A stretch of 64,000 nucleotides of DNA, taken from Thermodesulfobacteriota bacterium. GTDB lineage: Bacteria > Desulfobacterota > BSN033 > UBA1163. Made by a program: the position numbers and the translations under genes. The notes beneath the pieces were generated by a model. That model was not told the DNA's origin. It did not search any database and saw only the letters and a program-made list of their open reading frames with translations. The stretch's first letter is position 1, and the number at the start of each line of letters is the position of its first letter. Shown here in pieces: positions 1 through 64,000 of the stretch. The DNA lies in NCBI GenBank assembly GCA_049514515.1, contig JBEKUZ010000004.1, forward strand, positions 15,321 through 79,320, read 5' to 3'.

Positions 1-264
1 TTTCCCGGAAGCCATAAAAGTTGAGATACATCAGAGGACACTCCTTAATACTTCCACATCATTGGCCAGTCATTCTGCCCTGTGAACGCCTCCATCCGTA
101 GAATAGCAGATTCCATGACGAATGTAAAATACTCCTCGCTTATCTGGAGAGGCTATTCATAATTTTTCCTTTTTATCATGTCAACAGAAACCTTCCTTTT
201 TCAATCCCCCGATTCTGTTTTTACCGATTGTTTGAAGGCGATGGATGTGCTAAATTAGAATTCC

Positions 265-1608
265 ATGAAAAAGACCTTTCCCATTCATGGGATTTTTGGA
301 ATCATTCTTCTTCTTCTCTCCGAAATCTTCCTCTTCGAAAAGCTCGATCCGTTCTACAGCTGGTTTTATTCCTTTGCCTGGTGGTCCTACATCCTCATCG
401 TTGATGCAGCCATTTACCGATTGAAAGGGAACTCCCTCATCCTCAATCGTACCAAAGAATTCTTCTTGATGATCCCCTGGTCGATCTTCATCTGGTTGAT
501 CTTTGAAGCGGCCAACCTCTCATTAAAGGATTGGTATTATATCAACCTTCCCCACTTCGTGGTGGAGAGATGGTGTGGTTATGCCATTGCCTATGGGACG
601 GTTCTTCCTGGGTTGTTCGAGACGACGGAATTGTTGGAATCTTTAGGTTTGTTTAAAAAATCTAATATCAAAAAGACGGAGATCTCCGGCGGAGGCCACT
701 CTGTTCTCGTTCTCCTGGGAGCCCTTTGCCTTCTGTCTTCTCTGCTCGTCTCTGAATACTTCTTTCCCCTCATCTGGGTAGGATTCATCTTTCTCTTAGA
801 ACCTTTGAATTACCGGTTTGGCGGAAAATCTCTGCTAAGGGACCTCGAAGAAGGAAGTCCACGGAAAATCTACCTCCTGCTCGTCGCCGGGTTGATCTGC
901 GGCTTTCTCTGGGAGTTCTGGAATTTCTGGGCACTCTCAAAATGGGTTTACACCGTTCCTTTTTTCGAGAATGGGAAAGGGTTCGAAATGCCATTCCTGG
1001 GTTTTCTGGGGTTTCCTCCGTTTGCCGTCCAAGCTTATGTGATGTATAAGTTCATCTCTCTGTTTCGATCCGGAAGGGGATGGGAAGAATCCGCTTATCG
1101 CGTGAATGTGGAGAAAAAGACACGACCGTTGACGACGATCCTGACAGCCATCCTGATCACAAGTTTTTCTGTCCTCATCTTCAGGGCCATTGACTCCTAT
1201 ACTGTTGACTCTTATTATCCCAGGCTTGAGGATGCTTACTGGATTGAACCTCAATATCGCAGGGAACTCCCAAAAGTCGGAATCAGCAGCCTCGACGATC
1301 TCATCTCAAAAACCAGAGGGAAAGACGAGAGGGATGAGCTGGCACTCCGTCTTCTCATTCCGAAGGAAGTACTCGTCCAATGGGTCGAAGAAGCCCGGTT
1401 GGTTCAGTTAAAGGGGCTGGGGGTTGAAAACCTTCGGTTATTGGAAAGAGTGGGCATTGAATCGACCTTCGCTCTTGCAAGGGAAGATCCGGAAAGTCTT
1501 TATCAAAAGCTTGAGCAGGTCACCCAGAAAAAAGGATCTCCTCGAAAGGCAATGATAAGAATATGGGTGAGAGGAGCAAGGGAAGAAGTTAAGAAGTCGG
1601 AGTGGTGA
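265..1608 (+). CDS. Polytopic membrane protein with C-terminal DUF4332/helix-hairpin-helix-like domain
   Basis: Hydrophobic N-terminal two-thirds with several predicted TM helices. C-terminal ~130 aa (DDLISKTRGK...LGVENLRLLERVGIEST...) resembles DUF4332-type HhH modules. ATG at 265. Confidence 0.45.
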   Translation: MKKTFPIHGIFGIILLLLSEIFLFEKLDPFYSWFYSFAWWSYILIVDAAIYRLKGNSLILNRTKEFFLMIPWSIFIWLIFEAANLSLKDWYYINLPHFVVERWCGYAIAYGTVLPGLFETTELLESLGLFKKSNIKKTEISGGGHSVLVLLGALCLLSSLLVSEYFFPLIWVGFIFLLEPLNYRFGGKSLLRDLEEGSPRKIYLLLVAGLICGFLWEFWNFWALSKWVYTVPFFENGKGFEMPFLGFLGFPPFAVQAYVMYKFISLFRSGRGWEESAYRVNVEKKTRPLTTILTAILITSFSVLIFRAIDSYTVDSYYPRLEDAYWIEPQYRRELPKVGISSLDDLISKTRGKDERDELALRLLIPKEVLVQWVEEARLVQLKGLGVENLRLLERVGIESTFALAREDPESLYQKLEQVTQKKGSPRKAMIRIWVRGAREEVKKSEW

Positions 1609-1688
1609 GAGGTAGCGTCGGCATTTATTGCCGACGAAACTACAATTCACGAGTCACGATTCAACGCTCACGAGATGAAGGGCTGACG

Positions 1689-2492
1689 TTATTCTGACAG
1701 CTTAATAAGGACGCCTGTCTTTCTTGCACGGTGAAGCACGGCTTTGAAAAGAATTGCTTCCGCGACAACGTAAAGGCCCGCTAAGCCGAATCCCCATGCT
1801 AACACGTTCTTAAACCCTTCGTTGAATCCATAAAAGGAACGAAAGTATGCCAAGAAATACGTCAGCGGAATGGCTTGGGCTATCTGCGGAAAGGGGAAGG
1901 GGAGGATGAAGACGGGATAATATATCCCGCAGATCAAGGAAATCAAACCGCTGAAAGACCAGGCCGCCACATCCGCCATATAACCAAAAAGGAGAACGAG
2001 GATGCAGACGCTCATGCCCACGGATGCAGCAGTAAGGAAAAGGCCCAAGAGAAAGAGAATGAGAGGACCAATGCCCGGTCGCAAAAGATCGAACCCAAAG
2101 GCAAGACTGCTGAAAATCGAAAGCAATAAAAATACGAAGAAGGATCGAATCACGCCGATTAGCCAGGAACCCAATATGAGCTGAAAGGATTGCACGGGGG
2201 CGATGAAAGTATGTTTGAGGGATTTCGACCAGAGATCATACAGGAGGACATAGGCCACGTCAATCTGACAGACCTGAATCACACTCATGGAGATGACGCC
2301 CACTAGGATGAACCCCGTTTTGTTGGGATCCAGCTCCAGAAAGCTCGTCAAAAGCCCTACGGAAAAGAACCCAACGACAGGCCAGAAAAGGATCTCGAAG
2401 ATCGTAAAGACATTCCGCTTCGCGATGATCCAATTCTTAAACACGAAGGCCCATATCTGGATCAATCTCCGGTGCAAAGTCAATGAAGACAT
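1689..2492 (-). CDS. ABC-2 family transporter permease
   Basis: Six predicted TM segments with an ABC-2 permease pattern. The ORF-track start (2597) overlaps the NUDIX gene, so the internal Met (MSSLTLHRR...) at about 2492 is the more likely start. Confidence 0.65.
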   Translation of the reverse strand: MSSLTLHRRLIQIWAFVFKNWIIAKRNVFTIFEILFWPVVGFFSVGLLTSFLELDPNKTGFILVGVISMSVIQVCQIDVAYVLLYDLWSKSLKHTFIAPVQSFQLILGSWLIGVIRSFFVFLLLSIFSSLAFGFDLLRPGIGPLILFLLGLFLTAASVGMSVCILVLLFGYMADVAAWSFSGLISLICGIYYPVFILPFPFPQIAQAIPLTYFLAYFRSFYGFNEGFKNVLAWGFGLAGLYVVAEAILFKAVLHRARKTGVLIKLSE

Positions 2493-2533
2493 GGTCCAAA
2501 GTCCAACCAACCGTATTTGAAATTCTGATCGTT

Positions 2534-3028
2534 CTATCGGCGCCCGCTGCGCCTTTCCAGCCAATCGCGCACAGCATGACCGGTTCCAAACGGCCACGGC
2601 TTTAGTTTATCAATGGGGATCGATTTGACTTCCGCCAATTCATCTCCCAATTTTATCTCCCCGGCTGCAGAGAGGTGATAGGCGATGATCAATTGGTTCC
2701 TCTCAAAAAAAGAATAAACCCCCACCAGCTCTTTGATCTCGGAATTGAGCCCTAATTCTTCTTTCACTTCCCTCTTGACGGCTGTTTCCGGCGTTTCCCC
2801 TCTTTCCAAAAATCCTGTGATGAGTCCGAACATCTTTCCGGGCCATTCCTTATTCCGCGCAAGAACAACTTGGCCGTCCATTTCGACGATGGCTGCGACG
2901 ACTGGTATGGGATTATCCCAGAACACGTAACCGCAGTCACTCGATGCGCAACAAAGAACCTCTTTCCCGTCCATAGTGCTCATCGTCAAACTTTTCCCAC
3001 ACAGCGGACAATACTTGAATTCATCCAT
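2534..3028 (-). CDS. NUDIX hydrolase with N-terminal zinc-ribbon (NudC-like)
   Basis: CPLCG...CCASSDCGY zinc ribbon followed by a Nudix box (GFLERGETPETAVKREVKEELGL). Confidence 0.75.
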   Translation of the reverse strand: MDEFKYCPLCGKSLTMSTMDGKEVLCCASSDCGYVFWDNPIPVVAAIVEMDGQVVLARNKEWPGKMFGLITGFLERGETPETAVKREVKEELGLNSEIKELVGVYSFFERNQLIIAYHLSAAGEIKLGDELAEVKSIPIDKLKPWPFGTGHAVRDWLERRSGRR

Positions 3029-3091
3029 AACATCCCCATTCTCAAAAAAGTGGACTTCGCAAAACTCGCGTCGTATGTGTCTAAGGAATGC

Positions 3092-4645
3092 TTACGGCAA
3101 TACCATCTCAATGAGATGAGGCCCCGGCTCGGTAAATGCATTGCTCAGTTCCTGGGCGAGGTCTTCTGCAGTGCTGACAGTAACCCCCGGAATTCCAAAC
3201 CCTTGAGCAATTCTTGCCCAATTGATCGGGGGCTTCGTTAGTTCTGTCAGGGCTTGAGCATTCGGGCCAGGCGATGTGTTGCCCGCATGGACCAATTCCA
3301 CCTGAAGGATGCGGTAGCTCCGGTTGGAGCAAATCAAGGTGGTCACGTTTAATCCTTCACGGGCCTGCGTCCACAGGGCCTGCACTGTGTACATCGCACT
3401 TCCATCCGCCTCCAGGTTGATCACCGGCCGATCGGGACAAGCGATGGCAGCACCCGTCGCACAGGGAATGCCCAGCCCGAGCGCCCCGCCCGTCAAGGTC
3501 ATGAAGCTGTAGGCCGGCAGCCACGGAGGCGGAGCAAAATAGAGATACCCCGATGTGGCGGATTCATCGATAATGACCGCGTTTTCCGGCTGCATTGCCG
3601 CCAAAGTAAGACAAGCCTTTTCGGCCGTAAGCTTACCATCTGGTATTGCTTGCCGCTCTTGTCCCGCAAGGAGATTGTCGCCAATGGGAAGATGTGAAGG
3701 TGCGCCCAACGCGTCGGCAAGGTTTTCAAGAGCACCCACGACATTCTGCCGATCCGTACAAAGTGTCATTCTCTCTTGCTCATCAGTCAAAATTCGACTC
3801 CTAAAGCCGGGATACCCAAAGAAGGCAACCGGTTCCGGGGCTCCCGCGAATAGTACTACCTGGTATCGCGAAATCACGGCTGTCGCCTGCCCTGGAAAAT
3901 ATGGAAGCCGCTCCACGATGGGCAGCCCCGCGCCACGCTCCATGTATCCGGGAAATGTTTGAGTAAGGAGATCGCATCCTATCGCCTTCTGAATACGGAC
4001 CGCTGCATCCAGACCAGGCCTTCGCAGCGCCCTCCCTCCGAGCATAAGTGCCACTTTGCGAGAGCCACGTAACCGAGAGGCAATCGCCTTAATGGCATGG
4101 GAGTCAAGAGAATCAAATGGTCCGTCAGATGTCTTCACATTAGAGGAGCCACATTCGGCCAGTTGATAATCGTGAGGCACGATCAGCGTTGCCACCTGAC
4201 CCAGCCGAGTGGCCGTAATCGCCTCCAAGACATCCGCCCCAATCTCGGGAGCAGATTTGCTGGTTCGCCACCACCCTGAGACCGTCCTGGCAAGGCTCTC
4301 AATATCCATGGCGAGCGGCGGGTCCGCATCCCGGTGCCACGTGGCATGCTCGCCGACCACGGTCAGCACCGGCGATTTGGCACGCCGTGCGTTATGCAGG
4401 TTCGATATGCCGTTGGCGAGACCAGGACCCAGATGGAGCAGCACCATTGCCGGTTTATCCAGCATCCGTCCGTAACCGTCCGCAGCGCCGGTACAGACGC
4501 CCTCGAAGAGCCCCAGGAAAGCCTTGATGCCCGACGTTTTGTCGAGCGATGTAACAATCGGCAATTCAGTCGTTCCGGCGTTTGCAAAGCAAACCTCCAC
4601 ACCCGCTTCGATCGCAGTCTTTATAAGAAGCTCAGCACCGTTCAT
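3092..4645 (-). CDS. Thiamine-pyrophosphate-dependent enzyme (acetolactate synthase large subunit/IlvB-like family)
   Basis: N-terminal TPP-enzyme Pyr domain (MNGAELLIKTAIEAGVEVCFANAGTTELPI...). C-terminal TPP-binding GDGS/A...N motif region. True start is the ATG at 4645, preceded by GGAGGAGA; the ORF-track start at 4666 is GTG. Local GC ~60% versus ~48-50% in the neighbours. Confidence 0.8.
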   Translation of the reverse strand: MNGAELLIKTAIEAGVEVCFANAGTTELPIVTSLDKTSGIKAFLGLFEGVCTGAADGYGRMLDKPAMVLLHLGPGLANGISNLHNARRAKSPVLTVVGEHATWHRDADPPLAMDIESLARTVSGWWRTSKSAPEIGADVLEAITATRLGQVATLIVPHDYQLAECGSSNVKTSDGPFDSLDSHAIKAIASRLRGSRKVALMLGGRALRRPGLDAAVRIQKAIGCDLLTQTFPGYMERGAGLPIVERLPYFPGQATAVISRYQVVLFAGAPEPVAFFGYPGFRSRILTDEQERMTLCTDRQNVVGALENLADALGAPSHLPIGDNLLAGQERQAIPDGKLTAEKACLTLAAMQPENAVIIDESATSGYLYFAPPPWLPAYSFMTLTGGALGLGIPCATGAAIACPDRPVINLEADGSAMYTVQALWTQAREGLNVTTLICSNRSYRILQVELVHAGNTSPGPNAQALTELTKPPINWARIAQGFGIPGVTVSTAEDLAQELSNAFTEPGPHLIEMVLP

Positions 4646-4654
4646 GATTAATCT

Positions 4655-4712
4655 CCTCCCCCTCACCGCCTCCCTCTCCCCAGCGGGGCGAGGGGAAGGG
4701 TGAGGGCTTCAT
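4655..4712. repeat. GC-rich palindromic mini-element (CCCTCACC-GCC-TCCCTCTCCCC / GGGGCGAGGGGAAGGGTGAGGG)
   Basis: Near-perfect palindrome filling the 43-bp gap between the ABC ATPase stop and the TPP-enzyme start. Same family as the copy at 16483-16552. Confidence 0.7.
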
Positions 4713-5680
4713 CGCCGATCGGGATCAGGGTTTTCTTCACCCTTTGCAAACTCAATGAAGACATCCTCCAAATCGGTTTGTCCTAAGGTGACCTTTTTGA
4801 TCTCGACACCGCTCTGGGAAAGCAAGGCAATCAGGCTTCCCATTCTTCTTTCCCCATCATCTACTACGATCTCACATAGGGAGTTGGAAATCGTAAAATT
4901 AATCACACCGTCAGCACGGAGCAATTCGTCTTCTTGGATCCTCCCTTTAAATTCAACCTTTAACCGATCGCCGATCCGAACCATTCGTTTTAGGGCCTCC
5001 GAAGTTCCAATGGTAACGATCCTCCCTTCTTTCAGGAAGGCGATGCGACCGCAGAGATTTTCTGCCTCCTTCATATTATGAGTGGTGAGAAGGATGGTTA
5101 TCCCCTTTTGCCTATGAATTGAGAGAATCTCTTCTCGAATTCGTATGGAGACATCGGGGTCGAGGCCCACCGTGGGTTCATCAAGGAAGAGAACTTCCGG
5201 ATCGTTAATAAGGGATTTCGCAAGGGAGAGTCGCTGTTTGATCCCGGTGGACAGTTCGTCAAAAGGGATATTTTGGTATTCCCTCAGGTTGAAAAGATTG
5301 ATCAAAGTGTCAACCTTTGTCTCACGCTCTCTCCCTGTGAGGCCGTAGAGCATGCCGTAGTAGTGAAGGTTTTCCTTTACGGTCAAACTCCATAAGAAAT
5401 TGGCATTTCCGCTTACTATGTTCACCCTCTTCCTGATTTCATGTTCATCGTGGAGTCCGTCCATACCGAGGATTTGAACCTTGCCGCGGTCAGGGAGGAG
5501 TAAAGTGCAGAGAATCGACAATAGAGTGGTCTTACCAGCACCATTGGGACCCAGGATACCAAAGATCTCCCTTTCTTCGATCCGAAGGTCGACCCCTTTC
5601 AGGGCTTCCTTCTCCCGCTTCTTCCACCAGCCTGACCGGAAGGTCTTGAATATTCCCTCTGCTTCAATCGCTAACGCCAT
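4709..5680 (-). CDS. ABC transporter ATP-binding protein (ABC-2/drug-exporter type)
   Basis: Walker A GPNGAGKTT, ABC signature LSTGIKQRLSLA, Walker B LFLDEPTVGLD. Confidence 0.88.
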   Translation of the reverse strand: MALAIEAEGIFKTFRSGWWKKREKEALKGVDLRIEEREIFGILGPNGAGKTTLLSILCTLLLPDRGKVQILGMDGLHDEHEIRKRVNIVSGNANFLWSLTVKENLHYYGMLYGLTGRERETKVDTLINLFNLREYQNIPFDELSTGIKQRLSLAKSLINDPEVLFLDEPTVGLDPDVSIRIREEILSIHRQKGITILLTTHNMKEAENLCGRIAFLKEGRIVTIGTSEALKRMVRIGDRLKVEFKGRIQEDELLRADGVINFTISNSLCEIVVDDGERRMGSLIALLSQSGVEIKKVTLGQTDLEDVFIEFAKGEENPDPDRR

Positions 5681-5717
5681 TATACGTGTCCGTGATTCGT
5701 GACTGGTGTCCGTGGAA
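5681..5717. promoter_or_regulatory. CACGGACACG/CACGAATCACG motif abutting the ABC ATPase start codon
   Basis: On the minus strand ...CACGGACACCAGTCACGAATCACGGACACGTATA sits immediately before the ATG. Related copies at 27095-27124 and 53252-53300. Confidence 0.45.
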
Positions 5718-5955
5718 TCTTACTTCGGGTTCTCACTCCGCAATCCGCACTCTAAATTCCGCAATTTTAAAAGTATATTATGGATTTAGTGATTTGCCAA
5801 GGGGTTTTCAGATGCGGTTTTAATAAAATTGAAGACAACTGAAAGGAAATAAACACAGGGTGGCTAAAAAAACGATTTCTTTTTCTTTGAAGCTTGCCGA
5901 ATAGCCGCGATGATCCATTCTTTCAAGAATGACTTTCAGTATTAGTCGTCCCTCC

Positions 5956-6393
5956 TCATTCTGGCATCGTCCATAGAAACAAGCCGGTCGTCTCATCAAA
6001 ATCCCTCTGTAACACCGGCCCATCAAAGACTTCCAGCATGAACTCACATGCAAAAACTACTGTTCCCGACGCGAGATGGCCCCCGTAAGCATTTGCTTTC
6101 TTGTCCGCCAGTGTGATGTGTGCATGGACAAAGGGACTGTTATCCTTGAGTGAGACGTTGCCCACGAGCTTAGTGATTTCAAGCGGCTGATCTATTACAA
6201 AGAATTGATACTCATGCGTTTCCTGGTTGTAGAATGCAAGGCGGGCCCTCTGAACTGCACCCAGCGCCTCGAAACGCGCAAGCTGAATATTTTCCCTTTG
6301 GCAAATATCAGTGATTTCTTCCAACAAGTCACCCCCATGACTTAATTTTCCAATGAATACTTCCCTGGGCTTAACCTTTTTCATAATTGCCAT
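5956..6393 (-). CDS. DUF296/PPC-domain DNA-binding protein
   Basis: ~145 aa, sequence pattern typical of the PPC (DUF296) fold. Confidence 0.5.
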   Translation of the reverse strand: MAIMKKVKPREVFIGKLSHGGDLLEEITDICQRENIQLARFEALGAVQRARLAFYNQETHEYQFFVIDQPLEITKLVGNVSLKDNSPFVHAHITLADKKANAYGGHLASGTVVFACEFMLEVFDGPVLQRDFDETTGLFLWTMPE

Positions 6394-6481
6394 ATCTGCC
6401 CTCGCCTTATATTCTATGCTGAACGCTTTAGGTCAACGGAGGCTGTAACCCGTCACCTAAAGGCAGCGACCAGTCCGGTGC

Positions 6482-6670
6482 TTATCTTATGAAAGGGATT
6501 CCGAGATCCTTGCAGATCTTCCGGGCGAGCTTGTCGTTGATCTCGGCGTGACGGGGGACGGAAGAGCGTCGGTTCTGCTGCGGGTTGCCCCACCATGAAT
6601 GACTCCCGCCTTCGCGAATGAATACACAGCCTTGCTCATGCAGGTGCTTGAGCAACTCCGTGCGCTTCAT
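6482..6670 (-). CDS. hicA: HicA-family toxin (mRNA interferase)
   Basis: 62 aa. HicA/YcfA-like signature (LLKHLHEQGCVFIREGGSHSWWGNP). 4-nt ATGA overlap with the upstream hicB-like gene. Confidence 0.75.
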   Translation of the reverse strand: MKRTELLKHLHEQGCVFIREGGSHSWWGNPQQNRRSSVPRHAEINDKLARKICKDLGIPFIR

Positions 6671-6879
6671 AGGGTAACCGGTTCCTCGGTATAATCGGGA
6701 GCCGCGGCCTGAATTGCTTCCTGACGGTTGAATTCGAGGGCCTCAGCGAGTGTGGTACGCAAGCTGTCGAGCAGTTTCTCCCGTGTTCTTTCCTGGCAGT
6801 TCACCCCAGGCACTTCCTCAATCCATCCAATCCACCATCCGCCATCCTGTTTTGTAACTGCCGTATAAGTATTTGCCAC
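6667..6879 (-). CDS. hicB: HicB-family antitoxin (UPF0150)
   Basis: 70 aa. HicB N-terminal RNase-H-like fold pattern (GGWWIGWIEEVPGVNCQERTREKLLDSL). Translationally coupled to hicA. Confidence 0.7.
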   Translation of the reverse strand: MANTYTAVTKQDGGWWIGWIEEVPGVNCQERTREKLLDSLRTTLAEALEFNRQEAIQAAAPDYTEEPVTL

Positions 6880-7024
6880 GTTCTGTCACCTCAACTCCAT
6901 AATACCATTTCTCATTTTCGTTGTCCATGTACACAACAACCCTCTAGAAAAACCCTCTCACTACAATCTGGGAGCGGCTTTCAGGGATCTCTTTCACCTC
7001 TCCCCAGCGCGAGGCCGTAGTATT

Positions 7025-7102
7025 CAGAGCATCCTGAAAGCTGTCATGCTTTCCAACTCACTGGTTTTGCGTGAGATCGACTTTTTCTACAGGCTCAATG
7101 CC
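7025..7102 (+). repeat. ~78-bp dispersed direct repeat, copy 1
   Basis: CAGAGCATCCTGAAAGCTGTCATGCTTTCCAACTCACTGGTTTTGCGTGAGATCGACTTTTTCTACAGGCTCAATGCC. About 80% identical to 11311-11390, same orientation. Confidence 0.8.
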
Positions 7103-7123
7103 GGACAGCTCCTTATGGGTTTT

Positions 7124-8869
7124 TCAATCATTCATCTGATATTCTCCGTTCAGAGGAAATACATATTTCTCCCAGACACGGCTAACCTGCACGTCATCCC
7201 CCACGGTCCTGATCAGCATAATCTCCCGGCAAAAGTCCCTTTGATCCGCTTTGGTCGTATTCATGCCGTAGATCTGCAGGGCAAATGAGGCGAAGTCCCT
7301 GACCATGAAATCGAATATCTGGTTGAGGATGTCCTTATCCAGATTTTCAATGCCGGACTGTTCAAGAATCAATTGACCATAGACCACAATAGAAAACATC
7401 TCACCAAGGGGTAACGAGAAGGAAGAATCCATATCCTGCTTCTGATCCGGATAAGCTTTGTTCAAGAACTCCTTGAAGAGTTCGATCTGCTTGATGAAAA
7501 CCGCCACATTCGGCAGATCTTTATACGAATCGAAAGTGGATTGATAGTCGTGAAACCGGACATTACCCAGGCCTTTGGCCGGTCCCTGGTTGAACAGGAA
7601 CAAATCGTCTTTGGTCGAAAGGTCGGGTTGCATCGGAGGATGATCGACAGGATTGAAAAAATAATTCTTCATGAACTTGCGGATAAGCTGAATGTTGACA
7701 TGCACAGTGCCTTCAAGCTTGGACGGACCTCGAATTTCGCTGGTGCCCGTGAAGAAGTAGGTGTCCTTCTCAAAACCCTTGGCGGCAATGACATCCCATA
7801 GCAGATTGATAACTTCTTCGGCCTGAAGGGTGACCTTCATCTTGCTCGTGGGATTGTAAAGGAGATAACGCCGGTCTTTTTCATTGGCATTCCGGAAATA
7901 GTCGGTGGCCCGGCGCTGGTAGAGCTTCATCCCTACCAGGCGGAGCCAGGCGTCCATAAAATTTTTTCTCACATGGGGCATATCGGTAACACGGCGGTCA
8001 TAGAGGATACGGTTGGAGGCATGGGTGATGGCCTCGTAAAAACAATGCTCAGCCACCCCGATGGAAGCCGGGCCGATATTGAATTTCCCGATATTGACCG
8101 TATTCAGAGCGGTATCCCAAGCCGCCGAACCCCGCGAGAGGAGGTCTTCTTCCCTGATGGGGTAATCATGAAGGGCGAAGTTGGACACATATTGCTGATG
8201 GGAAATGACGTTCTTTTTCAACTCGTAGGCTTTATGGCGGTAATTGGTGACGAAAAAGGCATAGTCATCTGTGCCGTCCTTTATTTTGCCCATGGTCGAA
8301 ACCATCTCAGCCTCGTTCCCGTTTCCGATATAGTATTTCTCTCCATTGGCAACCCAGGTGCCGTCTCCTTTTGGTGTGAGTGTCGTATCCGCACTGTAGA
8401 TGTCGGCGCCGTGAGCTCTTTCAGACAGGCCGAAAGCAAAGATCGCCCCTCCCCTGAGAAGCTTGGCCGCTTTCTGCTTGGCCTTCTCATTCTTACTCAT
8501 CCAGATGGGGCCCAAGCCGAGGATGGTCACCTGGAAGCAATACCAGTAACCCAGGCCATAAAAGGCCAGGAGTTCGCTGTAGGCGTTGTTGCGGGCCGTA
8601 TCCCAACGGCAATCCGGATCACCGTCACTATAGATCTTGGGTGTAAGCAACTTGGAAAAGATCCGTTCTTTTTTGATAAAATCGACAAACTCCTTGTACC
8701 AGACCTTCTTATTGAAATCATCGAGGAGCCTGGCCTTTCCCATGCTCTCGAAGAATTGGATTGTCTTTGTCATAATGGTCCGCGAATTTTCATCGACCAT
8801 GAGGCCTGTGTATTTTTTAGGTTGAAGCAGGAAGTTCATTTTTCGCTCCTCTCCTGATCCATTGGTCAT
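7124..8869 (-). CDS. Acyl-CoA dehydrogenase family protein (long, ~580 aa)
   Basis: ACAD middle and C-terminal signatures (AFGLSERAHGADIYS..., GNGNEAEM...). Length class resembles AidB/large ACADs. Confidence 0.75.
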   Translation of the reverse strand: MTNGSGEERKMNFLLQPKKYTGLMVDENSRTIMTKTIQFFESMGKARLLDDFNKKVWYKEFVDFIKKERIFSKLLTPKIYSDGDPDCRWDTARNNAYSELLAFYGLGYWYCFQVTILGLGPIWMSKNEKAKQKAAKLLRGGAIFAFGLSERAHGADIYSADTTLTPKGDGTWVANGEKYYIGNGNEAEMVSTMGKIKDGTDDYAFFVTNYRHKAYELKKNVISHQQYVSNFALHDYPIREEDLLSRGSAAWDTALNTVNIGKFNIGPASIGVAEHCFYEAITHASNRILYDRRVTDMPHVRKNFMDAWLRLVGMKLYQRRATDYFRNANEKDRRYLLYNPTSKMKVTLQAEEVINLLWDVIAAKGFEKDTYFFTGTSEIRGPSKLEGTVHVNIQLIRKFMKNYFFNPVDHPPMQPDLSTKDDLFLFNQGPAKGLGNVRFHDYQSTFDSYKDLPNVAVFIKQIELFKEFLNKAYPDQKQDMDSSFSLPLGEMFSIVVYGQLILEQSGIENLDKDILNQIFDFMVRDFASFALQIYGMNTTKADQRDFCREIMLIRTVGDDVQVSRVWEKYVFPLNGEYQMND

Positions 8870-9111
8870 TTTCTAAAGATAGGGCAATTAATGGTCCAAG
8901 GAAAAAACCTGGCAGGATTTGGTCTCAGCTTTTGGCAAGGTCCTGTTGATTGCAGAAGTCTGGCCCTCTCCACTCCGGCAGTCTTTTTTGCCGTGTCCGA
9001 CTTAAGCACCTTGTTATAAGTCTGATGTTTCAGTAAGAAATGATATCTTACTTGCCTTCGCCAGGTCTCCAACTTTGAGCCAATAAATTAATTTTCTCAA
9101 CTCTGAATTTT

Positions 9112-9300
9112 CTAATTGCTAGTAACGTAGCCCTTTTCGCGAATGTCTTCATCATCCAGATAATGAGATAGATTTGAGTGCACATTCTCTAAGTTATCTA
9201 TTGAGAGTGCCTCGATTTTCTTTCGAGCAACTGAAGCATGTAGCTCTCCATTTGATAGACCCTCTAGGATGGAGACGAGTTCTTCGATTTTTGATTTCAT
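9112..9300 (-). CDS. Small hypothetical protein (62 aa)
   Basis: ORF only. Sigma-54-like promoter TGGCGT-N5-TTGC about 50 nt upstream on the minus strand. Confidence 0.3.
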   Translation of the reverse strand: MKSKIEELVSILEGLSNGELHASVARKKIEALSIDNLENVHSNLSHYLDDEDIREKGYVTSN

Positions 9301-9483
9301 GTTTTGTTCTTTATAACGACTCGCTTAACCTGCGCGCGCAACCTGCCGCCCGCAAACCTAACGCCAATGCCGAATCTTGCAGGGTCTGGTCTCAGCTTTT
9401 GATAAAGTCCTCCTTTTGAGATCTGATCCTCATCACTCTTCCCTATGATGAGGTCGGCGGACTGTCGGGCATCCGTTGATTCG

Positions 9484-9702
9484 TTACGCCGCCACTGTGT
9501 GAACGTCGGATGGAAGTCTGCTAAGAATCAATTCCTTTAATTGAATCTTCTTGCTGGCGTTATCAATATCAATACCCACCAAATTGCCTTCGGCATCATA
9601 ATCAAGCACGACACCTTCAGAAATCTCCTTGCTCTCGACGCTCGTTTTCTCCGAGAGATCGATATACAGGGAATCGGTCTCCGGGTAATAGTTGAGTTTC
9701 AT
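9484..9702 (-). CDS. DUF2283-family protein (putative antitoxin partner)
   Basis: 72 aa (MKLNYYPETDSLYIDLSE...EGVVLDYDAEGNLVGIDI) typical of DUF2283. 4-nt overlap with the upstream DUF4258 gene. Confidence 0.6.
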   Translation of the reverse strand: MKLNYYPETDSLYIDLSEKTSVESKEISEGVVLDYDAEGNLVGIDIDNASKKIQLKELILSRLPSDVHTVAA

Positions 9703-9941
9703 AGCTTGTACCTCCTGTCAAAAAAAGCATTGTGAATCGTTTTTTTATCTTCCAAAGTCACTACTCGTAAGACACGGCCTTCAAGTTCATCGATTATACC
9801 CCAAAATCGAAAACGCTTAGGTTCCTGAGGTTCGATCTTGAGCGGGTTCTCAATGACGCGAATACACCATTCCCTCTTGAGATATGGACGTTTCCTCAAA
9901 ACCTCTTTATCAAAATATTCTGTAAATCTATATTCAGCCAT
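9699..9941 (-). CDS. DUF4258-family protein (putative toxin partner)
   Basis: 80 aa. The DUF4258/DUF2283 pairing is a recurrent two-gene TA-like module. Confidence 0.55.
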   Translation of the reverse strand: MAEYRFTEYFDKEVLRKRPYLKREWCIRVIENPLKIEPQEPKRFRFWGIIDELEGRVLRVVTLEDKKTIHNAFFDRRYKL

Positions 9942-10249
9942 TAAACAATTAAATTATACCATGTTTCCCAGCGTTTTTTAGAAAAATTTAGGGCAATTTG
10001 CGGGGGGAGTCAAGAAGAAAATCTGGGGACGTCTGTCTAACCTCTAAAGAAATAACGGCAAAACATTGCAGGTGAAAATTATAGGGAGGTAGTTTCGGTT
10101 AGCCCTCGGCAGCTCGAACCTCTTAGAGATATATTTCTGCGGTTAAAAACGCAGTTCTAGGCAATAAATCAGCGTCATTTCTTTGAGATTCAGTTATAAG
10201 TATCAAACACTTACCTTGGTCCAACCCACACACGCGCATCAGCCTGTAG

Positions 10250-11200
10250 TTAGACGACCAGCATTCCAAGAGATGCAATAAGCAAGGCCGAAACAAATTC
10301 TTGGAGCGTATTCGTAACATTTAACAAGTCGATGGATGCCTTCTCTGGTTTGCCAGTATGAAGTATTTGGCTGCGTAAATCGTAACAGTAGATGAAAAAG
10401 CGTTCCGCTGACATTCCCCCGTAATCGCGACTTCCCAATAAGCGCTTCACGAGCTTTCTGCCACTTTGCCTTATTGATTCGTATTTCAGCCACTGTAGGC
10501 TACCCATGAATGACTCTTTTGTTTCTGCCAACATGGCAGAGCGCCGTACCAATTCTGACATATTCTCTACGATAGCTTTGTCCAATTCGGAGCGTTCAGC
10601 AAGCTCAAGTACAGCCTCAATCGACGTCACTAGAGTGATAAGCCTACTCCGGAGGGATACATCAAAGGATGAGGCACAATACAGCTCAAACGCCAATAAT
10701 TGTTTCTCAGTCAGAACGGGGTGCTGGCCAAATGTTTCAGAAAATTGGCCAACGAAGGTAGTTGGATCTTTACCAAGCGTGAACTGGGCGTTCATACGAA
10801 CAAACACCATACCATCTTTGTGTTCGTATATGTCTACACCGTGTACGTCATTCCGAACGGGACGTTTATACATTTCTTCAAACATCTTTATTCCGGTACT
10901 TGTTACGACGCCCCGCAACCGCCCATCACCGAAATCAATCCCGACTCTCTGTCGAACCGCCCAAGCCAAGAGAGCTGCTTTTACCCGTTCAACTGCCTCT
11001 TTCGCCTGTTCAACGGAAGAATACGGGCCGCCTATAACAGCTGCATCTGGGAAATCTTTTATTGGATTTCCTATTCCACCTGACCGGATTCGCAGCTTTT
11101 TACCATCTGCTTCTTCGAAGATCACTTGCTCTTCTGTGTCGATGTTGATACGAGTATCTTGCGAAAGGTGAAATCTAACTCGGAAATCAAAATTAGGCAT
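10250..11200 (-). CDS. Uncharacterised protein (316 aa), C-terminal R-x4-H HEPN-like motif
   Basis: No family recognised. C-terminal ...YDLRSQILHTGKP contains Rx4H. Last gene of the repeat-bracketed segment. Confidence 0.5.
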   Translation of the reverse strand: MPNFDFRVRFHLSQDTRINIDTEEQVIFEEADGKKLRIRSGGIGNPIKDFPDAAVIGGPYSSVEQAKEAVERVKAALLAWAVRQRVGIDFGDGRLRGVVTSTGIKMFEEMYKRPVRNDVHGVDIYEHKDGMVFVRMNAQFTLGKDPTTFVGQFSETFGQHPVLTEKQLLAFELYCASSFDVSLRSRLITLVTSIEAVLELAERSELDKAIVENMSELVRRSAMLAETKESFMGSLQWLKYESIRQSGRKLVKRLLGSRDYGGMSAERFFIYCYDLRSQILHTGKPEKASIDLLNVTNTLQEFVSALLIASLGMLVV

Positions 11201-11310
11201 ATTTACTTACCGTTCGCCTAACGAGCCTGTGGGAAAAACCCCTCACTGCGCTTAGGGGGTGGTTTTCGGGGGTCTCTTGACCCCTCCTCAGCATGAGACC
11301 GTCGCATACA

Positions 11311-11390
11311 GAGCATGCTGAGAGGTCGCATTTTCTTCCACTCGTTGGTTTCGCGCGAGATTGACTTTTTCTACAGCCTCAACGCTAAGG
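11311..11390 (+). repeat. ~78-bp dispersed direct repeat, copy 2
   Basis: CAGAGCATGCTGAGAGGTCGCATTTTCTTCCACTCGTTGGTTTCGCGCGAGATTGACTTTTTCTACAGCCTCAACGCT. Matches 7025-7102. Confidence 0.8.
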
Positions 11391-11441
11391 CTCACCGGGA
11401 GCCGGATTTATCGGCGATCCGGTAGCGCCTTGTTAGGTGCT

Positions 11442-11876
11442 TTATTTTTTTCCCATAGAGAGAAATATCTCTAGTGGAAGTCTTGCCCACTGGCTCTTAT
11501 GCATAGGCTCTAATGGTTCCAATTGTTGCAGCGATTTTAATGGCGTTAACTTCTGCAATCCCTTTAGACGTTCAAGTTTTGTAAGCTTATTAACAGCGCC
11601 TTCGATAAAACCAACCGCATAGCCCTCGTGATCCCAGATTATACCTTTTTTAAACCAGCCAAGATGCTTCCCGTTAAACCCATAAATGGATTCTCCGTCT
11701 AGATACGCGACTGGCTCGCCCTTCCATAGATAAATATTCATCTCATCTTCCGTATCAATATACGCGACCGCTTCACCAGCGTCGTCAAATAATGAAATTT
11801 CACGGGCATACCCAATGGCAGGGACCAATAAAAGGATGACCAGAAAGGTTGCTAACAATCTCGTGACTTTCATTGT
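11442..11876 (-). CDS. Secreted hypothetical protein with internal Y-x-D/G repeats
   Basis: Start moved to MKVTRLLATFLVILLLVPAIGYA (signal peptide) with AAGGAGA 6 nt upstream. The ORF-track start at 11987 is unsupported. Repeats AVAYIDTEDE / PVAYLDGES / YAVGFIEG. Confidence 0.5.
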   Translation of the reverse strand, partial: TMKVTRLLATFLVILLLVPAIGYAREISLFDDAGEAVAYIDTEDEMNIYLWKGEPVAYLDGESIYGFNGKHLGWFKKGIIWDHEGYAVGFIEGAVNKLTKLERLKGLQKLTPLKSLQQLEPLEPMHKSQWARLPLEIFLSMGKK

Positions 11877-11983
11877 CGTCTCCTTTGCACCTAACGGAAA
11901 GCTCAGCCAGAGGCAGGCGCCGTTTCCTGCCGATTGGCTGCAGCGCCGGGTTAGAGCTTTCATGGACACTGTCGAGAGATTCC

Positions 11984-12856
11984 TCATGGGGATGTGTCCA
12001 CGGCCCCTATCAACTCAGGTTTCACAAAGGCTTCGAGGTCTGCCAAGAAATCCTCGACCCCGTTGCCGCGCCTTGAGAAGCACTTTGCGATAGGCATTCC
12101 AGTTCGAGCCTTCGCTATGCGCCGCCTCATCTTTTCGACACGCTCCGCCCAGGGGCCGTCGAGAAGAACATAATCGCAGCAATTCACCGACATGGCTGCG
12201 TGCTGAAGGTCAATAGCGTCGTTTTCGGAGATCGGTGCTTTGCAGTCCAGAACATAGCCGCGTATCAGCTCCCCCAAAATCACTTTTGTTCTTGGTCGCC
12301 TGTCATCTGGAACTGCATTGCGAGCTTTGCGGACGTAGCTTGGTTCTAGGCGGATACTTTCTATCCGCTTGATAATCTCCACAGCAACACGATCAGTCGA
12401 TTTAACAAGTTCGGTCCCATACTCGTAAGCCACCGAAATGAAGCCGCGCATAGTGAACCCAAAGGGGGCATTTTGCGCACGCTCACAGAAGAACTTGAGT
12501 GTCGGAAGATCAGCGGACGGCCAAAACCGCCTCTGGTTGTTGGAATCAGCTCGTTCCTGCTCTAGGACCTTGTCTAGGGCGAAATCTGTGAAGAAAACGT
12601 TCGGTAACAACCTCTCGATGAAAGCTTCGGTGTCGCGGCAATGACGAGCATCCGTAGCGCGGACGAACTCGACCAACGAAAGATTAGACAGAAGGAGGGT
12701 TCCTCCCTTCGACATGAGGGCTTTCACAAACCGATCTTGGATACCCGGGTCGTCAGAGAATACTCGAATTGCCCAGTGATCAAAATAGACAGTTGGTGGG
12801 TCAAAGCTCTGCCTCGCGTGAACACCGTCGGACGCTACTAAAAACTCAATGGGCAT
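11984..12856 (-). CDS. Uncharacterised protein (290 aa)
   Basis: No recognisable family. Possible PIN-like pattern, very uncertain. First gene of a three-gene minus-strand operon. Confidence 0.45.
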   Translation of the reverse strand: MPIEFLVASDGVHARQSFDPPTVYFDHWAIRVFSDDPGIQDRFVKALMSKGGTLLLSNLSLVEFVRATDARHCRDTEAFIERLLPNVFFTDFALDKVLEQERADSNNQRRFWPSADLPTLKFFCERAQNAPFGFTMRGFISVAYEYGTELVKSTDRVAVEIIKRIESIRLEPSYVRKARNAVPDDRRPRTKVILGELIRGYVLDCKAPISENDAIDLQHAAMSVNCCDYVLLDGPWAERVEKMRRRIAKARTGMPIAKCFSRRGNGVEDFLADLEAFVKPELIGAVDTSP

Positions 12857-13118
12857 TTGACGGATCCTTGATGTATCATTCTATGGCTCTAACAATTAAT
12901 AGACGAAGTTCCGATTTGTTTCCAATCGGTCCTCCTAAGTCTACCTTATTACCACTTTTTACACATGGTGTCTATAAGTCAATCGATTGTATTCCGGATA
13001 ATAAAGGAGCACTCTCCGCGGGAGAAGTCCCGTGGATCAAAAGCCGTCATAATAAATTCCAAGATATTGAATTGTCCCAACAACTAATGCAAACGCGTTT
13101 AATCACTTTACATGTAGC

Positions 13119-13159
13119 GCAAGGCTTTAGCCTTGCTTAAAGCAACCCTAAAGGGTTGC
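13119..13159. promoter_or_regulatory. Twin 7-4-7 palindromes GCAAGGC-TTTA-GCCTTGC / GCAACCC-TAAA-GGGTTGC upstream of uvrA
   Basis: Two adjacent perfect palindromes with the shared frame GCAA-N3-TWWA-N3-TTGC, about 70-110 bp upstream of the uvrA start. Candidate operator (for example an SOS-type repressor). Confidence 0.35.
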
Positions 13160-13228
13160 CCTACAAAATATTTAATGCGTTTGTATTAGTTTGAAGAAAT
13201 GGTGGACTTATGTATTATAATTAATTCG

Positions 13229-16042
13229 ATGGAAAAGTTTATAGAGATTATCGGGGCCAAGTCCCACAACCTCAAGAATATCAACTGCAAAATTCCCAGG
13301 GGAAAGATTACCGTCATCACAGGCGTCTCGGGGTCGGGCAAATCAACCCTCGCTTTCGACACACTCTTCGCAGAAGGCCAGAGACGTTACATTGAATCCC
13401 TCTCCACTTATGCCCGGCAATTCTTAGAGAAGATGGACCGGCCTGATGTCGAAGCCATCCATGGAATCCCTCCTGCCATCGCCATCGAACAGAAAAACAG
13501 CGTCAAGAATGCTCGCTCCACGGTTGGAACAGCCTCTGAGATATATGATTACCTCAGGCTTCTCTTTGCTAAGATCGGTGAAGTCTTCTGCCCGGACTGC
13601 CACGTCAAAGTCTCAGGCGATACCGTGGAGGGTGTCGTAGAACAGATCTTGAGTCAATTTAAAGGAGTAAAGATTTTCATCCTCAGCCCGGTCTCTCTGG
13701 ACGATAGCCAGGAAAGAGAGCTTAAGGTAAAAGATCTCATCAAAAATGGATATTACCGAATTTGCGAGAAAGGCCAAATTCTTGATCTCACCAGCCTCTC
13801 TGCTTCAGAATTTCAACAAAGGTTTTCCCCCTCTTCCTCCCCTCTCCCACAAGGGGAGAGGGTGATGGAGAAGAAAGCTCTCTCCGTCCTCATTGACAGG
13901 CTTGTCTTAGAAGAGAAGGAAAGATCAAGGCTATCTGAAGCCATTCAGAAAGGGTTTCAAGTAGGGAATGGTAAAATTGAAGTGCTCACTGAACAGGGTA
14001 AGAGAATGACCTTCAACAGGAGCTTCTCCTGTAATCGCTGCGGACGAAATTTTTCAGAGCCCGAGCCTCTTCTCTTCTCGTTTAACAGCCCTCTCGGCGC
14101 CTGCCGCGCCTGCCAGGGTTTCGGCAGGATCATTGGGATCGATTGGCAGAAGGTGATCCCGGATCCGAAAAAGACATTGAAAGAAAAACCCTTTGCTCCC
14201 TGGAACACGCCGGCTTATGAAGACCTTTATGAATATCTATGGACGGCCTGCCGGAGGCACAAGATTCCAACCCAAAAACCCTTTGAAGAACTTCTCCCTC
14301 AACAGAAAGAGATTTTAGTCAACGGAAAAGGGGAGTTCATCGGCTTAAAAGGATTCTTTGAATGGATGGAAGGAAAGCGGTACAAAGTTCACTACCGGGT
14401 TTTTCTGAGTAAATACCGGGCCTATACCCCCTGCCCCACCTGTCACAATACCCGACTAAAAGAAGAAGCACTCTATGTGTTACTGGCGGGGAAAAATATT
14501 GCCGAGCTTTGCGACATGCCTATCTCCGACCTCCAGATGTTCTTCAAGAATCTGCCGATCAAAGACTTTCAAAAGAAGGTTGGAGAGCGCCTGCTTAAAG
14601 AGATTAACGACCGAATCGGATTCATGGTGGATGTCGGATTGGGATACTTAACCCTTTCCCGTCAAACCAGAACTCTCTCCAGCGGCGAATATCAGCGCAT
14701 CACATTGGCGAGGTCGCTCGGCTCCGCTCTGACTGAAACTCTCTATGTCTTGGATGAGCCGAGCATTGGCCTGCACGCAAGGGATACCCATCGCCTCCTT
14801 CGGTCCCTCCGGAAATTACGAGAAGGAGGAAATACAGTGGTCGTAGTGGAACACGATCCGGATGTGATACGAGCAGCCGATGAGGTCATTGACCTTGGCC
14901 CCGGGGCCGGAAGATCGGGAGGCTCTATGGTTTTTCAAGGAGGGCTGGAATCCCTTCTGCAAAACCAGGATTCCATTACAGCCCGCTACTTGCGAGACGG
15001 AACGGCCTCTGATCCAATCAGGTCTCTTAGAAAACCGCAAGGGTGGATTTCCATCCACAATGCACGGGAGCACAACCTTAAAGGAATCGATGTGAGAATC
15101 CCGTTGGGCGTAATGGTTTGCATCACGGGCGTCTCCGGAGCCGGAAAGACCACCTTGGTTCACAACATTCTATACTCAGGAGCAAAGGGCAATGGGAGCT
15201 CAGGCTTTGAAAAGGGAGCCTTCGACTCCATCAAAGGTCTCGATCAGATCCATGATCTCATCCTGGTCGATCAATCGCCCATTGGGAAAAGTCTTCGCTC
15301 AAACTCAGCCACCTATATCAAGGTATTCAGCGAGATTCGGGATCTTTTCGCCCAGACCCGGGAGGCCAAGCGATATGGATTCAAACCCCGCCATTTCTCT
15401 TTCAATACAGAAGGGGGCCGATGTGAAACCTGCCAGGGCGCGGGGTTTCAAGTTCTGGACATGCAATTCTTAGAAGATGTCATCATCACCTGTGAAACGT
15501 GTGAAGGGAAGAGATTCCGGCCTGAGATTCTGAAAGTGAAGTACCGAGATAAGAATATTTCAGAAGTGCTAAATATGACCGTTGATGATGCAATCGCCTT
15601 CTTCGAAAGCCATCACCGAATTCTGCAAAAACTTCAAACCCTGAAAGACGTGGGCTTAGGCTATCTCACCCTCGGCCAATCCACCAATACGCTGAGCGGG
15701 GGAGAATCCCAGCGTCTGAAACTGGCTCAGCATATCGGCCAAAGCCATGAGGGGAAGAGTCTCTTCATCTTTGACGAACCCACCACAGGACTCCACATGG
15801 CCGATGTCGAACTCCTTCTGATGACCTTTGAGAAACTTCTTTCCCAAGGCCATTCGATCATCGTGATTGAACACAACCTCGACCTCATCCGACGTGCAGA
15901 TTATATCATTGATTTGGGCCCTGAAGGAGGGGAAGAAGGAGGAAGGATCGTGGCCGAGGGCGATCTCAAAAAGATCATGGCCTCGCCGCAATCCTACACA
16001 GGGCAGTTCCTAAAACAACGCCTGAACGAAACAAAGGTTTAG
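13229..16042 (+). CDS. uvrA: Excinuclease ABC subunit A (UvrA)
   Basis: MEKFIEIIGAKSHNLKNI...GVSGSGKSTLAFDTLFAEGQRRYIESLSTYARQF. Two ABC ATPase modules, zinc-finger cysteines. Start trimmed to 13229 by alignment to the canonical UvrA N-terminus. Confidence 0.95.
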   Translation: MEKFIEIIGAKSHNLKNINCKIPRGKITVITGVSGSGKSTLAFDTLFAEGQRRYIESLSTYARQFLEKMDRPDVEAIHGIPPAIAIEQKNSVKNARSTVGTASEIYDYLRLLFAKIGEVFCPDCHVKVSGDTVEGVVEQILSQFKGVKIFILSPVSLDDSQERELKVKDLIKNGYYRICEKGQILDLTSLSASEFQQRFSPSSSPLPQGERVMEKKALSVLIDRLVLEEKERSRLSEAIQKGFQVGNGKIEVLTEQGKRMTFNRSFSCNRCGRNFSEPEPLLFSFNSPLGACRACQGFGRIIGIDWQKVIPDPKKTLKEKPFAPWNTPAYEDLYEYLWTACRRHKIPTQKPFEELLPQQKEILVNGKGEFIGLKGFFEWMEGKRYKVHYRVFLSKYRAYTPCPTCHNTRLKEEALYVLLAGKNIAELCDMPISDLQMFFKNLPIKDFQKKVGERLLKEINDRIGFMVDVGLGYLTLSRQTRTLSSGEYQRITLARSLGSALTETLYVLDEPSIGLHARDTHRLLRSLRKLREGGNTVVVVEHDPDVIRAADEVIDLGPGAGRSGGSMVFQGGLESLLQNQDSITARYLRDGTASDPIRSLRKPQGWISIHNAREHNLKGIDVRIPLGVMVCITGVSGAGKTTLVHNILYSGAKGNGSSGFEKGAFDSIKGLDQIHDLILVDQSPIGKSLRSNSATYIKVFSEIRDLFAQTREAKRYGFKPRHFSFNTEGGRCETCQGAGFQVLDMQFLEDVIITCETCEGKRFRPEILKVKYRDKNISEVLNMTVDDAIAFFESHHRILQKLQTLKDVGLGYLTLGQSTNTLSGGESQRLKLAQHIGQSHEGKSLFIFDEPTTGLHMADVELLLMTFEKLLSQGHSIIVIEHNLDLIRRADYIIDLGPEGGEEGGRIVAEGDLKKIMASPQSYTGQFLKQRLNETKV
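13826..13865. repeat. Palindromic mini-element inserted in-frame in uvrA (TCCCCTCTCCC-ACAA-GGGGAGAGGG)
   Basis: Encodes SPSSSPLPQGERV inside the UvrA variable region. Same core as the intergenic copies at 4655 and 16483. Confidence 0.7.
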
Positions 16043-16107
16043 GTTTAGGTTTAGGCTAAGATTAAGATTAAAACCTGAGATCCCTCAATCTTAACCTCAG
16101 CCTCAAC

Positions 16108-16368
16108 CTAAATCTCTGTTCTCTGTTTGATGCAGCTGAGCATCTGTTCGAGGCGATTCCGCTCAAATCCGACCATCACCTCGTTGCATGCAGTAATCAC
16201 CGGTACGCTTCGCGCACCAGAAATCTTCACCATCTCGTCCAATGCTGCCCGGTCTTTGGTCACATCGTACTCTGTAAATTTGTAGCCCTTTTGCGAAAGA
16301 AACTCTTTCGCCATCTTGCAATAGGGTCACGTCGGTGTCGAATAAACTTTGATTTCGTCTTCTGCCAT
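16108..16368 (-). CDS. Glutaredoxin-like selenoprotein (UGA-encoded Sec in a U-P-Y-C active site)
   Basis: The track ORF 16108-16314 starts at MAKEF. Extending upstream in frame gives MAEDEIKVYSTPT-TGA-PYCKMAKEFL..., i.e. a Grx/NrdH CPYC motif with the first Cys replaced by an in-frame TGA (16327-16329). GGAGG RBS 8 nt before the ATG at 16368. SECIS-like hairpin follows the UGA. Confidence 0.75.
16285..16326 (-). promoter_or_regulatory. SECIS-like stem-loop immediately 3' of the in-frame UGA
   Basis: mRNA UGA-CCCUAUUGC-AAGAUG-GCGAAAG-AGUUU-CUUUCGC-AAAAGGG. 7-bp upper stem with a 5-nt G/U-containing loop, plus a lower stem CCCUAUUGC/GCAAAAGGG, at the spacing of bacterial SECIS elements. Confidence 0.5.
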
Positions 16369-16482
16369 AGGGATTCCTCCTCGTTCATATATTATTCACC
16401 GCTTCTTCTTTATTTTTACACATATCCCCTTTGAATTGTCAACGAATGTTTTTTCCCGAGCTTTTCCTTTTATCGGGTTCAC

Positions 16483-16552
16483 CCTCACCCCGCCCTCTCC
16501 CCTCAAGGGAGAGGGAAGTGGAAGGTGGTTCCACCCTCACCCCGCCCGCTGC
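16483..16552. repeat. GC-rich palindromic mini-element (CACCCTCACCCCGCC-CTCTCCCCTCAAGGGAGAGGG...CACCCTCACCCCGCC)
   Basis: Palindrome CCCTCTCCCCTCAAGGGAGAGGG flanked by 15-bp direct repeats. Homologous to 4655-4712. It generates the spurious N-terminal extension of ORF 16431. Confidence 0.7.
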
Positions 16553-16661
16553 CTCAGGCCTGACCCGTACTATTCATCTCGAATTTCTCTATCATTGGCA
16601 CGAAAGGTGTCTAATATTATATCGCAATTTTCAGATTTCCTTTACAGAATTTTGGGCTATA

Positions 16662-17384
16662 ATGTCTCTCATGAATTTTTCGGGAAACAAATCGGCCGCC
16701 GTTAGAAGGTCGAAGTCTAAAGATCTCCAGAATGCAGCAGAGGACTTCCGTTATCTCCTGAACCGACGATACCCCAGGAAAGCTGCGCTTGAACTCGTCG
16801 GGAATCGATTCGGACTGACTTTCGATGAACGGCATCTTCTTCACCGAGGAGTTTTCTCAAGTGCCGATTCTAAATCCAGAAGGAAAAGAATTGTCCCTAT
16901 CACTGGTATCCGGAACAAAGACTTGGCCATCGATGGTCACAATGTCTTGATTACCATTGAAGCTGCCCTCTCCGGCCGTGCTCTGGTTCTTGCAGATGAC
17001 GGGTTTATCAGAGACATCTCCGGCCTCTCAGGAAGTTTTAGGAAATCGAAGGTAACAGAAACAGCCATCCAATTGGTTCTCAACGTCTCAAAGAAGTGGA
17101 AACCCCGTAAAACCCTCTTCCTTTTCGATGCACCGATCAGCATGAGCGGTAAATTGGCCCGGGAGATCAGGGATCGACTGAATCAAGCGAACCTTCCAGG
17201 AGATGCCGTGGCAGTGAAGGTACCGGAGAAGATTCTGATTGGGTTCCCTGGAGTAATCGCTTCGAGTGACACGGCAATCATTGACCGATCTGAGAAGGTG
17301 TTGGATTTGGCCGGCTATATCATAACGAAGAAAATTGGCTTAAAATCTTTTCTGCAATGGAAGAGAAGACCGCTGGTTGACTGA
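16662..17384 (+). CDS. Conserved hypothetical protein (~240 aa)
   Basis: Start moved to MSLMNF (16662). The upstream part of the track ORF is made of repeat-element sequence. No confident family assignment. Confidence 0.45.
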   Translation: MSLMNFSGNKSAAVRRSKSKDLQNAAEDFRYLLNRRYPRKAALELVGNRFGLTFDERHLLHRGVFSSADSKSRRKRIVPITGIRNKDLAIDGHNVLITIEAALSGRALVLADDGFIRDISGLSGSFRKSKVTETAIQLVLNVSKKWKPRKTLFLFDAPISMSGKLAREIRDRLNQANLPGDAVAVKVPEKILIGFPGVIASSDTAIIDRSEKVLDLAGYIITKKIGLKSFLQWKRRPLVD

Positions 17385-17414
17385 CATCCCTGACTCTAAA
17401 GGGAGACACCGCGT

Positions 17415-18608
17415 TTGGAAAGCGCTGAAAAAATGGAAAGCTATCGATGGATCATCCTGATCATCGTCTATTTATCCATCCTCGCTTTTACGTTCATCTT
17501 CCAATCCATCCCTCCCCTTCTTCCATTGATCACCTCTGATCTGCATCTAACTTACGCCCAATCCGGTCTCGTGATGAGCCTCTTTTCCCTCCCAGGCATC
17601 TTCGTCTCGCTTTTAGGTGGATTTGTTTCAGACCGGTATGGGATGAGGTCTTTAGGAGCAGGCTGTTTCCTATTAATGATCGGCGGAACCTTGCTAGTGG
17701 GATTAGGAATGAATCTGCACATCCTATGGATAGGAAGAATGATCGCTGGGATCGGTGGTTTCACCCTCTCCGTTTTCCTCCCCAAGCTGCTCTCTCAATG
17801 GTTTCGTCACAAGGAATTAGGTCTTGCCATGGGCATTTACAACACCGGCGTTCCCCTTGGCTCGGTGATCTGCTTTGGGCTCTTTGGAGAAATGGGAAGC
17901 CGATGGGGATGGCATGTTCCTATTTTATTGACCGGGCTGTTTCTGTTTATCACGTTCATTCTCTTCTTGAGCCTTTACCGATTGCCCCCTTCGCCAGTGG
18001 CGAGGGAAGGTAGACCGCTCAGCATTTATAGGTCGGTAATAGAGACGGGATGGCCCATCTGGTGGGTGGGCCTTTCCTGGCTCTGGTACAATGCTGCTTT
18101 CACCTCCTTTGCCACTTTCGCGCCCAACCTGTTTTTGCAAAAGGGCTATACAATTGAAGAGAGCGGTCTCCTCATCGGAATTCCTCTTTTAGGTTCTCTC
18201 TTCCTAAGCACCCCCATCGGACATCTGGTGGACCGGTTTAAACATCAGGAATGGTTTATTGGATTAGGAGCCGCTGCATTGGCCGTTCTGGCACTATTCT
18301 TCAATTTTAGCTCTCTGTTTCTGCTTCTCGTCATCCTGATGGGAATCTTCTCCGCAATGATTCCCGCTCCTACTTATTCCCTTCCTCCGGAAATGTTAAA
18401 GGCAGAAAATGTTGGGTTGGGATTCGGGGTCATCTCCACCTGTTCAAGCACCGGCTTATTTATTGCACCCTATCTGGTTGGAAAAGCCAAGGACTTAACA
18501 GGCTCCTACCATTGGAGTTTCATCTTGATCTCGGTCTTCTTCTTTCTCATCGCAATCTTCATCTTCCTTGCTCACCGCTCCCGGAAGAGAAAAGAAAGCC
18601 TTGATTAG
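17415..18608 (+). CDS. MFS transporter
   Basis: 12 predicted TM helices. The MFS motif region GxLxDRxGxR is present as GFVSDRYGMRSL. TTG at 17415 with AAGGGAGA RBS; alternative ATG at 17433. Confidence 0.8.
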   Translation: MESAEKMESYRWIILIIVYLSILAFTFIFQSIPPLLPLITSDLHLTYAQSGLVMSLFSLPGIFVSLLGGFVSDRYGMRSLGAGCFLLMIGGTLLVGLGMNLHILWIGRMIAGIGGFTLSVFLPKLLSQWFRHKELGLAMGIYNTGVPLGSVICFGLFGEMGSRWGWHVPILLTGLFLFITFILFLSLYRLPPSPVAREGRPLSIYRSVIETGWPIWWVGLSWLWYNAAFTSFATFAPNLFLQKGYTIEESGLLIGIPLLGSLFLSTPIGHLVDRFKHQEWFIGLGAAALAVLALFFNFSSLFLLLVILMGIFSAMIPAPTYSLPPEMLKAENVGLGFGVISTCSSTGLFIAPYLVGKAKDLTGSYHWSFILISVFFFLIAIFIFLAHRSRKRKESLD

Positions 18609-18741
18609 CGGTGCCATCAGAGGATCCCAATTTTTTTTGGAAAACTCCGCGGGAACCCTTGACAAGCCAAAACCCTTAGCTTATGAAGAAACGTGTTTCT
18701 GGATGCCGTATACAAAGGTTTGACTGAAAAAGGAGGACGTT

Positions 18742-19428
18742 ATGGAAGTCGGTTTAGGCGGTCTTAAGACCAGCAAAAAGAAATCCCTACGGGAAGAAGT
18801 CTACCAATCATTAAGAAAATCTATTCTCCACGGAAAATTGAAGGGCGGGCAGCGTCTCATTGAGGAGCAATTGGCCGATCAGGTAGGAATCAGCCGTACC
18901 CCTGTCAGAGAGGCTTTCTACAAACTGGAGAGGGAAGAATTAGTCACGCGACTTCCCAAAGGGGGCTTTGCAGTGAGGGAATTCACCAAAGAGGACGTGG
19001 AGGAAATCTTTGGGATTCGGAGTGCCCTCGAAAGTTATGCTGCTTATTTGGCCACCGTTCATATGGCTCCGGATAAGATTTCTATCCTGGAGAGAAAATT
19101 GAAGGAATCGGAAGATGCCTTAGAGAAAGGAGACGATGATAAGGCCCTCCAGCTTCACAACGATTTTTACGATCTCCTCTATAAATCCTGCAGGAGCAGA
19201 AAACTCGCGGAGATGATTAATAACTTCCGCGATTATTTTTATCGGTATCGGTCCGCTCTGCTCCGTACGGAAAATGGAGTGAGCCACACCAATCAATACC
19301 ATCGTCAGATGTTGGAAGCGATGAAGAAGAAGAATCCAAGGCTGGCAGAAAGGCTCGTCCGAATGCATTTGGCGAGAGCAAAGGACCTTGTTCTGAAGGA
19401 AATCGAAGAGGGAAGAATCGTCGCCTGA
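18742..19428 (+). CDS. GntR-family transcriptional regulator (FadR-type FCD C-terminal domain)
   Basis: wHTH region LIEEQLADQVGISRTPVREAFYKLEREELV, then an all-helical FCD domain. AGGAGG RBS. TTGACA-N17-TATGAA promoter at 18648-18682. Confidence 0.85.
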   Translation: MEVGLGGLKTSKKKSLREEVYQSLRKSILHGKLKGGQRLIEEQLADQVGISRTPVREAFYKLEREELVTRLPKGGFAVREFTKEDVEEIFGIRSALESYAAYLATVHMAPDKISILERKLKESEDALEKGDDDKALQLHNDFYDLLYKSCRSRKLAEMINNFRDYFYRYRSALLRTENGVSHTNQYHRQMLEAMKKKNPRLAERLVRMHLARAKDLVLKEIEEGRIVA

Positions 19429-19753
19429 AGCGGGACAGGCTACTTTTTCAGTCATCTATTACCCATCATAAGTCGTTGCCGGACCTAAGAAAAACCAGCC
19501 TGTCTCATCTTTCCCCTCTTTTACAAAAATGTCAATTTCTAAGTAAATTTTTCATAATTTGTCCGTCTTTCTCCACTAATGTCCTCTCAAGTGCATTTAC
19601 ATACCTTACCTCCCATAATCTAGACATTCCTTAAAATACAGTGGGTTACAAAAAAATCGGTATCTTCGTGAAGAATTTGGAGCATCTTGGAACAAAACTT
19701 GCTTTTTTGCTAATCCTTAGGAAAATCTATACCCATAGTTAGGCTATACCATC

Positions 19754-22231
19754 ATGGCAAAAGACCCAAACAGAGTCATTTCCGAGCTACATAAAGGAAG
19801 ATATATACCCATCCAAAACATAAAGAGAAAGAAAATAGCTACCCATTTAGCAGATCGGAAAACAACTCGACCCCTCAAAAACTCGGCCATTACCATGCCC
19901 TTACTTGCTAAACAGATGGAGGAGGCACTGCGTCGGAGTGAGGAGAAATACCGAACCATCATTGAGAACATGCAGGAGGGTTATTATGAGCTTGACCTTG
20001 CCGGTCGTTTTACCTTTGTTAATGACGCGCTTTGCAAACATCTCGGATATACCAAAGAGGAATTGGTCGGGACGCGCGCCCGACAGTATCAAGATGAAAC
20101 AACCACTAAGAAAATGCATCAGATATTCACCGAACTCTACAGAACAGGGGAACCGGTTAAGGCATTAGAGTCGGAATATATCAGAAAAGACGGCACCAAA
20201 GGGACTTACGAACTGTCGGTATCTCTTCTACGGGATGCACAAGGCAAACCCATCGGATTCCGGGGTGTTTCTCGGGACATCACCGAGCGCAAGCAGACGG
20301 AGGAGGCACTGCGAAGAAGTGAGGAGAAATACCGAACCATTCTTAAAAACATGGAAGAGGGTTATTACGAAGTAGACCTTGCCGGTAATTTCACCTTTGT
20401 CAATGATGTCATCTCCAGACATCTCGGGTATACCAAAGAGGAATTGATCGGGATGAACTACCGGAAGTATGCGAGCGAGGAAACCTCTAAAGAGTTGTAT
20501 CAGCACTTTAGCGAACTCTACCGAACAGGCCAACCGATTAAGCCATTCGCGGTGGAATATATCAGGAGAGACAGAACCAAACTGATTTCTGAAATTTCGG
20601 TATCTCTTATAAGAGACCTCGAAGGGAAGCCGATCGGGTTTCGTGGAATCTCGCGCGATATCACCGAGCGCAAACAAGCAGAGGAGACATTGCGGAGAAG
20701 CGAGGAGAGATACCGAACCATTATCGAGAACCTCCAGGACGGCTATTTTGAGAACGACCTTGCCGGTAATTTAACCTTTGTGAACGATATCATCTGCCGA
20801 AATCTCAGATATACCAGAGAGGAACTAATCGGGATGAATTACCGGCAGTATACGGACGAGGAAGACCGTAAAAAGGTGCTTCAACTTTATGGCGAACTGT
20901 ACAGAACAGGGCAGCCTGTTAAGTCATTGGAAGTAAAACATGTCAGAAAAGATGGGGCCAAACTGTTTGCCGAGATCTCGTCATCTCTTATACGGGATTC
21001 GGAAGGAAAACCGATCGGGTTTCGAGGCATCTCGCATAACATCACCGAGCGCAAGCAGGCAGAAGAGGAGAAGTTATCTCTTCAAGAGCAGCTTCGGCAG
21101 GCGCAGAAAATGGAGGCCGTTGGCCAGTTGGCAGGGGGGGTGGCTCACGACTTTAACAACCTCCTGACCGTTATCAAGGGCTACAGCCAACTTTCCCTCT
21201 TCGACCTTAAAGAAGATAACCCCCTTTGGGGAAACATCCAAGAGATTGAAAAAGCCAGTCAACGGGCAACGGATCTAACTCGCCAACTTTTAGCCTTCAG
21301 CCGTCGTCAGATCTTGGACCTCAAAGTGGTCGATCTCAACGTCCTCCTAGAAGATCTGGAAAAGATGCTGCGCCGGATCATCGGCGAGGACATTACATTG
21401 GCCACTCTTCTATCCGAAGGTTTAGGAAAGGTCAAAGTAGATCCGGGTCAGATCGAGCAAGTGATCCTCAATTTAGCCGTAAACGCCAGGGATGCAATGC
21501 CCTCCGGCGGGAAACTCACCATCGAAACGGCGAATGTGGAGTTGGACGAAGAGTATGCCCATGCCCATGTCAATGTGGCCCCGGGTCGATATGTGAGGCT
21601 TTCCGTCAGCGATACGGGGGTTGGGATGACACCGGAGGTGAAAGAAAAGGTCTTCGAGCCCTTCTTTACGACTAAAGAAAAAGGAAAGGGGACCGGATTG
21701 GGCCTCTCCATGGTTTACGGAATTGTCAAGCAGAGCAATGGGAATATCTGGCTTTATAGTGAACCGGGGCGTGGGACCACCTTCAGGATTTATTTTCCAA
21801 GGGCGGAGGAAGAGGCAGATGGTCTTCATAAGGAAGAAGTAACGGATGTCTTTCCGAGGGGTAGTGAGACAATCCTTCTGGTGGAGGACGACGAATTGGT
21901 GCGAAACCTGGCAACCCGACTTTTAGAGCAGCAGGGCTACAGGGTCTTGAAGGCAACCAACGGCCAAGAGGCGCTGCGCGTCGCGAAGGAACATGTCGGA
22001 GAAACGATCCACCTCCTGCTGTCTGACATTGTGATGCCTCAGATGGGTGGAAAAGAGTTGTCCGATTGGCTTAAAATCTCGCGGCCCAACGTCAAGGTCC
22101 TTTATACCTCGGGTTATGCGGACGATGCGATTGTCCACCACGGTGTGCTGGACCCGGGGACCCATTTCTTGCAGAAACCTTTCTCTCTCAAAACGTTATC
22201 ACACAAGGTACGCGAAGTATTGGATGAGTAA
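19754..22231 (+). CDS. Hybrid sensor histidine kinase with multiple PAS domains and C-terminal receiver domain
   Basis: Repeated PAS units (EEALRRSEEKYRTI...GYTKEEL...YRTGQP...), HisKA (VAHDFNNLLTVIKGY), HATPase_c (GTGLGLSMVYGIV), REC (ILLVEDDELVRNL...LLSDIVMPQMGG). Confidence 0.9.
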   Translation: MAKDPNRVISELHKGRYIPIQNIKRKKIATHLADRKTTRPLKNSAITMPLLAKQMEEALRRSEEKYRTIIENMQEGYYELDLAGRFTFVNDALCKHLGYTKEELVGTRARQYQDETTTKKMHQIFTELYRTGEPVKALESEYIRKDGTKGTYELSVSLLRDAQGKPIGFRGVSRDITERKQTEEALRRSEEKYRTILKNMEEGYYEVDLAGNFTFVNDVISRHLGYTKEELIGMNYRKYASEETSKELYQHFSELYRTGQPIKPFAVEYIRRDRTKLISEISVSLIRDLEGKPIGFRGISRDITERKQAEETLRRSEERYRTIIENLQDGYFENDLAGNLTFVNDIICRNLRYTREELIGMNYRQYTDEEDRKKVLQLYGELYRTGQPVKSLEVKHVRKDGAKLFAEISSSLIRDSEGKPIGFRGISHNITERKQAEEEKLSLQEQLRQAQKMEAVGQLAGGVAHDFNNLLTVIKGYSQLSLFDLKEDNPLWGNIQEIEKASQRATDLTRQLLAFSRRQILDLKVVDLNVLLEDLEKMLRRIIGEDITLATLLSEGLGKVKVDPGQIEQVILNLAVNARDAMPSGGKLTIETANVELDEEYAHAHVNVAPGRYVRLSVSDTGVGMTPEVKEKVFEPFFTTKEKGKGTGLGLSMVYGIVKQSNGNIWLYSEPGRGTTFRIYFPRAEEEADGLHKEEVTDVFPRGSETILLVEDDELVRNLATRLLEQQGYRVLKATNGQEALRVAKEHVGETIHLLLSDIVMPQMGGKELSDWLKISRPNVKVLYTSGYADDAIVHHGVLDPGTHFLQKPFSLKTLSHKVREVLDE
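19918..21051 (+). repeat. Three tandem 378-bp repeats encoding PAS modules
   Basis: Units at 19918-20295, 20296-20673 and 20674-21051, each starting GAGGAGGCACTGCG.AG.AG.GAGGAGA.ATACCGAACCAT and ending ATCACCGAGCGCAAGCAG.C. Roughly 75-80% nucleotide identity. Confidence 0.85.
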
Positions 22232-22284
22232 GCCGGGATGAGGAGAGAGGCGAAGATTAATTTGGAACAGATTGGAGCCATTCA

Positions 22285-22473
22285 ATGAAAGAGATTATGA
22301 CACCCCGTGAGGCAGCCGAATATCTGAGCGTTCATGTTCGAACGATCTACCGTTTGGCTAAGAACGGGGATATCCCCGGTCGCAAGGTAGGTGGGAGCTG
22401 GAGGTTCAAAAAGGATGCCCTGGATGAATGGCTCTCATGGAGAGAAGCCCCCTTTTCGTACGGCAAAAGATAG
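22285..22473 (+). CDS. Excisionase-family helix-turn-helix DNA-binding protein
   Basis: MTPREAAEYLSVHVRTIYRLAKNGDIPGRKVGGSWRF, a typical Xis/MerR-like HTH (TIGR01764-type). Confidence 0.6.
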   Translation: MKEIMTPREAAEYLSVHVRTIYRLAKNGDIPGRKVGGSWRFKKDALDEWLSWREAPFSYGKR

Positions 22474-22636
22474 AATGAGAGGATTCAAGGGAGCAAGTGA
22501 AGTGATTAAGAATGGTAAGGAATTAATGGCCTGGCAGAAAGTGTATCAACAAAAGACGTGTGACCCCGTAAACCCTCGCCTGCTTGCAGGCGAGCCCGAG
22601 ACTTTTGCGGGGACTTCTTAGGAGAAGGACTTAAGA

Positions 22637-24190
22637 GTGGAAAGTCGAATCTTAATCGTGGATGACGAAAAAGAGATCAGGGGTTTTCTCAGCAAGGCCC
22701 TCACCCGTCTTGGAGGGTTTCAGGTGGAACTTGCGGAGTCGGGAGAAGATGCGCTTCAAAAAATGGAGAAAGACCCTTTTGACCTGGTTTTGACGGATCT
22801 GAAAATGCCAAAGATGGACGGACTCCAATTGATCTCAGAGATCGCCAAATCAAAACCGGAAACCCTCACGATGATGATGACGGGTCATGGAACCATTGAC
22901 TCCGCATTGACGGCGATGAAACGGGGAGCGAGTGATTATCTCATGAAGCCCCTCAACCTCGATGAGCTGATCGTCCGCATCCGAAAGGTCTTGGAGGAGA
23001 AACAACGCTTTGTCAGGCTGAGGGACTTCGCCGATCAATTGGAAAAGGCCAACCAGGAGTTGAGAAGGATTGACGGCATGAAGTCCGAGTTTGTCTCGGT
23101 CGCTTCTCATGAGTTAAGGACCCCGCTCGCTGCCATTAAGAATGCAGTCCAATTGGTCCTGAAGGGGACTGCCGGGAAGATTAATGAAAATCAAGAGAAG
23201 TTTCTTTCCATGGCGGAGAGAAATATCAATCGCCTGACCAATATCCTCAACGATCTTCTAAACCTCTCGAGGATTGAGTCTGGAAAGATTGAAATGAAGT
23301 TTGAGAATATTGGATTGAAAGAGATTGTCGAACTGACCGCATCCTCCCTCAAGCCCCACGCCGACGGGAAATCGATAAAAATTGACGTGGAAATCAATGA
23401 AGCCCTCCCGACGATCTATGCAGATCCGGAAAAAATAGAACAGATTCTCACGAACCTTATCGGCAACGCAATTAAATTCACGCCGGAGGGAGGAAGAATT
23501 CTCATTGCTGCCCAACCCCTCGCCCACGACGGAAAGGATAGTTATGGCGACAGGGTCGCTGTCTCCGTGAAAGACACAGGGATTGGGATTCCGTCCGAAC
23601 ATTTCGATGCTATCTTCGAAAAATTCCACCAGGTAGAAAGCTCGCTTCAACGGTCGGTGAGCGGAACAGGATTGGGCCTGGCGATCACAAAAGGGTTGGT
23701 GGAAGCTCATCAAGGAAAAATCTGGGTGGAAAGCGAATTGGGGAAAGGAAGCACATTTACATTCACCTTACCCATCTCGGAAGGCGAGAGAAGGGACCCT
23801 TATTTCCGTCTCATCCTGGATAAGGAGTTTCAGCGGGCCCTGGAAAATGATGCTCCTCTCACCCTCTTTCTGATCGAGGTCCTGGATGAACAGGGAGAGG
23901 TCAAAGAGACATTATTAAACCAATTGGAAGAGAGGGTTAAGCAGTGTCTTTGTCGGAAGGCAGATATCTTATTGAGGCGGGAGAAAGAGAAAATATTGGC
24001 CGCTTTATGCGAGGCAGACCTCAAAGGGGCTCAGATCATCCGGCAGCGGATTGAGGAAGGAATTCAAAAGACCCCTGTTGGAGGTCAGGAAGCCGCTGCC
24101 GTCATCAAAGTGGGGACGGCCACTTACCCTGAAGAGGCCGTTTCAAAGGCCGAACTCTTCAGGCTCGCAAAACAAAGATTGGGAGGTTGA
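22637..24190 (+). CDS. Response-regulator/histidine-kinase hybrid (REC-HisKA-HATPase) with C-terminal degenerate GGDEF-like domain
   Basis: GTG start. REC ([11 protein letters not shown]...DLKMPKMDG), HisKA ([11 protein letters not shown]), HATPase ([13 protein letters not shown]). C-terminal ~170 aa has the GGDEF fold pattern but lacks the GG(D/E)EF motif. Confidence 0.8.
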
Positions 24191-24193
24191 AAG

Positions 24194-24565
24194 ATGAATC
24201 CAAAAAAAATTTTGATTGTCGATGACGAAGTCGACCTGGTGGAAACCGTCCGTTTCCCCTTGGAGATCGAGGGATATCATGTCCTGGTTGCTTACAACGG
24301 CGAAGATGCCTTGAGTCAGGCTCGCAAAGAAAGCCCGGACCTGATCCTCCTGGACCTCATGCTTCCAAAATTGGATGGGTATAAGGTATGCCGACTATTG
24401 AAATTTGACGAAAGATATAAGCACATCCCCATCCTCATGTTGACCGCCAAGACTCAGGAAAAGGATAAAGTCATCGGAATGGAGACAGGGGCGAACGAGT
24501 ATATCACCAAACCCTTTGATATGGACTATTTGTTGAAGAAGGTGAAGGAGTATTTGAGTAAATGA
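24194..24565 (+). CDS. Single-domain response regulator (CheY-like receiver)
   Basis: ILIVDDEVDLVE...DLILLDLMLPKLDG...K. GGAGG RBS. Confidence 0.85.
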   Translation: MNPKKILIVDDEVDLVETVRFPLEIEGYHVLVAYNGEDALSQARKESPDLILLDLMLPKLDGYKVCRLLKFDERYKHIPILMLTAKTQEKDKVIGMETGANEYITKPFDMDYLLKKVKEYLSK

Positions 24566-24647
24566 AGTTCAAAGTTCAGAGTTCGGAGATTTGGGTCAAT
24601 GGCCCCGAACTCCGAACTACTTACTCCGAACTTTAGTTGGTGAGAAC

Positions 24648-25865
24648 ATGCCGACTTTTAAGTATCGTGTGAGGGACAGATTAGGGAAGGCCATGACCGG
24701 GACGATCGAGGCTCAGACCGTCGAGGTGGCAGGGAATCACCTTTACCAGAGGGGATACTTCCCCATCGCCATTGAAAAGGAGTCGGCTTCGGCCTCCCTC
24801 GATTTGTCGGACTTCTGGAAACGATTCAACAAAGTGAAGCCGGAGGAAATAATCGTCTTCAGTCAGCAGCTTTCCACTTTATATAAAGCAGGATTACCCT
24901 TGCTTACAGGGTTAAAAGGTCTGAGAGACCAGACATTGAATCAACGGTTTAAAAAAGTACTGGAAGAAATCGATCTCCAGGTGGAAGGAGGAAATACACT
25001 TTTTGGGGCTATGTCCAAGCACCCGGATGTCTTTTCTGCGGTTTATCTCAATATGATCCGGGCCGGTGAAGCTTCAGGAAGGCTGGGCGAATCGCTCGAC
25101 CGTTACGCTGCCCTTGCCGATCGAGAATTGAGGAGTCGCCAAAAAGTAAACGAGGCAACCCGTTATCCTAAGATTGTCGTCGTTTCAGTAATCATCGCAT
25201 TTGTCGTCTTGCTCTCTTTTGTCATCCCGCGGTTTGCCCAGGTTTTTTCCCAATTTAACACACCCCTGCCCTTGCCCACCCGGATAATGATCGGGGTTAA
25301 TAACCTGTTTCATGATTTTTGGTATCTTATTTTACCCGTATTTGTGTTCATACCGATCCTGCTGAGACGCTATATTCATACGGAGAAAGGAAAGATCTTC
25401 TGGGATAGCCTCAAGACAAGAATTCCTGGAATCGGCCATCTCTTCGTCATCTCTGCCCTCTCACGGTTTGCTCATACCTTTGTCATGCTAAACAAGAGTG
25501 GTATTCCTATCCTTCAGACTCTCGAAGTCTCTTCCACTACCATCAACAACGTTGTTATTTCTCAATCGATTCGAGAAATCAGCCAACAGGTAAGAGAAGG
25601 AGGAAGCCTGGCGGATTCGATGAGCAAGAGTGGAAGGTTTACCCCTCTCGTTATCCAGATGGTAGGGGTGGGGGAGACGACAGGAACATTGGATGAGATG
25701 CTGGTGAGAATAACGGAATACTATGATATCGAGCTGGAAAACGCGATCAAAAAGATGACTACTTACATTGAACCTGCTTTGACGTTGTTTATGGGTGTTG
25801 TGGTTTTGCTTCTGGCACTGGCCGTGTTCTTGCCATGGTGGAATATGGCCAAACTATTCAGATAA
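24648..25865 (+). CDS. pilC: Type IV pilus/T2SS platform protein PilC/GspF family (MshG-like)
   Basis: Two GspF repeats, three TM segments. The start MPTFKYRV matches PilC N-termini. Confidence 0.9.
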   Translation: MPTFKYRVRDRLGKAMTGTIEAQTVEVAGNHLYQRGYFPIAIEKESASASLDLSDFWKRFNKVKPEEIIVFSQQLSTLYKAGLPLLTGLKGLRDQTLNQRFKKVLEEIDLQVEGGNTLFGAMSKHPDVFSAVYLNMIRAGEASGRLGESLDRYAALADRELRSRQKVNEATRYPKIVVVSVIIAFVVLLSFVIPRFAQVFSQFNTPLPLPTRIMIGVNNLFHDFWYLILPVFVFIPILLRRYIHTEKGKIFWDSLKTRIPGIGHLFVISALSRFAHTFVMLNKSGIPILQTLEVSSTTINNVVISQSIREISQQVREGGSLADSMSKSGRFTPLVIQMVGVGETTGTLDEMLVRITEYYDIELENAIKKMTTYIEPALTLFMGVVVLLLALAVFLPWWNMAKLFR

Positions 25866-26320
25866 GGTCCGAGGAAAGATGTTTAAGAAGATGCAAATTA
25901 ATCCTGCAACAGTAACCACAGCGAAGATCGTCATTCCCGCCCCGATTTTCACCGGGATAAACTCCAACGGGAATCCAGACGTCGTCCCTGCGAAAGCAGG
26001 GAACCAGTTTTCAAATACTGGATTCCCCCGTGTCAAACACGGGGCAGGCTTAATCAAACCGGGAATAACAGAACGGCTAGGTCTTATATTGCCGTACATA
26101 AAAAATGATTTGGCAGCAGTGGCCTTCGATTTGCGCCGGATTTTATTGCCTCTGACCATTTGGTCATGCCATGCGTGGGTGGCCCCTACGTTCAGGTTGT
26201 ACCATGGTTTGGCAGCCGCACTTCACCCACAGGATGAGGCGCTAAAACCAAAATTCTTGAACGCAAATCCGAGATCCCAACCCAAGTTCGGGATGACAAA
26301 AAGAGAAGAAACGGACAGTC

Positions 26321-26425
26321 ATGTCATGCTGAACCCTGAAGGTGTCATGCCGAACTCTGAATGTGTTATGCCGAACGCCCAAAGTGTCATGCCGAACGCC
26401 CAAAGTGTCATGCCGAACTTGTTTC
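26321..26425 (+). repeat. Tandem 21-bp repeat array (GTGTCATGCCGAACGCCCAAA x about 5)
   Basis: Units at 26342, 26363, 26384 and 26405, with a degenerate copy at about 26321. Ends in the palindrome ATGCCGAA-cttg-TTCGGCAT. Lies about 100 bp upstream of the first pseudopilin gene. Confidence 0.8.
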
Positions 26426-26529
26426 GGCATCTCTCCAGGGCAGGCTTGTTTCAGCATTTGGTTCATTCTTTTCCCGCTGTCAGCAGACGCAGTATTAATA
26501 AACCTTCGGACCCTCGACCCCTTGAACCC

Positions 26530-26967
26530 GTGAACTCTTCGGGGTTCACCGTAATCGAACTCATCGTGGTCATAGTCATCATCGGAATTTTGGCTGCTAC
26601 TGTGCTGCCCAGGATCAATTTTGGCTCCGTCTCCTCTCAAACCTCCGTGGCCGGAGCAGCGAATATGGTCCGCTCCGACATCCGATATACCCAAGAATGC
26701 GCGATGGCCAGTCGGGTTTCTAAAGCTATCAGCTTCACGTCGGGCCAATCTTCATATACCTTCCCGGCGACCAACCCTTCTACCAGCAGTCTTGATCCTA
26801 CGGGACGACTTCAAGGAGCAGCGATTGGCACTACAGTCCAATTTACTTTTAATTCTCTTGGGGAACCAAGTACATCCTCCGTAGGGGTTTGGACAGTGAG
26901 TGTCTCTGACGGGGTAACGACAATACCAATTACTATAACCCAATATACAGGAGAGGTGGCTTATTGA
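26530..26967 (+). CDS. Prepilin-type N-terminal cleavage/methylation-domain protein (minor pilin/pseudopilin)
   Basis: GTG start giving (M)NSSG|FTVIELIVVIVIIGILAA. The track ORF from 25795 is rejected as a single protein. No clear RBS, so the start is uncertain. Confidence 0.55.
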   Translation: MNSSGFTVIELIVVIVIIGILAATVLPRINFGSVSSQTSVAGAANMVRSDIRYTQECAMASRVSKAISFTSGQSSYTFPATNPSTSSLDPTGRLQGAAIGTTVQFTFNSLGEPSTSSVGVWTVSVSDGVTTIPITITQYTGEVAY

Positions 26968-27094
26968 TTGCGGATATCGGAATGCGGATTTCAAAATAAA
27001 AATCAGTTTGTTTGATGCAAACAGGTAAGGATGGTTATGAAAAAGAAAGATCTAAATGAGAGAACAAGAAGCTTCATCCACTGTTTGTCGTACT

Positions 27095-27124
27095 GCGGAC
27101 ACGGAACACGGACACGGTCACGTT
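27095..27124 (+). promoter_or_regulatory. CACGGACACG motif copy immediately upstream of the pseudopilin start
   Basis: GCGGACACGGAACACGGACACGGTCACGTTATTTT-ATG. Related to 5681-5717 (reverse complement) and 53252-53300. Confidence 0.45.
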
Positions 27125-27129
27125 ATTTT

Positions 27130-27516
27130 ATGAATAGAAGGGGCTTCACACTTATTGAAATTATCGTCTTGATCGTGATGGCGGGTATCCTCATCTCCGC
27201 TATTGTCGTCCCTTTTACAACCGGCATTCGAACAAGTAATAAGCCTGAAATGGTAGCGACAGCCATGTACCTTGCGCACCAGAAGATGGAAGAATTGATG
27301 AAATTTAATTATTGCCAGGCACCCGATTTAACTCCTGGTACATATACACTGCCGGCGCCACCTATTGCTGGCTACACGTGGCAATGGGTGATTTCCTATG
27401 TGACCAATACTTTCGCTGCCTCAGGGTCGGATGTCGGTTATAAAATGATTCAGGTCACTGTAAAAGACCCACAAGGCAGTACTTATAATGTCTATTCGGT
27501 TATTACAAGATTTTAA
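27130..27516 (+). CDS. Prepilin-type minor pilin/pseudopilin
   Basis: MNRRG|FTLIEIIVLIVMAGILI. The start is trimmed from the track ORF (27031). Confidence 0.7.
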   Translation: MNRRGFTLIEIIVLIVMAGILISAIVVPFTTGIRTSNKPEMVATAMYLAHQKMEELMKFNYCQAPDLTPGTYTLPAPPIAGYTWQWVISYVTNTFAASGSDVGYKMIQVTVKDPQGSTYNVYSVITRF

Positions 27517-27540
27517 TAACGAGGGAAGAAACGCCAAGGC

Positions 27541-28128
27541 ATGACTAATTATCCCGAAATCCAAAATCCAAAATCCCCCTCACCCTCTCCCTCCCCCTCC
27601 AGGGGGGAGGGTTGGGGAGGCGATAGGGGTTTCACCCTAATAGAAATCATCGTTGTGATTGTCATTTTGTCTATTGTCTCGGTCATCACTATTAAGTTCT
27701 TGGTTGATAGTTTGAGAGTCTATACGATGACAGTCAATCAAAAGAGTCTTTTCGACGAAGGGAAATTAGCATTGGAACAGATGTGCAGAGGTATCCGGGA
27801 TGCAAATAGCATTACAGGAGTTACTGCCACTTCGATAACTTTTGTGAGAGACAATGCAACAGCTAACGATGCTGTAGGAGAAACAATTAGTTATCAACTC
27901 AACGCAGGTGTAGTCCAAAAAGTGAAAGCCGGCAACGGCTACGCAATGGCCAGAAACGCTACTACATTTGCCGTGACGAATGCTACAAATGAGATCCTTC
28001 TACAATTAACACTTCAATTGGCAAGCGGAGAGAATGTAACCCTGCAGACAAAGATTTATCCCAAAAACCTTGCAAAAAGTCTAACTTATAAGAGCTTCTA
28101 CTCAAACTGGATGGAGGCATACCAGTAG
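27541..28128 (+). CDS. Prepilin-type minor pilin/pseudopilin with extended leader
   Basis: ...RG|FTLIEIIVVIVILSIV. The 29-aa leader contains SPSPSPSPSRGEGWGG encoded by a palindromic mini-element (27574-27625). Confidence 0.7.
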   Translation: MTNYPEIQNPKSPSPSPSPSRGEGWGGDRGFTLIEIIVVIVILSIVSVITIKFLVDSLRVYTMTVNQKSLFDEGKLALEQMCRGIRDANSITGVTATSITFVRDNATANDAVGETISYQLNAGVVQKVKAGNGYAMARNATTFAVTNATNEILLQLTLQLASGENVTLQTKIYPKNLAKSLTYKSFYSNWMEAYQ

Positions 28129-29835
28129 GTGAAAAAGCTAAATTTAACCAACTTTCTATTTGGGGGCTACCATCCAAAATCGATGAAAATTGAAAATCCC
28201 CCTTCATCCCCCTTTGTTAAAGGGGGAATAACTACCCCTCCCTTTAGCAAAGGGAGGTTGGGAGGGATTTTCTTTCTAACAAATATCAAAGGAATCTCGG
28301 TGATCTTTCTGGTGATTGCCATGCTGCTGATGGTGACGATCGGATACGTTTTCTCTTATTTGATCCCCACAAAACAGAAATCCGTGGTCTTCCCTATCCA
28401 GTCCACCCAGGCTTTCTTCATCGCTCAATCCGGAGTCGAATTCGCTGTTCGCTATGCCAAGGATCAAAGTTGGACAACAAAGGCACAACTCGCCGGATTG
28501 ACCGGTATGACAAGGACTTTTGGAGCAGGAAGCTTTACTTTGACTTATACTAACACCGCTCCCAATCTTGATACCCTGACTTCTGTTGGATATGTCCCCG
28601 CCGGCACTGAAAGAAGGAGGATTGTTGTCTCCAATTTAACCAGTTTCTTGAACTACTTCGCCTACCATAAGACAATTACGGTACAGGCGGGGCAGGTAAG
28701 TGCTGGCCCCCTTACTAATTTTCCCATGCTTGTAAGTGTCACAGACCCTAATCTCGCAACCGTCGCAAGCGGCGGACATGTCGCGAGCTATAATGCCGGT
28801 ACCAACGATCCTTGGGACATTATCTTCGAAGGTCTGGACGACACCACTTGTGGGGGGGCCGGGACCTCACCCTGTAAGTTAAACCACGAAATTGAAGCCT
28901 ATGCTCCAGCGACGGGGACACTTGTTGCATGGGTCAGGGTTCCTTCTATTAATAACGGCACAGTCATTTACATGTATTATGGAAATGGCTGTATGACAGC
29001 TTCCACGCAGAGTGCGACAGGGGTCTGGGATGCTACCTACAAGGGGGTTTGGCATCTCAGTCAGAGTCCTACTGGCACAGCTCCCCAGATGAAAGATTCC
29101 ACGTCGAACGGATACAATGGGACGGCGAATGGAGGGTTTGTCGCCGGCGACCAACAAACAGCCAAGATCGATGGAGGTCTTGACTTCGAAAGCGCACATA
29201 ACGACTATGTACAGATAGCAGCGGCGGCCCTCGGCACCACTTCTGTAACTGTTTCTGCCTGGATTAAAGTCACGAGCTTCACCGAATATACATTCGGCGG
29301 TACCACTAACCCAAGCTTAGGTGCGGTTGTTTTCAGCACAAGGGACCTGGACGCGAACGTTTCCCCGACGCTTCTGGTATCAGCGGCAAGTAATGGTGGT
29401 GGATTTGGGGGCCCAACCTCCCTTGTGTTCTGTGACGACACTGCCAACGTTGCAGTAGGAGCAAAGGGCGCCACGACAATCGCAACTGGTACGTGGTACT
29501 ACGCTGTCGGTACGTTCAGCTATAACGCCGGCACTGCGACATATTTAGGCAACTGGAATGTGTACCGGAACGGCGTGCAGGACAACGCCGCGGCAAATAA
29601 CTTCGATTACGCGGGCACGGCCACCGTCCCCTTCAGTGGCGCATCGTGGATACTCGGAAATGACCCTCAGTGGACGACGGCGAACACAGATAGTAACGTC
29701 ATTCTCGACGAAGTTCGTGTATCAAACATCGCGCGTTCCGCCGGCTGGATCTTGACCGAATACAACAACCAGAGCACCCCCGGTAACCTGGGCGCCCCCG
29801 GTTTTTATGGCGTAGGGGCCGAGCAAAATAATTGA
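28129..29835 (+). CDS. Large pilus-associated protein: PilX-like N-terminal TM region + LamG/DUF2341-like jelly-roll C-terminal domain (MshQ-like)
   Basis: TM helix followed by AFFIAQSGVEFAVRYA (PilX_N-like). C-terminal lectin/LamG-like Gly/Thr/Asn-rich beta region. N-terminal 45 aa carry two copies of the CCCCCTTT..AAAGGGGG mini-hairpin. Confidence 0.55.
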   Translation: MKKLNLTNFLFGGYHPKSMKIENPPSSPFVKGGITTPPFSKGRLGGIFFLTNIKGISVIFLVIAMLLMVTIGYVFSYLIPTKQKSVVFPIQSTQAFFIAQSGVEFAVRYAKDQSWTTKAQLAGLTGMTRTFGAGSFTLTYTNTAPNLDTLTSVGYVPAGTERRRIVVSNLTSFLNYFAYHKTITVQAGQVSAGPLTNFPMLVSVTDPNLATVASGGHVASYNAGTNDPWDIIFEGLDDTTCGGAGTSPCKLNHEIEAYAPATGTLVAWVRVPSINNGTVIYMYYGNGCMTASTQSATGVWDATYKGVWHLSQSPTGTAPQMKDSTSNGYNGTANGGFVAGDQQTAKIDGGLDFESAHNDYVQIAAAALGTTSVTVSAWIKVTSFTEYTFGGTTNPSLGAVVFSTRDLDANVSPTLLVSAASNGGGFGGPTSLVFCDDTANVAVGAKGATTIATGTWYYAVGTFSYNAGTATYLGNWNVYRNGVQDNAAANNFDYAGTATVPFSGASWILGNDPQWTTANTDSNVILDEVRVSNIARSAGWILTEYNNQSTPGNLGAPGFYGVGAEQNN

Positions 29836-29861
29836 GGAGGAGGCTCCTTAAGGAGTTATAT

Positions 29862-31700
29862 ATGCCAGAAACAATCGGTTTGGATATTGGTTCTCATTCG
29901 ATTAAGTTAATTGGTCTCAAGACGACTTCCAAGGGACCTTTCTTGACATGTTTAGGGATGAAAGAAATTCCCCCTAACACTGACAAAGAGGATGTGAACG
30001 CTCTTTCCGGGATCCTCAGGGCCCTTATTACGGAAGTTGGTCTTAAAACGAAAAAGGTGAATTTAACTGTTTCAGGTTCAGGAGTTCAGGTCAAGCGAAT
30101 CTCCGTTCCTTCTCTCCCCAAAGCCGAATTAAAAGAGGCTGTTCGTTGGGAGATGAAGAATTACATCCCCTTCCCTGTTGAAACAGCGGAAATTGATTTC
30201 CACACCTTAAATGAATATGTTGAAGATAACGTTAAGAGATTAAATCTGATCGTTGTGGCTTGCCCGAAACAACTCATTGACCGCACTCTCTCCATCGCCG
30301 AGAATGCTGGGCTTCAACCGAATCATCTCGATGTAGCCCCCTTTTCCCTTTGGAATACTCTTTTGGTTTGGGATCAACTTAGGAAAGAAGAAACCATTGC
30401 TTTGATTGACCTTGGAGCTGAAAAAACCGGCATTTATCTTTTCAAGGATGGAATTTTGCAGTTCGCTCGAGAAGTCACTCCTGCCGGGACAGACATTACC
30501 AAAGCCGTTATGGAGGGAATCGGTTCTGAAGGAAAAACCAATGTCGTTTTTGAGCGAGCGGAAGAGATAAAGCAAGAAATGGGAATCCCTTCGGAGGCTT
30601 ACCAGGAGAAAGGTGGCGATAAATCCTTATCGAAAATGTCTTTTCTCGTCAGACCTGTGTTTGAGAGACTATCAGCAGAGATAGGACGATCTCTTGACTA
30701 TTACAGGAGCCAATTTAATGAAGAACGGATTGATAAGCTGCTCCTGACCGGCGGAGGCGCCAACCTGAAGAATTTGGTTTCCTATCTCGCAAGCGAGGTT
30801 CGATTGCCCGTGGAGCATTTTAATCCGCTTAGCGATATCCTTTTCGATCCAAGAAGGATCGGCACTCAATTTCTTAACCAGATGGGTTCGCTTTTCGCCG
30901 TCGCGATAGGCGTAGCCCTCCCTGAACCCAAACGAATCGAGTTGCTCCCGGTTGTAGAACCATTTTTATCGAAGGCTCAATTAGTGAAGTCCTTTCCTGT
31001 CCTGGCCCCTGGAATCGCATTGCTTGTCTTTTTAGGAGTCGCCTTATATATGAACGCACAGGTGAACGCAATAAGAAGAGAAATAGATATGAAGAAGGCG
31101 AAGCTGGCGGTTCTGGATGCCCGTCAGGAAAAACTAAAAATGTTAAAAGAGAAAGATATCCAGCTCAAGGAAAAGCTTTCTCAATTCCCATCTTCAATGA
31201 TCGTTCCCGTTCCCTATCGAGACATCTTGAGAGAGGTGAGTCAAATTATCCCGGACAACGTCACCTTGACTCTTCTTGCAGTTCAAAATAAGGGGAAACC
31301 TCTGACGAAAGGAACTCCGCCCCCAAAGCCACAGGAAGGAGAATCCCCCAAAGGCGTGGGGAGAGAACTTCATATAACAGGTGTCGTTTTCGGAAGCGAT
31401 CTTCGCTGCCTCACAGCCTTAGCCCAGATCATCGAGCGGCTCGAGAAAACACCCTTGTTTAATAATACAAGACTGGTTTCAGCCGATGAGAACAAACTCT
31501 ATACTCAATCAGGAGCAGAATTTGGCATCGTCTGCGACATCAATCCTAATAATCCCCCCTCTCTCCCCGACACCTCCTTCTCCCCCCTTTACAAAAGGGG
31601 GGGAGGGGGGATTACTGACACCTCTTCCTCCCTTTACAAAGGCGGGGAAGGGGGAATTACTAAAAGGGAGATAACAGAATTAAGAAAGGAAAAACAATAG
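29862..31700 (+). CDS. PilM-PilN fusion protein (MshI-like)
   Basis: N-terminal actin-like PilM ATPase fold (IGLDIGSHSIKLIGL...). After about residue 350 there is a TM helix plus a PilN-like coiled-coil periplasmic domain. C-terminal tail encoded by a duplicated ~48-bp palindromic unit. Confidence 0.85.
   Translation: MPETIGLDIGSHSIKLIGLKTTSKGPFLTCLGMKEIPPNTDKEDVNALSGILRALITEVGLKTKKVNLTVSGSGVQVKRISVPSLPKAELKEAVRWEMKNYIPFPVETAEIDFHTLNEYVEDNVKRLNLIVVACPKQLIDRTLSIAENAGLQPNHLDVAPFSLWNTLLVWDQLRKEETIALIDLGAEKTGIYLFKDGILQFAREVTPAGTDITKAVMEGIGSEGKTNVVFERAEEIKQEMGIPSEAYQEKGGDKSLSKMSFLVRPVFERLSAEIGRSLDYYRSQFNEERIDKLLLTGGGANLKNLVSYLASEVRLPVEHFNPLSDILFDPRRIGTQFLNQMGSLFAVAIGVALPEPKRIELLPVVEPFLSKAQLVKSFPVLAPGIALLVFLGVALYMNAQVNAIRREIDMKKAKLAVLDARQEKLKMLKEKDIQLKEKLSQFPSSMIVPVPYRDILREVSQIIPDNVTLTLLAVQNKGKPLTKGTPPPKPQEGESPKGVGRELHITGVVFGSDLRCLTALAQIIERLEKTPLFNNTRLVSADENKLYTQSGAEFGIVCDINPNNPPSLPDTSFSPLYKRGGGGITDTSSSLYKGGEGGITKREITELRKEKQ
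31553..31672. repeat. Tandem pair of ~48-bp GC-rich hairpin units (…CCCCCCCTTTACAAAAGGGGGGG…)
   Basis: GACACCTCCTTCTCCCCCCCTTTACAAAAGGGGGGGAGGGGGGATTACT followed by GACACCTCTTCCTCCCTTTACAAAGGCGGGGAAGGGGGAATTACT. In-frame at the C-terminus of the PilM-N fusion gene. Confidence 0.75.
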
Positions 31701-31703
31701 ACC

Positions 31704-32270
31704 ATGGTACTGAAAAGCAGAGAAAAAATATTGATCATCTTGGCCGTCATTGCTATTGCCTTTTGGGCCTTCGTCACCTTTTACTACGCGCCGCAGAGTC
31801 GCAAAATGAAGGCGTTGGAGGCAGACCTCAAAGCGGCTGATCTCAGATCTGAAGAATCCCAGCTGGTGACGAAAGGGGTAGAAACGTTAGAGGCCGAAAT
31901 CCTTCGTCAGGAGGATGCGCTAAAAAGACTAAGCGAACGAACCCTGAGAGGCGAAGAATTCAGAACCTTCCTAAGACACTTAGCCAGGGAAAGCGACTCC
32001 CCTGAGATGAAGGTGATCTCTCTGATCCCTCAAGAAGAAAATCTTCCGCCTCCCGAGGGGCAGAAGGAACGTCCTGCTCCTCAATACAGGAGGGTAACTG
32101 TTCAGATGGTTCTTCACTCAACCTTTGGGAAGCTGGAGACCTATTTAAAAGGGATTGAACAACTTCCTTTTCTCATCAATGTGGACAATATCCAGATGGA
32201 AAGGATCGAAGAGGTTCAGCCCTTTTCAAAGGTCACCATAGGGTTAAGTATGTATGTTACTTCACAATAG
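31704..32270 (+). CDS. pilO: Type IV pilus assembly protein PilO (MshJ-like)
   Basis: N-terminal TM helix, coiled coil, ~190 aa, directly downstream of the pilM-N fusion. Confidence 0.7.
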   Translation: MVLKSREKILIILAVIAIAFWAFVTFYYAPQSRKMKALEADLKAADLRSEESQLVTKGVETLEAEILRQEDALKRLSERTLRGEEFRTFLRHLARESDSPEMKVISLIPQEENLPPPEGQKERPAPQYRRVTVQMVLHSTFGKLETYLKGIEQLPFLINVDNIQMERIEEVQPFSKVTIGLSMYVTSQ

Positions 32271-32365
32271 AAGATCGGGCGGCCTCGGAGGGCCGCCCCT
32301 ACAGACGTTAGAACCAAGTAGGGGAGTCCCTCTGCGGGCTCCCAACCCTTGAAGGAGAAAATTCC

Positions 32366-32971
32366 GTGAGACAACATCGAAAAATAATTATGGCTACGGT
32401 CTTCATCACCTTTTTCATTTTTGCCGGAATCGACCTGCTGCACCCGATCCGGGCAAACGGACAGGCCAAAGAGAGGACAATTTCCCCTCAAGAAAGTAGG
32501 AGGGATCCATTCCTCCTCCCTTCGGACGTCCATCTCCTTTCGAAGATCGGATTGTCTCCAGGAATGAAGGGAGTTTTCCCAAAAACGGAAACGGATGCGC
32601 CGGTCAAGGCCATTTTAATCGGCGACCGCATTCGATTGGCATTGATCGATCATCATATTGTTACCGTAGGAGATTCGATCCATGGCGAAAAGGTTTTAGA
32701 GATTAAAACAGACCGAGTCATTTTAGGAAAAGGAGAGCAAAAGAAAACCCTTCTTTTGCCTCAAAGCCCCGTTCCATTAACCGTTGAAGAGAAACCCCAC
32801 CTTTCTCCTCCCCCGCAAAAGGGGGAGCGAACCCCGTTAGAAATTCCAGTCGGTGCGACTCGAAACCGAGCGGTGAGCCAAACCCCGCCGGAGGGACCTC
32901 ATCCCGCAGCAGAGCAGGGGGCTATCCTTTCTAACGAGGTGAAGGAGGGAGTTAAAGGAGATGAACGATGA
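32366..32971 (+). CDS. PilP-like pilus assembly protein (MshK-like)
   Basis: N-terminal TM/signal anchor, RDPF motif, beta-rich C-terminal region. GTG start with AAGGAGA RBS. In-frame mini-hairpin at 32798-32832. Confidence 0.55.
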   Translation: MRQHRKIIMATVFITFFIFAGIDLLHPIRANGQAKERTISPQESRRDPFLLPSDVHLLSKIGLSPGMKGVFPKTETDAPVKAILIGDRIRLALIDHHIVTVGDSIHGEKVLEIKTDRVILGKGEQKKTLLLPQSPVPLTVEEKPHLSPPPQKGERTPLEIPVGATRNRAVSQTPPEGPHPAAEQGAILSNEVKEGVKGDER

Positions 32972-34689
32972 AAACGAAGACCCTCTTTATGCTCTATCTC
33001 ATTCCATTGCTGGTCCTGGGATGCGCTACTCTCCCGAATAAGGAGCGTGCCAAGTTACCTCCCCAAAAGGCGGAGGCTGTAAGACCTCAACCTCCTCCTG
33101 AAGAAAAATTGAAAGAACTGATGATCCCCCAAATGGAGGAGGCGAAAAAGGTGCCCGAAAAGCTCTTCTCCATCTACGCGAGGGATTCGAGTATCCAGGA
33201 TGTCCTTCTGGCCTTTTCAAAGGAGAGCGACCTCAACATTGTCATCGATCCCCAGTTGAGCGGCAAAGTAACCGTGGATTTAAAGCGCGTCACCTTAAAA
33301 GAAGCCTTGGATACCGTTCTCTCTCCGCTCGGCTGGACTTATCGAACCGATGGAAAATTCATCAAAGTATTAAGGCCTGAGGTCGAGACCCGTTTCTTCA
33401 CACTGAATTATATGGCCACGAAACGGAGCGGAAAAAGGGAGGTCTATGCCACCACCAGCACAACGCAAGCCCAACAAACGAGTACGAGCACTACCATTTC
33501 GGGCATTTCAGGCGTTTCAGGCCTTCCGGATCAGCAGACTACCTACAATCCAGTGGCAGGGGCAAGAACCGGGTATACTGGCGTCGTCAGTGAGGATGAC
33601 GTGGATTTGTGGAAGGAAATTCGAAAAGGATTAGAGGCTCTCATCTTTGGATTCGTTGAAGAGAAGGGAAAAGAGGGGACTTCTTCCGAGAAAGAAAAAG
33701 TGACCTGGACCAGAGTGGACGAAACAGGGAAGAGGTTGGCGATCAACAAATCGACAGGGGTGATCATGGTTACCGATTACCCTGTCAATTTGAATAGGGT
33801 CGCCTGCTACATTGAGACTGTAGAGGCAAGTTCCCAGAGGCAGGTCAGCATCGAGGCAAAAATCATGGAGGTAACTCTCTCCGATAGTCACCAAGAAGGG
33901 ATTAACTGGAAAGTGATCGAAGGGCTTCCTAGTTCCACTAACTTAGCTTGGGGACTTACAGATAAAACAGGGAAGACCGGGTTTCCAGGTGGAACGAGTG
34001 GTTTCCTTAACAGTACCGGGACAGGGGGGACAACAACGACGACAACCAGCCAGATTCTCACCCCCGGTATTTTTAAAGTCATGCCTTACGGAGGCCTTTT
34101 CGCGCTCGGTGCGGCAGGGTCGCAAGTAGCCCTCTCAGATATCATGCAGGCGATCGCACAACAGGGGGATGTGAAGGTTCTCTCCAGTCCGACCATCTCA
34201 ACTCTCAATAATCAGAAAGCGATTATCCGAGTTGGAAATCAGAGTGTCTTCTTTATTACCGGGGCGGTGGCTACACAAACGACTGTGACCCAGTTCATTC
34301 AACCCATGACCATTGATATTGGGATCATCCTGGATGTGACTCCCCAAATTGCCGAAGATGGCACCATCATCATGAACATTCATCCCAGTATCACCGCCCA
34401 GACCGGGAGTGTGACGGCACCCGATGGAAAGTCAACTTTTCCCCTCCTGAGCGTGAGGGAGACCGACACAACAGTGAGGGTCAGAGACGGCCAGACGATT
34501 ATCATTGGTGGCCTGATGCAGGAGCAGACTGAGGAGGATTATACCGGCGTTCCTGTCTTGCAGTCCCTTCCGGTAATGGGCCCTCTGTTCCGATTCAAGA
34601 GCCGAACAAAAACGAAATCGGAACTGGTGATCATGATCACCCCTACCCTTCAACTGGGTAAAAAGGTGGAAGACTTCGCAAAACAATAA
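32968..34689 (+). CDS. pilQ: Type IV pilus secretin (PilQ/MshL family)
   Basis: Lipoprotein signal (LLVLGC). C-terminal secretin domain (VLSSPTISTLNNQKAIIRVG...VPVLQSLPVMGPLFRFKS). Confidence 0.9.
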   Translation: MKTKTLFMLYLIPLLVLGCATLPNKERAKLPPQKAEAVRPQPPPEEKLKELMIPQMEEAKKVPEKLFSIYARDSSIQDVLLAFSKESDLNIVIDPQLSGKVTVDLKRVTLKEALDTVLSPLGWTYRTDGKFIKVLRPEVETRFFTLNYMATKRSGKREVYATTSTTQAQQTSTSTTISGISGVSGLPDQQTTYNPVAGARTGYTGVVSEDDVDLWKEIRKGLEALIFGFVEEKGKEGTSSEKEKVTWTRVDETGKRLAINKSTGVIMVTDYPVNLNRVACYIETVEASSQRQVSIEAKIMEVTLSDSHQEGINWKVIEGLPSSTNLAWGLTDKTGKTGFPGGTSGFLNSTGTGGTTTTTTSQILTPGIFKVMPYGGLFALGAAGSQVALSDIMQAIAQQGDVKVLSSPTISTLNNQKAIIRVGNQSVFFITGAVATQTTVTQFIQPMTIDIGIILDVTPQIAEDGTIIMNIHPSITAQTGSVTAPDGKSTFPLLSVRETDTTVRVRDGQTIIIGGLMQEQTEEDYTGVPVLQSLPVMGPLFRFKSRTKTKSELVIMITPTLQLGKKVEDFAKQ

Positions 34690-34694
34690 GAGGC

Positions 34695-34760
34695 AAGGGG
34701 TCGAGGGGTCGAACCACCCAAACTTGAACCCTGGAATCCTTAGAATCCTCGAACCCTTTT
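34695..34760. repeat. GGGGTCGAGGGGTCGAACC...CTTGAACCCTGGAATCC repeat-family copy
   Basis: Shares CTTGAACCC / GGAATCCT / GGGGTCGAG blocks with 26500-26545 and 59636-59780. Confidence 0.6.
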
Positions 34761-34770
34761 GGAGAAAACC

Positions 34771-35880
34771 ATGTACCAAAGATTTTATAGTCTGAGAGAA
34801 AAACCATTTGTCCTGACCCCTGACCCTCAATTTCTCTTCTTAAGCGAGGGCCATCGTACCGCGATCGAATCTCTTCTTTACGGGATTCGGCAGAAGGAAG
34901 GGTTTATGGTCATTACCGGAGATATCGGAACCGGGAAGACAACCATCTGCCGGGCCCTCTTGGAGAGATTGGATAAAAACGTGAAGACGGCGGTCATCTT
35001 CAATTCCTTCCTCACCGAAGAAGAATTGTTGGAAGCGATTCTCCGCGATTTCGGATTCTCTTCAAAGGGAAGGACCAAGAAGGAGCGGATCGATGCGCTG
35101 AACAAAATACTCATCTACTTCTTGTCCCACGGAAAGAATGCCGTCCTGATCATCGACGAGGCCCAGAATTTATCCATCCCTGTCCTGGAGCAGATTCGCA
35201 TGCTCTCCAATTTGGAGACGGAAAAGGAGAAATTGTTTCAGATCATATTATTTGGCCAGTTAGAGCTGGACCAAAAACTCCGGTCCGCCGAATTGAAACA
35301 ATTGAACCAACGGATCGCCATCCGGCATTACCTCCAGCCCCTCACCCAAACGGAAATGGAGTCTTATATTTACCAGCGTCTAATGATGGCAGGCTCTCAG
35401 GGGAGCATAACCTTTTCAAGATCTGCTCTCCACGAGATCTACAGATTTTCGAGAGGGGCGCCCAGGCTGATCAACCTTCTCTGCGATCGAGCCCTATTGG
35501 CCGGTTTCATCCAACAGACCCATTATTTCGACAAAGAAATTATCAAGCTGGCGAAGGACAGCCTTTTGGGAGAGGAAGCAGTCCCAAAGCCATTCTATTC
35601 TTTTCCCTTGCCAAGAAATTTAAGCTCGTTACGCATCCCGTTCTTGACGATTTTCCTTTTCTTAATGGCGGGTATGATCTCAACAAGCCAAGGCCATTTT
35701 CCTTCGCATCAAGATGCAAAGAATGCTATTGGGGGAAGAGTTCAAGGCATCTATTCTCGGATATCGGAATCTATTCCTCCTTCTATTCCTGCCCTTCCAC
35801 TGGATAAGGAACGGTTTCAAAATTCTGCAAAAGAGCCTTTCGAGAATCCAGAAAGGGCATCCCAGGAGGTTTCAAAATGA
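34771..35880 (+). CDS. ExeA/GspA-like AAA ATPase (MshM-like)
   Basis: Walker A GDIGTGKTT. IDEAQNL Walker B/sensor region. Overlaps the next gene by ATGA. Confidence 0.85.
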   Translation: MYQRFYSLREKPFVLTPDPQFLFLSEGHRTAIESLLYGIRQKEGFMVITGDIGTGKTTICRALLERLDKNVKTAVIFNSFLTEEELLEAILRDFGFSSKGRTKKERIDALNKILIYFLSHGKNAVLIIDEAQNLSIPVLEQIRMLSNLETEKEKLFQIILFGQLELDQKLRSAELKQLNQRIAIRHYLQPLTQTEMESYIYQRLMMAGSQGSITFSRSALHEIYRFSRGAPRLINLLCDRALLAGFIQQTHYFDKEIIKLAKDSLLGEEAVPKPFYSFPLPRNLSSLRIPFLTIFLFLMAGMISTSQGHFPSHQDAKNAIGGRVQGIYSRISESIPPSIPALPLDKERFQNSAKEPFENPERASQEVSK

Positions 35881-37127
35881 GCCTGATCATCGATGCCCTC
35901 AAAAGGGCACAACAGCTTCGATTGAGCGGGGCCGAGGAGTCTCCAACCTTGAACTATCCATACCCGAAGAGAAAAACGGGGAGGAGGTCTAAAAAACAAT
36001 GGATTCCCGTCGGCGCGGGTCTCATCGGCCTCTGTATCGTTCTACTCGTTCTTTTGCGACCTGCCTCTTCACCCTTGGCCACCCAAACCAATCGAGCCAT
36101 CGTTCCCGTGGAGAGGGAGCCTTCTGTTTCTGTAGCGGAGAAGATGCCTTCAGAGCCTCCGAAGGAAGTGGTGGGTGCGGCAAAGGATGAAGAACCGCTG
36201 TCTGCTGGATCTTCAGCCAAAGGCGATCGCCCGCAGGCGAGCCAGACCCTGAAGCCCGTCAACAGCAGGACTGAATCGGGGAAGGCAATAAATCCCGGCC
36301 ACGGTGGGAGTGGTTCGGGGCAAGCACGCCCTCAGGTATCCCTCAACGCTGGGGCGCCCCTCAGCGAGCACCCCTCTTATCCCCAAGAAGAGAAGAAGTC
36401 AGTTGAAACGGCGACATCTTCCACTGGAAAAAAGGGAGGACCGTTGAAAAAACAGGCACCCCCTCCTCTCGCCGCTCAGAAAGAAAATAAGCCCCTTAAG
36501 TCTATCGGGGTAGAACAGGAAGGCGGAAAGGCCGGCGCATTGGCCTCGGATGTCCTCACTCATTTCAATTCAGGGGTGACTTTCTATAACCAGAGAGAAT
36601 TTTCAAGAGCAATCCAGGCCTACCAGAAGGTTATCGAGCTGGATCCGACCTATGTCGAGGCCTATAACAATCTGGGGATCATCTATCAAACGATCGGGGA
36701 TGTGGACAGGGCCTTCGGAGCTTACCAGAAAGCAACGGAGATCAATCCAAGGTATGATAAAGGATATAATAATCTTGGGATCCTCCTTTTGCTCAAGGGC
36801 CGTGACGAAGAGGCGCTGGAGGATTTCCAAAAAGCTCTGGCCATCAATCCTAAGAATATCGAAAGTTTTATTAACCTCGGGACCCTTTTTAAGAAAAAAG
36901 GCCAGTGGGATGAGGCGATTGAGTCGTATCAGAAGGCTCTGGCGATTGATCGCCTCCACAGGGAGACGCACTACAATATGGCGCTGCTTTATGAACAAAT
37001 GGAGAAGTTAGAATTGGCGATCAGCCATTATCAACAATTTATCCGGCTCTCCTCGAGATCCGATCCGGAATTGGTCTCGCGGGTGCAAAGACATTTAAAC
37101 GATTTAATGAAGGCGAAAAATAGGTAA
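35877..37127 (+). CDS. TPR-repeat protein (MshN-like)
   Basis: N-terminal TM anchor, Pro/Ser-rich linker, then about 5 TPR repeats (AYNNLGIIYQ..., GYNNLGILLL...). Confidence 0.75.
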   Translation: MSLIIDALKRAQQLRLSGAEESPTLNYPYPKRKTGRRSKKQWIPVGAGLIGLCIVLLVLLRPASSPLATQTNRAIVPVEREPSVSVAEKMPSEPPKEVVGAAKDEEPLSAGSSAKGDRPQASQTLKPVNSRTESGKAINPGHGGSGSGQARPQVSLNAGAPLSEHPSYPQEEKKSVETATSSTGKKGGPLKKQAPPPLAAQKENKPLKSIGVEQEGGKAGALASDVLTHFNSGVTFYNQREFSRAIQAYQKVIELDPTYVEAYNNLGIIYQTIGDVDRAFGAYQKATEINPRYDKGYNNLGILLLLKGRDEEALEDFQKALAINPKNIESFINLGTLFKKKGQWDEAIESYQKALAIDRLHRETHYNMALLYEQMEKLELAISHYQQFIRLSSRSDPELVSRVQRHLNDLMKAKNR

Positions 37128-37210
37128 CGCATGAAAATCAGAAATCCCCCGGTAGGCAGGGGAGGATTGGGAAGTAGATTTTCTGGGTAATTGATCTTTG
37201 GAGGTATTCT

Positions 37211-38938
37211 ATGGCCGAGGAGAAAAAAAGTTTTGGAGATTTTCTGGTGAGATTGGGGGTCCTCAGCGCTGATCAGTTGAGAACAGCCTCCCAGGAACAG
37301 AAACAGAGAGGCGAACGCCTGGAACAGACCATCGTCCGGCTGGGTTATGCTAAAGAAGAGGTGATCCTGCAGGGCTTGGCCGATTATTTTAATCTCCCCT
37401 ATGTCGATCTCGACACCTATCTAATTGATGAGAATATCGTAAAAACCATCCCCGAAGACCTGGCGCGGCGCCATACATTAATCCCTCTCTTTAAGATCGG
37501 AAACACGTTGACGGTCGCCATGCCCGATCCCCTTAATCTCCTTGCATTGGATGAGGTGAGGAACAAGGTGAAGAACGACGTGGAGATAGCCATCGGCACC
37601 GAAAAAAAGATTAAAAAAGCGATTGAACAACACTACGGAGCCGCAGCCACGGTCTTTGAAAGTACCCTCCAGCAAATGGCACAGGGCAGCGTAGGCGGGC
37701 TGCCCCAGGAATCTACAGACTACAGAAAAACGCATGACCTCATTGCCAAAGACGTTCGGCCAGGAGCGATGGAAGATGCTTCTGCTGCCCGGGTGCTCGA
37801 TTTGGTCATGATTCAAGCCATTCGAGATCGGGCCAGCGATATTCATTTCGAACCCGACGAAAAGAACCTACGGGTCCGGTTACGAATTGACGGCTTTTTA
37901 TATGAATCTCTAACCCTCCCTAAGCCAATCCAGCCGGCCATCACTTCGAGGATTAAAATCCTGGCTGAGATGGATATTGCGGAGACGAGGCTTCCCCAGG
38001 ACGGAAATTTCAATGTCAAAATGGAGAAACGGGGTTTTGAAATCCGGGTCTCAACGTTTCCTACGATCTACGGTGAAAACGTGGTGCTTCGAATTCTTGA
38101 CCAGACCAGCCCCCTTTTCAAGCTGGATGATTTGGGGTTTTCCGGAGAGATGCTAAAACAATTCAAGCAACTGGTTCGAAAAACGAACGGGATCATCCTG
38201 GTCACCGGACCGACAGGCAGTGGGAAAACAACCACCCTCTACGGCCTCTTAAACATGATCAATTCGAAGGATAAAAACATTATCACCATAGAGGACCCTG
38301 TGGAGTACCGGTTGGCTCTGATCAGACAGACACAGATCAATCCCAAAGCAGGAATTAGCTTTGCCACGGGATTGAGGTCTATTCTCAGGCAGGACCCTGA
38401 TATCATCATGATCGGAGAGATCAGGGACCTGGAGACCTCAGAGATTGCGATGCAGGCAGCCCTGACAGGCCATCTGGTATTGAGCACGCTACATACGAAT
38501 GACGCGCCAGAGGCGATCTCCCGACTGATGGATATCGGCGTGGAGCCCTACCTCATCTCATCCTGTGTCATCGGGGTTTTAGCACAACGTCTGGTCCGGA
38601 CCATCTGTCCGGATTGCAAGGCGTCTTATCAGATTGACACGAAGGGCACGAGTGATCTTGGCGCTGACGTCTCGAAATCAAAAGGACCGTTAACCCTCTA
38701 TCGGGGGAAGGGCTGCAAAAATTGCAAACAGTCCGGATTCCGGGGAAGAACCGGGATCTTCGAGCTTCTCTTGGTCAATGACGAGATTAAGAAGCTTATT
38801 TCCGAAAGAGCTTCGGTCCAGGTGATTCGAGAGGTAGCGAAGAAGACGGCAGGAATGGTTCCCTTGAGAGAGGACGGCCTGGAAAAGGTTCTAAAAGGAA
38901 TTACCACCCTTAAAGAAGTGGATCGGGTGGCTTACTAA
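37211..38938 (+). CDS. pilB: Type IV pilus assembly ATPase PilB/GspE family (MshE-like)
   Basis: N-terminal T2SSE_N domain, Walker A GPTGSGKTTT, Asp/His boxes, C-terminal tetracysteine motif (CPDC...CKNC). Confidence 0.95.
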   Translation: MAEEKKSFGDFLVRLGVLSADQLRTASQEQKQRGERLEQTIVRLGYAKEEVILQGLADYFNLPYVDLDTYLIDENIVKTIPEDLARRHTLIPLFKIGNTLTVAMPDPLNLLALDEVRNKVKNDVEIAIGTEKKIKKAIEQHYGAAATVFESTLQQMAQGSVGGLPQESTDYRKTHDLIAKDVRPGAMEDASAARVLDLVMIQAIRDRASDIHFEPDEKNLRVRLRIDGFLYESLTLPKPIQPAITSRIKILAEMDIAETRLPQDGNFNVKMEKRGFEIRVSTFPTIYGENVVLRILDQTSPLFKLDDLGFSGEMLKQFKQLVRKTNGIILVTGPTGSGKTTTLYGLLNMINSKDKNIITIEDPVEYRLALIRQTQINPKAGISFATGLRSILRQDPDIIMIGEIRDLETSEIAMQAALTGHLVLSTLHTNDAPEAISRLMDIGVEPYLISSCVIGVLAQRLVRTICPDCKASYQIDTKGTSDLGADVSKSKGPLTLYRGKGCKNCKQSGFRGRTGIFELLLVNDEIKKLISERASVQVIREVAKKTAGMVPLREDGLEKVLKGITTLKEVDRVAY

Positions 38939-41570
38939 CGACGGCCCTTTTGCGTCGCCCGACCCATCCCAGACCAACACAACCTAAAATTCCCAGGATG
39001 GTTGCTCCAATACCCAACTTAAAACTCAAGGGATCATAAACAAATTCTACCTGATGTGTCCCGACACTCAGAGGAATTGCTCTGAATGTATAATCGGCCC
39101 TATATATTTTGGTTTCTTTCCCATCCACGAAAGCCTTCCACCCCGGATAGTAAGTATCGCTCAATACCAGCAGGCAATCTTTGGGAGCCTTCACCTGAAG
39201 GTCTAACCGGTTATTGCTCTCCGTCAAGATTTGGGCCTTCTGAGGGAGCCCACTGAGCGGCTCCCCTACATCATTCGTTCTTCGTAGGGGCGGCCCTCTG
39301 CGGCCGCTCTGGCTTGGGGTGGCTTCTTCCCCCTTTGCAAAAGGAACGGCGTGGGAACTTATCCATTTGGGTTCTTCTTCAAGAAAAACCTCCTGACCCG
39401 GACGAAATTCATTCTGGAGCATCATCAAAAGCATTTTTTGTAAGTCCATCACTTTGAAGTCTTTTACAAGCCATGCTCTCGGAAGAGGGCTGCGATTTTT
39501 ATATAGCTTTATGGTATTCTCTTTAAGGAGATCTTCCCTCTTTCCCTGAAGCCCTTCAAGGTTTGCATAAATCAACTCAAATTTATGGTTTTTCTCAAGA
39601 AGAGTAACAGAGGTAATATATTTCACACCGTAAAGATCTATGAGTTGCGTTGCTGAAATAGAAGGAGTACTGACAAAAATTCTATAAAGATCATCCGTTC
39701 GTTTTACTCGAATGACGTCAGCTCCCCAAAGGTCATGTAACTGATACAGGAGATTCATAGAAGGATAATGTTTTTCCTTCAATGTATTAAGAAATGAAGG
39801 GTCTCCAACCAAAATTGTAGCGTCTTGCGAAATAGTTTTGGCAGTTGAAAATACTCTAAAAAAGCCTTTGTCCGAAGAAATTGTTTTCAATATTTCAGTC
39901 TTTTGAAAATAGTCCGACGCTTTTTCTTTCCAGTAGTAGCCCATATTACCAAACAGGTCTGTTATCAGGAAAAGGATCAATAGAAGTTTTGTCCAACCCT
40001 TCCATTTCTTCTCGTAGCCGGTCCTTAGCAAGAGAAAGAAAAGAGCCAAGTAGAAGAAAAATCTTTTCGTATGGAAAAGGTTTGCAGAGAGATAATTGAA
40101 TTGCGGAAAATCAATCTCTCTTAGTTTCAAATATTGTTCAATACTTCTATGGCCTAAAGCCAGAAATAAAAGGAGTAGACCACTGATGAGAGAAAGCGTT
40201 GTGAGAAGGTTTTTAATTCTCTTCCCTCCACCCTCTTTTGAGAGATCGAACAACCGCTGAAACCCCATGCCTGCTGTAACAGAGAGGAGGAGAATAAAAA
40301 TATAGAGAAATTTTGCAGGATACCGGATTCCATTGAAAAATGGAATGTACTTAAAAACAAAAGGGTAGAGAGGATTGTAAGCGCCTAACGATAGAAAGAT
40401 CGAGAAGATCATGAGAATGAGAAAGAGCATCTTGTTGTCTTGGTGCGCTTCCGTTCGATCCTTTTCTTCAGAGGATAAGGTGCGGCGATGGGGCATGAGA
40501 AAGAAGATCAAGCTCAGTATAAAGGGAAGTCCTCCCGTATAGAGCGTTTTGAACCAGCATTGAACGGTCCAATATTTTTTCATATCTAAAAAATATCCAT
40601 AGGCATCGGGAAGAAAGAATAGAAGAATATCCTTGGGCGCAAAACTCCATGTGGTTGCTTCTTGATAGGAAATTCCATTTCCCCTGATAGAGTGATGAAA
40701 CAATTCGACAAAAGGGAATAATTGAACTGCGGAGAGAAACAAAAAGAGAATGGAAATAACCAAGAGACTTCTTATTCGTCCCCAATAAATGGGGGCGCTA
40801 CGGACGAATTTGGAAATGGAAAGGCTAAAAGGGGATTTGTGGCGTCGGGGTTTATCCCCGACAGAGTTGGCATATGGAAAGGGGGAGAAAATCACCATGA
40901 TTAAGAGAACAAAAAAATTACCATAGACAATTTCTATCCCTCCGCCCAAAAAAGAAATAGTGATCAGAATAGCCGTAAAAATCTCATTTTTTAAACCCCG
41001 TCCGTTGATCGCCCTTCTGAAAAACATCATGATCAAAGGCGTCCAGATACTCGAAAGGAGAATGGTCAGCAAACTATGGACGGAAAGGAGATACCCGCTG
41101 AGCATAAATGTCAGGCCCGAGATAAGGGAACCTGTTGCATTTATCTTAAAGTCTCTAAGGAGAAGGTAGGTGAATAATCCGCCCAAGAAGAAATGAAGAA
41201 TGATGATGGCATTAAAGGCCACATCGAAGGGGAGAAGAAAAAAAAGACCATTTAAGGGATAAAGGAGGGCATGCTGGGGGTTAGCAAAGAAGGGTTGGCC
41301 GGAGAATTGATAGGGATTCCATAAAGGGAAACTTCCATGCTTGATGCTTTCGACCCAGAAGAATCGCGGTGGAATGAAATAAGGACCTAAATCCCTTTCT
41401 ATGAGCAGAAACCTTTTCTCAAGGAGGTCATAAAAAAAGAACAGGGATAAAAAGAAAAGGGCCAGAACAGCCAAGAAATCCGGTGATCTGACCCATCCTA
41501 TTTTTTCTCTAATCTTTTCAATCACAAGGAGGCTGGTTTTACTGTATTCCTTCCTTATAAATCTCAACAA
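38910..41570 (-). CDS. YfhO-family polytopic membrane protein (GT-C-like putative glycosyltransferase)
   Basis: N-terminal region with GPYF...LWNPYQFSGQPFFANPQ..LYP, typical of YfhO. More than 12 TM helices plus a C-terminal periplasmic domain. The track start at 41570 is TTG without an SD, so the exact start is uncertain. Confidence 0.65.
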   Translation of the reverse strand: MLRFIRKEYSKTSLLVIEKIREKIGWVRSPDFLAVLALFFLSLFFFYDLLEKRFLLIERDLGPYFIPPRFFWVESIKHGSFPLWNPYQFSGQPFFANPQHALLYPLNGLFFLLPFDVAFNAIIILHFFLGGLFTYLLLRDFKINATGSLISGLTFMLSGYLLSVHSLLTILLSSIWTPLIMMFFRRAINGRGLKNEIFTAILITISFLGGGIEIVYGNFFVLLIMVIFSPFPYANSVGDKPRRHKSPFSLSISKFVRSAPIYWGRIRSLLVISILFLFLSAVQLFPFVELFHHSIRGNGISYQEATTWSFAPKDILLFFLPDAYGYFLDMKKYWTVQCWFKTLYTGGLPFILSLIFFLMPHRRTLSSEEKDRTEAHQDNKMLFLILMIFSIFLSLGAYNPLYPFVFKYIPFFNGIRYPAKFLYIFILLLSVTAGMGFQRLFDLSKEGGGKRIKNLLTTLSLISGLLLLFLALGHRSIEQYLKLREIDFPQFNYLSANLFHTKRFFFYLALFFLLLRTGYEKKWKGWTKLLLILFLITDLFGNMGYYWKEKASDYFQKTEILKTISSDKGFFRVFSTAKTISQDATILVGDPSFLNTLKEKHYPSMNLLYQLHDLWGADVIRVKRTDDLYRIFVSTPSISATQLIDLYGVKYITSVTLLEKNHKFELIYANLEGLQGKREDLLKENTIKLYKNRSPLPRAWLVKDFKVMDLQKMLLMMLQNEFRPGQEVFLEEEPKWISSHAVPFAKGEEATPSQSGRRGPPLRRTNDVGEPLSGLPQKAQILTESNNRLDLQVKAPKDCLLVLSDTYYPGWKAFVDGKETKIYRADYTFRAIPLSVGTHQVEFVYDPLSFKLGIGATILGILGCVGLGWVGRRKRAVVSKPPDPLL

Positions 41571-41618
41571 TCAATTCAAGACCGTCGTGTTACCATGTGC
41601 TACAACAATAGAACACCT

Positions 41619-41664
41619 CCAATAAACACCCTTTCCTTCTCTCCGTTGAGAGAAAGGAAAGGGT
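41619..41664 (-). terminator. Intrinsic terminator after pilin gene 1
   Basis: Minus strand: CACCCTTTCCTTTCTCTC-aacgg-AGAGAAGGAAAGGGTG followed by TTTATT. Confidence 0.6.
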
Positions 41665-41703
41665 GAGGAGAACATTTTGGATATAAGTTTGCCTATCCCT
41701 CTA

Positions 41704-42075
41704 TTACCACGTAGTATGTGCCGGACAGGTAATATTGGGGGGGGTAGCTGCATCTATTGAAAAACTATACGTAGCCGCTCCCACGGTTATAGTCAGATAG
41801 GTAGCATCTGAGCCAGCAACTTGAACTCCCTGCACTCCGGCAGAACCAACAATGCCCGTCCAATCCTCCGTAGTGGTTGTAACGTTCAATACGCGAGCTG
41901 CATACAATAGGGTATTCGCGGCTCTAAGGCCTCCTAATACCCCCCTTGCCGTGCCATCTTGAGCTTGAGTTGTCAAATCGACATATCTTGGGATGGCAAC
42001 TGCCGCAAGAATCCCGATGATCACAATAATTACGATTAACTCAATTAACGTGAAGCCCCTCTGATGTCTTAGCAT
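41704..42075 (-). CDS. Type IVa major pilin (MshA/PilA-like), copy 1
   Basis: MLRHQRG|FTLIELIVIIVIIGILAAVAIP. AAGGAG RBS. The start is trimmed to match the 7-aa leader of copy 2. Confidence 0.85.
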   Translation of the reverse strand: MLRHQRGFTLIELIVIIVIIGILAAVAIPRYVDLTTQAQDGTARGVLGGLRAANTLLYAARVLNVTTTTEDWTGIVGSAGVQGVQVAGSDATYLTITVGAATYSFSIDAATPPNITCPAHTTW

Positions 42076-42169
42076 ACATGCTCCTTTCCAAATCTTCAAG
42101 ATAAAACCCTTCCTGTAACGGAATTTTCTCTAAAATGAACTGCAGTCGTAAGCAACAACAGAGCACCTG

Positions 42170-42216
42170 CAATAAACACACCCTTTCTTTCTCTCCGTTA
42201 AGGGAAAGGAAAGGGT
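42170..42216 (-). terminator. Intrinsic terminator after pilin gene 2 (duplicate of the 41619-41664 terminator)
   Basis: Same long GC-rich hairpin plus TGTGTTTATT on the minus strand. Confidence 0.6.
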
Positions 42217-42255
42217 GAGGAGAACATTTTGGATATAAGTTTGCCTATCCCTCTA

Positions 42256-42627
42256 TTACCACGTAGTATGTGCCGGACAAGTAATAATGGGGGGAGTACC
42301 CGTATCCATTGAAAAACTATACGTAACCGCTCCCACGGTTATAGTTAGATACTGAGTACCTGAACCAGAAACTTGAACTCCCTGCAATCCGGCAGAACCA
42401 ACAATGCCCGTCCAATCCTGCGTAGTGGTTGTAACGTTCAATATGCGAGCTGCATATAACAGGGCATTCGCGCTTCTAAGGCCTCCTAATATCCCCCTTG
42501 CTGTGCCATCTTGAGCTTGAGTTGTCAAATCGACATATCTTGGGATGGCAACTGCCGCAAGAATCCCGATGATCACAATGATGACGATCAACTCAATTAA
42601 TGTGAAGCCCTTCCGATTTTTAAGCAT
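42256..42627 (-). CDS. Type IVa major pilin (MshA/PilA-like), copy 2
   Basis: MLKNRKG|FTLIELIVIIVIIGILAAVAIP. About 85% identical to copy 1. GGAGGAG RBS. Confidence 0.85.
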   Translation of the reverse strand: MLKNRKGFTLIELIVIIVIIGILAAVAIPRYVDLTTQAQDGTARGILGGLRSANALLYAARILNVTTTTQDWTGIVGSAGLQGVQVSGSGTQYLTITVGAVTYSFSMDTGTPPIITCPAHTTW

Positions 42628-42722
42628 ATTTTCTCCTCCTTGTCGAGAATTTATTGGTATTCACTCCATTTTGCACAATTTAATATCAGCTTGGAAATTC
42701 CTTGTCAAGTGAATTAGTTAAC

Positions 42723-42739
42723 AGCAATATTTATGCCAG
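42723..42739 (-). promoter_or_regulatory. Sigma-54-type (-24/-12) promoter candidate for the pilin genes
   Basis: Minus strand CTGGCAT-AAATA-TTGCT matches TGGCAY-N5-TTGCW, about 85-100 nt upstream of the pilin-2 ATG. A sigma-70-like TTGACA-N17-TATTAA lies just upstream as an alternative. Confidence 0.5.
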
Positions 42740-42897
42740 TCGAATCCAAAATTGGCAAAATCATTATACTAATAAAAAAATAAATGATTTCAAATAGTTA
42801 GTTGATGGCGGGTAGTTATTTTGAATTTAACAAGGATCAGCTTGCTAAGAAAAATGGACAAATTTTGCATGTTGGACAAAAATTGTTCGTTTTTTTG

Positions 42898-44041
42898 GTA
42901 ATTATTTACTTGACACACAAGAATTTTTATGCTACATTAATCTTAACAAATACTTGAAAGGAATATCTCATGGAAACAACAATTCAATTCCCAAAAACCT
43001 TACAGGAAGCAATCGCCTACTTTTCTGATTCTGACCGATGTTTTGAATATGCGGTAAAACTTAGATGGCCGAATGGAAAAATCACTTGCCCCCGTTGCGG
43101 ATCGGATAAACACTCTTTCATTTCAACACGTCGCCTTTGGTGGTGCAAGGGTTGCAAACAACAATTCACCATGAAAGTAAATACCATCTTCGAGGATAGC
43201 CCTCTTGGTATGGATAAATGGATGACTGCCCTTTGGTTGTTAGTGAATTGTAAAAATGGAATCAGTAGTTGCGAAGTCGCCCGTGATCTTGGAGTTACAC
43301 AAAAGACTGCATGGTTTATGTTACATAGACTACGCCTTGCTATGCAGACCGGATCATTCTCTAAACTTGGCGGAGAAGTTGAGGTTGACGAAACATTTAT
43401 TGGTGGCAAGGCCAGAAACATGCATCCCCAAAAGAAGAGCCTTAGAGTTACCGGAAGAGGGGGGAAGGATAAAGTCCCCGTTATGGGAATCTTGGAGCGT
43501 GGCGGAGAGGTTAGGACAGCCATCGTCCCAAGCCGGAAGAAGAAAGTTCTTCAAAACGAAATCAAGAAGCATGTTAAGGCAGGAAGCGCACTTTATAGTG
43601 ATGCCTTGCGGTCTTATGATGGGCTTGATTCAGAATTTGCTCACAAAGTCATTGACCACGCCGTTGCATACGTTGACGGTAAAGTCCATACAAACGGCCT
43701 TGAAAACTTCTGGAGTCTTTTGAAACGTAGCTTGAAGGGGACCTATGTCAGTGTAGAACCTTTTCATCTCTTCCGTTACTTGGATGAACAGAGTTTTCGT
43801 TTTAACAATCGGAAAGAAATGAATGATTCGGAAAGATTTGAAGAAGTGATGAGCCAAGTTTTAAATCGTCGCGTTACCTTTAATCAACTCACTGGCAAAG
43901 AAATTTCTACGACGCAACTCAATTAACCACAAACGTCAAGGACGGGGCAAGCGAAAGAAAAACTAACTCTTTCGCCTATGCCCTGTCTTACATTTTTTCT
44001 CTGCTTCTTTAATTTCGGACTTTGGTACCTTAAATAATTTC
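42898..44041 (+). mobile_element. IS1595-family insertion sequence (single transposase ORF). The ends are approximate.
   Basis: A DDE transposase with an N-terminal zinc ribbon fills the interval. Imperfect terminal inverted repeats GTAATTATTTAC (left) / GAAATTATTTAA (right, reverse complement). Transposase terminator hairpin at 43943-43995. No clean target-site duplication recognised. Confidence 0.5.
42970..43926 (+). CDS. IS1595-family transposase
   Basis: N-terminal zinc ribbon (CPRCGS...CKGC) + DDE domain (...VEVDETFIGG...YSDALRSYDGL...HAVAYVDGKVHTNGLENFWSLLKR). Confidence 0.9.
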   Translation: METTIQFPKTLQEAIAYFSDSDRCFEYAVKLRWPNGKITCPRCGSDKHSFISTRRLWWCKGCKQQFTMKVNTIFEDSPLGMDKWMTALWLLVNCKNGISSCEVARDLGVTQKTAWFMLHRLRLAMQTGSFSKLGGEVEVDETFIGGKARNMHPQKKSLRVTGRGGKDKVPVMGILERGGEVRTAIVPSRKKKVLQNEIKKHVKAGSALYSDALRSYDGLDSEFAHKVIDHAVAYVDGKVHTNGLENFWSLLKRSLKGTYVSVEPFHLFRYLDEQSFRFNNRKEMNDSERFEEVMSQVLNRRVTFNQLTGKEISTTQLN

Positions 44042-44103
44042 TTTAATGTGTTCTCAAAGTTCGTCTTTGCTTTGTTGCCTTCAATCATTTTAGGTTTCAT
44101 AAC

Positions 44104-45030
44104 TCACTCCGATAATTTAATTGAAAGACCTTCAAGAAATTCCTTTGTCCTCTCCATAATGCTAAGCGCTGGTTCTTCATCGTAGCTTTCCCTTGCATGG
44201 GCAACAAATATACGGTAACCGTTTTTAAAATGTCTAAATTGAGAAGCGGCTTCTGAACAAAATTTCAGTTCTTCGTCTCTTGCTGTACTTCTGGGAAGTT
44301 GTTGCTGTGTTTCTATTTTTTTTTCAATCTCTTTTATGAGAGCATTCCATTCAGCAAGATTAATCTCAAAAGGGAAAATCACGTTTAAATGTTGAGCCAA
44401 TGCCCGCAAACCTATTTCTGCTGCTCGCATTGAATGAAATACAGAAGCAGTATATTCACCAACAGTAAAAGAGTTCCCCGCATGTTGCAATTCCCTTAAC
44501 GCTTTTGGGAAAAAAGATATAAAACGCTCATTGAAATCTGATCGTTCGTAATATTTAGCTCGATGGGATGGAACAAAAAAGAATAGATGTTGACTCATTT
44601 CGACCTTAACTGCTTTTATTAATATCTCTAAAGTTTCTGAATTGCTTGGCGGAATGTCAAGTGCATCTTTTAATAAAGTTGAAGCGATTTTAAGATGCAT
44701 ATTATCACAATGGGTTTTTAATTTATTCAATAATTTTATAAAATCTATTTTCTCTTGATCTGTCAAAACCATTTCTTTATCTAACTCGCCAATATGGAGA
44801 CAAATTCCAATATCGTTGATCGTTTCTCCCATTTCTATGTATTCACTTGCTGCAAATTTAAGCATGTCTTCTAAACTCCAAAGTCGGAAAGGATTTTTGA
44901 CCCATGGCAATAGATGATCGTCCGAATCATTATCGCTTAATGAGGTTTGTGTGTCAAGTATAAATGGTTGGGGAAGATCAGGAGATTTTCGACGAGAAGA
45001 AAAAAATTCTTGCATTTGGCATACCTCCAT
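44104..45030 (-). CDS. Uncharacterised protein, possible HEPN-like (R-x4-H) domain
   Basis: Low-GC (~35%) gene. ...MRAAEIGLRALAQHLNV contains Rx4H. No confident family. Confidence 0.4.
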   Translation of the reverse strand: MEVCQMQEFFSSRRKSPDLPQPFILDTQTSLSDNDSDDHLLPWVKNPFRLWSLEDMLKFAASEYIEMGETINDIGICLHIGELDKEMVLTDQEKIDFIKLLNKLKTHCDNMHLKIASTLLKDALDIPPSNSETLEILIKAVKVEMSQHLFFFVPSHRAKYYERSDFNERFISFFPKALRELQHAGNSFTVGEYTASVFHSMRAAEIGLRALAQHLNVIFPFEINLAEWNALIKEIEKKIETQQQLPRSTARDEELKFCSEAASQFRHFKNGYRIFVAHARESYDEEPALSIMERTKEFLEGLSIKLSE

Positions 45031-45130
45031 GCTAAGATTTGGTTAGTACGGCCAAATGCGTTAGTTCTAAGGAAATCGGACTGCCATCCGATCTTCTTAT
45101 TCCTTCCGACGAGCGTTAATCCATAATAGC

Positions 45131-45787
45131 ATGGAGGACGCTCGGATGCAAGTCTTATTGTCTTTTAAACAACAAAAAATACTTAGAGCAATTAAAATCG
45201 TGTTCCCAAAAGTCAAAAATACGTGGCAATATTTTGAATCCCCTGGATATGTAGGGGTATTCGGTGCCATGACTTTATTTTATTTATCAGTAACACAGGG
45301 GCATATATACGTTGGATTATCTATCATAATTCTTGGAATATTTTTTGGATTTCTGGCTTCTTATAATTCAGGTAGACATAAATCAACTGACTTGGTTGAT
45401 GAATATGAAGAAAGATTTTTTATAAGAATGAAAGCAGAAAGGAAACATGCCGCCCAATACTTATTGGGAGAAATAAAAAACAATGCTTGCCTAAAATGGG
45501 TTCTTGATTACCTTGAAGCTCCAATAGCAGAAAAAGTTGTTAAAGAGCAAATTGATACTATGCAAGTTTACAGTTATTTCCGGCACTGGATCGAGTTGTA
45601 TTGGCAAGCAAGCCAAAAAGACATTCAGATATACCGCAAGAATGATCCTGGCGCGTGGCCAACATTAGGTAAGCTCTATAATATTATGATCACTCTTGAG
45701 AAAAAAGAATTAGGAGAACGATACGTCGGTTGGAATGAAGAACGTGTTGAGGAAGCATTAAAAGACGAAGCAAGTCTTGTGCTATAG
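45131..45787 (+). CDS. Uncharacterised membrane protein (2 predicted TM helices)
   Basis: Low-GC gene divergent from the gene at 44104-45030. TM hairpin GYVGVFGAMTLFYLSV...LSIIILGIFFGFLASY. Confidence 0.4.
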   Translation: MEDARMQVLLSFKQQKILRAIKIVFPKVKNTWQYFESPGYVGVFGAMTLFYLSVTQGHIYVGLSIIILGIFFGFLASYNSGRHKSTDLVDEYEERFFIRMKAERKHAAQYLLGEIKNNACLKWVLDYLEAPIAEKVVKEQIDTMQVYSYFRHWIELYWQASQKDIQIYRKNDPGAWPTLGKLYNIMITLEKKELGERYVGWNEERVEEALKDEASLVL

Positions 45788-45845
45788 TTCCATTTTGTCC
45801 AGTCTCAACCTCTGTGTGTCAAATATATAATTACCGTTTTTTTCA

Positions 45846-46922
45846 TTATCGGCGAGGACTTTCTCCCCTTATCTTTATTAATTCTGCTACAATGCTGACA
45901 GCGATTTCCTCAGGGGTTTCGGAGTTGATGTCAAGTCCGATGGGTGCGTGAACTCGTTCCAGCGTCTCTTTGGAGATTCCTTTTTTCTTCAAACTCTGAT
46001 AAAGAGTCTTAATCTTCTTCTTCGACCCTATCATTCCGATATACCGCGCGTTTGTCTTGATTGCCTGTTCCAGCACGAAGCCATCATAAAGATGACCTCG
46101 GGTGACGATGACAATATATGAGGAATCATCAACATCGAGTCGGTCGAAGCACTTCTCAAATTCTGACACGACGACTTCGTCCACTTCTGGGAAACGCTCT
46201 CGATTGGCAAACATCTCCCGGTCATCGATGACCATCACCCTGAAATGGACTTTCTTGACAAGAGGAGCCAACTGTTCAGAAATATGGCCTCCCCCAAAAA
46301 TATAGACCGTCGGCTCACAAAAAACGGGTTCCAGCAGGACTTCCACCTTTCTCTGTTCAGAATTTAAGACTGACATCTTCGGCCTTTTCTCTTTTAATAA
46401 TATCTTACCTTCACTCAAAAGCTTTTTCCGTAATTCCACTCCGCCAAATAAAGAACCGAACTTCTCTCCGGAAGTCTTCATCAATATCTTCGGGCCTTCT
46501 CTTTTTGGAAAATCAGCATCCACCGAGACCAGCGTAGCCAAAATAGCTGACCCGCCCTTCTGTCTTATCTTTGCCGCCTCCTGGTAGATGCTTAAGAAAT
46601 CTTCTTCAAGGGGTTCCAAAAAGATGTCAATATTTCCCCCGCAGATCAGCCCACCTTCTGCCAATTGCTCAGACGTAAGGTCGAAATGGAGAATTCGCCC
46701 CTTCCCTGTCTCCATCACTTTTTGAGCTTCTTGCCAAACCTCTGCCTCAACGCATCCTCCCCCAATAGAGCCGACAGAAGTTCCGTCTCCTTTAACCAAA
46801 TATTTCGCGCCCACTGCCCTGGGGGCAGAGCCTATCCGGTTGACCAGAGTAGCAAGTGCACACTTTTCTTTGTTCTCAAGGGCTCTCACTATATCAACGT
46901 ATATGTCCTGCACGATCCTCAT
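45846..46922 (-). CDS. xdhC: XdhC/CoxI-family molybdenum-hydroxylase accessory protein
   Basis: XdhC_CoxI N-terminal domain + XdhC Rossmann C-terminal domain (VYIFGGGHISEQLAPL). Confidence 0.85.
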   Translation of the reverse strand: MRIVQDIYVDIVRALENKEKCALATLVNRIGSAPRAVGAKYLVKGDGTSVGSIGGGCVEAEVWQEAQKVMETGKGRILHFDLTSEQLAEGGLICGGNIDIFLEPLEEDFLSIYQEAAKIRQKGGSAILATLVSVDADFPKREGPKILMKTSGEKFGSLFGGVELRKKLLSEGKILLKEKRPKMSVLNSEQRKVEVLLEPVFCEPTVYIFGGGHISEQLAPLVKKVHFRVMVIDDREMFANRERFPEVDEVVVSEFEKCFDRLDVDDSSYIVIVTRGHLYDGFVLEQAIKTNARYIGMIGSKKKIKTLYQSLKKKGISKETLERVHAPIGLDINSETPEEIAVSIVAELIKIRGESPRR

Positions 46923-47039
46923 CCCTCACTAAACTCTTAGGAAATAAGAGACCTCCTTATGATTTCATCCCATTCCGGTATGTTGGAGTGCACTCACCCC
47001 TATGTGCTACGGTGATATTTTCCGTAATGGGCTTCATTT

Positions 47040-47618
47040 TTAAGGCCTCTTTCCTTTTGTGGCTGGTTTCTGCTCCGTCCGTGGAGGCATTTTTTCCACA
47101 TCCTTTGAATGGGCAAGAGGAAGAAGGTAGAGTTTGTAAAAAATTGGGTCACCCCACAATTTGATTTCGGGTGCCAAATCCCCTACTAGAGCGGAGAAGG
47201 GAGGAAAATTGTTATAGGCATTAAAATTCTCCGAGACGTCTTTTAAACATTTATAAAGCTTGACCGAGGCGCCGAGATGAGCGGGTTTCTCCTTCAACAA
47301 CTTAATCTGTTGAATTCCCGTTTCGATCGATGCTTGGTCTTCCTCCAGCTTTGATATCCAAAATTTTCCCTCCTGATATAGAACCTCCGTCTCCCCCGTC
47401 TGAACGGCCTGCATCAGCTTTGTGCGAATCCCTTGAGCCCGCTTCATCACTTCATCCAGTTGATTGAGCAGCTCCATTTTGTCTTTCTTGGAAAGTTCGA
47501 CGGTCTTGGATGAGGCTTTTGACAAAAAATACTGCAGAGTATCGTCTTCTGCAAAGCCCATGCTGGTGAAGCCAAAGGACAAAAGAATTGCCGTGAGAAA
47601 GAATTTGCCACGTCTCAT
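47040..47618 (-). CDS. Secreted hypothetical protein (signal peptide, coiled-coil)
   Basis: MRRGKFFLTAILLSFGFTSMGFA signal peptide. No family recognised. Confidence 0.45.
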   Translation of the reverse strand: MRRGKFFLTAILLSFGFTSMGFAEDDTLQYFLSKASSKTVELSKKDKMELLNQLDEVMKRAQGIRTKLMQAVQTGETEVLYQEGKFWISKLEEDQASIETGIQQIKLLKEKPAHLGASVKLYKCLKDVSENFNAYNNFPPFSALVGDLAPEIKLWGDPIFYKLYLLPLAHSKDVEKMPPRTEQKPATKGKRP

Positions 47619-47728
47619 CTTATCCCTCCATTAACCTCTCGTCCATCCCCTCTCCTCTGCCTGGAAGGCAGGGAAAACAGCCCACCCGTTTGGGCAATGG
47701 TCACGGTGACGAGGCCCGTTTCGGACAA

Positions 47729-47876
47729 TGAACGATGGACAACGAACAAATAAACAAAAAAATAATAAGCTGTTCATCGTTTATCGTTTCATGTTCATCG
47801 TCCCTAACAACATGGGCATCCTCACCCTTGCCCGCGGACAGAACCTGTTTTCAATGAAATCGTTCACGATGAACTT
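47729..47876. promoter_or_regulatory. Array of TGTTCATCG / CGATGAACA motif repeats (3' of yqeC, 5' of the secreted-protein gene)
   Basis: ATGAACGATGGACAACGAACA; GCTGTTCATCGTTTATCGTTTCATGTTCATCGT (about 10-bp periodicity); palindrome GTTCACGATGAAC at 47862-47874; GTCACGGTGAC at 47708-47718. Confidence 0.55.
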
Positions 47877-48695
47877 CTATGGAAAGATCACCTCTACCAC
47901 AGGGGGCTCACTATTCAACTGTCCCAAGACGATCTTTTCGATCTTCTGGTGCTTTTTGTCAAGAACTTTCTGCGCGATATTCCTTGCCTTTGCTACGCCA
48001 TCTGGAAGGTCCACTTTGTTAAGGAAGGCGACGACCCTAGACGAAGAAGGAGCTCCTTTAAAGATGCCCTCGGAATGAGTCATTAAAATAGCCATGGCCT
48101 CATCCGTCAGCCTTTCTCCAACAGGAATCCCTGTTATCTTTGAAACCCTTTCCGGCTGAAAAACATTTTCATCGCTTAATTCTTTCCCCATCCCATCTGT
48201 CCCCAAAATGGCCACGACTAAACTCGTCGCCGTTGGGATCACGGGCTCATTCTCCCTCGGCGCTTTCACCGGTCGGCCCGCCGCGCCATCCGCTTCTACA
48301 ATAACCACATCCGTTTCACGTAAACGCCAAAGTGCACCCACTAATTTTTGAGAAATCCCCTTCAATTTCCCTGATTCAAGCCTCTCCCGAGCAACCGTGA
48401 TATGAGCGTATCGATCGAGATGGCGCCGCACAAAATCCTTAATCTTCCCTTCATCCGGATCGACAAACAGAGAACCCGTTTCTCCTAAAGCGGGCTCCGC
48501 TATCTTCGTGGTCGTAGTGGTAACCACCTTCATCCCGCGGAGAAGCAGCTCTTTGGCAAGGCGAAACATGAGTGTGGTCTTTCCCCCTGCCCCGACCAAG
48601 CTGACCACGTCCCTTGCCTTGATCCCCAAGGCTTCGGTCAGAGAATCAACCATGCCTTCCTCTTTGGGGTCTCCTTCACAAGCTCTCCGTGACAA
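47877..48695 (-). CDS. yqeC: YqeC-family selenium-dependent molybdenum hydroxylase accessory protein (P-loop)
   Basis: P-loop LVGAGGKTTLM. Length and pattern fit the TIGR03172 family. Confidence 0.7.
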   Translation of the reverse strand: MSRRACEGDPKEEGMVDSLTEALGIKARDVVSLVGAGGKTTLMFRLAKELLLRGMKVVTTTTTKIAEPALGETGSLFVDPDEGKIKDFVRRHLDRYAHITVARERLESGKLKGISQKLVGALWRLRETDVVIVEADGAAGRPVKAPRENEPVIPTATSLVVAILGTDGMGKELSDENVFQPERVSKITGIPVGERLTDEAMAILMTHSEGIFKGAPSSSRVVAFLNKVDLPDGVAKARNIAQKVLDKKHQKIEKIVLGQLNSEPPVVEVIFP

Positions 48696-48725
48696 ACACG
48701 TGACGGACGATAAATGATGAACAGT

Positions 48726-48810
48726 GCGTCTTCTCTTTTGTTCACTGCCTATAGTCTATTGCCCACGGTTCATTGTTCATCGCCCATTGTTCATGGTTGA
48801 TCGTTCGAAA
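48726..48810. promoter_or_regulatory. Second array of GTTCATCG-type repeats upstream of yqeC
   Basis: CGATAAATGATGAACAGTG; TTGTTCACTG; CGGTTCATTGTTCATCGCCCATTGTTCATGGTTGATCGTTCG; also CGTGACAAACACGTGAC. Confidence 0.55.
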
Positions 48811-48842
48811 CGTCCCTCGTCACCCGATCCCGAACACCATCT

Positions 48843-49688
48843 TCATCGATTGAACCTGTATAAAACGGCTTCCAGCACTCCTCCGCCAATGGCTCTTGCT
48901 TTATCTGAGATAGTAAAGCAGGACTCCTTTTTGCCCCTCGGATCGATATCGCCTACCTTCATCCCTTTCTTTACTTCCACCCCTTCTCGAAGAAGCCCTC
49001 TCAAAACACCGCTGATTCTGGCGATGACCGGAAAATCGTCTACCACCGCCACCACGGATCCCATTTCCAGTCTATCTCCAATTGATTTTTGTGGATGGAA
49101 AATCCCCTTTTTCATTGTTCGAAGAACCCTTCCCATCGTATATCCGCCGATCTCCCCCGGAATGCCCGTGTCAGGTTCTGCTGTCCCATTCAAGATCATC
49201 CTGCCCAGCTGCTGTCCGCGATTCGTTTCGATGACGATGTGAACATCTCTTCCTGCCGTAAACCCTGGACCAAGACCGATCACCAAAGGCGCATCGTGAA
49301 CCTGAGTACCTAAATTCTGCTTAGCCATGATGGCGTCCACCAGGACATCGGGTTTCAAAAAACTTTTTGTCCTCTTCCCATCAGGGTCCACAAGAATTGG
49401 GACGTCCGCTTTCTGCCACACGGATACAACTTCCTCCGGCCTGGAAATAAGTCGGGCACGAACGCCTTCCACTTCTTTCTTGCCTTCATAGATCGCCTCG
49501 CTGAAGGCTACCTCTCTTCTTACAGCCAGGGGATGGGGGATCTCTGTCAGGCAGATCTTAAAATGGGACCGGTAAAGCCGGTGGGCAACCCCGCTGGCGA
49601 CCTCCCCGGCCCCTCGAATCAAAACGACTAACTCACCCACGCTCTTTTTTGATTTCGTCTGAATTCCCTTCTTCATTCTCTCACTCAA
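48843..49688 (-). CDS. yqeB: YqeB-family selenium-dependent molybdenum hydroxylase system protein
   Basis: N-terminal Rossmann-like GAGEVASGVAHRL. Length (~280 aa) and pattern fit TIGR03309/EF2563-type. 4-nt overlap with mocA. Confidence 0.6.
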   Translation of the reverse strand: MSERMKKGIQTKSKKSVGELVVLIRGAGEVASGVAHRLYRSHFKICLTEIPHPLAVRREVAFSEAIYEGKKEVEGVRARLISRPEEVVSVWQKADVPILVDPDGKRTKSFLKPDVLVDAIMAKQNLGTQVHDAPLVIGLGPGFTAGRDVHIVIETNRGQQLGRMILNGTAEPDTGIPGEIGGYTMGRVLRTMKKGIFHPQKSIGDRLEMGSVVAVVDDFPVIARISGVLRGLLREGVEVKKGMKVGDIDPRGKKESCFTISDKARAIGGGVLEAVLYRFNR

Positions 49689-50281
49689 TCCTTGCTTCTT
49701 CCTTCTCGCCCTTTTTTATAATCTTGCCACGTATCCACATCCTTTACAACGCCTATCGATTTTACGCGAATCGCTCGTACGTCTTGAGGATGCCTCTCCA
49801 TGATGGGCCTGCCTCCCACATCTCCCTCCAAATTCAATAACTCCTTCCTGTATCTCCTATGGAAAATAACAGGATGCCCTTGTCTACCCTGAAAGGAGGG
49901 AACGATGATTCCACCTTTTCCTTTTTGAAAGGCATGGATCAAAACATTGATCGTCGGCGTCTTGAGAAAAGGCTGATCCCCCAAAGCGATGAGGATCCCG
50001 TCACTTTTGGAGCGGACGGCCATAAGACCTCTACGGATGGAAGTACTCATGCCCCTGTACGAATAGGGATTGATGACGGCTCTCGCTTTTCGACTGCGAA
50101 ATAGATTTTTCGCCCCCTTCTTTCGAACGCCAAGGACGATGACTAGCTCCCGGACTTCAGATCGCAACAGAGTTTCAAAGCAATGCTCCAGGACGGTCTT
50201 CCTTCCCCAAGGCAGGGATAATTTATCGACGCCCATTCTTTTCGACTTACCGGCTCCGAGGAGAATGGCTGAAATCATCAT
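49685..50281 (-). CDS. mocA: Molybdenum cofactor cytidylyl/guanylyl-transferase (MocA/MobA-like NTP transferase)
   Basis: ILLGAGKSKRMGVDKLSLPW...LGDQP: MobA-like NTP_transf_3 signature. Confidence 0.8.
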   Translation of the reverse strand: MMISAILLGAGKSKRMGVDKLSLPWGRKTVLEHCFETLLRSEVRELVIVLGVRKKGAKNLFRSRKARAVINPYSYRGMSTSIRRGLMAVRSKSDGILIALGDQPFLKTPTINVLIHAFQKGKGGIIVPSFQGRQGHPVIFHRRYRKELLNLEGDVGGRPIMERHPQDVRAIRVKSIGVVKDVDTWQDYKKGREGRSKD

Positions 50282-50645
50282 CTTCTTCTATTTGTTAACT
50301 CTTACAAATTTAATCCGTATCCTCAATTTCTGTCAAGGTTTTGAGGCAGAATATCGGCTCTTAACTCTATCGGACGCTTGCAAAAAAAACGGACAAGCTT
50401 TCCGCTGAATCCTTTGAGAAGGAGGAATCTGAGGGCCGATTCCAATATTGCCTTCGCTGTTGTGGATTCAAGAGTTTTAAGGGGATACCCGATTGGTAGG
50501 GAAAGCAGAATTCTCGAAAAGTGTGATATCTACGATGGTGTCGTCTGTTATCTTCAGACCCTGCCAATGAAAATGCCTGGTCCTCGGCGTGTCGAAATAA
50601 CCGAGTGGAGAAAATCTTCAATCCCGGTACGTGAAAAAAGAAATC

Positions 50646-50690
50646 CCCCCAGGTCTTCCTTTACAGGCTGAGGTGGGGGGATTAACAAAC
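50646..50690 (-). terminator. Intrinsic terminator after the bacterioferritin gene
   Basis: Minus strand: AATCCCCCCACCTC-agcctgtaaaggaag-ACCTGGGGGGATT followed by TCTTTTTTC. Confidence 0.65.
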
Positions 50691-50691
50691 C

Positions 50692-51147
50692 CTACACTTC
50701 TTCCAGCATCGTGGTGAAGAGATCGTGATGCTCCTCTTCATCCTCAAGGATCTCTTTGAACATAAAAGCCGTCGTAACATCCCCTTCTTTTTGAGCCAGC
50801 TCAATAATCCCCCGATACATCTCGATCGCTTCTACCTCTGCCCTTACATCGAGTTCGAGGAACTCTTTCAAACTCTCCCCCACCTTGATGGGTGATGGTT
50901 TAGTGGTTGGGGTTCCCTCAAGATACCAAAGTCTCTCAGCAATCTTCTCGGCATGTTTCATCTCCACAATGGCCGTCTGTTGGAATTTATCCTGGACCGC
51001 AACGCCCTTCACCCCCACCACCTGCACATGCTGCCACATGTACTGGATGCTAACTTGAATCTCCCTGGCAATGGCGTCATTTAACATTCCTTTCAGCTTG
51101 TCACTCGCCTTGACGACAGGTTTTAACGAAATTGCCATATCCTTCAC
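50692..51147 (-). CDS. bfr: Bacterioferritin / ferritin-like diiron protein
   Basis: Ferritin-like four-helix pattern with E...EXXH metal ligands (EMKHAEKI...EEEHHDL). Confidence 0.75.
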   Translation of the reverse strand: MKDMAISLKPVVKASDKLKGMLNDAIAREIQVSIQYMWQHVQVVGVKGVAVQDKFQQTAIVEMKHAEKIAERLWYLEGTPTTKPSPIKVGESLKEFLELDVRAEVEAIEMYRGIIELAQKEGDVTTAFMFKEILEDEEEHHDLFTTMLEEV

Positions 51148-51365
51148 CTCCTCTCTGAATTTGGATTAGTCATCCTTCATTTTCTGTTCCAATTCTCTAC
51201 CAAGCCCCTTTCGAAAGAAATAAGGTGAAGTACGTATTTTTCGATGAAAAGCACGGTATTTTTGAAAAGGGCTTAACGATTTGCACACAGGCTGCCCTTT
51301 CCAATCGCTGAATCTTAAGCATCAGATTGACATATTGATTTGGTTATGCTATCGCTAAGCCAAAG

Positions 51366-52517
51366 ATGGGAACTAAATTTCCAAAAATCATCCTCCTGTC
51401 CTTCTTCCTAATCCCCATCCTGACTTTACAGCCTACTTTTGCCCCGGCTGCCCTCATCACAGATGTGAGGTCTTGGTCTGCCACGGATCACACCCGAGTG
51501 GTCATCGACCTCACGGAACCCGTCCAATATGAGAGCACTTCACAGGAAAATCCTCCTCAATTTCAGCTGGAGTTGAAAGGGGTCTACTTCTATACTCCCA
51601 AGAGAGAGTTGGAAGTGAAAGATCCGTTTCTTAGCACGATTAGTCTAACGGATCTTGGCGATGGAAGAGTCAGAATTATTTTTCAGCAAAAAAAGACCTT
51701 GAACACCAATGTTTTCCTTCTAAAGCCTTACCAAGATAAACCCCACCGTCTTGTCATTGACCTTATCGATGTATCGCTGGAGAAAAAGGAAATAGAAGAG
51801 AGGCAGAAGCAAAAAGAGATCAGACCCAAAGGGACCAAGATCGTTGTCATTGATCCGGGTCACGGCGGGGAAGATCCGGGAGCCATCGGTCCGAAAAAGA
51901 CGATGGAAAAGGATATCGTTTTAAAGGTAGGAGCGAAATTGCTTCAACTCCTTAATCGAGACAAGGAAATTCAGGCATTCCTTACCCGAAAAGGAGATTA
52001 TTTTATTCCTTTGGGCGGTAGAAGTAAGATGGCAACGGATTACGGTGCCGACCTATTTATCAGCCTCCATACAGACGCAAGTTTCAACCCGCAGGCCAGA
52101 GGATCCTCTGTCTATTGTCTCTCCCTCGCGGGAGCCACGGATCAAGCAGCTAAGATCCTCGCTGACAAAGAGAATTTGTCAAACTTTTTGGGCGGTGTTA
52201 CCTCAAAACCTATTACCAACGGAAAAGATAAGGTGGAGCCGATTTTGGTGGACCTCGCGCAGAACGATACGATGAGGGAAAGCTTTGTATTCGCTGAGAC
52301 TGTTCTCCAGGACCTTAAGGCTGTCAACCTACTAAAATACTCTTCCTACCGGCAGGCCAACTTCATTGTTTTGAGAGCCCCGAGGATCCCTTCTGTGCTG
52401 ATCGAGATGGCTTACATCACGAATAAGGAAGACGAACGCTTGCTCAAGAGCAGCGACTTTCAAGAAAAAATAGCGAAAGCCCTCGCCGTCTCTATTAAAA
52501 AATACTTCAGACCCTAA
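51366..52517 (+). CDS. amiC: N-acetylmuramoyl-L-alanine amidase with N-terminal AMIN domain (AmiC-like)
   Basis: Signal peptide, AMIN domain, Amidase_3 catalytic domain (VIDPGHGGEDPGAIG...LFISLHTDA). Confidence 0.9.
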   Translation: MGTKFPKIILLSFFLIPILTLQPTFAPAALITDVRSWSATDHTRVVIDLTEPVQYESTSQENPPQFQLELKGVYFYTPKRELEVKDPFLSTISLTDLGDGRVRIIFQQKKTLNTNVFLLKPYQDKPHRLVIDLIDVSLEKKEIEERQKQKEIRPKGTKIVVIDPGHGGEDPGAIGPKKTMEKDIVLKVGAKLLQLLNRDKEIQAFLTRKGDYFIPLGGRSKMATDYGADLFISLHTDASFNPQARGSSVYCLSLAGATDQAAKILADKENLSNFLGGVTSKPITNGKDKVEPILVDLAQNDTMRESFVFAETVLQDLKAVNLLKYSSYRQANFIVLRAPRIPSVLIEMAYITNKEDERLLKSSDFQEKIAKALAVSIKKYFRP

Positions 52518-52804
52518 CGCCTTCGGCTGCTCCTATTGACGTCTGCTAGCCGGACAGCCCGTTATCGCGTTGACAGATCGACCGTCTTCTAAGGATCCGT
52601 AAAGGAGTGCTGCGAGCTTGAGGAAGTGTAGAATTCAGATGGACTCTTTAGAAAAGTAGGTGCAACCATAGATTTCGTGATTTTTTTCAAAGATCTCCCA
52701 AAAAATATTTGACAAGCTCTACCATTATCGTATATATAAAAACTAGCCACGAAGGCGATGCTCCTACGAAAGGCGCGGCCAGAAGTGGCTTTTTTATTGA
52801 TGGA

Positions 52805-53239
52805 ATGAGCGTGGAAAAGAGGAAGAAGTCCATCGCAGTGATCGACGGTCAGGGTGGGGGGATCGGAAGTGCCGTCATCAAGCGCCTGCAGGAAAAGGTT
52901 GCCGGAGAGGCTGAAATCATCGCTTTAGGAACAAATGCAATGGCAACGGGAGCGATGCTGAAAGCGGGCGCCAACAAAGGCGCTTCCGGAGAGAATGCCA
53001 TTGTCCAAACCGTAAAAACCGTGGATATCATCATCGGGACTGCCGGCATCGTGTTGGCCAATTCAATGATGGGGGAGTTGACCCCAACAATGGCAGAGGC
53101 CATTGCTTCGTCACTTGCGATGAAATTTCTGCTCCCGCTAAAAATGCAGGACGTTGAAATCGTTGGTGCGCCGAAGGAACCCCTTCCCCATTTGATTGAT
53201 CAACTGATCAGACGGATCCAAGAATTGGTTGGAACTTGA
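52805..53239 (+). CDS. DUF3842-family protein
   Basis: MSVEKRKKSIAVIDGQGGGIGSAVIKRL. The start is trimmed because a TTGACA-N16/17-TATATA promoter (52707-52742) lies inside the track ORF. Confidence 0.5.
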   Translation: MSVEKRKKSIAVIDGQGGGIGSAVIKRLQEKVAGEAEIIALGTNAMATGAMLKAGANKGASGENAIVQTVKTVDIIIGTAGIVLANSMMGELTPTMAEAIASSLAMKFLLPLKMQDVEIVGAPKEPLPHLIDQLIRRIQELVGT

Positions 53240-53251
53240 AGGGAAAAGCTC

Positions 53252-53300
53252 CGACACGAATCACGCCTGCCTACCCGTAGGCAGGGACACGGACACGTAA
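53252..53300 (+). promoter_or_regulatory. CACGAATCACG–hairpin–GACACGGACACGT motif upstream of the cooT-like gene
   Basis: GACACGAATCACG-CCTGCCTACCCGTAGGCAGG-GACACGGACACGTAAAT, followed by an AGGAGG RBS and the ATG at 53316. Confidence 0.45.
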
Positions 53301-53315
53301 ATTTAGGAGGAAAAA

Positions 53316-53504
53316 ATGTGTGAGGCCAATGCCTATCTAGTAAAAGAAGGAAGGGAAGAATTGGTGCTAGAAGACATCTCCATCCTTCGGCCGGAAAAAG
53401 ATGAACTCTATCTTCAAAATATCTTTGGTGAACAAAAACGGATCAAGGCCCGAATCAAAGAGATGAACCTGATCGATCATCGCATCGTTTTGGAACAAGG
53501 CTAA
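53316..53504 (+). CDS. CooT-like small nickel-binding protein
   Basis: 62 aa starting MCEANAYL (N-terminal Cys2). Size and pattern resemble the CooT family. Confidence 0.55.
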   Translation: MCEANAYLVKEGREELVLEDISILRPEKDELYLQNIFGEQKRIKARIKEMNLIDHRIVLEQG

Positions 53505-53712
53505 ATCGATCCGTTGCCGTGACTCGTCAATCGTGACGGGATGAAGTCTGAATGGGCTGAGAAACAACGATTTACGAATCGCAAAACACGCATTGCGAAT
53601 GAAGAGGCCACGAAAGCCTTTACATCTACAGAAGTAGAAAAAGTCTTCGTGGTCTTTTTATTTTGATCCCCTCCCCAAAGAGGGGGTAAGGGGATCAAAA
53701 AGGAGAAAATAT

Positions 53713-54387
53713 ACGCACATACCGGATGGATTCCTGAGCAATACGCTCAATGCGGCCACTTTTGTCATCTCTGCAGGCGCCTGTGCTTATGGAGTGAGAC
53801 GGGTAAACCGTAACTTTGGAGAGCGAGAAGTTCCCCTGATGGGCGTGACGGCTGCCTTCATTTTCGCCGCTCAGATGATCAATTTTCCTGTGGCCGGAGG
53901 AACCAGCGGCCATTTCCTGGGAGCGGTTTTTTCCTCGGTGCTCCTAGGCCCCTGGGCAAGCCTCATCATTATGACCATCGTCCTCGTTGTCCAATGCCTC
54001 GGATTTGCTGACGGAGGGTTAACCGCTATCGGTTCCAATATCTTCAACATGGGTGTGATGGGAGCATTGGGAGGCTACGGCGTTTTCATCTCTCTTTACG
54101 TCTTGTTCCGGAAAAGCCGAAAGGGATTTTTTATTGCACTTGCTATTGCGTCATGGTGCTCGATTATGATGGGGGCCTGCGCAGCGGCAATTGAATTGGC
54201 GATCTCAGGAACTTCTCCCTTGAAAGTGGCGTTGCCTGCCATGGCAGGTACTCACGCGCTCATCGGCATCGGCGAGGCGATCATCACCACGACGGCAGTT
54301 TCCCTCATTTTAAAAACGAGGCCAGACCTGGTGGGAGCTTACACCCGCCCTCGCATCGACCACAAGAGATCGCTTCATAAATCATGA
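53713..54387 (+). CDS. CbiM/NikM-family ECF-type metal (Ni/Co) transporter substrate-capture subunit
   Basis: Conserved N-terminus (T)HIPDGFLS plus 6-7 TM helices. No in-frame ATG upstream of His: the codon before HIPDGF is ACG, 7 nt after AAGGAGA. The track ORF starts at an internal GTG (53794). Confidence 0.65.
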   Translation, partial: THIPDGFLSNTLNAATFVISAGACAYGVRRVNRNFGEREVPLMGVTAAFIFAAQMINFPVAGGTSGHFLGAVFSSVLLGPWASLIIMTIVLVVQCLGFADGGLTAIGSNIFNMGVMGALGGYGVFISLYVLFRKSRKGFFIALAIASWCSIMMGACAAAIELAISGTSPLKVALPAMAGTHALIGIGEAIITTTAVSLILKTRPDLVGAYTRPRIDHKRSLHKS

Positions 54388-54479
54388 TCCAAGGGTGATA
54401 GGGGTGGAACAACCCAAGGGTCTCTCGTGATTTATGACAGAATCTCCGAGGGGACAGGGCGACCAGGCAGGAGGATTTC

Positions 54480-54776
54480 ATGAAAAGACGGCTTGACGGA
54501 TATGTATGGGTTGGATTGGGAGTCGCCCTTCTCCTGGCCCTCTTTCTCTCACCCTTTGCCTCCACTTCTCCTGAGAGTCTTGAAAAAATCGCAGAAGCAA
54601 AGAGATTATCAGAAAGAGGAGGGGGTTGGAAATTCTGGGAATATGCACCTTTTTCCGATTATACACTTCCGTGGATTAAGAATGCGAAAGTGTCCACCGC
54701 TCTTTCGGGGCTGGTCGGAACCCTTGCTATCTTCTTCATCACGATCGGTATTGCAAAAGTGATTAGAAAACGATAG
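54480..54776 (+). CDS. PDGLE-domain membrane protein (NikL/CbiN-like partner of NikM/CbiM)
   Basis: 98 aa, two TM helices flanking an SPESLEKIAE (PDGLE-like) segment. Confidence 0.55.
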   Translation: MKRRLDGYVWVGLGVALLLALFLSPFASTSPESLEKIAEAKRLSERGGGWKFWEYAPFSDYTLPWIKNAKVSTALSGLVGTLAIFFITIGIAKVIRKR

Positions 54777-54796
54777 AGGACTTGTTCTCAAGGGGA

Positions 54797-55432
54797 TTAT
54801 TTAAAATTTTTCTCGCCGGTTCGGATCTCGATATTCAGCATATTTTCTCGAGGAGGCAGAACGCAGACGAATTTTTCGTTATACGCGCAAGAGGGATTAT
54901 AGGCCATATTGAAGTCCAAGACCATCTTATAATCTGTCAGGACTTCGGCATCGAGATACCTTCCACCTTCATAAGTCTCTTCTCCGTTCGTCTTATCTTT
55001 AAAAGGAACGAAAAGATAATCGCTCAAAATGGATTTGTAAATTTCAATAGCATATTGCTTCCCATCCAGCGTAAAATGGAATTTCCCGTAGCTAAGATAA
55101 CGCTTGTTTGTCCCTTTGTTCGTTAGGAAGGTGGCATAATATTTCGGGTTATTGATATTGAAAACGAAGCGCTCGATCTTGCCAGAAAAGATATACCCGG
55201 GGTTGAAAGGATAGTATTTTAACCCCTTAAAGTTTCTTTTGTCATGAGGAAGAAGCGGAGAACGCTGATGGTCTCTAAAAAAGGCATCTCGTTCTTTTCT
55301 CCACTCGAGAACCCGTTGCTCTTCGAGTTTCATTTCTTCCTGGGTCCCTCCGCCTACCGCAACAGGAATTCCTTGAATCAGAGTGAAAATTCCGATCATC
55401 CATAGAATAGAAATGATTTTCCTTTTCTTCAT
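54797..55432 (-). CDS. DUF1684-family protein
   Basis: YYPFNPGY...YGKFHF...ETYEGGRYLD...DFNMAYNPSCAYNEKFVCVLPPREN. Start set at MKKRKIISILWMIGIF (signal peptide). Confidence 0.7.
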   Translation of the reverse strand: MKKRKIISILWMIGIFTLIQGIPVAVGGGTQEEMKLEEQRVLEWRKERDAFFRDHQRSPLLPHDKRNFKGLKYYPFNPGYIFSGKIERFVFNINNPKYYATFLTNKGTNKRYLSYGKFHFTLDGKQYAIEIYKSILSDYLFVPFKDKTNGEETYEGGRYLDAEVLTDYKMVLDFNMAYNPSCAYNEKFVCVLPPRENMLNIEIRTGEKNFK

Positions 55433-55496
55433 GCCGAGCCACCAAAACCTCCCGTATCTTAACAAATAGGATACCCAGGCGCAAATCATCTATCAT

Positions 55497-55556
55497 CTTG
55501 ACAGGGTGAACGGCATTCAGTATATTGGCGTTATACGCAATAAAGAATAACGGAGC
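55497..55556 (+). promoter_or_regulatory. Sigma-70-type promoter (TTGACA-N17-TATATT) followed by the inverted repeat CGTTATACG-N9-ATAACG (candidate ModE box)
   Basis: Palindrome CGTTATACGCAATAAAGAATAACG at 55533-55556, just downstream of the -10 and upstream of modE and modABC. Confidence 0.45.
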
Positions 55557-55565
55557 GGGTAAACC

Positions 55566-55901
55566 ATGAAGATCGGTTATAAAGTCTGGCTTGACAATCA
55601 TGGGAAGGCCTTTGGAGATGGCCCTTATGAGCTTTTGAGGCGAGTGGAAAAACTGCTGTCCCTTCACCAAGCGGCCAATCAAATGGGTATGTCCTACAGC
55701 AAGGCATGGCGCTTAATCCAGACCCTGGAAGAAAGGCTTGGCTTTGCTCTTCTGGAGCGGAAGGTCGGCGGCCCATCCGGAGGAGGGTCCCGGGTCACCT
55801 CCCAGGGAAAAGATCTCATGAGCCGATATGAGCGATTTCGGAAGGACGTGGAAAAGGGACTGCTGAAAATCTATGATAAACATTTTGGGCCGCGGAAATA
55901 A
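55566..55901 (+). CDS. modE: ModE-like molybdate-responsive regulator, N-terminal wHTH domain only
   Basis: LSLHQAANQMGMSYSKAWRLIQTLEERLGFALLERKVGGPSGGGSRVT, as in the ModE N-domain. Confidence 0.7.
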   Translation: MKIGYKVWLDNHGKAFGDGPYELLRRVEKLLSLHQAANQMGMSYSKAWRLIQTLEERLGFALLERKVGGPSGGGSRVTSQGKDLMSRYERFRKDVEKGLLKIYDKHFGPRK

Positions 55902-56682
55902 AAGGACGGCAAGGAATTCCTTGATCACCCTCCTTCTCGCTGTCTCGGTGATCCATAGTGCTCAATCCTTGTTTGCCGAGCCAGCAAAAGAGATTACCGT
56001 CTCCGCTGCGATTAGCCTCAAAGACGCATTTGTAGAGATCGGGAAGATCTTTAAAGAGAGGCACCCAGGAGTGAAGCTGGTCTTTAATTTTGCCGCCTCA
56101 GGGGATCTTGCAAGGCAGATTGAGGCCGGCGCCCCCGTCGACCTATTCGCCTCTGCGGCACAAAATGACATGGACGATATTGACCGCAAAGGCCTCCTTG
56201 TGGCCAATTCGAGGGCTAATTTTGCGAGCAATAAAATGGTCTTGGTAAAACCCGCTCGTTCAAGAATCCCCGTAAACTCATTTCAAGACCTCCAAAAAAA
56301 TGAGATAAAAAGGGTGGTCATCGGAAATCCCAAAACGGTTCCGGCAGGGAGATATGCGGAAGGGATTTTAAGATATTTTAGTTTATGGGATGTGGTCAAG
56401 GAAAAACTTGTCTTTGCTGAACACGTCAGACAGGTTTTGGACTATGTTGATAGGAATGAAGTCGATGCAGCCATTCTCTATTCAACAGACGCCTTCCTCA
56501 GAGATAAGCAAGTTAAGACGGTCGCCGTGGCACCGGACGGGAGCCATCAGCCTATTATCTATTCTATTGCTACCGTCAAGGGGACCAAGAATGAGAATTT
56601 AGCGAAATCATTTATTTCTCTTATCCTGTCTGAAGAGGGGAAAAAGGTTCTTCAGAAATTTGGATTCGGGATATTAAAATAA
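55873..56682 (+). CDS. modA: Molybdate/tungstate ABC transporter substrate-binding protein
   Basis: Signal peptide. ModA-type motifs (AAISLKDAF...FNFAASGDLARQIEAGAPVDLFASA). Confidence 0.85.
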   Translation: MINILGRGNKRTARNSLITLLLAVSVIHSAQSLFAEPAKEITVSAAISLKDAFVEIGKIFKERHPGVKLVFNFAASGDLARQIEAGAPVDLFASAAQNDMDDIDRKGLLVANSRANFASNKMVLVKPARSRIPVNSFQDLQKNEIKRVVIGNPKTVPAGRYAEGILRYFSLWDVVKEKLVFAEHVRQVLDYVDRNEVDAAILYSTDAFLRDKQVKTVAVAPDGSHQPIIYSIATVKGTKNENLAKSFISLILSEEGKKVLQKFGFGILK

Positions 56683-56688
56683 AAAGCC

Positions 56689-57354
56689 ATGGAAAGCACC
56701 CTCTTATTCTCTCTGAGACTTTCCGTACAGGTGGCATTGGCCGCAACGTTCCTGATTGTGATGGTAGGCGTTACGGCCGCGTATCTCCTTGCGAGCAAGA
56801 ACTTCAAGGGAAAGGAGTTTATTGATATACTCTTCACCCTCCCTCTGGTACTGCCGCCCACGGTGACCGGCTATTATCTGATTATACTCTTCGGGAGAAA
56901 TGGTCTGATCGGTAGATTTGTTTACGACTGGACAGGATGGGGGATCATGTTTACCTGGTACGCAGCCGTCCTTGCCTCCTTTGTGGTAGCTCTGCCGCTG
57001 ATGATCAGGACCACAAGAGCCGCTATCGAATCCGTAGACAAGAGTCTCATCAACGCGTCGCTCACCTTGGGCCATTCGGAATTTGAAACGGCCCTCCGGG
57101 TCGTGCTTCCTCTTGCAAAAAAGGGCATCCTTGCCGGAACGGTCCTTTCCTTTGCCAGGGCGATGGGAGAATTTGGTGCCACCCTGATGGTTGCAGGAAA
57201 TATCCCTGGAAAAACAAACACCATGCCCCTTGCGATTTATACCTCCGCGAGCAGTGGGGATTGGTCAAAGGCCAATGTCATGGTCATTTTCTTTTCTCTC
57301 CTATCAGGGCTATTTCTTTATATCGCAAACCAATTTACCAAAAGGACGATCTAA
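56689..57354 (+). CDS. modB: Molybdate ABC transporter permease
   Basis: BPD_transp_1 EAA-like loop. 5-6 TM helices. Confidence 0.88.
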   Translation: MESTLLFSLRLSVQVALAATFLIVMVGVTAAYLLASKNFKGKEFIDILFTLPLVLPPTVTGYYLIILFGRNGLIGRFVYDWTGWGIMFTWYAAVLASFVVALPLMIRTTRAAIESVDKSLINASLTLGHSEFETALRVVLPLAKKGILAGTVLSFARAMGEFGATLMVAGNIPGKTNTMPLAIYTSASSGDWSKANVMVIFFSLLSGLFLYIANQFTKRTI

Positions 57355-58064
57355 TGGGATTATCAGTAAAATTGTTGAAAAAAGTCAAAGGATTTACCCT
57401 TGACGTGGAATGGAAGATAGGGAATGAGCTCGCCATTCTTTTTGGTTATTCGGGGTCGGGGAAATCCTTAACCCTTCAATGCGTCGCCGGTCTTATGGAA
57501 CCTGACGAAGGGTTCATTCGCTCCAACGGGGACCTCTTTTTCGATAGCACCTTGGAAATAGATGTGCCTCCTCAAAAACGATCCTTCGGATATGTCTTCC
57601 AGGATCGTGTTCTTTTCCCCCATATGACCGTGAGAGGAAACATAGCCTACGGGCTCAAGGGACTGCGTCATTCCGACATAAAGGATAAAGTGGGCCAAAT
57701 GATGAACCTGTTTCACCTCCAGGGGTTGGAAGACAAGTTCCCTTCGGAAATCTCCGGAGGTCAAAAACAGAGAGTCGCGCTTGCGAGAGCCCTCATCCGG
57801 AGACCCAAAGCGCTCCTTTTAGATGAACCCTTTTCAGCGCTCGATGGCCCGATACGGCTGGAAATGAGACGGCTCCTGAAGGATATCAGAAATGATTTTG
57901 ATATCCCAGTGGTCCTCGTGACGCATGATGTGATCGAAGCTTATGCCATGGCCGACAAAATCATTGTCTATTCAGAAGGGAGAGTCGTTAAGACAGGTTC
58001 GCCATCCGAAATCTTTTATCTCCCGGTAGGCTCAGAGGTGGAACCACTTCGGGATAGAATTTGA
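57354..58064 (+). CDS. modC: Molybdate ABC transporter ATP-binding protein
   Basis: Walker A GYSGSGKS. Signature ISGGQKQRVALARAL. Start at MGLSVKLL overlaps the modB stop (TAATG). Confidence 0.85.
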   Translation: MGLSVKLLKKVKGFTLDVEWKIGNELAILFGYSGSGKSLTLQCVAGLMEPDEGFIRSNGDLFFDSTLEIDVPPQKRSFGYVFQDRVLFPHMTVRGNIAYGLKGLRHSDIKDKVGQMMNLFHLQGLEDKFPSEISGGQKQRVALARALIRRPKALLLDEPFSALDGPIRLEMRRLLKDIRNDFDIPVVLVTHDVIEAYAMADKIIVYSEGRVVKTGSPSEIFYLPVGSEVEPLRDRI

Positions 58065-58459
58065 AACCTCCCAACGAAAGGGGGAGCCTCGAGGGGTGGC
58101 GGGGAAAGCATTACTGCCCCACTGTCTTATTACGACGCGGCCTCTGCTCAATCTCCTCTCCCCGTCTGTTTTCGGCTTATGGTGTGCACATGTTTGTTAC
58201 CCGTTGTGCACAAATGCCCCTTCTCCCAGACCCATCGGTTGCCATCCAGAATTAAAATGAAGACAAATGCGGCCAGGGCCAAATAAATCGAAATACGGTT
58301 GCTTGTATCCGGCACTAGTATTGCCCGCCATAGGAATGTCAGGTTTTCCGGCCCCCCGTCAGGACGGAACAGGGCACTTGCTGGCTAAAGGACGGCGGTT
58401 GCAATCCTCTTATTTCATTCGAACTTCTGGCATAGAGGTCTTCGTTTAGGGGGAAAGCC

Positions 58460-58849
58460 ATGGACATTCCGATGGAGCCAAAAACATTTGGCCTTCTGGT
58501 AGCCATCCTGTTTTCCCTTGTCTCTCTTCTTGTCAATCTCCTTCAGCGCCGTTACGCAAAGAGCCGTTTCGGGCGTACCCTGAGAAAGGAAGAGTCCGTC
58601 GTGAAATTCCTGGGAGCAATAGATAAAAATCTCGGTAAACTGGAAGTCAGTTGCACCCTCGAACTGCAAGGGGTAAGCTCCCCCCAGGAAGTGGGGAAAA
58701 AGATCCATGTGGTACGGAATGAGATTCAATCAGCTATTGCTAACATAGAGGAACATCTTCGCTCCTTTCGTCAGTACCGGCGAAAAGAAAAAAAACGGGG
58801 AAAACAGAGAAAAGGGTTGGAGAAATCATACCAGAGATCGTCAGGATGA
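58460..58849 (+). CDS. Hypothetical small membrane protein with basic C-terminus
   Basis: N-terminal TM helix, Lys/Arg-rich tail, GGGGGAAAG upstream of the ATG. Confidence 0.4.
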   Translation: MDIPMEPKTFGLLVAILFSLVSLLVNLLQRRYAKSRFGRTLRKEESVVKFLGAIDKNLGKLEVSCTLELQGVSSPQEVGKKIHVVRNEIQSAIANIEEHLRSFRQYRRKEKKRGKQRKGLEKSYQRSSG

Positions 58850-58957
58850 GGGGCTTCATGATAAACGTGACCTTGCCCTATCGCTGCGCAATTCTGGGGA
58901 CCGTTGTCGGTCGTTCATGCACCATTTCGGCCGGGGAGGTAGATTTTCTAAATAGGA

Positions 58958-59623
58958 CTATCCCGACTGCCCTTCGCCTTCAATTCGAATCTCGATAGAT
59001 TCGGACGTTTGACATCCTCTCAGAGCTGAAAGCATCCCTTTGATCGTCTTGCTTAAGAAATCTCTGACGAAAGGGGTCATGGGAATTGGCCTTCCATCCA
59101 CCCTTAGAAAGATCTCCTTCTCTTTCTTCGATTTCAGGATGTCTTTCTCGATAAAGTTGGCTAAACCCCTCATATCTTCAAGGTCGAAGCAGGGAACGCC
59201 CACACGAAATTTTTGGTTCGAAACGATAGCAATGAGGTTATCTTTCTTTGCGCAGAGGAGTTTCTTGTGTTTCTCCTTCCGAAAAATCTCAATCTTAGGC
59301 TGAACATCTCTTTTGTATCCTTCAGAGAGGATAAGGTCCACATCCTGAATCCATTTCCTGCGGATCTCATCCAGGGTTAAATCCTTTTCCACATCCCGAA
59401 TCAGGGCGAGCTTTTGCGGCGACGAGATGACGACGGTGTGTGCCCCTGCTTGCTTATGTCGCCAGCTATCTTTCCCTTCTCGATCCACTTCAAACCCGTG
59501 CATGTCGTGCTTGACCGTTGCAACCCGGTAACCCCGCCGGGTCAACTCGGGGACCAATTTTTCAATCAGCGTGGTTTTTCCGCTGTCCGATTTTCCAACG
59601 ATAGAAATGATGGGGATCATCAT
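58958..59623 (-). CDS. mobB: Molybdopterin-guanine dinucleotide biosynthesis adapter protein MobB (with C-terminal extension)
   Basis: IISIVGKSDSGKTTLIEKLVPELTRRGYRVATVKH... P-loop MobB fold. About 60 extra C-terminal residues. Confidence 0.8.
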   Translation of the reverse strand: MMIPIISIVGKSDSGKTTLIEKLVPELTRRGYRVATVKHDMHGFEVDREGKDSWRHKQAGAHTVVISSPQKLALIRDVEKDLTLDEIRRKWIQDVDLILSEGYKRDVQPKIEIFRKEKHKKLLCAKKDNLIAIVSNQKFRVGVPCFDLEDMRGLANFIEKDILKSKKEKEIFLRVDGRPIPMTPFVRDFLSKTIKGMLSALRGCQTSESIEIRIEGEGQSG

Positions 59624-59635
59624 AACCCCTCTAAA

Positions 59636-59780
59636 AGGATTCGAGGATTCAAGGGTCCAAGGGGTCGAGTGTCAACATTGAATTCATTTTTACAATGGCT
59701 AAACATTGATCCACTCCGTCCATCCCTTAGTGTCACTGGAATCCTTGAACCCTAGCCCCCCTTGAACTCTTCAAAGGGTA
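59636..59780. repeat. Composite inverted-repeat element of the GGAATCCTTGAACCC / GGGGTCGAG family
   Basis: GGATTCGAGGATTCAAGGGTCCAAGGGGTCGAG ... GGAATCCTTGAACCCTAGCCCCCTTGAACTCTTC. The two arms are in inverted orientation. Related to 26500-26545 and 34695-34760. Confidence 0.6.
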
Positions 59781-60991
59781 TTATCGAGCAACTGGACTTT
59801 GACCTTCTCCCCTGCTCTCACGATCTCCCGGTCCTCGGGGATGACGATCAAGCCATTTGCCTTAACCATGGATCTTAGAATTCCAGACCCCTGCTCTCCG
59901 GTGGTGGTGACGACGTATTGATCCTTTTCAAGAGAGACGAACCCTCTGACGAAATAACGCCTTCCGATGATCTTCTTTATCTCCTCTTTTAGCGTGGCCT
60001 CGACCAGGGGCCGGAAAATGTGACGGCAGCCCATCATCTTCAAAAGAGAAGGTCTCACAAACTGCTCAAAAGAAATCATGGATGAGACGGGGTTGCCGGG
60101 AAGACCGAACACGGGCTTTTCTCCAATCCTCCCAAAAGCCAAGGGTTGCCCGGGCCTCATGGCCACTTTCCAAAATACCATCTCCATACCCAACTGTTTC
60201 ATGACATCCTTGACGAAATCATAATCACCCACCGAAACCCCGGCTGAAGAGATGAGGACATCTGCTCGGATTCCCTGGCGAAGTTTCTCCTCGATCTCCT
60301 CTTTCCGATCCCTGGCAATACCCAGTTGAAGGGGGATGGCCCCACAATCTTTCACCTGGGCCCCTAAGGTGTACGAATTACTTGAGATGATTTTGACCCC
60401 ATCCAAATCCCCATCCACATCGACTAACTCGTCTCCGGTGCAGAGAATGGCGACCAGCGGCTTCTGATAGACAGAGACAAAAGAGCGTCCTACGGAAGCA
60501 AGCATTCCCACCTCGGCAGGACGCACAATATCTCCTCCGGAGATCACACGATCTCCTTGTTTCACATCCTCGCCGGACTCCCGGATGTTTTCACCAATAC
60601 CAGTCGCTTTGAAGATTAACACGGATCCATCTTCCTTCTTCGTCACCTCAACGGGTACAACCGTATCTGCTCCTTTTGGAATGGGAGCGCCCGTCATAAT
60701 TCGGACGGCCTTTCCCCTCTCGACGGTCTTGGTTGAAACAAAACCTGCGGGAAGATCTTCGATCACGACTAATCGCACAGGATGATCTTGCGAGGCCTGC
60801 CGAACATCCTCTGATCTCAGGGCATACCCATCCATTGCTGAATTATCCAAGGGGGGGATATTTCTCTTGGCGAAGATGTCTTCCGCGATCACCCTTCCTA
60901 AAGCATCTAAAAGGGATACCTTTTCGAATCCTAAGGGCTGGACGTGAGAAAGAATCTTATCTAAGGCTTCATCAACCGGGATCATACGCAA
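59771..60991 (-). CDS. moeA: Molybdopterin molybdotransferase MoeA
   Basis: MoeA N-terminal, MoCF_biosynth (GGVSVGDYD) and C-terminal domains. Confidence 0.9.
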   Translation of the reverse strand: MRMIPVDEALDKILSHVQPLGFEKVSLLDALGRVIAEDIFAKRNIPPLDNSAMDGYALRSEDVRQASQDHPVRLVVIEDLPAGFVSTKTVERGKAVRIMTGAPIPKGADTVVPVEVTKKEDGSVLIFKATGIGENIRESGEDVKQGDRVISGGDIVRPAEVGMLASVGRSFVSVYQKPLVAILCTGDELVDVDGDLDGVKIISSNSYTLGAQVKDCGAIPLQLGIARDRKEEIEEKLRQGIRADVLISSAGVSVGDYDFVKDVMKQLGMEMVFWKVAMRPGQPLAFGRIGEKPVFGLPGNPVSSMISFEQFVRPSLLKMMGCRHIFRPLVEATLKEEIKKIIGRRYFVRGFVSLEKDQYVVTTTGEQGSGILRSMVKANGLIVIPEDREIVRAGEKVKVQLLDNTL

Positions 60992-61343
60992 AATATAACA
61001 TAAAATTTATTCCATGGGAATTCAGGCGGACCTCAGCCTTCCCTCTCTCTTTTGAGGCGGTGTCGCATTTGAACGGAAAAAGATAAAAACGAGACAACCC
61101 CCTGAGGGAGAGGAAATTGCTGATTCGATATACGTGATTGAGGGCCATTGTGAGCGCCACCAAGAACCTGCGGAGTCGCTCCTTATGGGCAAGTGGAAAA
61201 CAGGGTGGAAAGACGAGAAATGCGTAGAAATTATCCAAAAGTCTCTTGGTCTTAACGGTGGGATTTAAGGTGGAGGCTTATCCATTAAAAAGGCTTTCAA
61301 ATTCAATATGTTATACAAATTTGTTCTTCACAATTTCTCCCCT

Positions 61344-61378
61344 TGACAATTTTTCTGCCCCTGTCTTATAATTACTTT
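61344..61378 (+). promoter_or_regulatory. Sigma-70-type promoter TTGACA-N17/18-TATAAT
   Basis: CTTGACAATTTTTCTGCCCCTGTCTTATAATTAC, about 70 bp upstream of the ORF at 61445. Confidence 0.5.
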
Positions 61379-61444
61379 GTAGCTATATTGTGATTACATG
61401 ATCCTTTGCGCGTCTCGTAGATTTGAAACAACCTAATTTAAACG

Positions 61445-61642
61445 ATGCCTCCTAAGAAAGCTCTATTGCCTTACACGCCAACTCAGATGGAAGAACTGAA
61501 TTTTGTTCAGAACAAATCCAAGTTCGAACTCTACGGCGAAGAGATGATTGAGAAGGTTGTCAAACTGAGCGGGAACAGTGGTCGAGTCTATCTTCCTCCG
61601 GAGTGGGTGGGAAAGCATGTCAAGATCATCCGTATCGACTGA
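61445..61642 (+). CDS. Small AbrB/SpoVT-like swapped-hairpin domain protein (DUF2080-like)
   Basis: ...VKLSGNSGRVYLPPEWVGKHVKIIRID. Confidence 0.4.
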   Translation: MPPKKALLPYTPTQMEELNFVQNKSKFELYGEEMIEKVVKLSGNSGRVYLPPEWVGKHVKIIRID

Positions 61643-61649
61643 CCCAGGA

Positions 61650-62090
61650 ATGTTAAAGGGAATCAAAATCCGAAAGATTGGAACTGACAATATCCCTGAG
61701 ATGGTTGCCATCCAAGAAGCCATATTACAGAAAAAGGTTTCCAAAAAGTGGATCCGAATGGTAAAGGCCCGCTTAACAAAACAAGAAGCCGTGGGTTTCG
61801 TTGCCTCCATGGATGATCGAGTTGCCGGATTTATCATCGGAGAGATCAAAGGTGGAAGCTTTGGTTTGGAGCAGAGCGGCTGGATCGAAGTGGTTGGAGT
61901 CCATCCCGGGCACATGGGAGTTGGAATCGGCCGGGTCCTCGCCAAGAAACTCTTCGACTTTTTTGAGAAAAAGGGGATCCGGGACATCTACACCACGGTG
62001 CTCTGGGATGCGGGTGATATGCTTTCCTTCTTCAAGGCGATTGGCTTTGACCGTTCACCATTTATCAATCTCAGGAAACATTTGGATTGA
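61650..62090 (+). CDS. GNAT-family N-acetyltransferase
   Basis: Acetyl-CoA-binding motif VVGVHPGHMGVGIGRVLAKKL. Start set at MLKGIKI. Confidence 0.75.
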   Translation: MLKGIKIRKIGTDNIPEMVAIQEAILQKKVSKKWIRMVKARLTKQEAVGFVASMDDRVAGFIIGEIKGGSFGLEQSGWIEVVGVHPGHMGVGIGRVLAKKLFDFFEKKGIRDIYTTVLWDAGDMLSFFKAIGFDRSPFINLRKHLD

Positions 62091-62342
62091 GGCCTTCTGC
62101 CCTAGCGGGGAGAGAGGGTGCCAAAAACATGAACAACCTGCGCAGTGGAATGCCATGGCTGCCGAGACACCTATCAGCTTGTTGGAAAAATCATTTTTTG
62201 CAGGTTACTCAAAAATGCCCATATGCAAAGCGCCCGAAATCCTGAGGAGTGAGGCGTGCTTGGGTGTACGCCGCAATGACGAAGGATGAGGGCAACGCCG
62301 CAGATGGGCGTTTTTCAGTAACCTGATCGAGGGGCTAAAAAA

Positions 62343-64000
62343 ATGAGGTACTCAGAGACAGGGTATAATTTAGAAATTGATCTATCACGGGGAAACATTG
62401 AGAGGGTAGAAACTGACCCAAGATTAACCGAACTTCATCTTGGGGGTTTGGGTACTAACGCCAAGATATTATGGGATAGGGTTCCCCCTGAAACTGAACC
62501 CTTTTCTCCTGATAATCTGCTCATATTTGGCACTGGTCTTTTAGGCGCCACACCTGCTGCCGGTGCTAATCGTACCATTGTTTCTACCTATTCTCCTCAG
62601 ACTTTGTTAATGGCATATTCAATGATGGGGGGATTTTGGGCGCCAGAATTAAAGTATGCCGGTTATGACAAAGTCATCTTTCGTGGCAAGTCCCCAAATC
62701 TGGTTTATGTGTGGATAAACAATGACAAAGTAGAAATACGTGATGCCTCTCATTTGCGGGGTAAAGGCGCAGGTGAAACTGCAGAACTTATTAAACAGGA
62801 GTTGAAGGAGCCGAACGCCCAGGTGGCTGCTATCGGACTGGCCGGTGAAAACAGGGTCTATACGGCTTCCATCGAGCAGGGCCGCTCCAGTGCCAGCCGG
62901 CTCGGAGTAGGCGCCGTGATGGGAGACAAAGGGATAAAGGCTATAGTTGTTCGTGGAACAAAGGACATCAATGTTGCCCGACCGGCTGAATATATGGAGC
63001 TTTGCAACGAAGTGCTGAAGTACATAAAAGTCCGGGAAGAACATCCAGTTCCGGGGGTCATGACCATTTTACAGGGGCTTGGGTCACCGCAAGAAATGAA
63101 ACACGTCGATGAGGAGTGGCACACCCAGAATTTCATGTGGGGGAATGCCCGCACCCGGAGAAAAGATTTTTGGAACAAGGAAGTCGAAGAGAAGTGGAAG
63201 GAGACTCAAGAAACTGTGCGGACGAGGTTAATCAGTTGCTACAACTGTCCGATGAAATGCGGGGCAATCATTTCCGTCCCAGGAATTTCAACCTACATGA
63301 TGAAATGTTTCTCGAAACTTACTTACACCATGGCGGCTTATTCAGACCTGGATTTTGGTTTTAGAATCGCTCAACGTGCTACGGAGTATGGAGTGGACGG
63401 GTTCTCAACCCCGCAAATTATGGCCTTCGCCTTTGAGCTTAAAGAAGCCGGCATTTTGACTGACGCGGACTTTGCAGGATGCCCATCGGATAACGAGGGG
63501 AAATTTTACTGGTTACTCGACAGAATTGTCCGGCGAGAAGGGATAGGAGACGTGTTGGCCAATGGCACTCATTGGGCGGCCCAACAGATCGGCAAGGGCG
63601 CAGAAGCATATGCTCATAATAACATTAAGAAACACGAGCAGCTGCCTCTCAAGCTGGGAATGCTGAATCCCGTTTATTTCCTTATGTATGCCACCGGCGA
63701 GAAGATAAACATTACCCAGATTGAAGGGCAGTTCCCCCAGTCGCCTTTTCCTACGATGGAGGAGAGAGAAGACTTTTGCAAGGATTGGATCCAGGTTCCT
63801 GATGAAAAGTTTAAGAAGTATCTTCTGGACTGGGAGCTACGCGGAGAACGCTCAAATCCATATTACCCGACTGTTGACATGTCCGTTGATATTGTTGACT
63901 GGCAAGAGATGATGCACTACATTGATGACGCCCTCGGGGTGTGCGCCGGTTTGTCGTCATTTCCGTTAAAGCCTCCCTATCATATCCACAATTACCCGCG
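62343..64000 (+). CDS. aor: Aldehyde:ferredoxin oxidoreductase (tungsten-containing AOR family), 5'-partial view; continues beyond the window
   Basis: Absent from the ORF track because there is no stop in the window. Manual translation is open from the ATG at 62343 to the window end. Canonical AOR N-terminus (MRYSETGYNLEIDLSRGNIERVE...LGGLGTNAKILWDRVPPETEP) and the [4Fe-4S] motif CYNCPMKC. Confidence 0.85.
   Translation, partial: MRYSETGYNLEIDLSRGNIERVETDPRLTELHLGGLGTNAKILWDRVPPETEPFSPDNLLIFGTGLLGATPAAGANRTIVSTYSPQTLLMAYSMMGGFWAPELKYAGYDKVIFRGKSPNLVYVWINNDKVEIRDASHLRGKGAGETAELIKQELKEPNAQVAAIGLAGENRVYTASIEQGRSSASRLGVGAVMGDKGIKAIVVRGTKDINVARPAEYMELCNEVLKYIKVREEHPVPGVMTILQGLGSPQEMKHVDEEWHTQNFMWGNARTRRKDFWNKEVEEKWKETQETVRTRLISCYNCPMKCGAIISVPGISTYMMKCFSKLTYTMAAYSDLDFGFRIAQRATEYGVDGFSTPQIMAFAFELKEAGILTDADFAGCPSDNEGKFYWLLDRIVRREGIGDVLANGTHWAAQQIGKGAEAYAHNNIKKHEQLPLKLGMLNPVYFLMYATGEKINITQIEGQFPQSPFPTMEEREDFCKDWIQVPDEKFKKYLLDWELRGERSNPYYPTVDMSVDIVDWQEMMHYIDDALGVCAGLSSFPLKPPYHIHNYP

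Follow-up and report, generated by a model that had tools for sequence, protein, structure and literature searches.

Short GC-rich palindromes dispersed through a 64-kb stretch of a Thermodesulfobacteriota MAG (the window) are best assigned, by sequence, to the BoxC/PIT/"triplex motif" (TM) class of bacterial repeats, which was previously known and is poorly understood. Core A (CCCTCTCCCC/GGGGAGAGGG) is the intrastrand-triplex motif that was published as BoxC/PIT/TMECO (Holder et al. 2015, PMC4666352), and core B (CCCCCCTTT/AAAGGGGGG) is a sister motif with the same layout: a hairpin plus a mirror-image third block. Allele comparisons show that units arrive at new sites as discrete 42–49-nt insertions without target-site duplication, vanish again, and pile up at occupied sites, either nested in a loop or internal loop of an earlier copy or duplicated in tandem. 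We consider it probable that these are TM-class copies whose copying depends on a single-stranded fold, that in-gene survivors are merely tolerated, and that they most likely have no function. New here are in-frame coding copies, a symmetric four-block form, and stepwise nesting at hotspots.

Two Cores Share a Hairpin and Mirror-Block Layout

Each unit consists of a 9–10-nt pyrimidine block, a 3–5-nt loop, the purine complement, and an extra block that mirrors the stem. The mirror block is GGGTGAGGGG for subfamily A and, by the same rule, GGGGGGATT for subfamily B. In the four-block form it stands on both sides, and the resulting 42–49-nt hairpin contains an internal loop and ends in AATCCCC...GGGGATT. 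Among C-rich hairpins in lineage DNA, 113 of 148 carry a purine-motif mirror block 1–5 nt away, compared with 10–14 of 148 at control offsets, and 39 of 148 carry it on both sides; in the window, all eight have at least one. The mirror block would let one strand fold either as a hairpin or as an intrastrand purine-motif triplex of G.G-C, A.A-T, and T.A-T triads; the relevant fold could instead be the hairpin alone or a G-quadruplex. Stable intrastrand triplex formation as single-stranded DNA (CD/NMR) is a trait of the TMECO class, although a triplex in vivo has never been demonstrated, even for E. coli TMECO (PMC4666352).

The TMECO pattern 5'-CCCTCNCCC N3-6 GGGNGAGGG N3 GGGNGAGGG-3' matches exactly at two sites in the 64-kb window (Table 1; 0.00 expected), with further matches in lineage loci L005, L020, L030, L032, and L036; the uvrA copy and the copy at 16493 fit loosely, needing 2–3 mismatches or a shorter second loop. 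CCCTCTCCCC with at most one mismatch occurs 26 times in the window versus 7.5 ± 2.8 in shuffles (shuffle maximum 16); CCCCCTTT occurs 14 times versus 5.4 ± 2.4 expected. The palindromic family that had been proposed for this DNA is real: Hairpins whose 5' arm is pyrimidine and whose 3' arm is purine (stem ≥8, ≤1 mismatch) number nine in the window versus 1.2 ± 1.2 in shuffles (shuffle maximum 5), against one hairpin of opposite polarity (purine 5' arm; 0.7 expected). Over 519 kb of window plus related loci, the pyrimidine/purine count is 109 versus 25 expected. Folding with DNA parameters returned hairpins for all units (−7 to −28 kcal/mol). An Rfam gathering scan of the window gave no matches.

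Core A spans many phyla, where the accompanying yyrGGGTGAGGGG block almost always stands on one side only, and core B is likewise found across phyla. Both occur in IMG/VR viral contigs, where B is mostly three-block, so the family has further copies well beyond this genome.

Copies Occupy Spacers and Genes

Table 1. Family members and relatives in the window (positions within the 64-kb stretch)
Element	Location	Coordinates	Strand	Basis
A-type, four-block	ABC-ATPase/TPP-enzyme spacer	4655..4712	.	Exact TMECO pattern 4672-4706(+)
A-type, three-block, 42 nt	uvrA (13199-16042)	13825..13866	+	Filled/empty allele comparison
A-type plus second copy of own left half	Upstream of DUF434 gene	16478..16552	.	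Intergenic
A-type, four-block, 49 nt	Prepilin leader (gene 27541-28128)	27574..27622	+	Exact TMECO pattern 27577-27611(-)
Composite B-type	N-terminus of PilX-like gene (28129-29835)	28194..28270	+	Folding, orthologues
Outer B-type plus two tandem inner units	C-terminal tail of PilM-N fusion (29832-31700)	31551..31680	+	Orthologue series
A-type-like	Start of C-terminal extension, PilP-like gene (32366-32971)	32795..32842	+	Stepwise alleles
Weak degenerate copy	TPR-protein gene/pilB spacer	37143..37175	.	AATCCCCC-ggtaggca-GGGGAGGATT
Decayed B-type unit	YfhO-like gene 38910-41570(-)	39330..39375 (approximate)	-	Peptide ISSHAVPFAKGEEAT
B-type termini AATCCCCCC...GGGGGGATT, different interior	Beside ferritin-like gene	50642..50683	.	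Folding
Looser family relative, intergenic hairpin	Upstream of cbiM	53661..53700	.	Block-like layout

The pilus stretch at 27.5–32.9 kb (5.4 kb) holds 5 of about 11 copies, in agreement with the concentration described in the original prediction. That prediction had also placed a dispersed family in both intergenic and coding DNA, and this holds: Its coordinates were correct to within 1–3 nt (the uvrA copy is delimited exactly by empty alleles), all the peptides it quoted were reproduced by translation, and its 16482–16552 copy is indeed intergenic, upstream of the DUF434 start placed by gene callers (16662). All of its intergenic copies are present, but those at 37143 and 53661 proved to be a weak, degenerate copy and a looser variant, respectively. 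Its list of sites stands and was incomplete, having missed the 50642 element, the YfhO-like unit, and in-frame insertions of other families.

The element at 4655 (CCCTCACC-gcct-CCCTCTCCCC-agc-GGGGCGAGGG-gaa-GGGTGAGGG; hairpin −16.2 kcal/mol) takes up the spacer that separates the stop of the minus-strand ABC-ATPase gene (4709) from the start of the TPP-enzyme gene (near 4645), with its purine arm adjoining a GGAGGAG ribosome-binding site; it is present in L201 and missing in the relative L202. The 16478 element reads CCCTCACCCC-g-CCCTCTCCCC-tcaa-GGGAGAGGG-aag-TGGAAGGTGG. L201 lacks 52 nt of it (16484–16535), and a 27-nt direct repeat bounds this stretch, which fits a slippage deletion; some "empty" alleles may be deletions. 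The TPR-protein/pilB spacer is entirely different in L038 and L043. At the YfhO-like position, relatives carry an intact B unit (L031, NPPHPPLVKGGERG; L058, NPPTPPLLKGGKGGITKGGLGG) or nothing (L014). The 50642 element folds at −12.2 kcal/mol (z = −3.0) and the 53661 hairpin, GATCCCCT-CCCC-aaaga-GGGG-gta-AGGGGATC, at −15.8 kcal/mol (z = −5.7).

Allele Series at Coding Sites

Orthologue alignments show the copies in uvrA, the prepilin leader, the PilX-like gene, the PilM-N tail, and the PilP-like tail to be lineage-specific in-frame insertions, as had been proposed. The near-identical strains L203–L205 match the window at 100% and hence offer no polymorphism to compare.

The uvrA element (block 0 CCCTCTTCC, block 1 CCCTCTCCC, loop ACAA, block 2 GGGGAGAGGG) encodes SPSSSPLPQGERVM, within the UvrA peptide FSPSSSPLPQGERV. 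Its 42-nt indel is clean and leaves no duplicated target: L202/L442 carry the unit, and L206/L207 have the empty site. Protein P0008, filled, and protein P0038, empty, are 98.9% identical. The segment is missing in ~70 of 120 orthologues and in solved UvrA proteins, where its position, in the UvrB-binding domain, is a gap. Filled and empty alleles interleave in an NJ protein tree; gain/loss polarity was based on this tree of metagenomic alleles, which may recombine. An AlphaFold model built with 26 close homologues, poor overall (mean pLDDT 55), hints that the insert might be coil.

In the prepilin, the element encodes SPSPSPSPSRGEGWGGD directly ahead of the G|FTLIE cleavage motif (peptide SPSPSPSPSRGEGWGG); orthologues L053, L021, L007, and L045 have 13 residues fewer at this site, the DNA having gained 49 nt and lost 10 (net +39 nt). 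In the PilX-like gene (peptide PPSSPFVKGGITTPPFSKGRLGG), outer arms AATCCCCC...GGGAGGGATT enclose the hairpins TCCCCCTTT/AAAGGGGGA and CCTCCCTTT/AAAGGGAGG (fold −20.3 kcal/mol, z = −3.4), and 61 residues precede the transmembrane helix versus 17 in baseline orthologues; other relatives have a MITE within the element.

Accumulation can be followed stepwise at two pilus genes. PilM-N orthologues run from empty (CDINLDNQKREEKR*) through one unit and a nested unit to nested plus tandem; the window allele (peptide SFSPLYKRGGGGITDTSSSLYKGGEGGIT) holds inner units of 48 nt (31569–31616) and 45 nt (31617–31661) in the outer loop, and the 45-nt unit, missing in L043 and L038, is resolved cleanly at the DNA level with ATTACT on its flanks. 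PilP-like alleles run from stage 0, ending ...EER(KGEKR)*, through a clean +48 nt without target-site duplication at stage 1 (L059 vs. L016), to the addition of a MITE at stage 2 and of 21 nt at stage 3. The right arm of the window element (peptide PHLSPPPQKGER) contains a ~110-nt MITE (32828–32960), itself with a 21-nt mini-insert (32848–32868). The pilO–pilP spacer is a hotspot of element gain and loss.

Neither clean A-type case (uvrA, 42 nt; PilP-like, 48 nt) shows a target-site duplication. A TA duplication does accompany the NPVRN MITE of these genes and serves as a positive control: The allele comparison would therefore detect duplications where present. Other junctions are untidy. Two sites lost host nucleotides (4 and 10 nt), and a preexisting host AATC lies immediately 5' of the insert at three of about six sites; such untidy junctions fit microhomology-mediated copying as well as a sequence-specific enzyme. 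E. coli strains were also compared for exact BoxC boundaries and gave no clean indel, the tauD–hemB spacer being wholly replaced between strains.

Reading Frame and Tolerated Positions

At least six window copies lie inside ORFs, and every coding copy is in frame, as originally noted. In uvrA, several pilus genes, and a membrane-protein gene, the in-frame copies add Pro/Ser/Gly-rich linkers of 13–16 residues: The pyrimidine arm reads Pro/Ser/Leu and the purine arm Gly/Glu/Arg/Lys, and two or more frames are in use for the same unit (PLPxGER and PSPxRGEG). Freedom from stops in all six frames does not account for this tolerance. Consensus A and consensus B are each open in 4 of 6 frames and TMECO in 3 of 6, near the ~3.1–3.9 of random window segments. 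We read the in-frame state as a residue of selection rather than a property of the element, since no more than 4 of 6 frames of the consensus are open.

Selection would retain only copies that have a net length divisible by three and are read in one of the four open frames, and survivors within genes would be expected in dispensable segments such as a cleaved leader, terminal tails, or a surface loop. The coding copies do occupy dispensable segments: the prepilin leader, which is cleaved off, an extension at one N-terminus, tails at C-termini, and the UvrA gap position. Most likely, then, the units are tolerated, instability-prone repeat DNA that lengthens proteins incidentally, with no function.

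Mode of Spread

Copying would depend on the single-stranded fold, with an HUH/Y1-type enzyme or templated insertion at structure-stalled forks as candidate routes. Neither the 64-kb window nor the flanks annotated in relatives yielded a Y1/RAYT gene. The window encodes a single transposase, an IS1595-family enzyme (42970–43926), which was rejected as the mobilizer since its ends are unlike the elements. Selfish transposition, as might be read from the selfish elements of the original prediction, is unsupported.

Movement in trans of REP/REPIN-like elements by a RAYT or an IS200/IS605-type HUH (Y1) transposase is the alternative that survives best, though we judge it unlikely. Such an enzyme reads a single-stranded hairpin and inserts 3' of an AATC-like target without duplication, with precise excision possible. 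The hairpin architecture, the clean 42- and 48-nt insertions, their precise absence at ~99% protein identity, and the host AATC at some sites all suit it, and GTAG-tagged REPIN-like doublets in the same genome suggest that a RAYT may be encoded elsewhere. Against this stand the empty search for Y1/RAYT genes in the window and annotated flanks, elements without a GTAG/CGTC tag, the lack of AATC in the required position at the uvrA and PilP-like sites, and the abundance of the same motif in E. coli with no mobile-element link (PMC4666352). Moreover, a mirror-block design common to two unrelated sequence families is not explained by a sequence-specific transposase.

Another alternative is that the units are classical MITEs moved by a DDE transposase (such as an IS630/Tc1-like one), in which case ATCCCCCC would be the terminal inverted repeat and TA the duplicated target. 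The flanks of most canonical B copies read TA-ATCCCCCC...GGGGGGAT-TA, the canonical loop TTTACTAAA is regained when the nested B copy of L031 is removed with one TA, and these genes also harbor an active MITE family that duplicates TA. However, the two cleanest A-type insertions have neither TA nor any duplication, which argues against DDE-type MITEs; the empty PilM-N and pilO–pilP sites do not equal the filled site minus both the element and one TA, TAAT/ATTA may simply be part of the palindrome, and the ends of the IS1595-family transposase are unrelated. We regard this origin as improbable.

Local growth of hairpins from pyrimidine/purine tracts by fold-back template switching, slippage, and duplication, with no transfer between sites, would accommodate the tandem inner unit of PilM-N, the 27-nt direct repeat on either side of the 52-nt indel, the hotspot behavior, the untidy junctions, and the local instability of E. 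coli TM sites (PMC4666352). It is nonetheless quite improbable, given that empty uvrA and PilP-like sites lacked a precursor tract and yet received canonical blocks (CCCCTCACCC / CCCCTCTCCC / GGGGAGAGGG), and that near-identical 44–45-nt B copies stand at many nonorthologous sites. That the units are protein linkers, whether ancestral or selected, or hairpins with a regulatory role in RNA or DNA (terminators, attenuators), their palindromy being incidental, is very improbable and largely refuted by the presence/absence series: The ribosome-binding site beside the 4655 copy, the linker-like Pro/Gly-rich peptides, and terminator-like hairpins at 41627 and 42179 are outweighed by the same DNA unit in unrelated genes, two reading frames, and spacers, its absence from most orthologues and solved homologues, the empty Rfam scan of the window, and PIT elements without promoter or terminator activity (PMC4666352).

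Relation to Known Repeat Families

With BoxC/PIT/TMECO elements (Bachellier, 1990s; Hoyne & Maher 2000; Holder et al. 2015, PMC4666352), the units share the core sequence, the three-block logic, multicopy dispersal conserved across taxa, loops more variable than stems, occasional inverted pairs, local indels, and no linked transposase. They differ in that many copies are intragenic and in frame, whereas E. coli TMECO is "always intergenic" (a described property rather than a definition; PMC4666352), in the four-block form with AAT/ATT termini, usual in this lineage, in the coexistence of a second subfamily (C6T3/A3G6/G6ATT), in the nesting of copies in one another, and in the host, TMECO having been cataloged in Proteobacteria.

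The original likening to RPE/REP elements stands for the in-frame, tolerated insertions but not for membership. The units lack a GTAG tag, and no RAYT gene was seen in the 64-kb window. As described in PMC10969869 after Ogata et al. (2000), RPEs are ~100–150 bp, AT-richer, Rickettsia-specific, and encode a conserved peptide; on that description they resemble our units in behavior only (in-frame palindromes in unrelated housekeeping genes, at fold-tolerated positions, with lineage-specific presence) and are set apart from 42–49-nt homopurine/homopyrimidine units found in many phyla and read in more than one frame. REP/REPIN–RAYT systems (Nunvar 2010; Bertels & Rainey 2011, PMC3116915; Di Nocera 2013, PMC3733652) share imperfect palindromes of 20–40 nt, clustering, new copies in or next to old ones, and movement thought to be single-stranded-hairpin-based without target-site duplication. 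Unlike them, our units end in AATC/GATT or TTTT rather than a GTAG/CGTC tag, are not confined to extragenic DNA, and carry a third mirror block. MITEs differ in their fixed-length target-site duplication, absent at the two clean A-type sites; the TA flanks of B copies are ambiguous. The 21-nt TCGGTGCGACTCGAAACCGAG unit here nests in other repeats. Cyanobacterial small dispersed repeats (SDR), which PMC3116915 names, were reportedly described by Elhai et al. in 2008 as very small units that nest in the same way; their sequences are unrelated and their host phylum is different.

Coding Copies in Other Bacteria and Phages

Pfam and solved-structure checks of selected cases confirmed that LigA, IleRS, and VgrG in other bacteria contain in-frame copies; phage genes contain them too. 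An open-frame comparison of coding with intergenic copies in other phyla was nondiscriminating, as high-GC genomes have long spurious open frames. Three-block TM repeats (BoxC/TMECO and sister families such as C6T3/A3G6/G6ATT) might constitute a bacteria-wide, fold-dependent copy-and-paste system, with no family-specific transposase and no duplication, and an unrecognized general source of in-frame linkers; this generalization is tentative, and we would not yet favor it. If true, Pro/Ser–Gly/Glu linkers would have been inserted even in essential enzymes (UvrA, LigA, IleRS) and phage proteins.

In E. coli, BoxC/PIT/TM repeats, known for ~30 years, are strictly intergenic; in this lineage, genes for repair, pilus, and membrane proteins can carry the motif in frame. 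The lineage supplies dated allele series (empty to one unit to nested) and clean filled/empty pairs at ~99% protein identity, which make the mode of spread directly testable, together with protein remodeling by small structure-forming repeats, so far documented mainly for Rickettsia RPEs. In MAGs, such copies will confuse annotation and orthology calls through spurious-looking low-complexity segments and shifted start/stop positions.

Other Elements in the Window

In-frame insertions of other element families are also present. The GTAG-tagged REPIN-like doublets at 32291–32329 and 39258–39295 form a separate family, the latter in frame and adjoining the decayed B unit of the YfhO-like gene. 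The hairpins at 41627 and 42179, which resemble pilin terminators, run from pyrimidine to purine.

Palindromic elements are real and polarized

The elements lie where the original prediction had placed them: re-inspection of the window bore out the sequences, translation reproduced all the quoted peptides, and the coding copies are all in frame. The core CCCTCTCCCC occurs 26 times in the window at up to one mismatch, against 7.5 ± 2.8 in dinucleotide shuffles, and the core CCCCCTTT 14 times, against 5.4 ± 2.4 in shuffles. A purpose-built hairpin scan (5′ arm ≥ 90% pyrimidine, stem ≥ 8, ≤ 1 mismatch, loop 1–8) returned nine pyrimidine-arm-first hairpins in the window versus 1.2 ± 1.2 in shuffles (shuffle maximum 5), whereas the opposite, purine-arm-first polarity stood at chance (1 versus 0.7); over 519 kb, covering the window and related metagenomic loci, the corresponding counts were 109 and 25. 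Every unit folds as a hairpin under DNA parameters, with modest z-scores because shuffled C-run/G-run sequences fold well too. The pattern is real and non-trivial and its behavior had been correctly described; its likening to RPE/REP elements, however, missed the true family.

Elements belong to the BoxC/PIT/TMECO class

We identify the elements as triplex-motif (TM) repeats, which consist of a pyrimidine block, a loop, a purine block, and one or more mirror blocks. The Escherichia coli member, BoxC (= PIT element = TMECO), has the form CCCTC(T/G)CCCC-loop-GGGGAGAGGG-TTA-GGGTGAGGGG (Holder et al. 2015, PMC4666352), and the published pattern, CCCTCNCCC N3-6 GGGNGAGGG N3 GGGNGAGGG, was counted 3610 times in 262 proteobacterial genomes (PMC4666352). 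Single-stranded TMECO DNA forms an intrastrand purine-motif triplex, a property shown in vitro only; the repeat is without promoter or terminator activity, and its E. coli copies are without exception intergenic, are unlinked to mobile elements, and mark locally unstable spacers (PMC4666352).

The exact TMECO pattern occurs twice in the window, with 0.00 occurrences expected (see table). Further copies exist beyond it: when a single genome from each species was scanned, the core hairpin matched in many phyla, the matches listed including at least Alpha-, Beta-, and Gammaproteobacteria, Acidobacteriota, Planctomycetota, Myxococcota, Rokubacteria, Atribacterota, Akkermansia, Bifidobacterium, a CPR genome, and Thermodesulfobacteriota. 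In almost all of these listed matches, a yyrGGGTGAGGGG block stands on one side. The second core, CCCCCCTTT/AAAGGGGGG, follows the same design, its flank GGGGGGATT mirroring AAAGGGGGG under purine-motif rules, and is found in 108 viral-contig stretches, mostly in three-block form (mirror block on one side). Among 148 C-rich hairpins of the lineage, 113 have a mirror block 1–5 nt away, compared with 10–14 of 148 at control offsets; 39 are flanked by such blocks on either side. The shared mirror-block design therefore makes the two cores two subfamilies, A (first core) and B (second core; canonical unit 44–45 nt), of one architectural class. The local peculiarity of the lineage is a symmetric four-block form, with mirror blocks on both sides and AATCCCC...GGGGATT termini. 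What is new here is that BoxC/PIT/TM repeats in this four-block form, with two subfamilies, occupy in-frame positions in six or more genes of a single 64-kb window and are captured at successive stages of nesting.

Coding copies are lineage-specific insertions

Orthologue alignment and DNA-level comparison of filled and empty alleles upheld, at each site tested, the proposal that the coding copies are lineage-specific insertions; TM identity and the insertion/deletion dynamics are both well supported. In UvrA, about 50 of 120 orthologues (82–100% identity) carry the segment SPSPSPLPPGERVxEK, and the rest are cleanly without it; in UvrA proteins of solved structure the site, flanked by two conserved strands of the UvrB-binding domain, is a gap. 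In the empty allele CAAAGATT directly precedes GGAAAAG, and the filled allele reads CAAAGGTT, then TTCCCCCTCACCCTCCCCTCTCCCACCAGGGGAGAGGGTAAT, then GGAAAAG, a difference of exactly 42 nt, or 14 residues, without target-site duplication. Two contigs with UvrA proteins at 98.9% identity differ by the same clean 42 nt. Filled and empty alleles interleave on a neighbor-joining tree of UvrA, which implies that units were gained or lost more than once, or that alleles recombined. An AlphaFold model of low quality (mean pLDDT 55) weakly suggests that the insert would form a coil between a helix and a strand (pLDDT < 50).

Other variation touches the same gene. Four orthologues (P0098, P0103, P0113, and P0120), and few overall, have a further short insertion, DPARRTSSLTGGGMSS, near query residue ~600; the C-terminal tails are highly variable (NAKFQSSNVK and similar); and a 29-nt imperfect inverted repeat with hexamer-like units AGGTTTAGGTTTAGGCTAAGATTAAGATT / AATCTTAACCTCAGCCTCAACCTAAATCT lies at 16041–16115, directly after the uvrA stop.

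The pilus genes record insertion in steps. The prepilin leader reads MTNYPEIQNPKSAF-QRGFTLIE in four relatives and is 13 residues longer in the window and others, with 49 nt in and 10 nt out at the DNA level. Type IV pilins lose the leader upstream of their processing site; the insert lies upstream of that site (between G and FTLIE) and therefore would leave with the leader. For the tail of the PilM-N fusion, relatives supply a series that runs from CDINLDNQKREEKR-stop, through DN-PPSPPFTKGGLGGL-GEEKR-stop, to alleles in which the loop of the first unit holds a second one; the window holds the final stage, with two tandem inner units. The PilP-like tail begins as ...EERKGEKR-stop and gains a clean 48-nt unit without target-site duplication (GAAAGA, then CCCCCCACCCTTACCCTCCCCCACAAGGGGGGAGGGAAGGAGGGGGGT, then AAAGGAG), into whose right arm a ~110-nt MITE is inserted; the window adds a 21-nt mini-unit inside that MITE. 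At the PilX-like N-terminus, 17 residues precede the transmembrane helix in baseline orthologues versus 61 in the window, because a composite element lies there; in other relatives this composite has yet another MITE inside.

Reading-frame retention reflects selection

One candidate explanation for in-frame retention, that homopurine/homopyrimidine arms hold no stops and so are tolerated, failed: GGGTGAGGG and A/T loops give stops in two frames. Consensus units leave four of six frames open versus ~3.1–3.9 for random segments, and in-frame status is therefore what purifying selection leaves. Net lengths of the coding copies are 36, 39, 42, 45, and 48 nt; between genes, the canonical B unit measures 44–45 nt. 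The coding copies are read in either type of open frame (PLPxGER in UvrA, PSPxRGEG in the prepilin). They sit at dispensable positions, namely a leader that is cleaved off, an extension at the N-terminus, C-terminal tails, and a loop.

Coding insertion is not peculiar to this lineage. Among loci retrieved from other phyla and from viral contigs, TM units occur inside long ORFs, some of which we checked. In an NAD-dependent DNA ligase, ~38 residues from two units interrupt the adenylation domain where E. coli LigA passes from residue 159 to 162; others lie within IleRS of a Gallionellaceae MAG, between the GPD and OB domains of Stutzerimonas stutzeri VgrG, in a phage portal-domain protein and a Mu-like transposase, and, in three copies, in a large viral ORF known as an open frame only. 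The literature searched yielded no report of coding copies of TM motifs; a 2024 MITE review singles out Rickettsia RPEs as the outstanding example of repeats inserted in frame.

Junctions constrain the mode of spread

Insertions are discrete units of 42–49 nt, the two cleanest (uvrA and PilP-like) are without target-site duplication, and absence is precise between near-identical alleles. New insertions fall within the loops and internal loops of units already present; tandem duplication is observed, and one deletion lies between direct repeats. A MITE in the related locus L206 shows a TA duplication, so these data can reveal classical transposition signatures, which are absent from the TM units. 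Host AATC lies exactly at the left junction in the prepilin leader, the PilM-N tail, and the pilO-pilP spacer, and the PilX-like N-terminus looks similar; at the other junction 4 or 10 host nt are lost at two sites, and most targets lie just upstream of a purine run. All three features fit an HUH-type enzyme inserting 3′ of a tetranucleotide, and they fit likewise microhomology-guided templated insertion at forks stalled by structure; both readings are suggestive only. Purely local genesis is disfavored by the empty uvrA and PilP-like sites, which hold no precursor tract and yet received canonical family sequence. A dedicated transposase is disfavored as well: none is seen in the 64 kb of the window, E. 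coli has the motif in abundance with no such enzyme, and the mirror-block design is common to two unrelated sequence families.

Intergenic copies and other small elements

Coordinates of genes and elements in the window, with copies in related loci (L numbers)
Feature	Position	Description
uvrA	13199–16042	Identity by Pfam
uvrA TM unit	13825–13866	Peptide across insert QQRFSPSSSPLPQGER
Exact TMECO pattern	4672–4706	Intergenic
Exact TMECO pattern	27577–27611	Prepilin leader, minus strand
Prepilin-type proteins, PilM-PilN fusion, secretin (PilQ), TPR protein		Identities by Pfam
PilB/PilC-type proteins		Translated sequence and precomputed T2SSF annotations of identical contigs
YfhO-like membrane protein, two pilin genes, IS1595-family transposase	Downstream part	
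207-bp (69-codon) MITE	25894–26100	GTCATTCCCGC...GGGAATAAC-type ends; in frame, just after start of pilin-like gene 25879–26967
pilO-pilP spacer	32270–32366	Orthologous position, L001–L080
GTAG-tagged REPIN-like doublets	32276–32350 (pilO-pilP spacer); 39245–39310	Inverted GTAGGGG(C/A)G(G/T)CC hairpins ~15 nt apart
NPVRN MITE, ~110–170 bp	32828–32960; L206:3500–3620; L025, L059, L076 spacers	Termini AACCCCGTTAGAAAT...ATTTCTAACGGGGT; peptide NPVRN...ISNGV
21-nt hairpin unit TCGGTGCGACTCGAAACCGAG	32848–32868; L208:3622–3642; L209 ~3526 (opposite strand)	
Near-identical pyrimidine-to-purine hairpins	41627–41665; 42179–42217	CACCCTTTCCTT...AAGGAAAGGGTG; each ~40 nt downstream of minus-strand pilin gene, then TTTATT (same strand)

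Intergenic TM copies also vary: the copy at 4655 is lacking in L202, a perfect four-block intergenic copy occurs in L201 only, and a 52-nt stretch at 16484 is missing from L201. The pilO-pilP spacer is a striking insertion hotspot, 50 bp long when empty and occupied in relatives by at least five unrelated small element families. A repeat family around CCTGCCTGCCGGTAGGCAGGCAGG recurs in this spacer (L024, L050, and L066), at L025:19284 and 20358, and at L005:206; its fragment CCGGTAGGCAGG, at window positions 37150–37165, is the interior of the weak copy at 37143–37175.

The 207-bp MITE is lacking in L052; in other relatives, copies related to it occupy the pilO-pilP spacer and the PilX-like N-terminus. 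The NPVRN MITE makes up most of the PilP-like C-terminal tail and is also in frame at two uvrA positions in different relatives. In L206 uvrA, a ~120-bp in-frame MITE with AACCCCGTTAGAAAT termini is flanked by duplicated TA (empty site in the window, AAGG-TA-AAAGA), which fits an IS630/Tc1-like origin. The 21-nt unit is absent from the PilP-like MITE in L001, L038, and L043; it lies in the loop of one relative's uvrA TM unit (peptide VVATRNR) and, reversed, between the first two blocks (0 and 1) of another's (RLRVEAT), behavior resembling that of cyanobacterial small dispersed repeats. The downstream GTAG-tagged doublet is in frame in the YfhO-like gene (peptide SGRRGPPLRRTNDVGEPLSGLP), and several relatives are without it; such doublets suggest that the genome may carry a RAYT gene outside the window. 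Unlike TM units, the two near-identical hairpins look like intrinsic terminators of duplicated pilin genes.

The window derives from an uncultured Thermodesulfobacteriota bacterium; its UvrA matches, at 100% identity, a MAG protein carrying that organism name, and identical contigs of 108 kb are present in peat metagenomes. An ISXO2-like (IS1595-family) transposase gene at 42970–43926 adjoins a HEPN-domain gene. The 42–46 kb stretch has 37–41% GC versus ~48% elsewhere and is probably a recent insertion or small island.

Follow-up and report, generated by a model that had tools for sequence, protein, structure and literature searches.

The locus considered here raises the question of whether a TGA codon lying in frame ahead of a short glutaredoxin-like ORF ends translation or is read as selenocysteine (Sec). 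Throughout, "the window" refers to the whole stretch of DNA that was analysed, 64,000 nucleotides in length. For the region of interest, the ORF list contains a 68-residue ORF alone (16108-16314, from MAKEF), and an earlier note on this DNA had argued that the full gene was missed; the listed ORF does start at the ATG at 16314. Translation of the minus strand from 16368 to 16108 yields MAEDEIKVYSTPT*PYCKMAKEFLSQKGYKFTEYDVTKDRAALDEMVKISGARSVPVITACNEVMVGFERNRLEQMLSCIKQRTEI*, where the inner stop is TGA and the final stop is TAG [Table 1]. The initiation signals had been described as GGAGG-N8-ATG; both the GGAGG motif and the ATG at 16368 were borne out, the spacer between them being 7 nt long rather than 8. 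From the comparisons reported below, we put at roughly 93% the probability that window:16108-16368(-) is a genuine Sec-glutaredoxin-like gene endowed with a minimal 19-nt SECIS core, the predicted product of which is an 86-residue glutaredoxin-like selenoprotein from the YruB/NrdH-like branch of the thioredoxin fold. The in-frame UGA, as judged from the sequence comparisons, almost certainly codes for selenocysteine.

Table 1 Features of the putative Sec-glutaredoxin-like gene and its immediate surroundings (positions are those of the window).
Feature	Position	Strand	Remarks
Putative selenoprotein gene, full length, glutaredoxin-like (YruB-type)	16108..16368	-	86 codons plus TAG; predicted Sec at codon 14
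Shine-Dalgarno GGAGG	16376..16380	-	7 nt upstream of ATG 16368
Start codon ATG	16368-16366	-	From translation
In-frame TGA, codon 14, almost certainly read as selenocysteine	16327..16329	-	Opens the U-P-Y-C redox motif (16329-16318)
Internal ATG (Met19), probably a miscalled start	16312..16314	-	Yields the annotated 68-aa stub
Candidate SECIS core hairpin GCGAAAGA / GUU / UCUUUCGC	16293..16311	-	8 bp plus triloop; starts 15 nt after the UGA
Lower stem of the earlier reader, CCCUAUU (16326-16320) / AAAAGGG (16292-16286)	16286..16326	-	Present in the window; conservation unsupported
Cys61 codon	16186..16188	-	Kept in close orthologues and in a Desulfobacterales-type group (translations inspected)
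Cys79 codon, near the C-terminus	16132..16134	-	Conserved in the clade (translations)
Final stop TAG	16110-16108	-	From translation
37-nt inverted repeat where the convergent uvrA-like and grx genes end	16030..16120		81% complementary; arms 17 nt apart

Protein family and active site

Profile searches of the protein were run with U replaced by C. In this form, the 86-residue product matched the Pfam glutaredoxin model PF00462 over residues 6-59 with an E-value of 4.9e-19 (68.7 bits for a cutoff of 22.9), in agreement with the glutaredoxin identity that had been proposed from the sequence. The best NCBIfam model was TIGR02196 (YruB), the match to which spans residues 6-77 of the protein and positions 2-73 of the 74 of the model, with a score of 88.5 bits that lies 0.05 bit under the cutoff of 88.55. 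The NrdH-redoxin model TIGR02194 gave 55.3 bits and did not reach its cutoff of 85.75, and the score obtained with the bacterial Grx3 model was well under cutoff. The Uxx-star subfamily model NF041212 returned 72.8 bits, above its cutoff of 66, over the first 66 of its 70 positions, and the other, family-level Uxx-star models of the equivalog or exception type (NF041114, NF041211 and NF047338) remained far under theirs (55.5/72, 48.3/100 and 46.4/97).

The nearest solved chain was that of the glutaredoxin PDB 7c10_A (E = 4.3e-16), whose TCPHC motif aligned on T-U-P-Y-C with the TGA codon in the place of the first Cys. The placement of the in-frame UGA at the first Cys of the Grx CxxC motif, as originally claimed, is thus upheld both by solved glutaredoxins and by the 14 orthologues in which a Cys aligns with it. 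Since the alignment with 7c10_A begins at residue 5, the 13 residues before the TGA include strand beta-1, and a 68-residue product would, on the basis of this alignment, be devoid of strand beta-1 and of the active site. The window clade further harbors the motif VGF(E/D), which we take to replace the GG motif of classical glutaredoxins.

Two cysteines outside the U-P-Y-C motif, Cys61 and Cys79, are shared within the clade to different extents [Table 1]. Cys61 is missing in the distant orthologues L077 and L078, and 7c10_A has no Cys at the aligned position. The amino acid at position 79 is invariant among 40 close TGA orthologues, the codon used being TGC or TGT in equal numbers (20/20). The gene ends with Q-R-T-E-I-TAG, and Cys79, the nearest Cys, is found eight residues ahead of the stop. 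Cys61 may fall in the beta3-beta4 turn of the fold, and Cys79 where the C-terminal helix ends.

Conservation of the TGA codon and of the sequence preceding it

A single scan of species-representative genomes yielded a set of 80 orthologous loci, almost all of which came from uncultured Thermodesulfobacteriota or Syntrophaceae-like MAGs and a few from other MAGs. The codon at the position of interest was an identical TGA in the window and in 64 other loci, and TGT or TGC in 14 orthologues. All the comparative checks put forward in the earlier note, the direct search for sel genes apart, turned out in its favour. Full-length Cys orthologues of 84-88 residues exist, examples being P0001, P0005, P0008 and P0012, and the arrangement uvrA-like / grx / DUF434-DUF5616 / MFS is kept across relatives. 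In 40 gap-free TGA orthologues, the amino acids encoded by codons 2-13 were held at normalised synonymous entropies of 0.49-0.99, and variation restricted to synonymous changes was found on both sides of the TGA (codons 2-13 and 15-86). Free synonymous sites together with held amino acids in codons 2-13 indicate that the sequence upstream of the TGA is translated. The same 13 codons align with the N-termini of the Cys orthologues.

These observations weigh directly on the alternative that survives best, although we consider it very improbable: that the TGA is a true stop, with a product limited to the 68-residue protein that starts at Met19 and lacks the CxxC motif, and with the 13 upstream codons forming an untranslated leader or encoding a separate leader peptide. 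Every gene caller yields this stub, UGA is used elsewhere in the organism as a stop, and neither the window nor the 10 kb on either side of it contains sel genes. A true stop, however, sits poorly with 13 upstream codons that are conserved as protein, with third positions free, and that can be aligned to the N-termini of Cys orthologues, and it would leave a product missing strand beta-1 and the whole active site. It also requires translation to start at Met19, ahead of which no Shine-Dalgarno-like motif was visible in the 14 nt inspected in any sequence, whereas the ATG at 16368 has its GGAGG. Such a motif, suitably spaced, precedes the inferred start in 41 of 62 sequences (the window and TGA orthologues), a count in which several of the remaining sequences had been given a start farther upstream by the script. 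Codon 19 moreover reads ATA, ATT or AGG in 6 of the 62 TGA sequences, where the annotated start is absent altogether.

That the gene might instead be a decaying pseudogene, or its TGA an assembly error, is barely conceivable, for although a few relatives are damaged (a second in-frame stop in L043, a frameshift in L079 and a run of N in L044), the identical TGA recurs in 64 independently assembled loci whose flanking DNA shares just ~66-94% identity with the window, several independent assemblies match the window at 100% identity wherever they were compared, and the pattern of purifying selection extends to both sides of the TGA.

A hairpin downstream of the TGA

The earlier note had described a two-tier hairpin located 3' of the UGA at bacterial SECIS spacing. 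Its upper tier, GCGAAAG-AGUUU-CUUUCGC at 16311-16293, stood up to comparison with orthologues, and its lower tier did not. The upper hairpin may be read either as a 7-bp stem carrying the 5-nt loop AGUUU or, with an A-U closing pair, as 8 bp carrying the 3-nt loop GUU. Folded alone, the 19-nt core has a predicted free energy of -8.6 kcal/mol (z = -3.29), a value equalled by 4 of 200 shuffled sequences. The distance from the UGA to the AGUUU loop is 22 nt (16326-16305), placing the apical loop 22-23 nt past the UGA. Published criteria for bacterial SECIS elements (PMC13188914, Fig. 2) call for an upper stem of 4-16 bp capped by an apical loop of 3-9 nt; a G among the first two nucleotides of the loop, as a rule in the form N1-G-(G or U)-N-N2 with N1 and N2 pairing; a UGA-to-loop distance of 16-37 nt; and a minimum free energy (MFE) no higher than -7.5 kcal/mol. 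The window hairpin agrees with all four (A-G-U-U-U loop, 7-8 bp, 22-23 nt and -8.6 kcal/mol), including the spacing that had been claimed for it, and the A and the last U of its AGUUU loop pair with each other as N1 and N2 do in the consensus.

Conservation of the hairpin in orthologues had been named from the outset as a check on its significance, and a clear difference emerged between TGA and Cys forms. Upper-helix positions were paired in 94.9% of cells among 64 distinct TGA sequences, compared to 72.4% among the 14 Cys orthologues. The loop dinucleotide GU was present in all 65 TGA sequences but in only 9 of 14 Cys orthologues; the same proportions (65/65 vs 9/14) apply to the GAG codon of Glu22, the third base of which is the loop G, and the CTT codon of Leu24 was found in 65/65 and 10/14 sequences, respectively. 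In the 40 gap-free TGA orthologues, normalised synonymous entropy averaged 0.27 over codons 20-26, compared to 0.76 in the remainder of the gene (Mann-Whitney p = 0.001), which is near saturation; of all 7-codon windows, the two with the lowest values both fall on the hairpin. Codon usage at positions 20-25 was accordingly narrow (GCG 39/40, AAA 39/40, GAG 40/40, TTT 35/38, CTT 40/40 and TCG 32/39); in the same gene, five different codons are used at each of the Leu positions 43, 73 and 77, and the other Glu codons vary too.

The predicted stability of the element followed the same divide. The median MFE of the 19-mer was -8.6 kcal/mol in TGA forms and -3.2 kcal/mol in Cys forms, and values of -7.5 kcal/mol or lower for the 19-nt core were reached by 42 of 65 TGA sequences vs none of the 14 Cys orthologues. 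At least 6 of the 8 pairs were kept in the MFE fold of 57 of the 65 TGA sequences, and ten TGA sequences in which Ser25 is encoded by TCC have a C-C mismatch in the stem. In L014, a Cys orthologue whose protein is 88% identical to that of the window, the loop G has been lost along with some of the stem.

Other approaches to the RNA structure gave less. In a context of 44-66 nt, the MFE structure of the window sequence was a different fold (z about -1.5), and RNAalifold applied to the 65 TGA sequences did not recover the hairpin, returning a weak, different consensus of -1.43 kcal/mol with no compensatory pairs. Since the single-sequence fold is unremarkable and RNAalifold misses the hairpin, the case for it rests on the orthologue comparison. 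Within the upper helix of the TGA forms, compensatory change from GC to AU was seen in two cases and G-U pairing in 14; the whole-structure covariation score did not rise above shuffled controls, 56 of 500 shuffles reaching the observed value. With covariation this thin, support for the hairpin comes from conservation and not from compensatory change. Searches against Rfam, conducted on the whole window at gathering thresholds and on 16230-16400 at E-values of up to 10, returned chance-level unrelated matches only.

As to the lower stem, its positions were paired in 75.7% of cells in TGA forms and 70.4% in Cys forms, pair 9-45 was broken in 35 of 64 sequences, and the synonymous sites that it covers (codons 15-17 and 26-28) vary freely. 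In view of these free synonymous sites and of the lack of a Sec-specific contrast in pairing, the lower stem was rejected as a conserved element. The two tiers, as they had been written, cannot in any case coexist, for the 3' arm of the lower one, GCAAAAGGG, takes up the GC with which the upper stem already ends. Compared to the bacterial SECIS consensus, the window hairpin thus has no conserved lower stem, and roughly one TGA orthologue in three has a 19-nt core weaker than -7.5 kcal/mol.

Probable selenocysteine decoding in the host organism

No selA, selB or selD gene was found among the 57 ORFs of the window (Pfam and NCBIfam) or among the genes located within 10 kb of either of its ends (Pfam annotation), and neither the window nor the 10 kb flanking it on each side yielded a tRNA-Sec. 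The 60 related loci scanned for tRNA genes contained none. When the intergenic space was scanned for further ORFs interrupted by TGA, the grx gene was the sole plausible case.

The window is 100% identical over the compared stretches to JGI Ga0439241_0000222 and NCBI DBZJ01000009.1 (GCA_002311635.1), and the contig past the end of the window was joined through an 11,128-nt overlap at 100% identity. Approximately 2-6 kb beyond the end of the window, this contig carries two adjoining TGA-interrupted genes, one HdrA-like and the other MvhD-like, both of which are split or shortened by gene callers. The HdrA-like gene comprises 1039 codons with a single in-frame TGA at codon 83 (FPTNDCSIUILAPK), and this TGA takes the place of the second Cys of FPTLDCSMCILAPK in the alignment with the solved HdrA 8rvv_A (E = 1e-57). 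The TGA of the MvhD-like gene, within GFVCHWUAYGAGD, aligns with a Cys in GFCCNWCTYGGAD (CCNWCTYGGAD) of 5odc_D (E = 3e-39). HdrA and MvhD/FrhD both count among the classical selenoprotein families with a CxxU motif (PMC13188914, Table 1), and several selenoproteins of the HdrA/MvhD type occur in Syntrophus aciditrophicus (PMC1794560, Table 3). Because three independent Sec/Cys-pair genes are thus present on one contig, the organism very probably decodes UGA as Sec.

A gene cluster for YqeB, YqeC and XdhC had been reported some 30 kb away from the grx gene, and this too was confirmed. YqeB (TIGR03309, 367 bits for a cutoff of 220), YqeC (TIGR03172, 184.6 bits for a cutoff of 73) and an XdhC-family gene, the latter an aldehyde-oxidoreductase maturation factor, are located in the window at 45846-49685; with MocA, the cluster spans 45846-50278. 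YqeB and YqeC are markers of the selenium trait.

Reassignment of UGA to Trp or Gly, as in genetic codes 4 or 25, would also give rise to a full-length protein, with W or G at position 14, and a set of database proteins (P0002, P0003, P0007 and others) do show W at this site. The simplest account of these W entries is that they are artefacts of pipelines that call genes under code 4 or 25. We find reassignment scarcely credible. Ordinary termination at UGA takes place in the organism, 26 of the 57 retained long ORFs of the window ending in TGA, and the carriers of the gene are Thermodesulfobacteriota-type MAGs, a lineage for which we know of no report of UGA reassignment. The position is moreover that of the catalytic Cys of CxxC in the 14 orthologues and in solved structures, such that W or G would abolish the redox centre, and a hairpin conserved only in TGA forms would have no role.

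Proposed mechanism

Reading the UGA as Sec, we propose that translation would begin at the ATG at 16368 behind the GGAGG Shine-Dalgarno, and that the hairpin at 16311-16293 would act as the bacterial SECIS for the UGA at codon 14. As the ribosome arrives at the UGA, the hairpin would recruit SelB-GTP-Sec-tRNA(Sec), with selenocysteine being inserted at codon 14 and no termination taking place. The redox centre of the product would be U14-P-Y-C17, in which Sec14 would serve as the attacking nucleophile on a substrate disulfide or an oxidised partner, Cys17 would resolve the intermediate to yield an intramolecular selenenylsulfide, and an external reductant would restore the reduced protein. By analogy, the catalytic cycle of Sec14/Cys17 would be as in the characterised clostridial Sec-Grx. 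The presence of VGF(E/D) in place of GG and a YruB match above the classical Grx models weakly suggest that the reductant is of the thioredoxin-reductase type rather than glutathione.

Relation to known selenoproteins

The Uxx-star proteins owe their name to a C-terminal Sec (or Cys) located three residues ahead of the stop (U-x-x-stop). Like the window protein, they are glutaredoxin-like with an N-terminal Sec-type motif, the cutoff of NF041212 is exceeded by the window protein, and NCBI has given the Uxx-star label to one of the Cys orthologues, P0015 (MDY6974072.1). The window protein, in contrast, has no Sec three residues ahead of its stop and leaves the last four positions of NF041212 unmatched. 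Owing to the absence of the C-terminal U-x-x-stop, assignment to Uxx-star was rejected despite the above-cutoff score. The YruB family (TIGR02196), which provided the best-scoring curated model, consists like the window protein of small CxxC proteins of ~75-85 residues, from which the window protein differs in having Sec in lieu of the first Cys.

Sec-containing glutaredoxins (Grx, PF00462, UxxC) have been experimentally verified (PMC13188914, Table 1; representative WP_010943784.1), a finding that PMC13188914 credits to Kim et al. 2011 (its reference 85). They have been described in Geobacter sulfurreducens, Alkaliphilus metalliredigenes and Moorella thermoacetica, with 3 genes in a census of completed genomes (PMC1794560), as well as in the Sargasso Sea data, where 10 sequences were counted (PMC1088965), and in the GOS data (PMC2398784). 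Thermodesulfobacteriota rank among the most selenoprotein-rich bacteria (PMC13188914). The type has been known for about twenty years, and the window gene adds to it a systematically mis-annotated member. Known Sec-Grx and the window gene share the PF00462 domain, a single Sec in the place of the first Cys of the N-terminal CxxC motif (UxxC), a SECIS hairpin just downstream inside the coding region, the coexistence of Cys orthologues, and selenoprotein-rich anaerobes as hosts. Compared by description, the window clade differs from them in fitting YruB best and not the classical Grx models, in having two extra conserved cysteines (Cys61 and Cys79), and in its residence in a conserved uvrA-like / grx / DUF434-DUF5616 / MFS arrangement. 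The locus is mildly distinctive for its clade-specific conserved cysteines (Cys61 and Cys79), for its conserved synteny and for how widely it has been mis-annotated.

It seems rather unlikely that the clade represents a distinct, hitherto unrecognised Sec-glutaredoxin-like subfamily defined by its YruB-like character, the U-P-Y-C motif, the extra Cys61 and Cys79, and synteny with a UvrA paralogue and DUF434/DUF5616. Were this the case, Cys61 and Cys79 could form a second redox or metal site, and the extra Cys pair might perhaps be analogous to the C-terminal Sec/Cys of Uxx-star proteins and serve a dedicated partner.

Annotation of the gene and its consequences

The 68-aa stub was the called gene on every public contig examined. 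At NCBI, the exact stub of the window bears the name "glutaredoxin family protein" (MGA2515283.1), and it was found on 52 contigs. The cluster to which it belongs has 235 members, and the 15 members listed are all 68-70 aa in length; a homology search returned more than 100 further matches of 68-70 aa, nearly all of them, among the matches listed, of 68. The X-substituted full-length form had no exact-sequence match in the protein collection. That bacterial genes for selenoproteins are systematically annotated too short is a known difficulty (PMC13326102).

The main value of the present gene lies in annotation, the stub entries being without the defining active site. Because stub and spurious-Trp entries alike are devoid of it, a selenoproteome or functional census built on stubs would undercount the use of Sec in Thermodesulfobacteriota. 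Selenoprotein biology as it is known is unchanged by the window gene. The locus also offers a clean natural experiment, in which one orthologue exists in 65 putative Sec forms and 14 Cys forms. It would illustrate how minimal a bacterial SECIS may be, in the form of a 19-nt hairpin contained within the codons for A-K-E-F-L-S, and how quickly a SECIS may decay once Sec is replaced with Cys.

Sequences flanking the gene

A simple scan for promoters and terminators over positions 15950-16650 found nothing, T-tract terminators included. The inverted repeat within which the convergent uvrA-like and grx genes end [Table 1] is, as inferred from its position and complementarity, a possible bidirectional terminator. 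A TTGACA box upstream of the gene was seen in several of the related loci.

Predicted selenoprotein genes beyond the end of the window

On the public contig stretch that continues beyond the window's end (L084), an HdrA-like gene lies about 2.1-5.2 kb past window position 64000 and carries an in-frame TGA at codon 83, in the context FPTNDCSIUILAPK, the aligned counterpart of which is a cysteine in solved HdrA structures. Gene callers had broken this gene into products of 82 and 901 aa. From its sequence, it is predicted to be a second selenoprotein gene of the organism. The MvhD/FlpD-like gene that adjoins it harbors an in-frame TGA within GFVCHWUAYGAGD, aligned with a cysteine of the solved chain 5odc_D, and was cut to 255 aa by the gene caller; it is a predicted third selenoprotein gene on the contig.

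Positions of the features described, in window or L084 coordinates
Feature	Position	Strand	Remarks
UvrA-like ABC ATPase	window:13199-16039	+	947 aa; convergent with grx
Inverted repeat	window:16030-16066 / 16084-16120		37 nt, 81% complementary
Cys79 codon	window:16132-16134		in grx
Cys61 codon	window:16186-16188		in grx
Direct repeat	window:16475-16501 and 16527-16553		27 nt, GC-rich, GGGTTCACCCTCACCCCGCCC..., 52 nt apart
IS1595-family transposase	window:42970-43923	+	DDE_Tnp_IS1595 and zinc ribbon
Molybdenum/tungsten cofactor neighbourhood	window:45846-50278 and 55873-60988		
MvhD/FlpD-like gene	L084: about 2823-3650	-	adjoins HdrA-like gene
HdrA-like gene	L084:3797-6916	-	1039 codons; same contig as window

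Residues of the Sec-glutaredoxin-like product and its relatives

Among the full-length database homologues of the product of grx, the Sec-glutaredoxin-like gene, a tryptophan occupies the Sec position (TWPYC) in P0002, P0003, P0007, P0009-P0011, P0013 and P0014. These proteins are 86-97 aa long, and one cluster of them comprises 90 member sequences. The TWPYC entries are most simply explained by gene calling under genetic code 4 or 25 in metagenome pipelines. Two further cysteines, Cys61 and Cys79, are kept in close orthologues and in the Desulfobacterales-type group; both are missing from the distant relatives L077 and L078, and 7c10_A, the nearest solved glutaredoxin, lacks an equivalent of Cys61. 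One possible role for the two cysteines is a second redox or metal site; another is a structural disulfide.

In Desulfobacterales-type relatives (L046-L076; examples at L047:543 and L054:3310), the Sec/Cys Grx-like gene is followed downstream, after roughly 280-550 nt, by a classical glutaredoxin (GCPFC ... GGYSDL), a tandem arrangement absent from the window's clade. In the related locus L043, the TGA-containing grx is itself duplicated in tandem (L043:2461 and L043:3039), one of the two copies harboring an extra in-frame stop (SGR*QVPV), perhaps because that copy is a pseudogene or through an error in sequencing.

Flanks of grx and the cofactor neighbourhood

The UvrA-like ABC ATPase, which matches the UvrA interaction and DNA-binding domains only in part, has a match in 41 of the related loci. 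The stop codons of this gene and of grx are both covered by the 37-nt inverted repeat, which is composed of AGGTTT-like units and may act as a bidirectional terminator, although it is devoid of a T tract. On the other side of grx, the divergent region towards the DUF434/DUF5616 gene holds the 27-nt direct repeat, which is contained in an over-extended TTG-start ORF (16431-17384).

The cofactor neighbourhood opens with genes for an XdhC-family AOR maturation factor, YqeC, YqeB and MocA, followed by a solute-binding protein, a permease and an ATPase, and then by MobB and MoeA; the window ends where an AFOR_C fragment begins. Such a gene content would fit a maturation trait for a selenium-dependent molybdenum hydroxylase or AOR. 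The IS1595-family transposase is located with pilin-like genes on one side and the HEPN/XdhC region on the other.

Follow-up and report, generated by a model that had tools for sequence, protein, structure and literature searches.

Here, we describe a gene unit in which two type IV prepilin genes are followed by a gene for a YfhO-family membrane protein, and we propose, with a probability of roughly 0.6, that this protein is an inner-membrane GT-C glycosyltransferase dedicated to the pilins encoded directly upstream of it. The unit is found in a 64-kb stretch of DNA from a Thermodesulfobacteriota bacterium, hereafter the window, beside a cluster for an MSHA-like pilus (Table 1). An earlier note on this DNA had suggested a candidate pilin glycosyltransferase, a proposal that now draws support from the YfhO family membership, the GT-C fold, the conserved linkage to pilin genes and a GT2 partner gene in relatives. 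We found no paper in the open-access literature that links YfhO with pilin or type IV pili, and a YfhO-type pilin glycosyltransferase would very probably be a kind of enzyme without earlier description.

Table 1 Coordinates of the pilin-YfhO unit and of neighbouring features in the window.
Feature	Position	Strand	Description
MSHA-like type IV pilus cluster, remainder	24591..37127	+	Context of the YfhO gene
PilB/MshE-type pilus extension ATPase	37211..38938	+	T2SSE and N-terminal MshEN (c-di-GMP-binding) domain
YfhO-family GT-C glycosyltransferase gene (proposed)	38910..41570	-	Uninterrupted ORF, 886 aa from TTG 41570
Long G+C-rich hairpin	41627..41665	-	CACCCTTTCCTTTC...GAAGGAAAGGGTG then TTTATT; between pilin 1 and the YfhO gene
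Pilin gene 1	41704..42075	-	123 aa; prepilin signal MLRHQRG|FTLIEL; mature T59-T62 = TTTT; C-terminus ...HTTW
Hairpin after pilin 2	42179..42217	-	Near-identical to the hairpin after pilin 1; -33.6 kcal/mol, z -2.4
Pilin gene 2	42256..42627	-	123 aa; tandem duplicate of pilin 1

The earlier note had described an 886-residue gene. The reading frame is intact at that length, but the real start is probably the in-frame GTG at 41525, which gives 871 residues, because an identical protein in public data (P0001, found on 28 contigs) is called from that codon. The assignment to the YfhO family was borne out by a Pfam match to YfhO (PF09586) of 70 bits (E 2e-19; gathering score 28.5), which consists of two stretches, the better one C-terminal. 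This family is the only Pfam match at E<=0.01, a threshold at which a Wzy_C (O-antigen ligase) domain was not found; no TPR was matched by Pfam either. All listed homologues carry PF09586 and several are named 'YfhO family protein' by NCBI. Word-indexed searches each returned more than 800 homologues and an exhaustive search returned 51,513 cluster representatives at E<=1e-3, so the ORF is not a chance one. The NCBIfam models PgfM1 and PgfM2 matched with E 5e-6, over the C-terminal 80 residues only and far below their cut-offs, and were therefore set aside for membership.

The window protein has a GT-C fold, with many transmembrane helices and a first outside loop that carries an acidic residue. 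Its predicted structure (AlphaFold, from 96 sequences with identities down to 23%) and its hydropathy give about 13-14 transmembrane helices, the last two of which flank a periplasmic domain of some 300 residues (530-830). This domain is a mixed helix/strand structure, strand-rich in its C-terminal part and not of the TPR type; the final helix (833-863) is followed by an RRKR tail. The acidic residue is an invariant Asp, D60 in the 886-residue numbering and D45 in the 871-residue numbering, and from the alignment it is the candidate catalytic Asp. Together with a set of residues on the periplasmic face, it is invariant among homologues down to 23% identity. R59 and R296 are further invariant residues. 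Among PDB sequences, a profile search turned up no relative of solved structure, the only matches being spurious ones to designed helical proteins.

On the minus strand the gene order is pilin-pilin-yfhO, with the YfhO gene last. The ATPase gene is convergent with it, and the 3' ends of the two genes overlap by 29 bp. The YfhO gene had been placed between the pilus ATPase and the pilins; the position stands, but the gene lies outside the plus-strand pilus assembly operon, on which it converges, and forms the end of the minus-strand pilin unit. The remainder of the plus-strand cluster encodes PilC, three minor pilins, a 568-residue LamG/DUF2341 protein, a PilM-PilN fusion, PilO-like and GspC-like proteins, an MshL-like secretin, an MshM/ExeA-like AAA ATPase and a TPR protein. 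The domains of an MSHA-type pilus (MshE-type ATPase with MshEN, MshL secretin, MshM-like AAA ATPase, MshN-like TPR protein, MshA-like short pilin) are present, but equivalog scores in NCBIfam stay slightly under the cut-offs (224 against 250 for MshL and 620 against 676 for PilB), and the cluster is best called MSHA-like. The best NCBIfam match of the AAA protein is to the XrtA/PEP-CTERM-associated ATPase, with a score of 298 and a cut-off of 324.5.

The two pilins, both of which have the N_methyl motif, are identical at 104 of 123 residues. The mechanical ORF of pilin 1 begins at TTG 42099, and the ATG at 42075 is preceded by the ribosome-binding site GGAAAGGAG. The hairpin after pilin 1, folded as a 111-nt segment, has a free energy of -37.3 kcal/mol (z -3.5) and is probably a partial terminator that reduces read-through into the YfhO gene; its counterpart after pilin 2 was duplicated together with the pilin gene. 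A consensus scan for promoter-like sites (11, with 7.5 +/- 2.4 expected) and terminator-like sites (7, with 5.0 +/- 2.2 expected) was uninformative and did not flag the long hairpins.

Both pilins contain the segment NVTTTT(E/Q)DWTG that the earlier note had called an exposed Ser/Thr cluster; the motif is there, and its exposure is presumed from the sequence, not observed. In a comparison of 87 pilins, the first Thr of the TTTT run, T59 in mature numbering, is conserved among the linked pilins, while positions 60-62 are Ser or Thr in 32, 15 and 54 of the 87, respectively. The dense cluster was thus rejected as a conserved acceptor. In Neisseria PilE the site glycosylated by PglL is Ser63, with which we take T59 to match in position. 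It also matches in position Thr64/66 of the Pseudomonas Pa5196 PilA, which is glycosylated at these residues just past the N-terminal helix (10.1101/2020.04.19.049825). A conserved penultimate Thr precedes the C-terminal Trp. As a signature of YfhO-linked pilins, the C-terminal [ST]-W was weakened: remote pilins that end in GSW and have no YfhO neighbour share it, which shows that it extends beyond the system.

The earlier note had pointed to co-occurrence of YfhO and pilin genes in related genomes as something to look for, and the two do co-occur. One to four prepilin genes lie directly upstream of the YfhO gene in all 36 informative close relatives, with a chance expectation of about 0.03; this synteny is partly inherited and the cases are not independent. 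Among distant relatives (26-34% identity), 19 of 29 have prepilin genes directly upstream, in operons of other phyla that are arranged differently. In the reverse direction, a YfhO gene follows downstream in 8 of 8 informative contigs that bear a close relative of the pilin. Peat, lake sediment and groundwater are source habitats of the relatives.

Linkage of the genes could also be explained by an active GT-C glycosyltransferase for which the major pilin is not the main acceptor. The sugar would then go to a minor pilin, the LamG/DUF2341 tip protein, many periplasmic proteins, or a co-made surface polysaccharide or lipid. In Neisseria, PglL is a general O-glycosylation system. Known YfhO proteins modify either teichoic acids (PMC5836110) or numerous membrane proteins, and in the wider family the unlinked genes adjoin GT1/GT4, Wzy_C-TPR and PMT_2 genes. 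Furthermore, in Omnitrophota the YfhO gene is placed between major and minor pilin genes, and therefore position alone cannot tell these acceptors apart. However, pilin-linked YfhO genes lie directly 3' of major-pilin-type gene(s) in two operon layouts and in several phyla, the linked pilins have T59 in common, and no polysaccharide export or polymerase genes accompany the YfhO gene within the window. We regard a main acceptor other than the major pilin as unlikely, although it is the strongest of the alternatives.

Polyprenyl-phosphate-sugar-synthase-type GT2 enzymes are the usual donor-making partners of YfhO-type enzymes. A GT2 gene of this type is located directly 3' of the YfhO gene in 20 of about 38 close relatives and in 5 Omnitrophota loci, and about half of the close relatives have GT2 and methyltransferase genes between the YfhO gene and pilB; the GT2 of the relatives, a 228-residue protein in the case of L116 (13360-14046), has a weak match to PgfS. 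Within the 64-kb window, Pfam searches of about 45 ORFs and tblastn found no genes for a GT2 donor synthase, a flippase or sugar-nucleotide synthesis, nor were genes for D-Araf precursors (DprE1/DprE2-type) found there. The GT2, methyltransferase, PMT_2, radical-SAM and Wzy_C proteins of relatives, used as tblastn queries against the window, gave nothing below E 0.1. The closest relatives (L001, L002, L009, L019 and L045) also have no GT2 at the YfhO site.

The YfhO gene of the window could accordingly be read as a decoupled remnant that lost its adjacent GT2 (and methyltransferase) and is now inactive or takes its donor from an unrelated pathway; its overlap with pilB, at the place where half of the close relatives carry the two extra genes, fits such a loss. 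However, the ORF is intact and retains all residues that are invariant across the family, and the layout without GT2 is common to about 16 species-level relatives whose YfhO genes are full-length, which argues for continued selection. The donor synthase may also be encoded elsewhere in the genome. ArnC-type and GtrB-type donor synthases are commonly encoded away from the partner transferase. A decoupled remnant is therefore improbable. Less probable still is a membrane accessory of the pilus that keeps only the GT-C scaffold and has no catalytic role, such as a chaperone or stabiliser of pilins, for although TfpY/TfpZ-class accessories encoded next to pilins are described as not being glycosyltransferases in PMC11841053, the invariance of the first-loop Asp and the periplasmic-face residues, and the repeated pairing with a GT2, would be unexpected for a scaffold protein and count against it.

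For the preferred reading, a glycosyltransferase dedicated to the upstream pilins, we propose a mechanism modelled on CsbB/YfhO, GtrB/PgtC2 and PgfS/PgfM1, in which the enzymatic activity, the donor, the acceptor protein and the acceptor site are all what we infer. A cytoplasmic GT2 would put a single sugar on polyprenyl (undecaprenyl) phosphate, and the lipid-linked sugar would flip to the periplasmic face. There the YfhO-like enzyme, by way of its invariant first-loop Asp, would pass the sugar to a Ser/Thr hydroxyl of a pilin that is still anchored in the inner membrane, ahead of assembly by the MSHA-like machinery. The acceptor would most likely be T59, at the end of the N-terminal helix, and alternatively the conserved penultimate Thr. 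The hairpin after each pilin gene would hold the enzyme low relative to pilin.

To our knowledge, pilin glycosylation has so far been explained by two enzyme types, both from few pathogens. We lean, by a modest degree, towards the wider view that the pilin-YfhO unit, with or without methyltransferase and GT2, represents a third, phylogenetically broad class of dedicated pilin O-glycosylation. It would serve MSHA-like pili in uncultured Thermodesulfobacteriota, Nitrospirota, Omnitrophota, Planctomycetota and Elusimicrobiota, belong to a sequence family unrelated to that of TfpO/PglL, differ from TfpW in architecture, and attach one sugar, which may be methylated, to the conserved Thr where the N-terminal helix ends. 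If this is true, dedicated pilin glycosylation had three or more separate origins, each from a different lipid-linked-sugar transferase, and the YfhO family, familiar from the walls of Gram-positive cells, includes a branch in diderms that modifies proteins. Pilin glycosylation alters the chemistry of the pilus surface, recognition by phages and predators, and aggregation. The pili of abundant anaerobes of sediment and peat (Syntrophales-like bacteria, Omnitrophota) would then probably be sugar-coated, which bears on their adhesion and on proposed roles in cell-cell contact. Being small (pilin, YfhO and GT2), the system lends itself to reconstitution in E. coli, where it might serve as a compact tool for O-glycosylation.

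The founders of PF09586, YfhO of B. subtilis and Lmo1079 of Listeria, likewise have about 13 transmembrane helices, the last two of them separated by a large outside domain (PMC5836110). Their genes are co-transcribed with a GT2, as in CsbB-YfhO, and they serve the GlcNAc modification of teichoic acid (PMC5836110). This polymer acceptor sets them apart from the window protein; judging from the phyla concerned, teichoic acid is not expected in organisms with the pilin-YfhO locus. The streptococcal PgtC2 (with GtrB) and PgfM1 (with PgfS) belong to the same Pfam family. Each is a GT-C enzyme whose partner GT2 synthesises an undecaprenyl-phosphate monosaccharide, and they O-glycosylate Ser/Thr-rich extracytoplasmic segments. 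However, these are Gram-positive systems with no pilus link, they act on many membrane proteins or adhesins with disordered Ser/Thr tails, and they resemble the window protein very little in sequence, whereas the acceptor proposed here is a pilin, small and folded, in the periplasm of a diderm. TfpO (PilO) of P. aeruginosa group I is comparable in the linkage of its gene to the pilin and in periplasmic transfer from a lipid carrier to the pilin, at a C-terminal Ser, and Neisseria PglL in periplasmic transfer from a lipid carrier to pilin Ser/Thr. Both are Wzy_C (O-antigen-ligase-like) proteins that use preassembled oligosaccharides from undecaprenyl diphosphate, while the window protein has the GT-C fold. 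TfpW of P. aeruginosa group IV (Pa5196/PA7), a pilin D-arabinofuranosyltransferase encoded directly downstream of the major pilin, is a polytopic GT-C-type protein with an essential acidic motif in periplasmic loop 1, and it uses a polyprenyl-phosphate-linked sugar (10.1101/2020.04.19.049825). The window gene shares the GT-C type, the position directly 3' of a major pilin and the acidic residue in periplasmic loop 1. By description, the two are set apart: TfpW has 646 residues, 11 predicted transmembrane helices, a C-terminal periplasmic TPR domain and a dependence on DprE1/DprE2-type D-Araf synthesis (10.1101/2020.04.19.049825), whereas the window protein, with no D-Araf genes nearby and YfhO as its sole Pfam family, has 871-886 residues, about 13-14 helices and a non-TPR domain that is followed by an extra transmembrane helix.

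The YfhO-like gene of the window, which the earlier note had placed at a pilin and pilB locus, is indeed found there as an intact reading frame, with the pilins upstream and pilB convergent. Its product matches YfhO (PF09586) at 70 bits, where the gathering score is 28.5, and no other family was matched in the Pfam search. The identical public protein (P0001), present on 28 contigs, has 871 residues and is called from an in-frame GTG at 41525, where the alignments of homologues also begin, so that the 871-residue form is the likelier product. Each word-indexed search gave more than 800 homologues, and an exhaustive search gave 51,513 cluster representatives at E ≤ 1e-3, 3,152 of them at E ≤ 1e-30. 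Judged by these comparisons, the gene is real and is a member of a very large family.

Features of the locus and of its relatives (feature; position, in the window unless a locus of a relative is named; strand; remark).
PAS histidine kinase and response-regulator/histidine-kinase/GGDEF hybrid	19754-24190		immediately upstream of pilC
Pilus cluster	24591-38938	plus	last gene is the PilB/MshE-type ATPase
Listed minor pilin ORF	25795-26967		390 aa, over-extended
LamG/DUF2341 protein	28129-29835		568 aa; after three minor pilin genes, ahead of the PilM-PilN fusion
PilM-PilN fusion	29832-31700		single 622-aa protein
PilB/MshE-type ATPase	37211-38938	plus, convergent	T2SSE and MshEN domains
YfhO-like ORF	41570-38910	minus	886 aa from TTG, uninterrupted
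Hairpin and TTTATT after pilin 1	41627-41665		containing segment -37.3 kcal/mol, z -3.5
Pilin 1	42075-41704	minus	prepilin N_methyl motif
Hairpin and TTTATT after pilin 2	42179-42217		containing segment -33.6 kcal/mol, z -2.4
Pilin 2	42627-42256	minus	prepilin N_methyl motif
Low-GC insertion	42970-45787		GC 0.37-0.41 against about 0.48; IS1595-family transposase, HEPN-domain protein, 218-aa protein without family match
Molybdenum-cofactor-related genes	45846-50281, 58958-60991		xdhC-like, yqeC, MobA-like nucleotidyltransferase, mobB, moeA
Methyltransferase/GT2 after YfhO	L116 12646-14046; L004, L007, L008, L013, L015-L018, L020, L021, L023, L026-L028, L031, L034-L037; L048, L055, L057, L065, L074
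Additional GT-C enzyme of the PMT_2 family, with a GT2 of its own	L116 4142-7055; L114 13910-18517; L046 3375-5168

Pilin 2, pilin 1 and the YfhO-like gene follow one another head to tail. The mechanical ORF of pilin 1 starts at 42099, and the ATG at 42075 is preceded by a GGAAAGGAG ribosome-binding site. Pilins 1 and 2, which are identical at 104 of 123 positions, both contain NVTTTT(E/Q)DWTG. The long hairpins 3' of the two genes are almost identical to each other, and they are probably partial terminators that would hold the downstream YfhO-like gene below pilin level. Pilin gene and hairpin are duplicated in tandem together, with two copies in the window and one to four in relatives (L005, L012, L017, L030, L075), a pattern suggesting that the major pilin often changes in copy number or is diversifying antigenically. 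The low-GC insertion separates the pilin operon from the xdhC-like gene; in relatives, the distance from xdhC to the first pilin gene is between a few hundred bases and about 1 kb. The locus is flanked by genes related to the molybdenum cofactor, and the xdhC-pilin adjacency is kept in relatives, with no obvious functional link.

The YfhO-like gene and the ATPase gene overlap by 29 bp at their 3' ends. The pilus cluster encodes PilC, three minor pilins, the LamG/DUF2341 protein, the PilM-PilN fusion, PilO-like and GspC-like proteins, an MshL-like secretin, an MshM/ExeA-like AAA ATPase and a TPR protein, and it is named MSHA-like because the NCBIfam equivalog scores fall slightly under the cut-offs. 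The LamG/DUF2341 protein may resemble MshQ and form part of the tip or of an adhesin. The over-extended ORF has its prepilin motif at residue 247, so the true start of this minor pilin gene is near 26530. Control of the pilus by c-di-GMP is probable, given the kinase/GGDEF hybrid ahead of pilC and the c-di-GMP-binding MshEN domain of the ATPase.

A single scan of species-representative genomes gave 78 YfhO loci, which were tested by tblastn with the pilus proteins of the window and by an all-frame prepilin motif search. The relatives of at least 50% identity, which are Thermodesulfobacteriota/Syntrophaceae and Nitrospirota MAGs, have one to four tandem same-strand prepilin genes within 1.7 kb upstream in each of the 36 loci whose upstream DNA is long enough, and the convergent pilB cluster comes next in every contig long enough to show it. 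At 26-34% identity, 19 of the 29 informative loci are pilin-linked. The operon layout of these distant relatives is unlike that of the window: the Omnitrophota order, on one strand, is mshE-pilC-pilin-YfhO-minor pilins-pilMN-pilO, and Syntrophorhabdus, Planctomycetia and one Elusimicrobiota MAG are similar. The motif search matched 43 times elsewhere in 1.12 Mb, so that about 0.03 matches are expected per upstream window. Conversely, a metagenome scan with pilin 2 gave 12 contigs with pilins of at least 52% identity, and a YfhO gene lies downstream in all eight that have enough downstream DNA. In many relatives (L001, L005, L009, L017, L116), the pilin gene nearest to YfhO is of another paralogue type (RG-TT-TYTMR..., 63-74% identical mutually), distinct from the duplicated major-type pilins farther upstream.

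In a neighbour-joining tree, the pilin-linked YfhO genes (L003 counted among them) form two large clades and small groups (L053/L058, L047) nested among unlinked branches, and the ten unlinked genes are on basal branches. The unlinked genes adjoin GT1/GT4, Wzy_C-TPR and PMT_2 genes, and no pilus genes were found near them. We consider it unlikely that the window enzyme serves an acceptor other than the proposed pilin. Given the co-occurrence counts and the converse test, a YfhO gene kept in relatives without the pilus locus, an outcome that the earlier note had set against its own proposal, is absent within the clade of the window gene, and pilin glycosylation is backed as a candidate function by comparative data that go far beyond what the earlier note had to work with.

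An alignment of 87 pilins encoded upstream of YfhO genes gives a median mature length of 121 residues and, past residue 30, a composition in which Thr (16%), Ala and Gly are abundant. Cysteine is absent from 70 of the 87, which thus do not have the disulphide loop that type IVa pilins usually possess. The window's dense TTTT, to which the earlier note had pointed, is not kept as a cluster. A single Thr is kept instead, mature T59, the first of the four, which is located just past the long N-terminal helix, is Ser or Thr in 81 of 87 and usually follows Gly or Asn. The C-terminal residue is Trp in 82, and the penultimate one Thr or Ser in 66. Remote 109-residue pilins in L093 (4381-5345), L095 and L097, which are tandemly duplicated and at most 38% identical, end in GSW without a Gly-Thr motif past the N-terminal helix; they are encoded beside UvrB, a histidine kinase, an amidase and CopCD, and no YfhO or pilus assembly genes were found near them. 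In this small sample, these pilins weakly favour the view that the feature linked with the YfhO enzyme is position 59 rather than the C-terminus.

In the annotated neighbourhood of L116, a 72%-identical relative, a methyltransferase and a 228-residue GT2 lie between the YfhO gene and pilB; L114, from a clade of 37% identity, has radical-SAM, PMT_2, GT2 and Wzy_C-TPR genes after YfhO. By tblastn, the 228-residue GT2 is immediately 3' of YfhO in 20 of about 38 informative close relatives, where the methyltransferase usually precedes it, and five Omnitrophota loci have a 33%-identical GT2 at the same position. The closest solved relatives of the 228-residue GT2, across the whole catalytic domain, are Pyrococcus dolichol-phosphate mannose synthase (E 3e-18) and ArnC (E 6e-15); its best NCBIfam matches, all under equivalog cut-offs, are AglJ, PpgS, dolichyl-phosphate hexose transferase, ArnC and PgfS. 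By these matches, the GT2 is of the class producing polyprenyl-phosphate monosaccharides, which is the known type of YfhO partner, as in CsbB-YfhO (PMC5836110), GtrB-PgtC2 and PgfS-PgfM1. The methyltransferase raises the possibility that the sugar is methylated. In the window, the YfhO gene abuts pilB directly, and nothing similar to the GT2 or the other partner proteins was found in the 64 kb; about 16 relatives share this shorter arrangement. That the gene is a decoupled remnant in a GT2-less lineage seems to us improbable. Some pilin-YfhO loci have a second GT-C enzyme, one of them with a radical-SAM/B12 protein and a Wzy_C-TPR protein as well, which suggests that the pilin glycans of these organisms are built in several steps or are alternative ones.

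AlphaFold gave a pLDDT of 47.8 from a shallow alignment, and of 89.6 (pTM 0.91) with 96 sequences down to 23% identity. The only significant Foldseek matches of the model in the PDB are AftD, PglB, yeast and archaeal oligosaccharyltransferases, AftA and Pmt4 (E 6e-9 to 3e-3), and no sequence relative was found among PDB sequences. Helices and hydropathy indicate about 13-14 membrane helices; the N- and C-terminal tails are rich in Lys/Arg, and a domain of some 300 residues separates the last two helices, which is the layout described for B. subtilis YfhO (PMC5836110). Residues D45, W69, G76, Y89, P90, P163, P271, R281, G331, Y636 and W796 (871-residue numbering) are invariant in the 96 sequences. 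D45 (D60 in the 886-residue ORF) is part of an R-D motif about 15 residues past the first helix. GT-C enzymes have a catalytic acidic residue at such a site, and D45 is by this position a candidate for it. A non-catalytic accessory role is very improbable.

The best supported reading, at a probability of about 0.6, is pilin glycosylation. A cytoplasmic GT2 would make a polyprenyl-phosphate monosaccharide, which would be flipped to the periplasmic face; there, at the inner membrane and before assembly, the YfhO-like GT-C would move the sugar to a pilin Ser/Thr, likely T59 or the penultimate Thr. Relatives that have the methyltransferase may in addition methylate the sugar. Family, fold, conserved residues and conserved gene order come directly from the comparisons presented here; from them we infer activity, donor, acceptor and site.

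TfpW of Pseudomonas aeruginosa group IV strains is a GT-C enzyme that is encoded after pilA and modifies Thr just past the N-terminal helix (10.1101/2020.04.19.049825), and the window system is proposed to work in the same way. By architecture, however, the window protein is not TfpW, since it lacks a TPR domain, differs in helix count and has no D-Araf genes in its surroundings. A TfpO/PglL-type identity is ruled out by the absence of a Wzy_C domain. The family of the protein is YfhO, and O-glycosylation of protein segments rich in Ser/Thr has been shown for the streptococcal members PgtC2 and PgfM1, so that the proposed chemistry has a precedent. No paper linking YfhO to pili was found in the open-access literature, and what appears to be new is a YfhO branch that forms part of type IV pilus operons in diderm phyla, most of them uncultured.
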